A stretch of DNA of 64,000 bases from Centroscyllium fabricii (taxonomy: Eukaryota): positions 2,790,001 to 2,854,000 of the forward strand of contig JBNRSN020000089.1 in assembly GCA_051313645.2 (NCBI GenBank). The letters are read 5' to 3'. Numbering within the stretch: position 1 is the first letter of the stretch; every line of letters starts with the position of its first letter. The notes below the pieces were generated by a model, which saw only the letters and a program-made list of their open reading frames with translations, ran no database searches and was not told the origin of the DNA. This document shows positions 1 to 64,000 of the stretch, piece by piece. The position numbers were made by a program, and so were the translations under genes.

Positions 1-3000
1 CTGTGTACAATACATCAGACATTGTCCATCAGTGTACAATACATCAGACATTGTCCATCTGTGTACAATACATCAGACAATATCCACCTGTGTACAGTAT
101 ATCAGACAATGTCCATCTGTGAACAATACATCAGATAATGTCCATCTGTGTACAATATATCAGACAATGTCCATCTGTGTACAATACATCAGACAATATC
201 TATCTGTGAACAATAAATCAGATAATGTCCATCTGTTTAAAATACATCAGAAAATGTCCATCTGTGAACAATCCATAAGACAATATCCATCTGTGAACAA
301 TACATCAGACTTTGTCCATCTGTGTACAACACATCAGACAATATCCATCTGTGTACAATCTATCAGACAATATCCATTTGTGTACAATACTTCAGAGAAT
401 ATCCATCTGTGTACAGTACGTCGGACAATATCTATCTGTGAACAATATATCAGACAATGTCCTTCTGTGTACAATATATCAGATATTATCCATCTGTGTA
501 CAATACATCAGAAAATGTCCATCTGTGTACAATGCATCAGACAATGTCCATCTGTTAACAATACATCAGACAATATCAATCTGTGTACAATACTTCAGAT
601 ATTGTCCGTCTGTGTACAATACATCAGACAATTTCCATCTGTGATCAATACATCAGACAATGTCCATCTGGGAACAATACATCAGAAAATGTCCATTTGT
701 GAACAATACATAAGAAAATATCCATCTGTGTACAGTACATCAGACAATGTCCATCTGTGTACAATACATCAGAAAATGTCCATCTGTGAACAATACATAA
801 GACATTATCCATCTGTATACAATACATCAGACATTATCCATCTGTGTACAATACATCAGACATTATCCACCTATGAACAATACATCAGACAATATCCATC
901 TGTGTACAATACATCAGACAAATGTCCATCTGTGTACAATACATCAGACAATATCCATCAGTGTACAATACATCAGACATTGTCCATCGGTGTACAATAC
1001 ATCAGACAATATCTATCTGTGAACAATATATCAGAAAATGTCCATCTGTGCACAATACATAAGACATTATCAATCTGAGTACAATACATCTGACATTATC
1101 CATCTGTGTAGAATACATCAGACAATATCCATCTCTGAATAATACATCAGACAATGTCCATCTGTGTACAATCCATCAGACAATATACATCTGTGTACAA
1201 TACTTCAGAGAATGTCCATCTGTGTACAGTACGTCGGACAATATCCATCTGTGAATAATATATCAGGCAATGTCCATCTGTGTACAATACATCAGACGTT
1301 GTCCATCTGTTTACAATATATCAGACATTATCCATCTGTGTACAATACATCAGAAAATGTCCATTTGTACAATGCATCAGACAATGTCCATCTGTGAACA
1401 ATATATCAGAGAGTATCCATCTGTGTACAAAACATCAGACATTGTCCATCTGTGTAGAATACATCAGACAATATCCATCTGTGTACAATACATCAGACAT
1501 TGTCCGTCTGTGTACAATACATCAGACAATGTCCATCTGTGAACAATACATCTGACAATGTCCATCTGTGTTCAAAACATCAGACAATGTCCATCTGTGA
1601 ACAATACATCAGACAATATCCATCTGTGTACAATACATCAGACAATGTCCATCTGTGAACAATACATCAGACAATGTCCATCTGTAGCAATACATCAGAC
1701 ATTGTCCATCTGTGTACAATGAATCAGGCATTGTCCATCTGTGAACAATACATCAGACATTTTCCATCTGTGTACAACACATCAGACAATATCCATCTGT
1801 GTACAATACATCAGACAATGTCCATCTGTGCACAACCCATCAGACAATATCCATCTGTTTACAATACATCAGAGAATGCCCATCTGTGTTCTGTACATCG
1901 GACAATATCTATCTGTGAACAATACATCAGACAATGTCCATCTGTGTACAATACATCAGAAAATATCCATCTGTGTACAATACATCGGACAATGTCCATC
2001 TGTGGACAACATATCAGACAATGTCCATCTGTGTACAATACATCAGACAATGTCTATCTGTGTACAATACAGCAGACAATATGCATCTGTGTACAATACA
2101 TCAGACAATGCCCATCTGTGAACAATACATCAGACAATATCCATCTGTGTAGAATACATCAGCCAATGTCCATCTGTACACATTACATCAGACAATGTCC
2201 ATCTGTGAACAATACATCAGACAATGTCCATCTGTGTACAATACATCAGACGTTGTCCATCTGTGTACAATATATCAGACTTTATCCATCTGTGTACAAT
2301 ACATCAGAAAATGTCCATCTGTGTACAATGCATCCGACAATATCCATCTGTGAACAATACATCAGACAATATCCATCTGTGTGCAAAACATCAGACATTG
2401 TCCATCTGTGTACAATACATCAGAAATTATCCATCTGTGTACAATACATCAGACATTGTCCGTCTGTGTACAATACATCAGACAATGTCCATCTGTGAAC
2501 AATACATCAGACAATGTCCATCTCTGTACAATACATCAAACAATGTCCATCTGTGAACAATAGATCTGAAAATATCCATCTGTGTACAATACATCAGACA
2601 ATGTCCATCTGTGAACAATTTATCAGACAATGCCCATCTGTGAACAATACATCAGACATTGTCCATCTGTGTACAATACATCAGAAATTGTCCATCAGTG
2701 TACAATACATCAGACATTGTCCATCTGTGTACAATACATCAGACAATATCCAACTGTGTACAGTATATCAGACAATGTCCATCTGTGAACAATATATCAG
2801 ATAATGTCCATCTGTGTACAATACATCAGACAATGTCCATCTGTGTACAATAAATCAGACAATATCTATCTGTGAAAAATAAATCAGATAATGTCCATCT
2901 GTGTAAAATACATCAGAAAATGTCCATCTGTGAACAATCCATAAGACAATATCCATCTGTGTACAGTACATCAGACAATGTCCATCTGTGTACTATACAT

Positions 3001-6000
3001 CAGACAATTTCCATCTGTGAACAAAACATCAGAAAATATCCATCTCTGAAAAATACATCAGAGAATGTCCATCTGTGTACAATACATCAGACAATATCCA
3101 TCTGTGTACAATACATCAGACAATGTCCAACTGTGGACAACATATCAGACAATGTCCATCTGTGTACAATACATCAGTCAATGTCCATCTGTGTACAATA
3201 CAGCAGACAATATGCATCTGTGAACAATACATCAGACAATGTCCATCTGTGTACAAAACATCAGACAATTTCCACCTGTGAACAATACATCAGACAATAT
3301 CCATCTGTGTACAATACATCAGCCAATGTCCATCTGTGCACATTACATCAGACAATGTCCATCTGTGAACAATACATCAGACAATGTCCATCTGTGTACA
3401 ATACATCAGACGTTGTCCATCTGTGTACAATATATCAGACTTTATCCATCTGTGTACAATACATCAGAAAATGTCCATCTGTGTACAATGCATCCGACAA
3501 TGTCCATCTGTGAACAATACATCAGACAATATCCATCTGTGTGCAAAACATCAGACATTGTCCATCTGTGTACAATACATCAGAAATTATCCATCTGTCT
3601 ACAATACATCAGACATTGTCCGTCTGTGTACAATACATCAGACAATGTCCATCTGTGAACAATACATCAGACAATGTCCATCTGTGTACAATACATCAAA
3701 CAATGTCCATCTGTGAACAATACATCTGAAAATATCCATCTGTGTACAATACATCAGACAATGTCCATCTGTGAACAATTTATCAGACAATGCCCATCTG
3801 TGAACAATACATCAGACATTGTCCATCTGTGTACAATACATCAGACATTGTCCATCAGTGTACAATACATCAGACATTGTCCATCTGTGTACAATACATC
3901 AGACAATATCCACCTGTGTACAGTATATCAGACAATGTCCATCTGTGAACAATACATCAGATAATGTCCATCTGTGTACAATATATCAGACAATGTCCAT
4001 CTGTGTACAATACATCAGACAATATCTATCTGTGAACAATAAATCAGATAATGTCCATCTGTGTAAAATACATCAGAAAATGTCCATCTGTGAACAATCC
4101 ATAAGACAATATCCATCTGTGAACAATACATCAGACATTGTCCATCTGTGTACAACACATCAGACAATATCCATCTGTGTACAATCTATCAGACAATATC
4201 CATTTGTGTACAATACTTCAGAGAATATCCATCTGTGTACAGTACTTCGGACAATATCTATCTGTGAACAATATATCAGACAATGTCCTTCTGTGTACAA
4301 TATATCAGATATTATCCATCTGTGTACAATACATCAGAAAATGTCCATCTGTGTACAATGCATCAGACAATGTCCATCTGTTAACAATACATCAGACAAT
4401 ATCAATCTGTGTACAATACTTCAGACATTGTCCGTCTGTGTACAATACATCAGACAATGTCCATCTGTGATCATTACATCAGACAATGTCCATCTGGGAA
4501 CAATACATCAGAAAATGTCCATTTGTGAACAATACATAAGAAAATATCCATCTGTGTACAGTACATCAGACAATGTCCATCTGTGTACAATACATCAGAA
4601 AATGTCCATCTGTGAACAATACATAAGACATTATCCATCTGTATACAATACATCAGACATTATCCATCTCTGTACAATACATCAGACATTATCCACCTAT
4701 GAACAATACATCAGACAATATCCATCTGTGTACAATAATTCAGACAAATGTCCATCTGTGTACAATACATCAGACAATATCCATCAGTGTACAATACATC
4801 AGACATTGTCCATCTGTGTACAATACATCAGACAATATCTATCTGTGAACAATATATCAGAAAATGTCCATCTGTGCACAATACATAAGACATTATCAAT
4901 CTGAGTACAATACATCTGACATTATCCATCTGTGTAGAATACATCAGACAATATCCATCTCTGAATAATACATCAGACAATGTCCATCTGTGTACAATCC
5001 ATCAGACAATATACATCTGTGTACAATACTTCAGAGAATGTCCATCTGTGTACAGTACGTCGGACAATATCCATCTGTGAACAATACATCAGACAATGTC
5101 CATCTGTGTACAATACATCAGAAAATATCCATCTGTGTACAATACATCAGACAATGTCCATCTGTGGACAACATATCAGACAATGTCCATCTGTGTACAA
5201 TACATCAGACAATGTCCATCTGTGTACAATACAGCAGACAATATGCATCTGTGTACAATACATCAGACAATGCCCGTCTGTGTACAAAACATCAGAAAAT
5301 TTCCACCTGTGAACAATACATCAGACAATATCCATCTGTGTAGAATACATCAGCCAATGTCCATCTGTGCACATTACATCAGACAATGTCCATCTGTGAA
5401 CAATACATCAGACAATGTCCATCTGTGTACAATACATCAGACGTTGTCCATCTGTGTACAATATATCAGACTTTATCCATCTGTGTACAATACATCAGAA
5501 AATGTCCATCTGTGTACAATGCATCCGACAATATCCATCTGTGAACAATACATCAGACAATATCCATCTGTGTGCAAAACATCAGACATTGTCCATCTGT
5601 GTACAATACATCAGAAATTATCCATCTGTGTACAATACATCAGACATTGTCCGTCTGTGTACAATACATCAGACAATGTCCATCTGTGAACAATACATCA
5701 GACAATGTCCATCTCTGTACAATACATCAAACAATGTCCATCTGTGAACAATAGATCTGAAAATATCCATCTGTGTACAATACATCAGACAATGTCCATC
5801 TGTGAACAATTTATCAGACAATGCCCATCTGTGAACAATACATCAGACATTGTCCATCTGTGTACAATACATCAGACATTGTCCATCAGTGTACAATACA
5901 TCAGACATTGTCCATCTGTGTACAAATCATCAGACAATATCCATCTGTGTACAGTATATCAGACAATGTCCATCTGTGAACAATATATCAGATAATGTCC

Positions 6001-6260
6001 ATCTGTGTACAATACATCAGACAATGTCCATCTGTGTACAATAAATCAGACAATATCTATCTGTGAACAATAAATCAGATAATGTCCATCTGTGTAAAAT
6101 ACATCAGAAAATGTCCATCTGTGAACAATCCATAAGACAATATCCATCTGTGTACAGTACATCAGACAATGTCCATCTGTGTACTATACATCAGACAATT
6201 TCCATCTGTGAACAAAACATCAGAAAATATCCATCTCTGAATAATACATCAGAGAATGTC
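1..6260. repeat. Higher-order duplication zone A (offsets 1160, 3191 and 3826 bp); boundaries approximate
   Basis: Near-identical ORF translations at 312/4138 and 1164/4990 (+3826), 2224/3384 and 2514/3674 (+1160 = 40x29), 2224/5415 and 2872/6063 (+3191). Confidence 0.8.
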
Positions 6261-9200
6261 CATCTGTGAACAATACATAAGACAAAATCCATCTGTGTAC
6301 AGTACATCAGACAATGTCCATCTGTGTACAATATATCAGACAATGTCCATCTGTGAACAAAACATCAGACAATATCCATCTCTGAACAATTCTTCAGAGA
6401 ATATCCATCTGTGTACAATACATCAGACAATATCCATCTGTGTACAATACATCAGACATTATCCATCTGTATACAATACATCAGACATTATCCATCTGTG
6501 TTCAATAAATCAGACAATATCCATCTGTGAACAATACATCAGACAATGTTCATCTGTGTACAATACATCAGACAATGTCCGTCTGTGTACAATACATAAG
6601 ACAATGACCATCTTGTGTACAATACATCAGACAATGTCCAGCTGTGTACAATACATCAGACAACGTCCATCTTTGAACAATATATCAGACAATATCCATC
6701 TGTGAACAATACATCAGACAATATCCATCTGTGTACAATACATCAGACAATGTCCATCTGTACAATACATCAGACAATGTCCATTAGTTTACAATACATC
6801 AGACATTATCCATCTGTGTACAATACATTAGACAATGTCCATCTGTGAACAATAAATCAGACAATATCAATCATCTGTGAACAATACATCAGACAATATC
6901 CATCTGTGTATAATACATCAGAAAATATCCATATTTGTACAATACATCGGACAATATCCATCTGTTTACATTACATCAGAAAATGTCCATCTGTGTACAG
7001 TACATCAGACAATATCCATCTGTGTACAATATATCAGACAATGTCCATCTGTGAACAACACATCAGACAATGTCCATCTGTGTACAATACATCAGACAAT
7101 GTCCATCTGTGTACAGTACATCAGACAATGTGCATCTGTGTAAAGTACATCAGACAATGTCCTTCAGTATACAGTACTTCAGACAATGTCCATCTGTGTA
7201 CAATACATCAGACCCTGTCCACCTGTGTACAATACATCAGAAAATGTCCATCTGTGAACAATATATAAGACAATATCCATCTGTGTACAGTACACCAGAC
7301 AATGTCCATCTGTGTACTATGCATTAGAAAATGTCCACCTGTGTACAATACATAAGACATTATACATCTGTGTACAATACATCAGACATTATCCTTCTGT
7401 GTACAATACATCAGAAAATGTCCAACTGTGAACACTACATAAGACATTATCTATCTGTGTACAATAGAGCAGACATTATCCATCTGTATACAATACATCA
7501 GACAAATGTCCATATGTGTACAATACATCAGACAATATCCATCAGTGTACAATACATCAGAAAATTTCCATCTGAGTACAATACATCAGACAATATCCAT
7601 CTGTGAACAATAATCCAGAAAATGTGCCTCTGTGCACAATATATAAGACATTATCAATCTGTGTACAATACATCAGACATTATCCATCTGTGTAGAATAC
7701 ATCAGACAATATCCATCTGTGAATAATACATCAGAAAATATCCATCTGTGTAAAATGCATCAGACATTATCCATCTTTGAACAATACATCAGACAATATC
7801 CATCTGTGTACAATACAGCAGACAATATCCATCTGTGTACAATACATCAGAAAATGTCCATCTGTGAACAATACATCAGACATTATCCATCTGTGTACAA
7901 CACATCAGGCAATATCCATCTGTGTACAATAAATCAGAAAATGTCCATCTGTGAACAATACATAAGACATTATCCATCTGTGTACAATACATCAGACATT
8001 ATCCATCTGTGAACAATATATCAGACAATATCCATCTGTGTACAATACATCAGACAAATGTCCATCTGTGTACAATACATCAGACAATATCCATCAGTGT
8101 ACAATACATCATACAATGTCCATCTGTGTACAATTCATCAGAAAATATTTATCAGTGAACAATATATAAGAAAATGTCCATCTGTGCACAATACATAAGA
8201 CATTATCAATCTGAGTACAATTCATCAGACATTATCCATCTGTGTAGAATACATCAGACAATATCCCACTGTGAATAATACATCAGACAATGTCCATCTG
8301 TGTACAATACATCAGAAATTGTCCGTCTGTGTACAATACATCAGACAATGTCCATTTGTGAACAATACATCAGAAAACTTCCATTTGTGTACAATACATC
8401 AGACAATGTCCATCTGTGAACATTACATCAGACAATATCCATCTGTTTACAATACATCAGACAATGTCCATCTGTGAACAATACATCAGACATTATCCAT
8501 CTGTGTACAACACATCAGACAATATCCATCTGTGTACAATACATCAGAAAATGTCCATCTGTGAACAATACATAAGACATTATCCATCTGTGTACAATAC
8601 ATCAGACATGATCCATCTGTGAACAATATATCAGATAATATCCATCTGTGTACAATACATCAGACAAATGTCCATCTGTGTACAGTACATCAGACAATAT
8701 CCATCAGTGTACAATACATCAGACAATGTCCATCTGTGTACAATACATCAGAAAATATCTATCTGTGAACAATATATCAGAAAATGTCCATCTGTGCACA
8801 ATACATAAGACATTATCAATCTGAGCACAATACATCTGATATTATCCATCTGTGTAGATTATATCAGACAATATCCATCTGTGAATAATACATCAGACAA
8901 TGTCCATCTGTGTACAATCCTTCAGACAATATCATTCAGTGTACAATACATCAGAGAATGTCCACCTCTTTACAGTGCATCGGACAATATCTATCTGTGA
9001 ACAATACATCAGACAATGTCCATCTGTGTACAATGCATCATACAATATCCATCTGTGTACAATACATCAGACAATGTCCATCTGTGTACAATATATCAGA
9101 CAATGTGCATCTGTGAACAATACAGCAGAGATTGTCCATCTGTGTACAATACATCAGACATTGTCCATCTGTGTACAATACATCAGACAATATCCATCTG

Positions 9201-11689
9201 TGAACAATACATTAGACAATGTCCATCTGTGAACAATATATCAGACAATGTCCATCTTTGAACAATACATCAGACAATATCCATCTGTGTACAATATATC
9301 AGACAATGTCCATCTGTGTACAATACATCAGACAATATCCATCTGTGAACAATACATCAGACAATGTCCACCTGTGTACAATAGTTCAGAAAATATCCAT
9401 CTGTGAACAATCCATAAGACAATATCCATCTGTATACATTACATAAGACAATGTCCATCTGTGTACAATAGATCAGAAAATGTCCATCTATGAACAATAC
9501 GTAAGACATTATCCATCTGTGTACAATACATCAGACATTATCCATCTGTGTACAATACATCAAACAATGTCCATCTGTGTACAATACATCAGACAATGTC
9601 CATCTGTGGAGAATACATCAGACAATGTCGATCTGTGTACAATACATCAGACAATATGCATCTGTGTAAAATACATCAGACAATGTCCATCTGTGTACAA
9701 TACTTCAGACAATGTCCATCTGTGAACAATACATCAGACAATATCCATCTGTGTACAATACATCAGACGAAGTCCATCTGTGTACAATACATCAGACTAT
9801 GTCCATCTGTGAACAGTACATCCGACAATGTCCATCTGTGTACAATACATCAGACATTGTCCATCTGTGTACAATACACCAGACATTATCCATCTGTGTT
9901 CAATACATCAGAAAATGTCCATCTGTGCACAATGCATCAGACAATGTCCATCGGTGAACAATACATCAGACAATATCCATCTGTGTACAAAACATCATAC
10001 AATTTCCATCTGTGAACAATACATGAGACAATATCCATCTGTGTACAATGCTTCAGACAATGTCCGTCTGTGTACAGTACATCAGACAATGTCCATCTGT
10101 GTACAATATATCAGAAAATGTCCATCTGTGTACAATACATCAGACAATATCCATCTGTGTACAATACGTCAGACATTATCCATCTGTGAACAATACATCA
10201 GACATTATTCATCTGTGTAAAATACATCAGATATTGTCCATCTGTGAACAATACATAAGACAATATCCATCTGTGTAAAGTACATCAGACAATGTCCACC
10301 TGTGTACAATACATCAGAAAATGTCCATCTGTGAAAAATACATAAGATATTATACATCTGTGTACAATACATCAGACATTATCCATCTGTGTACAATACA
10401 TCAGAAAATGTCCATCTGTGAACACTACATAAGACATTATCCATCTGTGTACAATACATCAGACATTATCCATCTGTGTACAATACATCAGACAAATGTC
10501 CATCTGTGTACAATACATCAGACAATATCCATCAGTGTACAATATATCATACAATTTCCATCTGTGTACAATACATCGGACAATATCCATCTGCGAACAA
10601 TATATCAGAAAATGTCCATCTGTGCACAATACATAAGACATTATCAATCTGTGTACAATACATCAGACATTATCCATCTGTGTAGAATACATCAGACAAT
10701 ATCCATCTGTGAATAATACATCAGAAAATGTCCATCTGTGTACAATACATCAGACATTATCCATCTGTGAACAATACATCAGAAAATATCCATCTGTGTA
10801 CAATACATCAGCCAATATCCATCTGTGAACAATACATCAGAAAATGTCCATCTGTGTACAATACATCAGACAATATCCATCTGTGTACAATACATCAGAC
10901 ATTATCCATCTGTGAAAAATTCATCAGACATTATCGATCTGTGTACAATACATCAGACATTGTCCATCTGTGAACAATACATCAGACATTATATATATGT
11001 GTACAATAAATCAGACAATATCCATTTGTGTACAGTACATGAGAAAATGTCCATGTGTGTGCAATCCATCAGACAATATCCATCTGTTTACAATACATCA
11101 GAGTATGTCCATCTGTGTACAGTACATCAGACATTATCCATCTGTGAACAATACTTCAGACAATGTCCATCTGTGTACAATACATCAGACAATATCCATC
11201 TGTGTAAAATACATCAGACAATGTCCATCTGTGAACAATACATCAGACAATGCCCATCTCTGTACAATATTTCAGACAATGTCCGTCTGAGAACAATACA
11301 TCAGACAATGTCCATCTGTGTACAATATATCAGAAAATGTCCATCTGTGTACAATACATCAGACAATATCCATCTGTGTACAATACATCATACATTATCC
11401 ATCTGTGAACAATACATCAGACATTATCCATCTGTGTACAATACATCAGAAATTGTCCATCTGTGAACAATACATAAGACAATATCCATCTGAGTAAAGT
11501 ACATCAGACAATGTCCACCTGTGTACAATACATCAGAAAATGTCCATCCGTGAAAAATACCTAAGATATTATACATTTGTGTGCAATATATCAGACATTA
11601 TACATCTGTGTACAATACATCAGAAAATGTCCATCTGTGAACACTACATAAGACATTATCCATCTGTGTACAATACATCAGACATTATC

Positions 11690-14600
11690 CATCTGTAAAC
11701 AATACATCAGACAAATGTCCATCTGTGTACAATACATCAGACAATATCCATCAGTGTACAATATATCAGACAATTTCCATCTGTGTACAATACATCAGAC
11801 ATTTTCCATCTGTGTAGAACACATCAGACAATATCCATCTGTGAATAATACATCAGAAAATGTCCATCTGTGTACAATACATCAGACATTATCCATCTGT
11901 GAACAATGCATCAGAAAATATCCATCTGTGAACAATACATCAGAAAATATCCATCTGTGTACAATACATGATCCAATATCCATCTGTGAACAATACATCA
12001 GAAAATGTCCATCTGTGTACAATACGTCAGACAATATCCATCTGTGTACAATACATCAGACAACGGCCATCTGTGAACAATATATCAGACAATATCCATC
12101 TGTGTACAATATATCAGACAATGTCCATCTGTGTACAATATATCAGACAATGTCCATCTGTGATCAATACATCAGACAATGTCCATCTGTGTACAATACA
12201 TCAGACATTGTCCATCTGTGTACAATACATCAGACATTATCCCTCTGTCTACAATACATCAGAAAATGTCCATCTGTGTACAATGCATCAGACAATGTCC
12301 ATCTGTGAACTATACATCAGACAATATCCATCTGTGTACAAAACACCACACATTGTCCATCTGTGAACAATACATCAGACAATATCCATCTGTGTACAAT
12401 ACATCAGAAAATGTCCATCTGTGAACAATACATCAGACAATGTCCATCTGTGAACAATACATCAGACATTGTCCATCTGTGTACAATACAGCAGAGATTG
12501 TCCATCTGTGTACAATACATCAGACATTGTCCATCTGTGTACAATACATCAGACAATATCCATCTGTGTACAATACATTAGACAATGTCCATCTGTGAGC
12601 AATACATCAGACAATGTCCATCTGTGAACAATACATCAGACAATTTCCATCTGTGTACAATATATCAGACAATGTCCATCTGTGTACAATACATCAGACA
12701 ATATCCATCTGTGAACAATACATCAGAGAATGTCCATCTGTGTACAATATATCAGAAAATGTCCATCTGTGAACAATCCATAAGACAATATCCATCTGTG
12801 TACAGTACATCAGACAATGTCCATCTGTGTACAATAGGTCAGAAAATGTCCATCTGTGAACAATACATAAGACATTATCCTACTGTGTACAATACATCAG
12901 ACATTTTCCATCTGTGTACAATACATCAGACAATGTCCATCTGTGAACAATACATCAGACAATGCCAATCTGTGGACAATACATCAGACAATGTCCATCT
13001 GTGTACAATATATCAGAAAATGTCCATCTGTGAACAATCCATCAGACAATATCCATCTGTGTACAGTATATCAGACAATGTCCATCTGTGTACAATAGAT
13101 CAGAAAATGTCCATCTGTGAACAATCAATAAGACAATATCCATCTGTGTACAGTACATCTGACAATGTCCATCTGTGTACAATAGATCAGACAATGTCCA
13201 TCTGTGAACAATACATCAGACAATGCCAATCTGTGGACAATACATCAGACAATGTCGATCTGTGTACAATACATCAGACATTATCCATCTGTTTTCAATA
13301 CATCAGATAATGTCCATCTGTGTACAGTGCATCAGACAATGTCCATCTGTGAACAATACATCAGACAATATTCTTCTGTGTACAAAATATCAGACATAGT
13401 CCATCTGTGAACAATACATCAGACAATATCCATCTGTGTACAATACATCAGACATTGTCCGTCTGTGGACAATACATCAGACAATGTCCAGCTGTGTACA
13501 ATACATCAGACAATATCCATCTGTGTACAATACATCAGACAATATCCATCTGTTTACAGTACATCAGACAATGTCCATCTGTGTACGGTACATCAGACAA
13601 TATCCATCTGTGTACAATACATCAGAACTTATCCATCTGTGAACAATACATCAGATATTTTCCATCTGTGTACAATACATCAGACATTGTCCATCTGTGA
13701 ACAATACATAAGACAATATCCATCTGTGTAAAGTATATCAGACAATGTCCATCTGTGTACAAAACATCAGAAAATGTCCATCTGTGAAGAATACATAAGA
13801 TATTATACATCTGTGTACAATGCATCAGACATTATCCATCTGTATACAATACATCCGACAAATGTCCATCTTTGTACAATACATCAGACAATATCCATCA
13901 GTGTACAATACATCAGACAATTTCCATCTGTGTACAATACATCAGACAATATCCATGTGTGAGCAATATATCAGAAAATGTCCATCTGTGCACAATACAT
14001 AAGTCATAATCAATCTGTGTACAATACATCAGACATTATTCATCTGTGTAGAATACATCAGACATTATCCATCTGTGAACAATACATCAGAAAATATCCA
14101 TCTGTGTACAATACATCAGCCAATATCCATCTGTGTACAATACATCAGAAAATGTCCATCTGTGTACAATATATCAGACAATATCCATCTGTGTACAATA
14201 CATCAGACATTATCCATCTGTGAACAATACATCAGACATTATCCATCTGTGTACAATACATCAGACATTATCCATCTGTGAACAATACATCAGACATTAT
14301 CCATCTGTGTACAATATATCAGACAATATCCATTTGTGTACAATACATGAGAAAATGTCCGTCTGTGTGCAATCCATCAGACAATATCAATCTGTTTACA
14401 ATACATCAGAGTATGTCCATCTGTGTACAGTACATCAGAGATTATCCATCTGTGAACAATACTTCAGACAATGAACATCTGTGTACAATACATCAGACAA
14501 TATCCATCTGTGTACAAAACATCAGACATTGTCCATCTGTGAACAATACATCAGACAATATCCATCTGTGTACAATACATCAGACATTTTCCCTCTGGGT

Positions 14601-17600
14601 ACAATACATCAGACAAAGTCCATCTGTGAACAATACACCAGACAATGTCCATCTGTGTACAATGCATCAGACAATGTCCATCTGTGAACAATACATCAGA
14701 CAATATCCATATTTGTACAATACATCAGACACTGTCCATCTGTGAACAATACATCAGACAATGTCCATCTGTGAACAATACATCAGACATTGTCCATCTG
14801 TGTACAATACAGCAGAGATTGTCCATCTGTGTACAATACATCAGACATTGTCCATCTGTGTTCAATACATCAGACAATATCCATCTGTGTACAATACATT
14901 ATACAATATCCATCTGTGAACAATACATCAGACAAAGTCCATCTGTGAACAATACATCAGACAATGTCCATCTGTGTACAATATATCAGACAATGTCCAT
15001 CTTTGTACAATACATCAGACAATATCCATCTGTGAACAATACATCAGACAATGTCCAGCTGTGTACAATATATCAGAAAATGTCCATCTGTGAACAATCC
15101 ATAAGACAATATCCATCTGTGTACAGTATATCAGACAATGTCCATCTGTGTACAATAGATCAGAAAATGTCCATCTGTGAACAATACATAAGACATTATC
15201 CATCTGTGTACAATACATCAAATATTATCCATCTGTGTACAATACATCAGACAATGTCCATCTGTGAACAATTCATCAGACAATGTCCATCTGTGGACAA
15301 TATATCAGGCAATGTCGATCTGTGTACAATACATCAGACAATATGCATATGTGTACAATACATCAGACAATGTCCATCTGTGTACAATACATCAGAAAAT
15401 GTCCATCTGTGAACAATACATCAGACAATTTCCATCTGTGTACAATAAATCAGACAAAGTCCATCTGTGTACAGTACATCAGACTATGTCTATCTGTGAA
15501 CAGTACATCCGACAATGTCCATCTGTGTACAATACATCAGACATTGTCCATCTGTATACAATACATCAGACATTATCCATCTGTGTTCAATCCATCAGAA
15601 AATGTCCATCTGTGTACAATGCATCAGACAATGTCCATCTGTGAACAATACATCAGACAATATCCATCTGTGTACAAAACATCAGACATTGTCCATCTGT
15701 GAGCAATACATCAGACAATATACATCTGCGTACAATACATCAGACATTGTCCGTCTGTTTACAATATATCAGACAATGTCCAGCTGTGTACAATACATCA
15801 GACAATATCCATCTGTGTACAATACATCAGACAATATCCATCTGTTTACAGTACATCAGACAATGTCCATCTGTGTACAATACATCAGACAATATCCATC
15901 TGTGTACAATACATCAGACAATTTCCATCTGTGAACAATACATCAGGTAATTTCCATCTGTGTACAATACTTCAGACAATATCCGTCTGTATACAATATA
16001 TCAGACAATGTCAATCTGTGTACAATATATCAGAAAATGTTCATCTGTGTACAATATATCAGACAATATCCATCTGTGTACAATACATCATACATTATCA
16101 ATCTGTGAACAATACATCAGACATTATCCATCTGTGTACAGTACATCAGACATTGTACATCTGTGAACAATACATAAGACAATATCCATCTGTGTAAAGT
16201 ACATCTGACAATGTCCATCTGTGTACAATACATCAGAAAATGTCCATCTGTGAAAAATACATAAGATATTATACATCTGTGTACAATATATCTGACATTA
16301 TCCATCTGTGTACAATACATCAGTAAATGTCCATCTGTGAACACTACATAAGACATAATCCATCTGCGCACAATACAGCAGACATTATCCATCTGTATAC
16401 AATACATCAGACAAGTTTCCATCTGTGTACAATACATCAGACAATATCCATCAGTGTACAATATATCAGACAATTTCCATCTGTGTAAAATACATCAGAC
16501 AATATCCATCTGTGAACAATATATCAGAAAATGTCCATCTGTGCACAATACATAAGACATTATCAATCTGTGTAGAATACATCAGACATTATCCATCTGT
16601 GTAGAATACATCAGGCAATATCCATCTGTGAATAATACATCAGAAAATGTCCATCTGTGTACAATACATTAGAAATTATCCATCTGTGTACAATACATCA
16701 GACATTATCCATCTGTAAACAATACATCAGACAAATGTCCATCTGTGTACAATACATCAGACAATATCCATCAGTGTACAATATATCAGACAATTTCCAT
16801 CTGTGTACAATACATCAGACATTATCCATCTGTGTAGAACACATCAGACAATATCCATCTGTGAATAATACATCAGAAAATGTCCATCTGTGTACAATAC
16901 ATCAGACATTATCCATCTGTGAACAATGCATCAGAAAATATCCATCTGTGAACAATACATCAGAAAATATCCATCTGTGTACAATACATGATCCAATATC
17001 CATCTGTGAACAATACATCAGAAAATGTCCATCTGTGTACAATACGTCAGACAATATCCATCTGTGTACAATACATCAGACAATGTCCATCTGTGAACAA
17101 TACATCAGACAATATCCATCTGTGTACAATATATCAGACAATGTCCATCTGTGTACAATATATCAGACAATGTCCATCTGTGATCAATACATCAGACAAT
17201 GTCCATCTGTGTACAATACATCAGACATTGTCCGTCTGTGTACAATACATCAGACATTATCCCTCTGTCTACAATACATCAGAAAATGTCCATCTGTGTA
17301 CAATGCATCAGACAATGTCCATCTGTGAACTATACATCAGACAATATCCATCTGTGTACAAAACACCACACATTGTCCATCTGTGAACAATACATCAGAC
17401 AATATCCATCTGTGTACAATACATCAGAAAATGTCCATCTGTGAACAATACATCAGACAATGTCCATCTGTGAACAATACATCAGACATTGTCCATCTGT
17501 GTACAATACAGCAGAGATTGTCCATCTGTGTACAATACATCAGACATTGTCCATCTGTGTACAATACATCAGACAATATCCATCTGTGTACAATACATTA

Positions 17601-20600
17601 GACAATATCCATCTGTGAGCAATACATCAGACAATGTCCATCTGTGAACAATACATCAGACAATTTCCATCTGTGTACAATATATCAGACAATGTCCATC
17701 TGTGTACAATACATCAGACAATATCCATCTGTGAACAATTCATCAGACAATGTCCATCTGTGTACAATATATCAGAAAATGTCCATCTGTGAACAATCCA
17801 TAAGACAATATCCATCTGTGTACAGCACATCAGACAATGTCCATCTGTGTACAATAGGTCAGAAAATGTCCATCTGTGAACAATACATAAGACATTATCC
17901 TACTGTGTAAAATACATCAGACATTTTCCATCTGTGTACAATACATCAGACAATGTCCATCTGTGAACAATACATCAGACAATGCCAATCTGTGGACAAT
18001 ACATCAGACAATGTCCATCTGTGTACAATATATCAGAAAATGTCCATCTGTGAACAATCCATAAGACAATATCCATCTGTGTACAGTACATCAGACAATG
18101 TCCATCTGTGTACAATAGATCAGAAAATGTCCATCTGTGAACAATCCATAAGACAATATCCATCTGTGTACAGTACATCTGACAATGTCCATCTGTGTAC
18201 AATAGATCAGACAATGTCCATCTGTGAACAATACATCAGACAATGCCAATCTGTGGACAATACATCAGACAATGTCGATCTGTGTACAATACATCAGACA
18301 TTATCCATCTGTTTTCAATACATCAGATAATGTCCATCTGTGTACAGTGCATCAGACAATGTCCATCTGTGAACAATACATCAGACAATATTCTTCTGTG
18401 TACAAAATATCAGACATAGTCCATCTGTGAACAATACATCAGACAATATCCATCTGTGTATAATACATCAGACATTGTCCGTCTGTGGACAATACATCAG
18501 ACATTATCCATCTGTGAACAATACATCAGACATTATCCATCTGTGTACAATACATCAGACATTGTCCATCTGTGAACAATACATCAGACATTATCCATCT
18601 GTGTACAATATATCAGACAATATCCATTTGTGTACAATACATGAGAAAATGTCCGTCTGTGAACAATACATCAGAAAATATCAATCTGTGTACAATACAT
18701 CAGACATTGTCCCTCTGGGTACAATACATCAGACAAAGTCCATCTGTGAACAATACACCAGACAATGTCCATCTGTGTACAATGCATCAGACAATGTACA
18801 TCTGTGAACAATACATCAGACAATATCCATATTTGTACAATACATCAGACACTGTCCATCTGTGAACAATACATCAGACAATGTCCATCTGTGAACAATA
18901 CATCAGACATTGTCCATCTGTGTACAATACAGCAGAGATTGTCCATCTGTGTACAATACATCAGACATTGTCCATTTGTGTTCAATACATCAGACAATAT
19001 CCATCTGTGTACAATACATTATACAATATCCATCTGTGAACAATACATCAGACAATGTCCATCTGTGAACAATACATCAGACAATGTCCATCTGTGTACA
19101 ATATATCAGACAATGTCCATCTTTGTACAATACATCAGACAATATCCATCTGTGAACAATACATCAGACAATGTCCAGCTGTGTACAATATATCAGAAAA
19201 TGTCCATCTGTGAACAATCCATAAGACAATATCCATCTGTGTACAGTACATCAGACAATGTCCATCTGTGTACAATAGATCAGAAAATGTCCATCTGTGA
19301 ACAATACATAAGACATTATCCATCTGTGTACAATACATCAGATATTATCCATCTGTGTACAATACACCAGACAATGTCCATCTGTGAACAATACATCAGA
19401 CAATGTCCATCTGTGGACAATATATCAGGCAATGTCGATCTGTGTACAATACATCAGACAATATGCATATGTGTACAATACATCAGACAATGTCCATCTG
19501 TGTACAATACATCAGAAAATGTCCATCTGTGAACAATACATCAGACAATTTCCATCTGTGTACAATACATCAGACAAAGTCCATCTGTGTACAGTACATC
19601 AGACTATGTCTATCTGTGAACAGTACATCCGACAATGTCCATCTGTGTACAATACATCAGACATTGTCCATCTGTATACAATGCATCAGCCATTATCCAT
19701 CTGTGTTCAATACATCAGAAAATGTCCATCTGTGTACAATGCATCAGACAATGTCCATCTGTGAACAATACATCAGACAATATCCATCTGTGTACAAAAC
19801 ATCAGACATTGTCCATCTGTGAGCAATACATCAGACAATATACATCTGCGTACAATACATCAGACATTGTCCGTCTGTTTACAATATATCAGACAATGTC
19901 CAGCTGTGTACAATACATCAGACAATATCCATCTGTGTACAATACATTATACAATATCCATCTGTTTACAGTACATCAGACATTGTCCATCTGTGTACAA
20001 TACATCAGACAATATCCATCTGTATACAATACATCAGACAATTTCCATCTGTGAACAATACATCAGGTAATTTCCATCTGTGTACAATATTTCAGACAAT
20101 ATCCGTCTGTATACAATATATCAGACAATGTCAATCTGTGTATAATATTTCAGAAAATGTTCATCTGTGTACAATATATCAGACAATATCCATCTGTGTA
20201 CAATACATCAGACATTATCAATCTGTGAACAATACATCAGACATTATCCATCTGTGTACAGTACATCAGACATTGTACATCTGTGAACAATACATAAGAC
20301 AATATCCATCTGTGTAAAGTACATCTGACAATGTCCATCTGTGTACAATACATCAGTAAATGTCCATCTGTGAACACTACATAAGACATTATCCATCTGC
20401 GTACAATACAGCAGACATTATCCATCTGTATACAATTCATCAGACAAGTGTCCATCTGTGTACAATACATCAGACAATATCCATCAGTGTACAATATATC
20501 AGACAATTTCCATCTGTGTACAATACATCAGACAATATCCATCTGTGAACAATATATCAGAAAATGTCCATCTGTGCACAATACATAAGACATTATCAAT

Positions 20601-23600
20601 CTGTGTAGAATACATCAGACATTATCCATCTGTGTAGAATACATCAGGCAATATCGATCTGTGAATAATACATCAGAAAATGTCCATCTGTGTACAATAC
20701 ATCAGACATTATCCATCTGTGTACAATACATCAGACATTATCCATCTGTAAACAATACATCAGACAAATGTCCATCTGTGTACAATACATCAGACAATAT
20801 CCATCAGTGTACAATATATCAGACAATTTCCATCTGTGTACAATACATCAGACATTATCCATCTGTGTAGAACACATCAGACAATATACATCTGTGAATA
20901 ATACATCAGAAAATGTCCATCTGTGTACAATACATCAGACATTATCCATCTGTGAACAATGCATCAGAAAATATCCATCTGTGAATAATACATCAGAAAA
21001 TATCCATCTGTGTACAATACATGATCCAATATCCATCTGTGAACAATACATCAGAAAATGTCCATCTGTGTACAATACGTCAGACAATATCCATCTGTGT
21101 ACAATACATCAGACAATGTCCATCTGTGAACAATACATCAGACAATATCCATCTGTGTACAATATATCAGACAATGTCCATCTGTGTACAATATATCAGA
21201 CAATGTCCATCTGTGATCAATTCATCAGACAATGTCCATCTGTGTACAATACATCAGACATTGTCCATCTGTGTACAATACATCAGACATAATCCCTCTG
21301 TCTACAATACATCAGAAAATGTCCATCTGTGTACAATGCATCAGACAATGTCCATCTGTGAACTATACATCAGACACATCAGAAAATGTCCATCTGTGAA
21401 CAATACATCAGACAATGTCCATCTGTGAACAATACATCAGACATTGTCCATCTGTGTACAATACAGCAGAGATTGTCCATCTGTGTACAATACATCAGAC
21501 ATTGTCCATCTGTGTACAATACATCAGACAATATCCATCTGTGTACAATACATTAGACAATGTCCATCTGTGAGCAATACATCAGACAATGTCCATCTGT
21601 GAACAATACATCAGACAATTTCCATCTGTGTACAATATATCAGACAATGTCCATCTGTGTACAATACATCAGACAATATCCATCTGTGAACAATACATCA
21701 GACAATGTCCATCTGTGTACAATATATCAGAAAATGTCCATCTGTGAACAATCCATAAGACAATATCCATCTGTGTACAGTACATCAGACAATGTCCATC
21801 TGTGTACAATAGGTCAGAAAATGTCCATCTGTGAACAATACATAAGACATTATCCTACTGTGTACAATACATCAGACATTTTCCATCTGTGCACAATACA
21901 TCAGACAATGTCCATCTGTGAACAATACATCAGACAATGCCAATCTGTGGACAATACATCAGACAATGTCCATCTGTGTACAATATATCAGAAAATGTCC
22001 ATCTGTGAACAATCCATAAGACAATATCCATCTGTGTACAGTACATCAGACAATGTCCATCTGTGTACAATAGATCAGAAAATGTCCATCTGTGAACAAT
22101 CCATAAGACAATATCCATCTGTGTACAGTACATCTGACAATGTCCATCTGTGTACAATAGATCAGACAATGTCCATCTGTGAACAATACATCAGACAATG
22201 CCAATCTGTGGACAATACATCAGACAATGTCGATCTGTGTACAATACATCAGACATTATCCATCTGTTTTCAATACATCAGATAATGTCCATCTGTGTAC
22301 AGTGCATCAGACAATGTCCATCTGTGAACAATACATCAGACAATATTCTTCTGTGTACAAAATATCAGACATAGTCCATCTGTGAACAATACATCAGACA
22401 ATATCCATCTGTGTACAATACATCAGACATTGTCCGTCTGTGGACAATACATCAGACAATGTCCAGTTGTGTACAATACATCAGACAATATCCATCTGTG
22501 TACAATACATCAGACAATATCCATCTGTTTACAGTACATCAGACAATGTCCATCTGTGTACAATACATCAGACAATATCCATCTGTGTTCAATACATCAG
22601 AACTTATCCATCTGTGAACAATACATCAGATATTTTCCATCTGTGTACAATACATCAGACATTGTCCATCTGTGAACAATACATAAGACAATATCCATCT
22701 GTGTAAAGTATATCAGACAATGTCCAACTGTGTACAAAACATCAGAAAATGTCCATCTGTGAAGAATACATAAGATATTATACATCTGTGTACAATGCAT
22801 CAGACATTATCCATCTGTATACAATACATCCGACAAATGTCCATCTTTGTACAATACATCAGACAATATCCATCAGTGTACAATACATCAGACAATTTCC
22901 ATCTGTGTACAATACATCAGACAATATCCATGTGTGAGCAATATATCAGAAAATGTCCATCTGTGCACAATACATAAGTCATAATCAATCTGTGTACAAT
23001 ACATCAGACATTATCCATCTGTGTAGAATACATCAGACATTATCCATCTGTGAACAATACATCAGAAAATATCCATCTGTGTACAATACATCAGCCAATA
23101 TCCATCTGTGTACAATACATCAGAAAATGTCGATCTGTGTACAATATATCAGACAATATCCATCTGTGTACATTACATCAGACATTATCCATCTGTGAAC
23201 AATACATCAGACATTATCCATCTGTGTACAATACATCAGACATTGTCCATCTGTGAACAATACATCAGACATTATCCATCTGTGTACAATATATCAGACA
23301 ATATCCATTTGTGTACAATACATGAGAAAATGTCCGTCTGTGTGCAATCCATCAGACAATATCAATCTGTTTAAAATACATCAGATTATGTCCATTTGTG
23401 TACAGTACATCAGAGATTATCCATCTGTGAACAATACTTCAGACAATGAACATCTGTGTACAATACATCAGACAATATCCATCTGTGAACAAAACATCAG
23501 ACATTGTTCATCTGTGAACAATACATCAGACAAAATCCATCTGTGTACAATACATCAGACATTGTCCCTCTGGGTACAATACATCAGACAAAGTCCATCT

Positions 23601-24765
23601 GTGAACAATACACCAGACAATGTCCATCTGTGTACAATGCATCAGACAATGTCCATCTGTGAACAATACATCAGACAATATCCATATTTGTACAATAGAT
23701 CAGACACTGTCCATCTGTGAACAATACATCAGACAATGTCCATCTGTGAACAATACATCAGACATTGTCCATCTGTGTACAATACAGCAGAGATTGTCCA
23801 TCTGTGTACAATACATCAGACATTGTCCATCTGTGTTCAATACATCAGACAATATCCATCTGTGTACAATATATTATACAATATCCATCTGTGAACAATA
23901 CATCAGACAATGTCCATCTGTGAACAATACATCAGACAATGTCCATCTGTGTACAATATATCAGACAATGTCCATCTTTGTACAATACATCAGACAATAT
24001 CCATCTGTGAACAATACATCAGACAATGTCCAGCTGTGTACAATATATCAGAAAATGTCCATCTGTGAACAATCCATAAGACAATATCCATCTGTGTACA
24101 GTACATCAGACAATGTCCATCTGTGTACAATAGATCAGAAAATGTCCATCTGTGAACAATACATAAGACATTATCCATCTGTGTACAATACATCAGATAT
24201 TATCCATCTGTGTACAATACATCAGACAATGTCCATCTGTGAACAATACATCAGACAATGTCCATCTGTGGACAATATATCAGGCAATGTCGATCTGTGT
24301 ACAATACATCAGACAATATGCATATGTGTACAATACATCAGACAATGTCCATCTGTGTACAATACATCAGAAAATGTCCATCTGTGAACAATACATCAGA
24401 CAATTTCCATCTGTGTACAATACATCAGACAAAGTCCATCTGTGTACAGTACATCAGACTATGTCTATCTGTGAACAGTACATCCGACAATGTCCATCTG
24501 TGTACAATACATCAGACATTGTCCATCTGTATACAATACATCAGACATTATCCATCTGTGTTCAATACATCAGAAAATGTCCATCTGTGTACAATGCATC
24601 AGACAATGTCCATCTGTGAACAATACATCAGACAATATCCATCTGTGTACAAAACATCAGACATTGTCCATCTGTGAGCAATACATCAGACAATATACAT
24701 CTGCGTACAATACATCAGACATTGTCCGTCTGTTTACAATATATCAGACAATGTCCAGCTGTGTA
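11690..24765. repeat. Higher-order duplication zone B (about three related 4-5 kb units); boundaries approximate
   Basis: Offsets 11968/16988 (+5020), 16988/21021 (+4033), 14645/18765 (+4120), 18765/23620 (+4855), 12585/21560 and 13407/22382 (+8975); shared private variants such as ACAATAGGTCAG, CATGATCCAAT and AAACACCACAC. Confidence 0.8.
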
Positions 24766-27700
24766 CAATGCATCAGACAATGTCCATCTGTGAACAATAC
24801 ATCAGACAATATCCATCTGTGTACAAAACATCAGACATTGTCCATCTGTGAACAATACATCAGACAATATCCATCTGTGTACAATACATCAGACATTGTC
24901 CGTCTGTGGACAATACATCAGACATTATCCCTCTGTGTACAATATATCAGAAAATGTCCATCTGTGTACAATGCATCAGACAATGTCCATCTGTGAACAA
25001 TACATCAGACAATATCCATCTGTGTACAAAACATCAGACATTGTCCATCTGTGAACAATACATCAGTCAATATCCATCTGTGTACAGTACATCAGACAAT
25101 GTCCATTTGTGTACAATAGATCAGAAAATGTCCATCTGTGAACAATACATAAGACATTATCCATCTGTGTACAATACATCAGATATTATCCATCTGTGTA
25201 CAATACATCAGACAATGTCCATCTGTGAACAATATATCAGACAATGTCCATCTCTGGACAATACATCAGACAATGTCGATCTGTGTACAATACATCAGAC
25301 AATATGAATCTGTGTATAATACATCAGACAATGTCCATCTGTGTACAATACATCAGACAATGTCCATCTGTGAACAATACATCAGACAATATCCATCGGT
25401 GTACAATGCATCAGACAAAGTCCATCAGTGTACAATACATCAGACTATGTCCAACTCTGAACAGTATATCCGACAATGTCAATCTGTGAACAATACATCA
25501 GACATTGTCCATCTGTATACAATACATCAGACATTATCCATCTGTGTTCAACACATCAGAAAATGTCCATCTGTGTACAATGCATCAGGCAATGTCCATC
25601 TGTGAACAATACATCAGGCAATATCCATCTATGTAGAAAATATCAGATATTGTCCATCTGGGAACAATTCATCAGACAATATCCATCTGTGTACAATACA
25701 TCAGACATTGTCCGTCTGTGGACAATACATCAGACAATGTCCAGCTGTGTACAATACATGAGACAATATCCATCTGTGTACAATACTTCAGACAATATCC
25801 ATCTGTTTACAGTACATCAGACAATGTCCATCTGTGTACAATACATCAGACAATATCCATCTGTGTACAATACATCAGACATTATCCATCTGTGAACAAT
25901 ACATCAGACATTATTCATCTGTGTAAAGTACATCAGACAATGTCCATCTGTGTACAATACATCAGAAAATGTCCATCTGTGAAAAATACATAAGATATTA
26001 TACAACTGTTTACAATACACCAGACATTATCTATCTGTGTACAATACATCAGAAAATGTCCATCTGTGAACACTACATAAGACATTATCCATCTGTGTAC
26101 AATCCATCAGACATTATCCATCTGTATACAATAGATAAGACAAATGTCCATCTGTGTACAATACATCAGACAATATCCATCAGTGTACAATACATGAGAC
26201 AATTTCCATCTGTGTACAATACATCAGACAATACCCATCTGTGAGCAATATATCAGAAAATGTCAATCTGTGCACAATACATAAGACATTATCTATCAGT
26301 GTACTATACATCATATATTATCCATCTGTGTAGAATACATCAGACAATATCCATCTGTGAATAGTACAACAGAAAATGTCCATCTGTGTACAATACATCA
26401 GACATTATCCATCTGTGAACAATACATCAGAAAATGTCCATCTGTGTACAATACATCAGACATTATCCATCTGTGAACAATACATCAGAATATATCCATC
26501 TGTGTACAATAAATCAGCCAATATCCATCTGTGTACAATACATCAGAAAATGTCCATCTGTGTACAATACATCAGACAAAAACCATTTGTATACAATACA
26601 TCAGACATTATCCATCTGTGAACAATACATCAGACATTGTCCATCTGTGAACAATACATCAGACATTATCGATCTGTGTACAATACATCAGACAATATCC
26701 ATTTGTGTACAATACATGAGAAAATGTCCATGTGCGTGCAATCCATCAGACAATATCCATCTGTTTACAATACATCAGAGTATGTCCAACTGTGTACAGT
26801 ACATCAGACATTATCCATCTGTGGACAATACTTCAGACAATGTCCTTCTGTGTACAATACATCAGACAATATCCATCTGTGTACAATACATCAGACAATG
26901 TCCATCTGTGAACAATACATCAGACAATGTCCATCATGTGGACAATACATCAGACAATGTCGATCTGTGTACAATATATCAGACAATATGCATCTGCGTA
27001 CAATACATCAGAAAATGTCCATCTGTGTACAATACATCAGACAATGTCCATCTGTGAACAATATATCAGACAATATCCATCTTTGTACAATACATCAGAC
27101 AATGTCCATCTGTGTACAATATATCAGACAATGTCCATCTGTGAACAATACATCAGACAATGTCCATCTGTGTACAATACATCAGACTTTGTCCATCTGT
27201 GTACAATACATCAGACATTATCCCTCTGTGTACAATACATCAGAAAATGTCCATCTGTGTACAATGCATCAGACAATGTCCATCTGTGAACAATACATCA
27301 GACAATATCCATCTGTGTACAAAACATCAGACATTGTCCATCTGTGAACAATACATCAGACAATATCCATCTGTGTACAATACATCAGACATTGTCCATC
27401 TGTGTACAATACAGCAGAGATTGTCCATCTGTGTACAATACATCAGACATTGTCCATCTGTGAACAATACATCAGACAATATCCATCTGTGTACAATACA
27501 TCAGACAATGTCCATCTGTGAACAATACATCAGACAATGTCCATCTGTGAACAATACATCAGACATTGTCCATCTGTGTACAATACAGCAGAGATTGTCC
27601 ATCTGTGTACAATACATCAGACATTGTCCATCAGTGAACAATACATCAGACAATGGCCATCTGTGAACAATACATCAGACAATGTCCATCTGTGTACAAT

Positions 27701-30700
27701 ATATCAGACAATGTCCATCTGTGTACAATACATCAGACAATATCCATCTGTGAAAAATACATCAGACAATGTCCATCTGTGTACAATATATAAGAAAATG
27801 TCCATATGTGAACAATCCATAAGACAATATCCATCTGTGTACTGTACATCAGACAATGTCCATCTGTGTACAATACATCAGACAATGTCCATCTGTGAAC
27901 AATATATCAAACAATGTCCATCTGTGGACAATACATCAGACAATGTCGATCTGTGTACAATACATCAGACAATATGAATCTGTGTACAATATATCAGACA
28001 ATGTCCATCTGTGTACAATACATCAGACAATGTCCATCTGTGAACAAGACATCAGACAATATCCATCTGTGTACAATACATCAGACAAATTCCATCAGTG
28101 TACAATACATCAGACTATGTCCATCTCTGAACAGTATATCCGACATTGTCCATCTGTGTACAATACATCAGACATTATCCATCTGTGTTCAATACATCAG
28201 AAAATGTCCATCTGTGTACAATGCATCAGACAATGTCCATCTGTGAACAATACATCAGACAATATCCATCTGTGTACAAAACATCAGACATTGTCCATCT
28301 GTGAACAATACATCAGACAATATCCATCTGTGTACAATACATCAGACATTGTCCGTCTGTGGACAATACATCAGACATTATCCCTCTGTGTACAATATAT
28401 CAGAAAATGTCCATCTGTGTACAATGCATCAGACAGTGTCCATCTGTGAACAATACATCAGACAATATCCATCTGTGTACAAAACATCAGACATTGTCCA
28501 TCTGTGAACAATACATCAGTCAATATCCATCTGTGTACAGTACATCAGACAATGTCCATTTGTGTACAATAGATCAGAAAATGTCCATCTGTGAACAATA
28601 CATAAGACATTATCCATCTGTGTACAATACATCAGACATTATCCATCTGTGTACAATACATCAGACAATGTCCATCTGTGAACAATACATCAGACAATGT
28701 CCATCTCTGGACAATACATCAGACAATGTCGATCTGTGTACAATACATCAGACAATATGAATCTGTGTACAATACATCAGACAATGTCCATCTGTGTACA
28801 ATACATCAGACAATGTCCATCTGTGAACAATACATCAGACAATATCCATCGGTGTACAATGCATCAGACAAATTCCATCAGTGTACAATACATCAGACTA
28901 TGTCCATCTCTGAACAGTATATCCGACAATGTCAATCTGTGTACAATACATCAGACATTGTCCATCTGTATACAATACATCAGACATTATCCATCTGTGT
29001 TCAACAAATCAGAAAATGTCCATCTGTGTACAATGCATGAGACAATGTCCATCTGTGAACAATACATCAGGCAATATCCATCTATGTAGAAAATATCAGA
29101 TATTGTCCATCTGGGAACAATTCATCAGACAATATCCATCTGTGTACAATACATCAGACATTGTCCGTCTGTGGACAATACATCAGACAATGTCCAGCTG
29201 TGTACAATACATGAGACAATATCCATCTGTGTACAATACTTCAGACAATATCCATCTGTTTACAGTACATCAGACAATGTCCATCTGTGAACAATACATC
29301 AGACAATATCCATCTGTGTACAATACATCAGACAATGTCCATCTGTGAACAATACATCAGACAATGTCCATCTGTGAACAATACATCAGACATTGTCCAT
29401 CTGTGTACAATACAGCAGAGATTGTCCATCTGTGTACAATACATCAGACATTGTCCATCTGTGAACAATACATCAGACAATATCCATCTGTGTACAATAC
29501 ATCAGACAATGTCCATCTGTGAACAATACATCAGACAATGTCCATCTGTGAACAATACATCAGACATTGTCCATCTGTGTACAATACAGCAGAGATTGTC
29601 CATCTGTGTACAATAAATCAGACATTGTCCATCAGTGAACAATACATCAGACAATGGCCATCTGTGAACAATACATCAGACAATGTCCATCTGTGTACAA
29701 TATATCAGACAATGTCCATCTGTGTACAATACATCAGACAATATCCATCTGTGAAAAATACATCAGACAATGTCCATCTGTTTACAATATATAAGAAAAT
29801 GTCCATATGTGAACAATCCATAAGACAATATCCATCTGTGTACTGTACATCAGACAATGTCCATCTGTGTACAATACATCAGACAATGTCCATCTGTGAA
29901 CAATATATCAAACAATGTCCATCTGTGGACAATACATCAGACAATGTCGATCTGTGTACAATACATCAGACAATATGCATCTGTGTACAATATATCAGAC
30001 AATGTCCATCTGTGTACAATACATCAGACAATGTCCATCTGTGAACAAGACATCAGACAATATCCATCTGTGTACAATACATCAGACAAATTCCATCAGT
30101 GTACAATACATCAGACTATGTCCATCTCTGAACAGTATATCCGACATTGTCCATCTGTGTACAATACATCAGACATTATCCATCTGTGTTCAATACATCA
30201 GAAAATGTCCATCTGTGTACAATGCATCAGACAATGTCCATCTGTGAACAATACATCAGACAATATCCATCTGTGTACAAAACATCAGACATTGTCCATC
30301 TGTGAACAATACATCAGACAATATCCATCTGTGTACAATACATCAGACATTGTCCGTCTGTGGACAATACATCAGACATTATCCCTCTGTGTACAATATA
30401 TCAGAAAATGTCCACCTGTGTACAATGCATCAGACAATGTCCATCTGTGAACAATACATCAGACAATATCCATCTGTGTACAAAACATCAGACATTGTCC
30501 ATCTGTGAACAATACATCAGTCAATATCCATCTGTGTACAGTACATCAGACAATGTCCATTTGTGTACAATAGATCAGAAAATGTCCATCTGTGAACAAT
30601 ACATAAGACATTATTCATCTGTGTACAATACATCAGACATTATCCATCTGTGTACAATACATCAGACAATGTCCATCTGTGAACAATACATCAGACAATG

Positions 30701-33700
30701 TCCATCTCTGGACAATACATCAGACAATGTCGATCTGTGTACAATACATCAGACAATATGAATCTGTGTACAATACATCAGACAATGTTCATCTGTGTAC
30801 AATACATCAGACAATGTCCATCTGTGAACAATACATCAGACAATATCCATCGGTGTACAATGCATCAGACAAATTCCATCAGTGTACAATACATCAGACT
30901 ATGTCCATCTCTGAACAGTATATCCGACAATGTCAATCTGTGTACAATACATCAGACATTGTCCATCTGTATACAATACATCAGACATTATCCATCTGTG
31001 TTCAACACATCAGAAAATGTCCATCTGTGTACAATGCATCAGACAATGTCCATCTGTGAACAATACATCAGGCAATATCCATCTATGTAGAAAATATCAG
31101 ATATTGTCCATCTGGGAACAATTCATCAGACAATATCCATCTGTGTACAATACATCAGACATTGTCCGTCTGTGGACAATACATCAGACAATGTCCAGCT
31201 GTGTACAATACATGAGACAATATCCATCTGTGTACAATACTTCAGACAATATCCATCTGTTTACAGTACATCAGACAATGTCCATCTGTGTACAATACAT
31301 CAGACAATATCCATCTGTGTACAATACATCAGACATAATCCATCTGTGAACAATACATCAGACATTATTCATCTGTGTAAAGTACATCAGACAATGTCCA
31401 TCTGTGTACAATACATCAGAAAATGTCCATCTGTGAAAAATACATAAGATATTATACAACTGTTTACAATACATCAGACATTATATATCTGTGTACAATA
31501 CATCAGAAAATGTCCATCTGTGAACACTACATAAGATATTATCCATCTGTGTACAATCCATCAGACATTATCCATCTGTATACAATAGATAAGACAAATG
31601 TCCATCTGTGTACAATACATCAGACAATATCCATCAGTGTACAATACATGAGACAATTTCCATCTCTGTACAATACATCAGACAATATCCATCTGTGAGC
31701 AATATATCAGAAAATGTCAATCTGTGCACAATACATAAGACATTATCTATCAGTGTACTATACATCATATATTATCCATCTGTGTAGAATACATCAGACA
31801 ATATCCATCTGTGAATAGTACAACAGAAAATGTCCATCTGTGTACAATACATCAGACATTATCCATCTGTGAACAATACATCAGAAAATATCCATCTGTG
31901 TACAATACATCAGACATTATCCATCTGTATACAATAGATAAGACAAATGTCCATCTGTGTACAATACATCAGACAATATCCATCAGTGTACAATACATGA
32001 GACAATTTCTATCTGTGTACAATACATCAGACAATATCCATCTGTGAGCAATATATCAGAAAATGTCAATCTGTGCACAATACATAAGACATTATCAATC
32101 AGTGTACTATACATCAGACATTATCCATCAGTGTACAATACATCAGAAAATGTCCATCTGTGTACAATACATCAGACAATATCCATCTGTGTACAATACA
32201 TCAGATATTATCCATCTGTGTACCATACATCAGACATTGTCCATCTGTGAACAATACATCAGACATTATCCGTCTGAGTACAGTACATCAGACAATATCC
32301 ATTTGTGTACAATACATGAGAAAAATGTCCATCTGTGTGCAATCCATCAGACAATATCAATCTGTTTACATTACATCAGAGTATGTCCATCTGTGTATAG
32401 TACATCAGACAATGTCCATCTGTGAACAATACATCAGACAATATCCATCTGTGTACCATACATCAGACACTGTCCATCTGTGAACATTACATCAGACAAT
32501 GTCCATCTGTGAACAATACATCAGACATTGTCCATCTGTGTACAATACAGCAGAGATTGTCCATCTGTGTAGAATACATCAGACATTGTCCATCTGTGTA
32601 CAATACATCAGACAATATCCATTTGTGTACAATACATTAGACAATGTCCATCTGTGAACAAAACATCAGACAATGTCCATTTGTGATCAATACATCAGAC
32701 AATGTCCATCTGTGTACAATATATCAGACAATGTCCATCTGTGTACAATACATCAGACAATATCCATCTGTGAACAATACATCAGACAATGTCCATCTGT
32801 GTACAATATATCAGTAAATGTCCATCTGTGAACAACCCATAAGACAATATCCATCTTTGTACAATACATCAGACAATGTCCATCTGTGTACAATATATCA
32901 GACAATGTCCATCTGTGAACAATACATCAGACAATGTCCATCTGTGTACAATACATCAGACTTTGTCCATCTGTGTACAATACATCAGACATTATCCCTC
33001 TGTGTACAATACATCAGAAAATGTCCATCTGTGTACAATGCATCAGACAATGTCCATCTGTGAACAATACACCAGACAATATCCATCTGTGTACAAAACA
33101 TCAGACATTGTCCATCTGTGAACAATACATCAGACAATATCCATCTGTGTACAATACATCAGACAATGTCCATCTGTGAACAATACATCAGACAATGTCC
33201 ATCTGTGAACAATACATCAGACACTGTCCATCTGTGTACAATACAGCAGAGATTGTCCATCTGTGTACAATACATCAGACATTGTCCATCTGTGAACAAT
33301 ACATCAGACAATATCCATCTGTGTACAACACATCAGACAATGTCCATCTGTGAACAATACATCAGACAATGTCCATCTGTGAACAATATATCAGACATTG
33401 TCCATCTGTGTACAATACAGCAGAGATTGTCCATCTGTGTACAATACATCAGACATTGTCCATCAGTGAACAATACATCAGACAATGGCCATCTGTGAAC
33501 AATACATCAGACAATGTCCATCTGTGTACAATATATCCGACAATGTCCATCTGTGTACAATACATCAGACAATATCCATCTGTGAAAAATATATCAGACA
33601 ATGTCCATCTGTGTACAATATATAAGAAAATGTCCATATGTGAACAATCCATAAGACAATATCCATCTGTGTACTGTACATCAGACAATGTCCATCTGTG

Positions 33701-36570
33701 TACAATACATCAGACAATGTCCATCTGTGAACAATATATCAAACAATGTCCATCTGTGGACAATACATCAGACAATGTCGATCTGTGTACAATACATCAG
33801 ACAATATGCATCTGTGTACAATATATCAGACAATGTCCATCTGTGTACAATACATCAGACAATGTCCATCTGTGAACAAGACATCAGACAATATCCATCT
33901 GTGTACAATACATCAGACAAATTCCATCAGTGTACAATACATCAGACTATGTCCATCTCTGAACAGTATATCCGACATTGTCCATCTGTGTACAACACAT
34001 CAGACATTATCCATCTGTGTTCAATACATCAGAAAATGTCCATCTGTGTACAATGCATCAGACAATGTCCATCTGTGAACAATACATCAGACAATATCCA
34101 TCTGTGTACAAAACATCAGACATTGTCCATCTGTGAACAATACATCAGACAATATCCATCTGTGTACAATACATCAGACATTGTCCGTCTGTGGACAATA
34201 CATCAGACATTATCCCTCTGTGTACAATATATCAGAAAATGTCCATCTGTGTACAATGCATCAGACAATGTCCATCTGTGAACAATACATCAGACAATAT
34301 CCATCTGTGTACAAAACATCAGACATTGTCCAACTGTGAACAATACTTCAGTCAATATCCATCTGTGTACAGTACATCAGACAATGTCCATTTGTGTACA
34401 ATAGATCAGAAAATGTCCATCTGTGAACAATACATAAGACATTATCCATCTGTGTACAATACATCAGACATTATCCATCTGTGTACAATACATCAGACAA
34501 TGTCCATCTGTGAACAAAACATCAGACAATGTCCATCTCTGGACAATACATCAGACAATGTCGATCTGTGTACAATACATCAGACAATATGAATCTGTGT
34601 ACAATACATCAGACAATGTCCATCTGTGTACAATACATCAGACAATGTCCATCTGTGAACAATACATCAGACAATATCCATCGGTGTACAATGCATCAGA
34701 CAAATTCCATCAGTGTACAATACATCAGACTATGTCCATCTCTGAACAGTATATCCGACAATGTCAATCTGTGTACAATACATCAGACATTGTCCATCTG
34801 TATACAATACATCAGACATTATCCATCTGTGTTCAACACATCAGAAAATGTCCATCTGTGTACAATGCATCAGACAATGTCCATCTGTGAACAATACATC
34901 AGGCAATATCCATCTATGTAGAAAATATCAGATATTGTCCATCTGGGAACAATTCATCAGACAATATCCATCTGTGTACAATACATCAGACATTGTCCGT
35001 CTGTGGACAATACATCAGAGAATGTCCAGCTGTGTACAATACATGAGACAATATCCATCTGTGTACAATACTTCAGACAATATCCATCTGTTTACAGTAC
35101 ATCAGACAATGTCCATCTGTGTACAATACATCAGACAATATCCATCTGTGTACAATACATCAGACATTATCCATCTGTGAACAATACATCAGACATTATT
35201 CATCTGTGTAAAGTACATCAGACAATGTCCATCTGTGTACAATACATCAGAAAATGTCCATCTGTGCAAAATACATAAGATATTATACAACTGTTTACAA
35301 TACATCAGACATTATCTATCTGTGTACAATACATCAGAAAATGTCCATCTGTGAACAATACAAAAGACATTATCCATCTGTGCACAATCCATCAGACATT
35401 ATCCATCTGTATACAATAGATAAGACAAATGTCCATCTGTGTACAATACATCAGACAATATCCATCAGTGTACAATACATGAGACAATTTCCATCTGTGT
35501 ACAATACATCAGACAATATCCATCTGTGAGCAATATATCAGAAAATGTCAATCTGTGCACAATACATAAGACATTATCTATCAGTGTACTATACATCCTA
35601 TATTATCCATCTGTGTAGAATACATCAGACAATATCCATCTGTGAATAGTACAACAGAAAATGTCCATCTGTGTACAATACATCAGACATTATCCATCTG
35701 TGAACATTACATCAGAAAATATCCATCTGTGTACAATACATCAGGCATTATCCATCTGTATACAATAGATAAGACAAATGTCCATCTGTGTACAATACAT
35801 CAGACAATATCCATCAGTGTACAATACATGAGACAATTTCCATCTGTGTACAATACATCAGACAATATCCATCTGTGAGCAATATATCAGAAAATGTCAA
35901 TCTGTGCACAATATATAAGACATTATCAATCAGTGTACTATACATCAGACATTATCCATCTGTGTACCATACATCAGACATTGTCCATCTGTGAACAATA
36001 CATCAGACATTATCCGTCTGTGTACAGTACATCAGACAATATCCATTTGTGTACAATACATGAGAAAAATGTCCATCTGTGTGCAATCCATCAGACAATA
36101 TCCATCTGTTTACATTACATCAGAGTATGTCCATCTGTGTATAGTACATCAGACAATGTCCATCTGTGAACAATACATCAGACAATATCCATCTGTGTAC
36201 CATACATCAGACACTGTCCATCTGTGAACATTACATCAGACAATGTCCATCTGTGAACAATACATCAGACATTGTCCATCTGTGTACAATACAGCAGAGA
36301 TTGTCCATCTGTGTAGAATACATCAGACATTGTCCATCTGTGTACAATACATTAGACAATATCCATTTGTTTACAATACATTAGACAATGTCCATCTGTG
36401 AACAATACATCAGACAATGTTCATTTGTGATCAATACATCAGACAATGTCCATCTGTGTACAATATATCAGACAATGTCCATCCGTGTACAATACATTAG
36501 ACAATATCCATCTGTGAACAATACATCAGACATTGTCCATCTGTGTACAATATATCAGTAAATGTCCATC
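24766..36570. repeat. Higher-order duplication zone C (offsets 2001, 3453 and 3831 bp); boundaries approximate
   Basis: 24848/28301 (+3453), 27537/29538 and 28301/30302 (+2001 = 69x29), 30302/34133 and 31423/35254 (+3831); shared variants CTATGTAGAAAATATC, CTGGGAACAATTC and ACAATAGATAAG. Confidence 0.8.
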
Positions 36571-39500
36571 TGTGAACAATCCATAAGACAATATACATCT
36601 GTGTACAGTACATCAGACAATGTCCATCTGTGTACAATAGATCAGAAAATGTCTATCTGTGAACAATACATAAGACATTATCCATCTGTGTACAATACAT
36701 CAGACATTATCCATCTGTGTACAATACATCAGACAATGTCCATCTGTGAACAATACATCAGACAATGTCCATCTGTGGACAATACATCAGACAATGTCGA
36801 TCTGTGTACAATACATCAGACAATATGCATCTGTGTACAATACATCAAACAATGTCCATCTGTGAGCAATACATCAGACAATATCCATCTGTGTACAATA
36901 TATCAGAAAAATCCCTCTGTGTACAGTACATCAGACTATGTCCATCTGTGAACAGTACATCAGACTATTTCCATCTGTGTACAATACATCAGACATTGTC
37001 CATCAGTGAACAATACATCAGACATTATCCATCTGTGTTCAAATCATCAGAAAATGTCCACCTGTGTACAATTTATCAGACAATGTCCATCTGTGAACAA
37101 TACATCAGACAATATCCATCTGTGTACAAAACATCAGACATTGTCCATCTGTGAACAATACATCAGACAATATCCATCTGTGTACAATACATCAGACATT
37201 GTCCGTCTGTGTACAATACATCAGACAATGTCCAGCTGTGTACAATACATCAGACAATATCCATCTGTGTACAATATATCAGACAATATCCATCTGTTTA
37301 CAGTACATCAGACAATGTCCATCTGTGTACAATACATCAGACAATATCCATCTGTGTACAATATATCAGACAATTCCCATCTGTGAACAAGACATCAGAC
37401 AATTTCCATCTCTGTACAATACTTCAGACAATGTCCGTCTGTGTACAATACATCAGACAACGTACATCTGTGTACAATATATCAGAAAATGTTCATCTGT
37501 GTACAATACATCAGGCAATATCCATCTGTGTGCAATACATCAGACATTATCAATCTGTGAACAATACATCAGACATTATCCATCTGTATACAATTCATCA
37601 GACATTGTCCATCTGTGAACAATACATAAGAAAATATCCATCTGTGTAATGTACATCAGACAATGTCCAACTGTGTACAATACATCAGAAAATGTCCATC
37701 TGTGAAAAATACATAAGATATTATACATCTGTGTACAATACATCAGACATTATCCATCTGTGTACAATACGTCAGAAAATGTCCATCTGTGAACACTACA
37801 TAAGACATTTTCCATCTGTGTACAATACATCAGACAATATCCATCTGTATACAATACATCAGACAAATATCCATATGTGTACAATACATCAGACATTATC
37901 CATCATTGTACAATATATCAGACAATTTCCATCTGTGTACAATACATCAGACAATATCCATCTGTGAACAATATATCAGAAAATGTCCATCTGTGCACAA
38001 TACATAAGACATTATTAATCTGTGTACAATATATTAGACATTATCCATCTGTGTAGAATACATCAGGCAATATCCATCTGTGAATAATACATCAGAAAAT
38101 GTCCATCAGTGTACAATAAATCAGACATTATCCATCTGTGAACAATACATCAGAAAATATCCATCTGTGTACAATATATCAGCCAATATCCATCTGTGTA
38201 CAATACATCAGAAAATGTCCATCTGTGTACAATACATCAGACAATATCCATCTGTGTACAATACATCAGACATTATCCATATGCGAACAATAAATCAGAC
38301 ATTATCCATCTGTGTACAATACATCAGACATTGTCCATCTGTGAACAATTCATCAGACATTATCCATCTGTGTACAATACATCAGACAATATCCATTTGT
38401 GTACAATACATGTGAAAATGTCCATGTGTGTGCAATCCATCAGACAATATCCATCTGTTAACAATATATCAGAGTATGTCCATCTGTGTACATTACATCA
38501 GACATTATCCATCTGTGAACAATACTTCAGACAATGTCCTTCTGTGTACAATACATCAGACAATATCCATCTGCGTACAATACATCAGACAATGTCCAAC
38601 TGTGAACAATACAGCAGACAATGTCCATCTGTGGACAATACATCAGACAATGTCGATCTGTGTACAATACATCAGACAATATGCATCTGTGTACAATACA
38701 TCAGACAATGTCCATCTGTGTACAATACATCAGACGTTGTCCATCTGTGTACAATACATCAGACATTATCCCATTGTGTACAATATATCAGAAAATGTCC
38801 AGCTGTGTACAATGCATCAGACATTGTCCATCTGTGAACAATAAATCAGACAATATCCATCTGTGTACAAAACATTAGACATTGTCCATCTATGAACAAT
38901 ACATCAGACAATATCCATCTGTGTACAATACATCAGACAATGTCCATCTGTGAACAATACATCAGAAAATGTCCATCTGTGAACAATACATCAGACATTG
39001 TCCATCTGTGTACAATACATTAGACAATGTCCATCTGTGAATAATACATCAGACAATGTCCATCTGTGAACAATACATCAGACAATGTCCATCTGTGTAC
39101 AATATATCAGACAATGTCCATCTGTGTACAATACATCAGACAATATCCATCTGTGAACAATACATCAGACAATGTCCATCTGTGTACAATATATCAGAAA
39201 ATGTCCATCTGTGAACAATCCATAAGACAATATCCATCTGTGTACAGTACATCAGACAATGTCCATCTGTGTACAATAGATCAGTAAATGTCCATTTGTG
39301 AACAATACATAAGATATTATCCATCTGTGTACAATACATTAGATATTATCCATCTGTGTACAATACATCAGACAATATCCACCTGTGAACAATACATCAG
39401 ACAATGTCCATCTGTGGACAATACATCAGACAATGTCGATCTGTGTACAATATATCAGACAATATGCATCTGTGTACAATACATCAGACAATTTCCATCT

Positions 39501-42500
39501 GTGTACAATACATCAGACAATGTCCATCTGTGAACATTACATCAGACAATATCCATCTGTGTACAATACATCAGACAAATTCCATCAGTGTACATTACAT
39601 CAGACTATGTCCATCTCTGAACAATATATCCGACAATGTCCATCTGTGTACAATACATCAGATATTGTCCATCATTGTACAATACATCAGACATTATCCA
39701 TCTGTGTTCAATACATCAGAAAATGTCCATCTGCGTACAATGCATCAGAAAATGTCCATCTGTGAACAATACATCAGACAATATCTATCTGTGTACAAAT
39801 CGTCAGACATTGTCCATCTGTGAACAATACATCAGACAATATCCATCTGTGTACAATACATCAGACATTGTCCGTCTGTTGACAATACATCAGACAATGT
39901 CCAGCTGTGTACAATACATCAGACAATATCCATCTGTGTACAATACATCAGATCTTGTCCATCTGTGAACAATACATCAGACAATATCCATTTGTTTACA
40001 GTACATCAGACAATGTCCATCTGTGTACAATACATCAGACAATATCCATCTGTGAACAATACATCAGACATTATCCATCTGTGAACAATACATCAGACAT
40101 TATCCTTCTGTGTACAATACATCAGATCTTGTCCATCTCTGAACAATACATAAGACAATATCCCTCTGTGTAAAGTGCATCAGACAATGTCCATCTGTGT
40201 ACAATACTTCAGAAAATATCCATCTGTGAAAAATTTATAAGATATTATACATCTGTGTACAATACATCAGACATTATCCATCTGTGTACAATACATCAGA
40301 AAATGCCCATCTGTGAACACTACATAAGACATTATCCATCTGTGTACAATACATCAGACATTATCCATGTGTATACAATACATCAAACAAGTGTCCATCT
40401 GTGAACAATACATCAGACAATATCCATCAGTGTACAATACATCAGACAATTTCCATCTGTGTACAATACATCAGACAATATCCATCTGTGAGCAATATAT
40501 CAGAAAATGTCCATCTGTGCACAATACATAAGACATTATCAATCTGTGTACAATACATCAGACATTATCCATCTGTTTAGAATACATCAGACAATATCCA
40601 TCTGTGAATAATACATCCGAAAATGTCCATCTGTGTACAATACATCAGACATTATCCATCTGTGAACAATACATAACAAAATATCCATCTGTGTACAATA
40701 AATCAGCCAGTATCCATCTATGTACAATACATCAGAAAATGTCCATCTGTTTACAAAACATCAGACAATATCCATCTGTGTACAATATATGAGACATTAT
40801 CGATCTGTGAACAATACATCAGACATTATCCATCTGTGTACAATAGATCAGACATTGTCCATCTGTGAACAGTACATCAGATATTATCCATCTGTGTACA
40901 ATACATCAGACAATTTCCATTTGTGTACAATACATGAGAAAATGTCCATCTGTGTGCAATCCATCAGACATATCCATCTGTTTACAATACATCAGAGTAT
41001 GTCCATCTGTGTACAGTACATAAGACATTATCCATCTGTGAACAATAATTCAGACAATGTCCATCAATGTACAATACATCAGACAATATCCATCTGTGTA
41101 CAAAACATCAGACATTGTCCATCTGTGAACAATACATCAGACAATATCCATCTGTGTACAATACATCAGACATTGTCCGTCTGTGTACCAAACATCAGAC
41201 AATGTCCATCGGTGAACAATACACCAGACAATGTCCATCTGCGTACAATACATCAGACAATGTCCATCTGTGAACAATACATCAGACAATATCCATCTGT
41301 GTACAATACATCAGACAATGTCCATCTGTGAACAATACATCAGACAATGTCCATCTGTGAACAATACATCAGATATTGTCCATCTGTGTACAATACAGCA
41401 GAGATTGTCCATCTGTGTACAACATATCAGACATTGTCCATCAGTGTACAATACATCAGACAATATCCATTTGTGTACAATACATTAGACAATGTCCATC
41501 TGTGAACAATACATCAGACAATGTCCATCTGTGAACAATACATCAGACAATGTCCATCTGTGTACAAAATATCAGACAATGTCCATCTGTGTACAATACA
41601 TCAGACAATATCCATCTGTGAACAATACATCAGACAATGTCCATCTGTGTACAATATATCAGTAAATGTCCATTTTTGAACAATCCATAAGACAATATCC
41701 ATCTGTGTAAAGTACATCAGACAATATCCATCTGTGTACAATAGACAATATACATCTGTGAACAATACATCAGACAATGTCCATCTGTGTACAATAAATC
41801 AGACAATATCCATCTGTGTACAATACATCAGACAATATCCATCTGTGTACAGTACATCAGAGAATGTCCATTTGCGTACAATACATCAGACAATGACCAT
41901 CTGTGAACAATACATCAGACAATGTCCATCTGTGTACAATACATCAGAACATTTCCATCTGTGAACAATTCATAAGACATTATCCATCTGTGTACAATAC
42001 ATCAGACATTATCTATCTGTTTACAATATATCAGAAAATGTCCATCTGTGAACAATACATAAGACATTATCCATCTGTGTACAATACATCAGAAAATGTC
42101 CATCGGTGTACAATACATCAGACATTATACATCTGTGAGCAATACATCAGACAATATCCATCTGTTTACAATACATCAGACAATATCCATCTGTGTACAA
42201 TACATCAGAAAATGTCCATCTGTGTACAATACATCAGACAATGTCCATCTGTGTACAACACATATGACATTATCGTTCTGTGTACAATACATCAGATATT
42301 ATCCATCTGTGAACAATACTTCAGACAATATCCATCTGTATACAATACATCAGACAAATATCCATCTGTGTACAATACATCAGACAATATCTACCTGTGT
42401 ACAATACATCAGACAATGTCCATCTGTGTACAATGCATCAGACAATATTCATCTGTGAACAATACATCAGAAAATGTCCATCTGTGAACAATACATCAGA

Positions 42501-42599
42501 CTTAATCCATCTGTGAGCAATACGTCAGACAATATCCATCTGTGTACAATACATCAGACAATATCCATTTGTGTACAATATATCAGTAAATGTCCATCT

Positions 42600-43660
42600 G
42601 TGTACAATACATCAGACAATATCCATCTGTGTACAATACATCAGCCATTATCCCTCTGTGAACAAAAGAGCAGACATTATCAATCTGTGTACAATACATC
42701 AGACATTGTCCATCTGTGAACAATACATCAGACATTATCCATCTGTGAACAATAGAGAAGTAATTATCCATCTGTGTACAATTAATCAGACAGTGTCCAA
42801 CTGTGAACAATACATCAGACATTATCCATCTGTGTACAATACATCAGACAATATCCATTTGTGTACAATATATCAGACAATGTGCATCTGTGTACAATAC
42901 ATCAGACAATGTCCATCTGTGTACAATACATCAGAAAATATGCACCTGTGTACAATACATCAGACAATGTCCATCTGTGTACAATATTTCAGACAATATC
43001 CATCTGTGAACAATACATCAGACAGTGTCCATCTGTGAACAATATATCAGAAAATATACAGCTTTGTACAATACATCAGACAATGTCCATCTGTGTACAG
43101 TACATCAGACAATATCCATCTGTGAACAATACATCAGACATTATCCATCTGTGAACAATACATCAGACAATATCCATCTGTGTACAATACATCAGCCATT
43201 ATCCCTCTGTGAACAATAGAGCAGACATTATCAATCTGTGTACAATACATCAGACATTGTCCATCTGTGAACAATACATCAGACATTATCCATCTGTGTA
43301 CAATAGAGAAGTAATTATCCATCTGTGTACAATTAATCAGACAGTGTCCAACTGTGAACAATACATCAGACATTATCCATCTGTGTACAATACATCAGAC
43401 AATATCCATTTGTGTACAATATATCAGACAATGTGCATCTGTGTACAATACATCAGACAATGTCCATCTGTGTACAATACATCAGAAAATATGCACCTGT
43501 GTACAATACATCAGACAATGTCCATCTGTGTACAATATTTCAGACAATATCCATCTGTGAACAATACATCAGACAGTGTCCATCTGTGAACAATATATCA
43601 GAAAATATACAGCTTTGTACAATACATCAGACAATGTCCATCTGTGAACAATACATCAGA
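42600..43660. repeat. 551-bp (19-monomer) local tandem duplication, also present at +12854; boundaries approximate
   Basis: ORFs 42803/43354 and 42861/43412 are offset by 551 = 19x29; marker variants AATAGAGAAGTAATT and ATACAGCTTTG each occur twice. Confidence 0.85.
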
Positions 43661-45928
43661 CAATATCCATCTGTGTACAATACTTAAGACAAATGTCCAT
43701 CTTAGTACAATAAATCAGACAATATCCACCAGTGTACAATACATCAGACAATTTCCATCTGAGTACAATACATCAGACAATATACATCTGTGAACAATAT
43801 ATCAGAAAATGTCCATCTGTGCACAATACATAAGACATTATCAATCTGTATACAATACATCAGACATTATCCATCAGTGTAGAATACATCCGACAATATC
43901 CATATGTGTACAATACATCAGAAAATGTCCATCTGTGTACAATACATCAGACAATTTCCATCTGTGTACAATACATCAGACATTATCCATCTGTGAACAA
44001 TACATCAGACATTACCCATCTGTGTACAATACATCAGACAGTCCATCTGTGAACAATACATCAGACATTATCCATCTGTGTACAATATATCGGACAATAT
44101 CCATATGTGTACAATACATGAGAAAATTTCCATCTGTGTGCAATCCATCAGAAAATGTCCATCTGCTTACAATACATCAGAGAATGTCCATCTGTGTAAA
44201 GTACATCAGACATTATCCATCTGAGAACAATACTTCAGGCAATGTCCATCTGTGTACAATACATCAGATAATATCCATATATGTGCAATACATCAGACAA
44301 TGTCCATCTGTGAACAATACATCAGACAATGTCCATCTGTGGCCAATACATCAGACAATGTCGTTCTTTGTACAATATATCAGACAATATGCATCTGTGT
44401 ACAATACATCAGACAATGTCCATCTGTGTACAATACATCAGACAATGTCCATCTGTGAAAAATACATCAGACAATATCCATCTTTTTACAATACATCAGA
44501 CAATGTCCATCTGTGTACAATACATCAGACAATGTCCATCTGTGAACAATACTTCAGACAATGTCCATCTGTGTACAATACATCAGACATTGTCCATCTG
44601 TGTACAATACATCAGAGATTATCCATCTGTGCACAATACATCAGAAAATGTCCATCGGCGTACAATTCATCAGACAATATCCATCTGTGTACAATACATC
44701 AGACAATGCCCATCTGTGAACAATACATCAGACAATGTCCATCTGTGTACATTACATCAGAAAATTTCCATCTGTGAACAATACATAAGACATTATCCAT
44801 CTGTGTACAATACATAAAAAATGTCCATCTGTGTACAATACATCAGACATTATCCATCTGTGAGCAATACATCAGACAATATCCTTCTGTGTACAGTACA
44901 TCAGACAATATCCATCTGCGTACAATACATCAGAAAATGTCCATATGTGTATAATACATCAGACAATGTCCACCTGTGTACAATACATCAGACAATATCC
45001 ATCTGTGTACAATACATAAGACATTATCGTTCTGTGTACATTACATCAGACATTATCCATCTGTGAACAATACATCAGACAATATCCATCTGTGTACAAT
45101 ACATCAGACAAATGTCCATCTGTGTACAATACATCAGACAATATCCACCTGTGTACAATACATCAGACAATGTCCATCTGTGTACAATACATCAGACAAT
45201 ATCCATCTGTGAAAAATACATCAGAAAATGTCCATCTGTGTACAATACATCAGACATTATCCATCTGTGAGCAATACATCAGACAATATCCATCTGTGTA
45301 CAATATATCAGACAATATCCATCTGTGTACAATACATCAGTAAATGTCCATCTGTGTACAATACATCAGACAATATCCATCTGTGTACAATACATCAGCC
45401 ATTATCCATCTCTGAACAATAGAGCAGACATTATCAATCTGTGTGCAATACAACAGACATTGTCCATCTGTGAACAATACCTCAGACATTATCCATCTGT
45501 GAACAATAGAGAAGTAATTATCCATCTGTGTACCATTCATCAGACATTGTCCAACTGTGAACAATACATCAGACATTATCCATCTGTGTACAATACATCA
45601 GACAATATCCATTTGTGTGCAATATAACAGTAAATGTGCATCTATGTACAATACATCAGACAATGTCCATCTGTGAACAATACATCAGACAATATGCACC
45701 TGTGTACAATACATCAGAAAATTTCCATCTGTGTAAAATACATCAGTCAATGTCCACCTGTGTACAATACATCAGACAATATCCATCTGTGTACAATACA
45801 TAAGACATTATCATTCTGTGTACAATACATCAGACATTATCCATCTGTGAACAATACATCAGAAAATATCCATCTGTGTACAATACATCAGACAAATGTC
45901 CATCTGTGTACAATACATCAGACAATAT

Positions 45929-46173
45929 TGTAGCGGCACACCCGCTGGGATTACGAATCCGCCAACGGGGCTCCGCGGAGCGCAGCTCGCTCAACCACGT
46001 GATGCGGTTGCATCACCACGTCGGTGGACGTGATGACGTCACCAACGGCGGGACAGTTTAAATATGTTGATACCTCGTGGTTCTGCCTCTTCCATATTTT
46101 GAATTCCTAGAGTAAAGTTGTGTTTTCCTTTAGCTCTGTCTCTGTGCATTCTTTAAGTACTCGCAGCTCCACA
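45929..46173 (+). repeat. 5' LTR of copy 1
   Basis: TGTAGCGGCACACC...GCAGCTCCACA, repeated at 50129-50373 with 4 visible differences (46012, 46062, 46096, 46097). Confidence 0.97.
46034..46116 (+). promoter_or_regulatory. Putative LTR promoter and 3'-processing signals
   Basis: CRE/ATF palindrome TGACGTCA (46034-46041), TATA-like TTTAAATA (46057-46064), poly(A)-signal variant AGTAAA (46111-46116) followed by a GT/T-rich tract. The order fits U3-R-U5. Motif-based only. Confidence 0.5.
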
Positions 46174-46174
46174 G

Positions 46175-46187
46175 TGGTGACCCCGAC
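46175..46187 (+). other. Primer binding site complementary to the tRNA-Trp 3' end
   Basis: TGGTGACCCCGAC begins 1 nt after the LTR end and equals the first 13 nt of the known tRNA-Trp PBS TGGTGACCCCGACGTGAT (as used by avian sarcoma/leukosis viruses). Confidence 0.9.
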
Positions 46188-46263
46188 AACTGGAACGACT
46201 TCCAGTCCAGTGAAGAAAAGCTGCTGCAGTATTTGAGGATCACAGCCGAGGACTTTAAAAAAT

Positions 46264-49200
46264 ATGTCCAACGCAAGGAACCAAGCCCCACGATAACAGG
46301 GGGCTGGACGGAACACCGGGCGCGGACTTGTTTTGACCGAGTTCTGGGAGCAACGGCCAGCGGCCTGGTTTAGCTGCATAGAAGCCAGCTGCCGTTCAAA
46401 TGGCGTCAACGGGGACGACCGCTACGACTTGGTCTTCACAGCTCTGCCCCAAACGACCGTCGATAGGATGTGGTCAATGATCCAGCGCGTGCCCTCCGTA
46501 GGCAGGTACGAAACACTTAAGGCCGCGCTGATTAAGAAGTTTACCCCTTGCCAGTTCGAGCGCGACTGTCAGCTCCTCGACCTCCCCGAGCTCGGGGACA
46601 CCAACCCATCGGACCTGCTAGGTCAGATGCAGGTGCTCACTCCCAACCCTGCCACCCTATTTCACACGGTTTTCCTCCTCAAATTGCCCCGCGCAATCAG
46701 ACCTGCCCTGGCAGCCCTAGCCCATCTTAGCGACGACGAACTCGGCGAGGAAGCCGACAGGCTTATGGCGGCGCAGCGCACCAGCTCTACCACGTGCGCC
46801 CCCAACTCAGCATCGGTAGAGCACAACTATTCGCCCCCTGGGCACAATTTTATGCCCGAACCCAAGGCCCCACGCCCGCCCAGACAACCGCGCCCCTCTA
46901 GCACCGGCTGGTGCTACTATCACACGCGGTTTGAACACAAAGCGCACTGCTGCGTCCAGCCATGCACGTTTAAACCTAACTCAGCCTCCACCATGTCGGT
47001 AGGCCACACAGGAGCACTCCTCTTCGCCACCGACAGCGGCACCGGCCTCAGGTTCCTCTGCGACACAGGCGCGCAGCACAGCATCGTGCCAGCCTCCCCC
47101 GCAGAAACCAAACGAGGCACCCGCGGCCCGCCACTAGCGGCAGCCAACGGGTCCAGCATTAAAACGTACGGCACACGCGTGCTGACTATTACCCTTGCAG
47201 GCCACACGTACACCTGGGAGTTTGTAACGGCCCAGGTCACCTCTCCCCTCCTCGGGGCAGATTTCCTCTGCGCCAACGGCCTACTGGTCGATGTAACCCG
47301 GCGCCGCCTGGTGAATCTCAGCACCATGACGACCATTCCATGTTCCACAGGGCGCGCACTCCTGACCCACGCGGCAGCTCAATGCCGCTCCAAGGACTGC
47401 GATGCCTACGGCACACTCCTGGCGGAATTTCCCGCCCTTACCAACCCCACGTTCACCGCCCGCAAGGCCAAACACGGGGTAGAGCACTACATAACCACCA
47501 CAGGCCCGCCCGTCCATGCACACGCCCGTAGGCTCGACCCAGCTAAGCTGGAGATCGCCATCACCGAGTTCCGCACCATGGAACAACTCGGCATTATCCG
47601 CCGCTCCAACAGCCCCTGGCCCTCCCCGCTCCACATAGCCCCCAAGCCCGACGGCGGTTGGCGCCCCTGCGGCGACTATCGCCACCTCAACAACGCCACC
47701 ACCCCGGATAGGTACCCCGTACCCCACATCCAGGACTTTTCCGCCAGACTGGCAGGGCGCACGATCTTTTCTAAGATCGACCTGGTGCGTGGCTACCACC
47801 AGGTACCCGTGCACTCGGCGGACATTCCCAAAACGGCCGTGATCACCCCCTTCGGGCTCTTTGAATTTATGAGGATGCCCTTCGGCCTTAAAAACGCGGC
47901 CCAGGCCTTCCAGCGCCTCATGGACTCAGTCCTACGGGACTTGAAGTTCATCTTCGTCTATTTGGACGACATCCTCGTGGCCAGCTCGTCCCCTCAGGAA
48001 CACCTCCTACATCTCAGGACCCTGTTCCAGCGCCTTACCGAACACGGCCTTATATTAAGCCCCACCAAATGCAGGATTGGCCTCGAGACCATCGACTTCC
48101 TCGGCCACCGCATTTCCCAGGCAGGAGCCATACCCCTGCCCTCTAAAGCGCAAGCGGTGCAAGAATTCCCTTGCCCGCACTCTATTAAGGGACTGCAGGA
48201 ATTCTTGGGCATGGTTAATTTCTATAACCGATTTATCCCGGGAGCAGCCGCCCTCATGGCCCCCTTATACCAGGCCACCCGCGGGCAGCCCAACAAGGCT
48301 GCGGTCGAGTGGACGGCCGACGCCGCCACCGCCTTCACCGCAACCAAAACCGCCCTGGCAAACGCCACCCTTCTAGCCCACCCTAGGCCCAACGCCAGAG
48401 TAGCCCTCACCACCGACGCCTCCGACCATGCGGTCGGGGCCGTATTTGAGCAGTGGACCGGCAACTCGTGGCAACCCCTGGCCTTTTTCAGCCGGCAACT
48501 CCGGCCCCCAGAGGTTAAATACAGCGCCTTTGATAGGGAGCTACTGGCTCTCCATCTGGCGGTGCGACATTTTCGGTTCCACCTGGAGGGCCGACACTTT
48601 ACAGCCTTCACCGGCCACAAGCCACTCACGTTTGCGATGGCTAAGGTAGCTGAACCCTGGTCGGCCAGGCAGCAGCGCCAACTCACGGCCGTGTCGGAAT
48701 TCACAACCGACATTCAGCACATTTCCGGCCGCGACAATGTAGTCGCTGACTGCCTCTCACGCCCCACCATCAATGCCGCCCAAATGGCAGTTGATTACGC
48801 CCAGCTGGCCGCCGACCAGCTGGCCGACCCTGACCTAATCAATGCAGCCACTAAACTCCCTGGCCTACGCTTGGCCAATGTCGCGCACGGTCCCGCTGCC
48901 ACCGTCATCTGCTGTAACGTTTCCTTACCACAACCCAGGCCCATCGTGCCCCTCGTTTGGAGGGAATGAATCTTTACGACCCTCCACGACCTGTCCCACC
49001 CCGGCGTCCGCGCGTCCATTAGACTCATATCGGCCCAGTTCGTATGGCGCGGCCTGCGCAAAGACGTCCGCGTCTGGGCCACCTCCTGCATAGCCTGCCA
49101 GCGCTCCAAGGTGCACAAGCACATCAAGGCACCGCTGCAAAATTTTAAAGTACCGGCCAGACGCTTTGACCACGTCCATATTGACCTCGTTGGGCCTCTA

Positions 49201-50085
49201 CCAGCATCTCGCGGCCACACGCACCTACTGACCATGGTCGACCGCAACACCCGCTGGCCTGAAGCAGTTCCCCTCACTGCCACCAACACCACGGACCTAG
49301 CCAGGGCGTTCATCGCCACATGGATCGCCCGATTCGGCGTGCCCATGGACATCACCTCCGACAGAGGACCCCAGTTTACGTCGATGCTATGGGCGGCCAT
49401 CGCTCGTGACCTCGGGGTGACGCTACACAGGACCACCGCATACCACCCACAGGCGAACGGCCTATGCGAACGGTTCCACCGCTCAATGAAGGCATCATTG
49501 CGGGCCACGCTGAAGGATGCTTCTTGGACCGACCGCCTTCCATGGGTCCTCCTCGGGCTGCGCTCGGCAGTCAAAGAGGACCTCAATGCCTCAGCAGCAG
49601 AGCTCGTCTACGGCCAGGCTTTGACGGTACCGGGCGAATTTCTGGCTGAGGCCAACTCACCCTGGTCAGCAGACCAGTATTTAAAAGACTGGGCAAACCC
49701 GGCACGAGCCTTTCAGCCATTGCCAGTGGCCCGGCATGGAGAGCCGGCAGCTTGGGTGCCAGAGGACATTAAAAATGCCAAATGGGTATTTATCAGACGA
49801 GACGGGCACCGAGCCCCTTTACAGCCACCGTACAATGGCCCTTATAGAGTGCTTCGGGCGGGAGACAAGTTCTTCGAGTTACAAATGGGCAAAAGAACTG
49901 AGACAGTAACTATAGACCGGCTCAAGCCGGCACACGTGACAGCGGGCGAGACCACGTTCCCCGCGCAACCACCACAACGCGGTCGCCCTCCCGCACCTAA
50001 ACCCGCCCACACTCCAACGCAGAACCGGCAACAACGAACAACACGGTCCGGCCGCATCATCCGACCGCCCCAACGGCACACATAG
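46264..50085 (+). pseudogene. gag-pol: gag-pol polyprotein in a single frame (1273 codons) interrupted by in-frame TAA (46294-46296) and TGA (48967-48969)
   Basis: ATG 46264 is in frame with track ORFs 46333..48969 and 49111..50085. Motifs: Gag LTEFW..P.AWF; CX2HX9CX3C (46912-46965); protease FLCDTGA (D at 47062); [35 protein letters not shown] (47959-47970); RNase [21 protein letters not shown]; integrase HHCC just after the TGA (LHDLSHPG...CIACQ), D,D,E (HIDLVG, TSDRG, LCERFH) and GPY module. Confidence 0.93.
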
Positions 50086-50117
50086 ACACGGCAATTTATT
50101 TCTCCCGGATGGATTCT

Positions 50118-50125
50118 GGGGGGAG
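50118..50125 (+). other. Polypurine tract of copy 1
   Basis: GGGGGGAG ending 3 nt before the 3' LTR start at 50129. Confidence 0.8.
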
Positions 50126-50128
50126 CTG

Positions 50129-50373
50129 TGTAGCGGCACACCCGCTGGGATTACGAATCCGCCAACGGGGCTCCGCGGAGCGCAGCTCGCTCAACCACGT
50201 GATGCGGTTGCGTCACCACGTCGGTGGACGTGATGACGTCACCAACGGCGGGACAGTTTAAGTATGTTGATACCTCGTGGTTCTGCCTCTTCCATGATTT
50301 GAATTCCTAGAGTAAAGTTGTGTTTTCCTTTAGCTCTGTCTCTGTGCATTCTTTAAGTACTCGCAGCTCCACA
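50129..50373 (+). repeat. 3' LTR of copy 1
   Basis: Direct repeat of 45929-46173, preceded by the PPT and followed by the ATAT TSD. Confidence 0.97.
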
Positions 50374-53300
50374 ATATCCACCTGTGTACAATACATCAGA
50401 CAATGTCCATCTGTGTACAATACATCAGACAATATCCATCTGTGAACAATACATCAGAAAATGTCCATCTGTGTATAATACATCAGACATTATCCATCTG
50501 TGAGCAATACATCAGACAATATCCATCTGTGTACAATACATCAGACAATATCCAACTGTGTACAATACATCAGTAAATGTCCATCTGTGTACAATACATC
50601 AGACAATATCCATCTGTGTACAATACATCAGACATTATCCATCTGTGAACAATAGAGCAGACATTATCTATCTGTGTACAATTCATCAGACATTGTCCAT
50701 CTGTGAACAATACGTCAGACATTATCCATCTGTGATCAATAGAGAAGTAAATATCCATCTGTGTACAATTCATCAGACATTGTCCAACTGTGAACAATAC
50801 ATCAGACATTATCCATCTGTGTACAATACATCAGAAAATATCCATTTGCGTACAATATTACAGTAAATGTGCATCTGTGTACAATACATCAGACAATGTC
50901 CATCTGTGTACAATATATCAGACAATATGCACCTGTGTACAATACGTCAGACAATGTCCATCTGTGTACAATATTTCAGACGATATCCATCTGTGAACAA
51001 TACATCAGACAGTGTCCATCTGTGAACAATACATCAGACAATATCCATCTTTGTACAGTACATCAGACAATGTCTATCTGTGAACAATACATCAGACAAT
51101 ATCCATCTGTGTACAATACATAAGACAAATGTCCATCTGTGTACAATACATCAGACAATATCCATCAGTGTACAATACATCAGACAATTTCCATCTGTGT
51201 ACAATACATCAGACAATATACATCTGTGAACAATATATCAGAAAGTGTCCATCTGTGCACGATACACAAGACATTATCAATCTGTATACAATACATCAGA
51301 TATTATCCATCTGTGTAGAATACATCCGACAATATCCTTCTGTGTACAGTACATCAGATCATGTCCATCTGTGTACAATCCATCAGACATTGTCCAACTG
51401 TTTACAATACATCAGAAAATTTCCATCTGTGAACAATACATAAGACATTTTCCATCTGTGTACAATATATCAGACATTATCCATCTGTGTACAATACATC
51501 AGACAATATCCATCTGTGTACAATACATTAGACAACGTCCATCTGTGTACAATACATCAGACAATACCCATCTGTGTACAATACATCAGACAATATCCAT
51601 CTGTGAACATTACATCAGACAATGTCCATCTGTGTACAATATATCAGAAAATGTGCATCTGTGAACAATCCATAAGACAATATCCATCTGTGTACAATAC
51701 ATCAGACAATATTCATCTGTGAACAATACATCAGACATTACCCATCTGTGTACAATACATCAGACAGTCCATCTGTGAACAATACATCAGACATTATCCA
51801 TCTGTGTACAATACATCAGACAATATCCATATGTGTACAATACATGAGAACATTTCCATCTGTGTGCAATCCATCAGAAAATGTCCATCTGCGTACAATA
51901 CATCAGAGAATGTCCATCTGTGTAAAGTACATCAGACATTATCCATCTGTGAACAATACTTCAGGCAATGTCCATCTGTGTACAATACATCAGATAATAT
52001 CCATATGTGTGCAATACATCAGACAATGTCCATCTGTAGCCAATACATCAGACAATGTCGATCTTTGTACAATATATCAGACAATATGCATCTGTGTACA
52101 ATACACCAGACAATGTCCATCTGTGTACAATACATCAGACAATGTCCATCTGTGAACAATACATCAGACAATATCCATTTTTTTACAATACATCAGACAA
52201 TGTCCATCTGTGTACAATACATCAGACAATGTCCATCGGTGAACAATACTTCAGACAATGTCCATCTGTGTACAATATATCAGACAATGTCCATCTGTGT
52301 ACAATACATCAGAGATTATCCATCTGTGCACAATACATCAGAAAATGTCCATCGGCGTACAATTCATCAGACAATATCCATCTGTGTACAATACATCAGA
52401 CAATGCCCATCTGTGAACAATACATCAGACAATGTCCATCAGTGTACATTACATCAGACTATGTCCATCTCTGAACAATATATCCGACAATGTCCATCTG
52501 TGTACAATACATCAGATATTGTCCATCATTGTACAATACATCAGACATTATCCATCTGTGTTCAATACATCAGAAAATGTCCATCTGCGTACAATGCATC
52601 AGAAAATGTCCATCTGTGAACAATACATCAGACAATATCTATCTGTGTACAAATCGTCAGACATTGTCCATCTGTGAACAATACATCAGACAATATCCAT
52701 CTGTGTACAATACATCAGACATTGTCCGTCTGTTGACAATACATCAGACAATGTCCAGCTGTGTACAATACATCAGACAATATCCATCTGTGTACAATAC
52801 ATCAGATCTTGTCCATCTGTGAACAATACATCAGACAATATCCATTTGTTTACAGTACATCAGACAATGTCCATCTGTGTACAATACATCAGACAATATC
52901 CATCTGTGAACAATACATCAGACATTATCCATCTGTGAACAATACATCAGACATTATCCTTCTGTGTACAATACATCAGATCTTGTCCATCTCTGAACAA
53001 TACATAAGACAATATCCCTCTGTGTAAAGTGCATCAGACAATGTCCATCTGTGTACAATACTTCAGAAAATATCCATCTGTGAAAAATTTATAAGATATT
53101 ATACATCTGTGTACAATACATCAGACATTATCCATCTGTGTACAATACATCAGAAAATGCCCATCTGTGAACACTACATAAGACATTATCCATCTGTGTA
53201 CAATACATCAGACATTATCCATGTGTATACAATACATCAAACAAGTGTCCATCTGTGAACAATACATCAGACAATATCCATCAGTGTACAATACATCAGA

Positions 53301-56300
53301 CAATTTCCATCTGTGTACAATACATCAGACAATATCCATCTGTGAGCAATATATCAGAAAATGTCCATCTGTGCACAATACATAAGACATTATCAATCTG
53401 TGTACAATACATCAGACATTATCCATCTGTTTAGAATACATCAGACAATATCCATCTGTGAATAATACATCCGAAAATGTCCATCTGTGTACAATACATC
53501 AGACATTATCCATCTGTGAACAATACATAACAAAATATCCATCTGTGTACAATAAATCAGCCAGTATCCATCTATGTACAATACATCAGAAAATGTCCAT
53601 CTGTTTACAAAACATCAGACAATATCCATCTGTGTACAATATATGAGACATTATCGATCTGTGAACAATACATCAGACATTATCCATCTGTGTACAATAG
53701 ATCAGACATTGTCCATCTGTGAACAGTACATCAGATATTATCCATCTGTGTACAATACATCAGACAATTTCCATTTGTGTACAATACATGAGAAAATGTC
53801 CATCTGTGTGCAATCCATCAGACATATCCATCTGTTTACAATACATCAGAGTATGTCCATCTGTGTACAGTACATAAGACATTATCCATCTGTGAACAAT
53901 AATTCAGACAATGTCCATCAATGTACAATACATCAGACAATATCCATCTGTGTACAAAACATCAGACATTGTCCATCTGTGAACAATACATCAGACAATA
54001 TCCATCTGTGTACAATACATCAGACATTGTCCGTCTGTGTACCAAACATCAGACAATGTCCATCGGTGAACAATACACCAGACAATGTCCATCTGCGTAC
54101 AATACATCAGACAATGTCCATCTGTGAACAATACATCAGACAATATCCATCTGTGTACAATACATCAGACAATGTCCATCTGTGAACAATACATCAGACA
54201 ATGTCCATCTGTGAACAATACATCAGATATTGTCCATCTGTGTACAATACAGCAGAGATTGTCCATCTGTGTACAACATATCAGACATTGTCCATCAGTG
54301 TACAATACATCAGACAATATCCATTTGTGTACAATACATTAGACAATGTCCATCTGTGAACAATACATCAGACAATGTCCATCTGTGAACAATACATCAG
54401 ACAATGTCCATCTGTGTACAAAATATCAGACAATGTCCATCTGTGTACAATACATCAGACAATATCCATCTGTGAACAATACATCAGACAATGTCCATCT
54501 GTGTACAATATATCAGTAAATGTCCATTTTTGAACAATCCATAAGACAATATCCATCTGTGTAAAGTACATCAGACAATATCCATCTGTGTACAATAGAC
54601 AATATACATCTGTGAACAATACATCAGACAATGTCCATCTGTGTACAATAAATCAGACAATATCCATCTGTGTACAATACATCAGACAATATCCATCTGT
54701 GTACAGTACATCAGAGAATGTCCATTTGCGTACAATACATCAGACAATGACCATCTGTGAACAATACATCAGACAATGTCCATCTGTGTACAATACATCA
54801 GAACATTTCCATCTGTGAACAATTCATAAGACATTATCCATCTGTGTACAATACATCAGACATTATCTATCTGTTTACAATATATCAGAAAATGTCCATC
54901 TGTGAACAATACATAAGACATTATCCATCTGTGTACAATACATCAGAAAATGTCCATCGGTGTACAATACATCAGACATTATACATCTGTGAGCAATACA
55001 TCAGACAATATCCATCTGTTTACAATACATCAGACAATATCCATCTGTGTACAATACATCAGAAAATGTCCATCTGTGTACAATACATCAGACAATGTCC
55101 ATCTGTGTACAACACATATGACATTATCGTTCTGTGTACAATACATCAGATATTATCCATCTGTGAACAATACTTCAGACAATATCCATCTGTATACAAT
55201 ACATCAGACAAATATCCATCTGTGTACAATACATCAGACAATATCTACCTGTGTACAATACATCAGACAATGTCCATCTGTGTACAATGCATCAGACAAT
55301 ATTCATCTGTGAACAATACATCAGAAAATGTCCATCTGTGAACAATACATCAGACTTAATCCATCTGTGAGCAATACGTCAGACAATATCCATCTGTGTA
55401 CAATACATCAGACAATATCCATTTGTGTACAATATATCAGTAAATGTCCATCTGTGTACAATACATCAGACAATATCCATCTGTGTACAATACATCAGCC
55501 ATTATCCCTCTGTGAACAAAAGAGCAGACATTATCAATCTGTGTACAATACATCAGACATTGTCCATCTGTGAACAATACATCAGACATTATCCATCTGT
55601 GAACAATAGAGAAGTAATTATCCATCTGTGTACAATTAATCAGACAGTGTCCAACTGTGAACAATACATCAGACATTATCCATCTGTGTACAATACATCA
55701 GACAATATCCATTTGTGTACAATATATCAGACAATGTGCATCTGTGTACAATACATCAGACAATGTCCATCTGTGTACAATACATCAGAAAATATGCACC
55801 TGTGTACAATACATCAGACAATGTCCATCTGTGTACAATATTTCAGACAATATCCATCTGTGAACAATACATCAGACAGTGTCCATCTGTGAACAATATA
55901 TCAGAAAATATACAGCTTTGTACAATACATCAGACAATGTCCATCTGTGTACAGTACATCAGACAATATCCATCTGTGAACAATACATCAGACATTATCC
56001 ATCTGTGAACAATACATCAGACAATATCCATCTGTGTACAATACATCAGCCATTATCCCTCTGTGAACAATAGAGCAGACATTATCAATCTGTGTACAAT
56101 ACATCAGACATTGTCCATCTGTGAACAATACATCAGACATTATCCATCTGTGTACAATAGAGAAGTAATTATCCATCTGTGTACAATTAATCAGACAGTG
56201 TCCAACTGTGAACAATACATCAGACATTATCCATCTGTGTACAATACATCAGACAATATCCATTTGTGTACAATATATCAGACAATGTGCATCTGTGTAC

Positions 56301-58782
56301 AATACATCAGACAATGTCCATCTGTGTACAATACATCAGAAAATATGCACCTGTGTACAATACATCAGACAATGTCCATCTGTGTACAATATTTCAGACA
56401 ATATCCATCTGTGAACAATACATCAGACAGTGTCCATCTGTGAACAATATATCAGAAAATATACAGCTTTGTACAATACATCAGACAATGTCCATCTGTG
56501 AACAATACATCAGACAATATCCATCTGTGTACAATACTTAAGACAAATGTCCATCTTAGTACAATAAATCAGACAATATCCACCAGTGTACAATACATCA
56601 GACAATTTCCATCTGAGTACAATACATCAGACAATATACATCTGTGAACAATATATCAGAAAATGTCCATCTGTGCACAATACATAAGACATTATCAATC
56701 TGTATACAATACATCAGACATTATCCATCAGTGTAGAATACATCCGACAATATCCATATGTGTACAATACATCAGAAAATGTCCATCTGTGTACAATACA
56801 TCAGACAATTTCCATCTGTGTACAATACATCAGACATTATCCATCTGTGAACAATACATCAGACATTACCCATCTGTGTACAATACATCAGACAGTCCAT
56901 CTGTGAACAATACATCAGACATTATCCATCTGTGTACAATATATCGGACAATATCCATATGTGTACAATACATGAGAAAATTTCCATCTGTGTGCAATCC
57001 ATCAGAAAATGTCCATCTGCTTACAATACATCAGAGAATGTCCATCTGTGTAAAGTACATCAGACATTATCCATCTGAGAACAATACTTCAGGCAATGTC
57101 CATCTGTGTACAATACATCAGATAATATCCATATATGTGCAATACATCAGACAATGTCCATCTGTGAACAATACATCAGACAATGTCCATCTGTGGCCAA
57201 TACATCAGACAATGTCGTTCTTTGTACAATATATCAGACAATATGCATCTGTGTACAATACATCAGACAATGTCCATCTGTGTACAATACATCAGACAAT
57301 GTCCATCTGTGAAAAATACATCAGACAATATCCATCTTTTTACAATACATCAGACAATGTCCATCTGTGTACAATACATCAGACAATGTCCATCTGTGAA
57401 CAATACTTCAGACAATGTCCATCTGTGTACAATACATCAGACATTGTCCATCTGTGTACAATACATCAGAGATTATCCATCTGTGCACAATACATCAGAA
57501 AATGTCCATCGGCGTACAATTCATCAGACAATATCCATCTGTGTACAATACATCAGACAATGCCCATCTGTGAACAATACATCAGACAATGTCCATCTGT
57601 GTACATTACATCAGAAAATTTCCATCTGTGAACAATACATAAGACATTATCCATCTGTGTACAATACATAAAAAATGTCCATCTGTGTACAATACATCAG
57701 ACATTATCCATCTGTGAGCAATACATCAGACAATATCCTTCTGTGTACAGTACATCAGACAATATCCATCTGCGTACAATACATCAGAAAATGTCCATAT
57801 GTGTATAATACATCAGACAATGTCCACCTGTGTACAATACATCAGACAATATCCATCTGTGTACAATACATAAGACATTATCGTTCTGTGTACATTACAT
57901 CAGACATTATCCATCTGTGAACAATACATCAGACAATATCCATCTGTGTACAATACATCAGACAAATGTCCATCTGTGTACAATACATCAGACAATATCC
58001 ACCTGTGTACAATACATCAGACAATGTCCATCTGTGTACAATACATCAGACAATATCCATCTGTGAAAAATACATCAGAAAATGTCCATCTGTGTACAAT
58101 ACATCAGACATTATCCATCTGTGAGCAATACATCAGACAATATCCATCTGTGTACAATATATCAGACAATATCCATCTGTGTACAATACATCAGTAAATG
58201 TCCATCTGTGTACAATACATCAGACAATATCCATCTGTGTACAATACATCAGCCATTATCCATCTCTGAACAATAGAGCAGACATTATCAATCTGTGTGC
58301 AATACAACAGACATTGTCCATCTGTGAACAATACCTCAGACATTATCCATCTGTGAACAATAGAGAAGTAATTATCCATCTGTGTACCATTCATCAGACA
58401 TTGTCCAACTGTGAACAATACATCAGACATTATCCATCTGTGTACAATACATCAGACAATATCCATTTGTGTGCAATATAACAGTAAATGTGCATCTATG
58501 TACAATACATCAGACAATGTCCATCTGTGAACAATACATCAGACAATATGCACCTGTGTACAATACATCAGAAAATTTCCATCTGTGTAAAATACATCAG
58601 TCAATGTCCACCTGTGTACAATACATCAGACAATATCCATCTGTGTACAATACATAAGACATTATCATTCTGTGTACAATACATCAGACATTATCCATCT
58701 GTGAACAATACATCAGAAAATATCCATCTGTGTACAATACATCAGACAAATGTCCATCTGTGTACAATACATCAGACAATAT
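50374..58782. repeat. 29-bp satellite array between the two retrotransposon copies
   Basis: Same monomer and orientation; resumes in register directly after the 3' LTR (ATAT-CCACCTGTGTACAATACATCAGA). Confidence 0.99.
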
Positions 58783-59027
58783 TGTAGCGGCACACCCGCT
58801 GGGATTACGAATCCGCCAACGGGGCTCCGCGGAGCGCAGCTCGCTCAACCACGTGATGCGGTTGCATCACCACGTCGGTGGACGTGATGACGTCACCAAC
58901 GGCGGGACAGTTTAAATATGTTGATACCTCGTGGTTCTGCCTCTTCCATATTTTGAATTCCTAGAGTAAAGTTGTGTTTTCCTTTAGCTCTGTCTCTGTG
59001 CATTCTTTAAGTACTCGCAGCTCCACA
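58783..59027 (+). repeat. 5' LTR of copy 2
   Basis: Same sequence as 45929-46173, including its diagnostic bases. Confidence 0.97.
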
Positions 59028-59028
59028 G

Positions 59029-59041
59029 TGGTGACCCCGAC
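59029..59041 (+). other. tRNA-Trp primer binding site of copy 2
   Basis: TGGTGACCCCGAC just after the 5' LTR. Confidence 0.9.
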
Positions 59042-59117
59042 AACTGGAACGACTTCCAGTCCAGTGAAGAAAAGCTGCTGCAGTATTTGAGGATCACAGC
59101 CGAGGACTTTAAAAAAT

Positions 59118-62100
59118 ATGTCCAACGCAAGGAACCAAGCCCCACGATAACAGGGGGCTGGACGGAACACCGGGCGCGGACTTGTTTTGACCGAGTTCTG
59201 GGAGCAACGGCCAGCGGCCTGGTTTAGCTGCATAGAAGCCAGCTGCCGTTCAAATGGCGTCAACGGGGACGACCGCTACGACTTGGTCTTCACAGCTCTG
59301 CCCCAAACGACCGTCGATAGGATGTGGTCAATGATCCAGCGCGTGCCCTCCGTAGGCAGGTACGAAACACTTAAGGCCGCGCTGATTAAGAAGTTTACCC
59401 CTTGCCAGTTCGAGCGCGACTGTCAGCTCCTCGACCTCCCCGAGCTCGGGGACACCAACCCATCGGACCTGCTAGGTCAGATGCAGGTGCTCACTCCCAA
59501 CCCTGCCACCCTATTTCACACGGTTTTCCTCCTCAAATTGCCCCGCGCAATCAGACCTGCCCTGGCAGCCCTAGCCCATCTTAGCGACGACGAACTCGGC
59601 GAGGAAGCCGACAGGCTTATGGCGGCGCAGCGCACCAGCTCTACCACGTGCGCCCCCAACTCAGCATCGGTAGAGCACAACTATTCGCCCCCTGGGCACA
59701 ATTTTATGCCCGAACCCAAGGCCCCACGCCCGCCCAGACAACCGCGCCCCTCTAGCACCGGCTGGTGCTACTATCACACGCGGTTTGAACACAAAGCGCA
59801 CTGCTGCGTCCAGCCATGCACGTTTAAACCTAACTCAGCCTCCACCATGTCGGTAGGCCACACAGGAGCACTCCTCTTCGCCACCGACAGCGGCACCGGC
59901 CTCAGGTTCCTCTGCGACACAGGCGCGCAGCACAGCATCGTGCCAGCCTCCCCCGCAGAAACCAAACGAGGCACCCGCGGCCCGCCACTAGCGGCAGCCA
60001 ACGGGTCCAGCATTAAAACGTACGGCACACGCGTGCTGACTATTACCCTTGCAGGCCACACGTACACCTGGGAGTTTGTAACGGCCCAGGTCACCTCTCC
60101 CCTCCTCGGGGCAGATTTCCTCTGCGCCAACGGCCTACTGGTCGATGTAACCCGGCGCCGCCTGGTGAATCTCAGCACCATGACGACCATTCCATGTTCC
60201 ACAGGGCGCGCACTCCTGACCCACGCGGCAGCTCAATGCCGCTCCAAGGACCGCGATGCCTACGGCACACTCCTGGCGGAATTTCCCGCCCTTACCAACC
60301 CCACGTTCACCGCCCGCAAGGCCAAACACGGGGTAGAGCACTACATAACCACCACAGGCCCGCCCGTCCATGCACACGCCCGTAGGCTCGACCCAGCTAA
60401 GCTGGAGATCGCCATCACCGAGTTCCGCACCATGGAACAACTCGGCATTATCCGCCGCTCCAACAGCCCCTGGCCCTCCCCGCTCCACATAGCCCCCAAG
60501 CCCGACGGCGGTTGGCGCCCCTGCGGCGACTATCGCCACCTCAACAACGCCACCACCCCGGATAGGTACCCCGTACCCCACATCCAGGACTTTTCCGCCA
60601 GACTGGCAGGGCGCACGATCTTTTCTAAGATCGACCTGGTGCGTGGCTACCACCAGGTACCCGTGCACTCGGCGGACATTCCCAAAACGGCCGTGATCAC
60701 CCCCTTCGGGCTCTTTGAATTTATGAGGATGCCCTTCGGCCTTAAAAACGCGGCCCAGGCCTTCCAGCGCCTCATGGACTCAGTCCTACGGGACTTGAAG
60801 TTCATCTTCGTCTATTTGGACGACATCCTCGTGGCCAGCTCGTCCCCTCAGGAACACCTCCTACATCTCAGGACCCTGTTCCAGCGCCTTACCGAACACG
60901 GCCTTATATTAAGCCCCACCAAATGCAGGATTGGCCTCGAGACCATCGACTTCCTCGGCCACCGCATTTCCCAGGCAGGAGCCATACCCCTGCCCTCTAA
61001 AGCGCAAGCGGTGCAAGAATTCCCTTGCCCGCACTCTATTAAGGGACTGCAGGAATTCTTGGGCATGGTTAATTTCTATAACCGATTTATCCCGGGAGCA
61101 GCCGCCCTCATGGCCCCCTTATACCAGGCCACCCGCGGGCAGCCCAACAAGGCTGCGGTCGAGTGGACGGCCGACGCCGCCACCGCCTTCACCGCAACCA
61201 AAACCGCCCTGGCAAACGCCACCCTTCTAGCCCACCCTAGGCCCAACGCCAGAGTAGCCCTCACCACCGACGCCTCCGACCATGCGGTCGGGGCCGTATT
61301 TGAGCAGTGGACCGGCAACTCGTGGCAACCCCTGGCCTTTTTCAGCCGGCAACTCCGGCCCCCAGAGGTTAAATACAGCGCCTTTGATAGGGAGCTACTG
61401 GCTCTCCATCTGGCGGTGCGACATTTTCGGTTCCACCTGGAGGGCCGACACTTTACAGCCTTCACCGGCCACAAGCCACTCACGTTTGCGATGGCTAAGG
61501 TAGCTGAACCCTGGTCGGCCAGGCAGCAGCGCCAACTCACGGCCGTGTCGGAATTCACAACCGACATTCAGCACATTTCCGGCCGCGACAATGTAGTCGC
61601 TGACTGCCTCTCACGCCCCACCATCAATGCCGCCCAAATGGCAGTTGATTACGCCCAGCTGGCCGCCGACCAGCTGGCCGACCCTGACCTAATCAATGCA
61701 GCCACTAAACTCCCTGGCCTACGCTTGGCCAATGTCGCGCACGGTCCCGCTGCCACCGTCATCTGCTGTAACGTTTCCTTACCACAACCCAGGCCCATCG
61801 TGCCCCTCGTTTGGAGGGAATGAATCTTTACGACCCTCCACGACCTGTCCCACCCCGGCGTCCGCGCGTCCATTAGACTCATATCGGCCCAGTTCGTATG
61901 GCGCGGCCTGCGCAAAGACGTCCGCGTCTGGGCCACCTCCTGCATAGCCTGCCAGCGCTCCAAGGTGCACAAGCACATCAAGGCACCGCTGCAAAATTTT
62001 AAAGTACCGGCCAGACGCTTTGACCACGTCCATATTGACCTCGTTGGGCCTCTACCAGCATCTCGCGGCCACACGCACCTACTGACCATGGTCGACCGCA

Positions 62101-62939
62101 ACACCCGCTGGCCTGAAGCAGTTCCCCTCACTGCCACCAACACCACGGACCTAGCCAGGGCGTTCATCGCCACATGGATCGCCCGATTCGGCGTGCCCAT
62201 GGACATCACCTCCGACAGAGGACCCCAGTTTACGTCGATGCTATGGGCGGCCATCGCTCGTGACCTCGGGGTGACGCTACACAGGACCACCGCATACCAC
62301 CCACAGGCGAACGGCCTATGCGAACGGTTCCACCGCTCAATGAAGGCATCATTGCGGGCCACGCTGAAGGATGCTTCTTGGACCGACCGCCTTCCATGGG
62401 TCCTCCTCGGGCTGCGCTCGGCAGTCAAAGAGGACCTCAATGCCTCAGCAGCAGAGCTCGTCTACGGCCAGGCTTTGACGGTACCGGGCGAATTTCTGGC
62501 TGAGGCCAACTCACCCTGGTCAGCAGACCAGTATTTAAAAGACTGGGCAAACCCGGCACGAGCCTTTCAGCCATTGCCAGTGGCCCGGCATGGAGAGCCG
62601 GCAGCTTGGGTGCCAGAGGACATTAAAAATGCCAAATGGGTATTTATCAGACGAGACGGGCACCGAGCCCCTTTACAGCCACCGTACAATGGCCCTTATA
62701 GAGTGCTTCGGGCGGGAGACAAGTTCTTCGAGTTACAAATGGGCAAAAGAACTGAGACAGTAACTATAGACCGGCTCAAGCCGGCACACGTGACAGCGGG
62801 CGAGACCACGTTCCCCGCGCAACCACCACAACGCGGTCGCCCTCCCGCACCTAAACCCGCCCACACTCCAACGCAGAACCGGCAACAACGAACAACACGG
62901 TCCGGCCGCATCATCCGACCGCCCCAACGGCACACATAG
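59118..62939 (+). pseudogene. gag-pol: gag-pol polyprotein of copy 2 with in-frame TAA (59148-59150) and TGA (61821-61823)
   Basis: Track ORFs 59187..61823 and 61965..62939 are in one frame and match copy 1 except KDRDA vs KDCDA. Confidence 0.93.
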
Positions 62940-62971
62940 ACACGGCAATTTATTTCTCCCGGATGGATTCT

Positions 62972-62979
62972 GGGGGGAG
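62972..62979 (+). other. Polypurine tract of copy 2
   Basis: GGGGGGAG just upstream of the 3' LTR at 62983. Confidence 0.8.
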
Positions 62980-62982
62980 CTG

Positions 62983-63227
62983 TGTAGCGGCACACCCGCT
63001 GGGATTACGAATCCGCCAACGGGGCTCCGCGGAGCGCAGCTCGCTCAACCACGTGATGCGGTTGCGTCACCACGTCGGTGGACGTGATGACGTCACCAAC
63101 GGCGGGACAGTTTAAGTATGTTGATACCTCGTGGTTCTGCCTCTTCCATGATTTGAATTCCTAGAGTAAAGTTGTGTTTTCCTTTAGCTCTGTCTCTGTG
63201 CATTCTTTAAGTACTCGCAGCTCCACA
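62983..63227 (+). repeat. 3' LTR of copy 2
   Basis: Same sequence as 50129-50373, including its diagnostic bases. Confidence 0.97.
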
Positions 63228-64000
63228 ATATCCACCTGTGTACAATACATCAGACAATGTCCATCTGTGTACAATACATCAGACAATATCCATCTGTGAA
63301 CAATACATCAGAAAATGTCCATCTGTGTATAATACATCAGACATTATCCATCTGTGAGCAATACATCAGACAATATCCATCTGTGTACAATACATCAGAC
63401 AATATCCAACTGTGTACAATACATCAGTAAATGTCCATCTGTGTACAATACATCAGACAATATCCATCTGTGTACAATACATCAGACATTATCCATCTGT
63501 GAACAATAGAGCAGACATTATCTATCTGTGTACAATTCATCAGACATTGTCCATCTGTGAACAATACGTCAGACATTATCCATCTGTGATCAATAGAGAA
63601 GTAAATATCCATCTGTGTACAATTCATCAGACATTGTCCAACTGTGAACAATACATCAGACATTATCCATCTGTGTACAATACATCAGAAAATATCCATT
63701 TGCGTACAATATTACAGTAAATGTGCATCTGTGTACAATACATCAGACAATGTCCATCTGTGTACAATATATCAGACAATATGCACCTGTGTACAATACG
63801 TCAGACAATGTCCATCTGTGTACAATATTTCAGACGATATCCATCTGTGAACAATACATCAGACAGTGTCCATCTGTGAACAATACATCAGACAATATCC
63901 ATCTTTGTACAGTACATCAGACAATGTCTATCTGTGAACAATACATCAGACAATATCCATCTGTGTACAATACATAAGACAAATGTCCATCTGTGTACAA
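63228..64000. repeat. 29-bp satellite array, continuing beyond the right window edge
   Basis: Same monomer; matches 50374-51146 at offset 12854. Confidence 0.99.

What the first reader, a model, noticed from the sequence alone, without database searches (positions are those of the whole stretch)
39581..64000. A disabled retrotransposon copied as cargo of a 12.85-kb satellite+TE macro-repeat
Seen: both elements share kilobases of satellite flank, the ATAT TSD, both nonsense codons and the same four 5'/3' LTR mismatches. Known: retrotransposition resets the two LTRs to identity and uses a new site. Inference: copy 2 arose through satellite turnover (unequal exchange or break-induced replication), so a new higher-order unit containing a whole Gypsy element is forming. 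Unit 2 runs off the window, so more copies may follow.
Basis: partly seen in the sequence, partly recalled or inferred. Interest (0 to 1): 0.7.

Follow-up and report, generated by a model that had tools for sequence, protein, structure and literature searches.

The report
Satellite duplication carrying a dead retrotransposon
A broken jumping gene sits twice, 12.85 kb apart, in a long satellite DNA array, most likely because one recent duplication of the array copied it along; there are only two copies, a third of the other insertions in this array have been multiplied with their flanks too, and the pattern is already described in other animals and plants.

Summary
Observation confirmed; extrapolation not. 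Window 39581-52434 is repeated head-to-tail once: 3 substitutions and no indel in 12,860 bp. Both copies hold the same 4,445-bp Ty3/Gypsy element of CsRn1 type, with the same ATAT target duplication, two in-frame stops and four LTR mismatches. An unoccupied paralogous site with one ATAT lies 2.4 kb past the window end. There is no third unit: the diagonal ends at 52440/65294 and each insertion junction occurs exactly twice in the assembly. The join is in satellite register with 6 bp of perfect match. It is routine here: 63 tandem-like diagonals (0.3-12.9 kb; a few redundant or inside inserts) in 949 kb, and 7 of 20 insert groups multiplied with their flanks. The family has about 1,900 copies; 20 of 20 others examined lie outside the satellite. 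Passive copying of Gypsy elements inside satellites is published (bioRxiv 10.64898/2026.09.17.752431). Reads spanning the junction could not be tested; artefact about 7%. The scan's notes showed no earlier case (8 of 40 shown). Ordinary, well-preserved example.

The parts
39581..52434 (+). Duplication unit 1 (12,854 bp = 8,405 bp satellite, about 290 monomers, + 4,445-bp element + 4-bp TSD)
52435..64000 (+). Duplication unit 2 (runs on to window-extended 65288, G000:C1477:2855288); last unit
52435..52440 (+). Duplication junction: 6 bp of perfect match (TCCATC, also at 39581-39586 and 65289-65294) between two different monomers in register; the 66-mer across it is unique in the assembly
45929..50373 (+). 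Ty3/Gypsy LTR retrotransposon, CsRn1 type, copy 1 (4,445 bp)
58783..63227 (+). Same element, copy 2; differs from copy 1 at one base (60252 vs 47398)
45929..46173 (+). 5' LTR, 245 bp, TG...CA (copy 2: 58783-59027)
50129..50373 (+). 3' LTR, 245 bp, four mismatches to the 5' LTR, two derived on each LTR (copy 2: 62983-63227)
45925..45928 (+). Target-site duplication ATAT, left (right 50374-50377; copy 2: 58779-58782 and 63228-63231)
   Evidence: single ATAT at the empty paralogous site, window-extended 66422
46175..46187 (+). Primer binding site, 13 nt complementary to the 3' end of tRNA-Trp
46264..50085 (+). Single gag-pol frame (DUF7041 Gag, protease, RT, RNase H, integrase), broken by stops at 46294 and 48967 (copy 2: 59118-62939, stops at 59148 and 61821); no env-sized frame
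46912..46965 (+). Gag CX2HX9CX3C (CHCC) motif
   Evidence: motif defined in PMC2582038
50118..50125 (+). Polypurine tract before the 3' LTR
   Evidence: sequence read directly
42615..43646 (+). Older 551-bp satellite duplication (2 mismatches in 481 bp) nested in the unit and copied with it (55469-56500)
1..45928 (+). 29-bp satellite array, ~85% monomer identity, one orientation; also 50374-58782 and 63228-64000; whole array about 0.9 Mb

Best explanation
A decayed Ty3/Gypsy retrotransposon stands twice, 12,854 bp apart, in a 29-bp satellite array, most likely because one recent head-to-tail duplication of the array copied it as passive cargo together with 8.4 kb of satellite. Order of events: (1) an older satellite duplication left an unoccupied twin of the future target (shown: empty site with one ATAT); (2) the element inserted once, making the ATAT duplication (shown); (3) it decayed in place, about 0.75-0.95% per lineage, gaining two stops and four LTR mismatches (shared state shown; in-place origin inferred); (4) a homology-guided event between two monomers 12.85 kb apart, in register, about 85% alike, with 6 bp of perfect match at the switch, doubled the segment (structure shown; pathway inferred, most likely a template switch during replication or break repair, with unequal sister exchange giving the same product); (5) three substitutions arose afterwards, two on copy 1 and one on copy 2 (inferred from family and satellite states), making the duplication about 65-80 times younger than the insertion (Poisson range about 20-390). 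The element plays no active part; the same process has multiplied a third of the inserts in this array.
For: Three substitutions and no indel in 12,860 bp; the diagonal stops at the unit end. Shared TSD, LTR mismatches and stops; 33 substitutions shared by both copies and absent from 20 of 20 other copies. The other 20 copies behave as real transpositions: 4-bp TSD in 19 of 20, never ATAT, LTRs identical in 14 of 20, no satellite flank in 20 of 20. Empty paralogous site, 3 mismatches in 300 bp. Both breakpoints lie in satellite, in register (flank identity 0.88 and 0.83 on the same diagonal). 63 tandem-like diagonals of 96.8-100% identity in 949 kb without N, 38 of the first 40 in register: a continuum of ages that an assembler would not make. 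7 of 20 insert groups multiplied with flanks (x6, x4, x4, x4, x2, x2, x2). In-register kilobase tandem duplications arise spontaneously in Arabidopsis satellite arrays (10.1101/2025.06.02.657473, passages).
Against: No read evidence: public contigs laid on the element showed no contig with the window's letter at most listed private sites, so those runs say nothing on this locus. Three differences in 12.9 kb are few enough to be haplotype differences or consensus errors. At 12,854 bp it is the largest of the 63 diagonals (median 2.1 kb among the first 40), so it lies in the tail. Perfect-match lengths at 17 clean junctions (median 22 bp) are somewhat longer than between random monomers (median 14; one-sided p=0.018; one of the 17 lies inside a LINE, and junctions blurred by later mutations were left out), so this junction's 6 bp is short for the array and the pathway stays open.
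Confidence: 0.88

Rival explanations
1. Assembly artefact: one copy written twice, or two haplotypes stacked head to tail.
For: Copies are 99.98% identical; the contig is a 3.35-Mb piece that is satellite over all 1.26 Mb read; no reads could be checked.
Against: No N in 1.26 Mb, so no scaffold join. The join has only 6 bp of perfect match in 85%-alike DNA, too little for an overlap assembler to invent without a read that holds it (own knowledge). The differences are substitutions, not homopolymer indels; one is a CpG transition; the derived state falls on both copies. Dozens of like duplications with 0.2-3% divergence lie in the same array.
Confidence: 0.07
2. Early stage of an expanding transposon-bearing higher-order repeat, with three or more units in other haplotypes or individuals.
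For: A 12.85-kb near-perfect dimer is a good substrate for further unequal exchange (inference). Upstream, a roughly 10.2-kb unit with three retroposon fragments already stands in about four copies.
Against: Exactly two copies in this assembly; most duplications in the array stand at two copies; a dimer can as easily collapse. Compatible with the best explanation, but untested.
Confidence: 0.1
3. Two independent insertions of a satellite-targeting retrotransposon.
For: The family is young and large (3,840 exact LTR-start matches), so many insertions are available.
Against: 8.4 kb of near-identical flank, shared private substitutions and LTR mismatches; 0 of 20 other copies have satellite flanks; no other copy with that LTR start in 949 kb.
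Confidence: 0.005

Closest known systems
Gypsy-LTR copies with identical TSDs inside a satellite array in the wasp Anoplius nigerrimus; 11 LINE copies in Porphyrio hochstetteri; 6 retroviral copies in Cervus elaphus (bioRxiv 10.64898/2026.09.17.752431; section 9 read whole)
   Same: One integration, then copying by host recombination within the satellite; same strand, same TSD.
   Different: Two copies here against 5-11 there; whether this array is centromeric is untested; another animal group.
In-register tandem duplications of CEN178 in Arabidopsis mutation-accumulation lines (bioRxiv 10.1101/2025.06.02.657473; passages)
   Same: Kilobase head-to-tail duplications that keep monomer phase and make a chimeric monomer at the breakpoint; mean insertion 1,870 bp there, median period 2.1 kb here.
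   Different: Those insertions were at most 31 units and the passages seen report no duplicated transposon (a large deletion in a mutant took a whole ATHILA); here 12.85 kb with an element inside, 29-bp monomer.
22.7-kb adjacent segmental duplication in maize centromere 10 (PMC4806543; passages)
   Same: A large tandem duplication carrying Ty3/Gypsy sequence, with 5 nt of match at the junction.
   Different: Its breakpoints lie inside retrotransposons; here both lie in satellite monomers in register.
CsRn1 clade of Ty3/Gypsy (PMC2582038, passages; fish members in PMC11117352, passages)
   Same: CHCC Gag motif, tRNA-Trp primer site, 4-bp TSD, PR-RT-RH-IN order, about 4.4 kb with 200-300-bp LTRs as in pufferfish members.
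   Different: No tree was built; family not named; this copy is broken.

Membership tests
Ty3/Gypsy LTR retrotransposon | Direct LTRs with TG...CA ends, primer site, polypurine tract, TSD | tested here: met
Ty3/Gypsy LTR retrotransposon | Pol order protease-RT-RNase H-integrase | tested here: met
   Pfam PF13975 (E 7e-5, below its curated cut-off), PF00078, PF17919, PF17921, PF00665 in that order
CsRn1 clade | Gag CX2HX9CX3C (CHCC) motif | tested here: met
   46912-46965; definition in PMC2582038
CsRn1 clade | tRNA-Trp primer binding site | tested here: met
   13-nt match. The probe hit 142 places; of 11 checked, ARAGORN called 4 tRNA-Trp(CCA), 1 Cys, 1 SeC, 5 nothing
CsRn1 clade | 4-bp target-site duplication | tested here: met
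   ATAT here; 4-bp TSD in 19 of 20 other copies
CsRn1 clade | RT-RH-IN phylogeny groups with CsRn1 | not tested
   No reference sequences were fetched
Passive duplication of a transposon by satellite turnover | Copies share TSD, flanks and post-insertion mutations | tested here: met
Passive duplication of a transposon by satellite turnover | Breakpoints in satellite, monomer phase kept | tested here: met
Passive duplication of a transposon by satellite turnover | Junction present in raw reads | not testable with these tools
   Only short-read contigs of other samples were offered
Higher-order repeat or macrosatellite | Unit repeated many times in tandem | tested here: not met
   Two copies only
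Satellite-targeting (centrophilic) retrotransposon | Family enriched in the satellite | tested here: not met
   0 of 20 other copies with satellite flank (these are the closest hits out of about 1,900, not a random draw); one insertion in 949 kb
Centromeric satellite | CENP-A occupancy | not testable with these tools
   No chromatin data

The most novel reading that the evidence does not exclude
This 0.9-Mb array is a dated record of transposon hitch-hiking in a vertebrate satellite: a third of its insertions were multiplied by host duplications, at stages from a fresh dimer (this one) to four- to six-copy units, and the 12.85-kb dimer is the first step of a higher-order repeat built around a whole retrotransposon that varies in copy number between individuals.
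Probability: 0.15. Interest if true: 0.45.

Novelty: new member of a known kind. Interest (0 to 1): 0.2.

Why it matters
Modestly. It warns that near-identical transposon copies inside satellites need not mean transposition, which inflates activity estimates. The element works as a clock and a marker: insertion, decay and duplication can be ordered, and the base-exact junction shows that a 12.85-kb duplication needed no long perfect homology. The array as a whole (63 diagonals, 7 of 20 inserts multiplied) would suit a study of satellite turnover rates in this group. The principle itself is published.

Tried and rejected
Further +12,854 periods: none. Copies of the same insertion on other contigs: none with exact junctions. 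First try at grouping inserts had an indexing bug and was redone. First three tRNA probe hits gave no tRNA call; eight more from clusters were checked. The stop at 46234 was rejected as a lesion (20 of 20 other copies have it). Inheritance of the second stop from a defective donor: it is in 2 of 20 other copies, but the nine sites shared with a minority of copies are scattered over different copies, which fits recurrent change better than one lineage; not excluded. A rough count of duplicated 50-bp bins (27% of bin families multi-copy) is only a loose expectation for the 7 of 20. The diagonal count includes redundant rows (multiples of one period, duplications copied by later ones), one LTR pair and three repeats inside LINEs; it misses duplications broken by indels or over 60 kb. 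Literature: six searches; only aimed at shark satellites (12 of 391 listed, none on this array), so absence from print is not shown. bioRxiv supplements were closed and may hold more cases.

Full report
Setting. The window is G000:C1477:2790001-2854000, on a 3.35-Mb contig of a 7.2-Gb assembly. An earlier scan note calls the genome a shark or ray; I did not test that. The window is a 29-bp satellite (about 85% monomer identity, one orientation) interrupted by two GC-rich 4.4-kb blocks. I read 1.26 Mb of the contig without an N. The 29-bp array runs from about 650 kb before the window start to window-extended 249,050, where it gives way abruptly to a 37-bp GC-rich satellite.

At offset 12,854, window 39581-51146 matches 52435-64000 with one difference. 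With the next stretch of the contig the match continues to 52440/65294, three substitutions and no indel in 12,860 bp, and then stops. Unit 2 differs from the following 12,854 bp at 9,132 places and unit 1 from the preceding at 8,975 (ungapped). Both element-satellite junctions occur exactly twice in the assembly and the 66-mer across the duplication junction once. So there are two units, not an array of units.

The element. 4,445 bp, 245-bp TG...CA LTRs, ATAT on both sides. One gag-pol frame from 46264 to 50085 with DUF7041, protease (weak, below the Pfam cut-off), RT, RNase H and integrase, broken by stops at 46294 and 48967. It has the CX2HX9CX3C Gag motif, a 13-nt primer site matching the genome's tRNA-Trp (4 of 11 probed places called tRNA-Trp) and a 4-bp TSD: the marks of the CsRn1 clade in PMC2582038 (passages), which also occurs in fish at this size (PMC11117352, passages). 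No tree was built. The family is large and young: 3,840 exact LTR-start matches, about 1,900 elements. I fetched 20 of the 31 other full-length hits: all 4,445 bp, 4-bp TSD in 19, identical LTRs in 14, none flanked by the satellite; they differ from each other by 7-20 bases but from the window copy by 47-49. The window copy is therefore an older, decayed member with 34 private substitutions, 33 shared by both copies. The first stop is in 0 of 20 others, the second in 2 of 20.

One insertion, then duplication. Retrotransposition gives identical LTRs and a new target (established; seen in the 20 controls). Here both copies share four LTR mismatches, two derived on each LTR, the TSD and 8.4 kb of satellite, including a nested older 551-bp duplication. 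An older satellite duplication preserved the unoccupied target at window-extended 66422, with one ATAT and 3 mismatches in 300 bp, which proves the TSD. Per-lineage divergence since insertion is 0.74-0.94% by three measures; between the two units it is 0.012%, a ratio of 64-81 (Poisson range about 22-390). This assumes equal rates and that the private substitutions arose in place.

The junction. Both breakpoints lie in satellite, in monomer register (flank identity 0.88 and 0.83 on the same diagonal), with 6 bp of perfect match. Random in-register monomer pairs share a median of 13-14 bp around a point, and 19% share 6 or fewer. Seventeen clean junctions in the array have a median of 22 bp (p=0.018 against that null; one lies inside a LINE; junctions with negative overlap from later mutations were dropped). 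So the process is homology-guided but needs no long perfect tract. I favour a template switch during replication or repair; unequal sister exchange gives the same product and is not excluded.

It is routine in this array. An ungapped search (period 0.3-60 kb, at least 96% identity) found 40 tandem-like diagonals in 549 kb and 23 in a further 400 kb, from 96.8 to 100% identity; some rows are redundant, one is an LTR pair and three lie inside LINEs. 38 of the first 40 are in register. 55% of the 549 kb has a second copy of at least 99% identity within 60 kb. Of 20 groups of non-satellite inserts, 7 are multiplied with their flanks: this element x2, a 1.7-kb solo LTR x2, a 607-bp LINE end x2, a 2.96-kb LINE-tailed piece x4, and three short retroposon pieces x6, x4 and x4 in a roughly 10.2-kb unit; two of the last groups are 96.6% alike and may be one insertion (then 6 of 19). 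What is special here is only the size, the largest found, and that a whole LTR element was caught.

Artefact? Reads could not be checked; public contigs did not show this insertion's private letters at most listed sites, which is no evidence either way. Against an artefact: no gap, a junction too short for an overlap join (own knowledge of assemblers), substitution-only differences with the derived state on both copies (47398 and 51925 on copy 1, 51430 on copy 2; the last two judged against the satellite consensus), and a continuum of older duplications. I put it at 7%.

What is known. bioRxiv 10.64898/2026.09.17.752431, section 9 (read whole) reports five Gypsy copies with identical TSDs in a wasp satellite, 11 LINEs in a bird and six retroviral copies in deer, read as one integration copied by host recombination. 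bioRxiv 10.1101/2025.06.02.657473 (passages) shows phase-keeping kilobase tandem duplications arising in Arabidopsis satellites. PMC4806543 (passages) describes a 22.7-kb adjacent duplication with retrotransposons and a 5-nt junction in maize. The finding works like these and passes the tests for passive duplication; it fails the test for a higher-order repeat (two copies) and for a satellite-targeting family.

Verdict. Real with about 0.9 probability, correctly read as passive cargo, but a single ordinary duplication of a known kind. Interest 0.2.

Noticed in passing
L018-L020 and L079-L080 (G000:C1477:2696490-2745700; 44-94 kb before the window): A roughly 10.2-kb unit holding three short retroposon pieces (335, 419, 335 bp) stands in about four imperfect tandem copies, 14 insert copies in all; one pair of units differs at 3 of 11,377 bases. 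This is nearer to a transposon-bearing higher-order repeat than the finding itself.
   Followed up: partly
L004:3170-7600 (window-extended 97180-101591): A 1.7-kb solo LTR (TG...CA, AATA on both sides) duplicated with its flanks at period 2,703 with no mismatch; a 3.8-kb element made of two such LTRs around about 270 bp lies 187 kb before the window.
   Followed up: partly
G000:C1477:2244680-2405400: A 2.96-kb insert with a LINE-type tail occurs four times with the same right flank, up to 158 kb apart, so copying within the array also reaches long distances.
   Followed up: no
G000:C1477 near 3039050 (L047) and near 2140000 (L136-L137): The 29-bp array ends abruptly downstream in a 37-bp, 54% GC satellite with longer periods of 1,990 and 3,031 bp; the upstream end also borders 52% GC DNA.
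   Followed up: no
L001, L003-L004, L009, L070-L072 (inserts 2-190 kb from the window): The LINE inserts whose frames were checked lie on the + strand, the satellite's strand as written, and most inserts end in (TTCTATG)n-type tails; one 5.6-kb LINE has an esterase (GDSL) ORF1. A strand bias or satellite preference of these LINEs was not tested.
   Followed up: no
G000 genome-wide: The Gypsy family has about 1,900 elements, mostly paired LTRs 4.2 kb apart in the listed part, many with identical LTRs: a very recent burst.
   Followed up: partly
L107, L110: ARAGORN calls tRNA-Cys(GCA) and tRNA-SeC(TCA) at two places with a tRNA-Trp-like 3' end in tRNA-Trp clusters; probably Trp genes with changed anticodons.
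   Followed up: no
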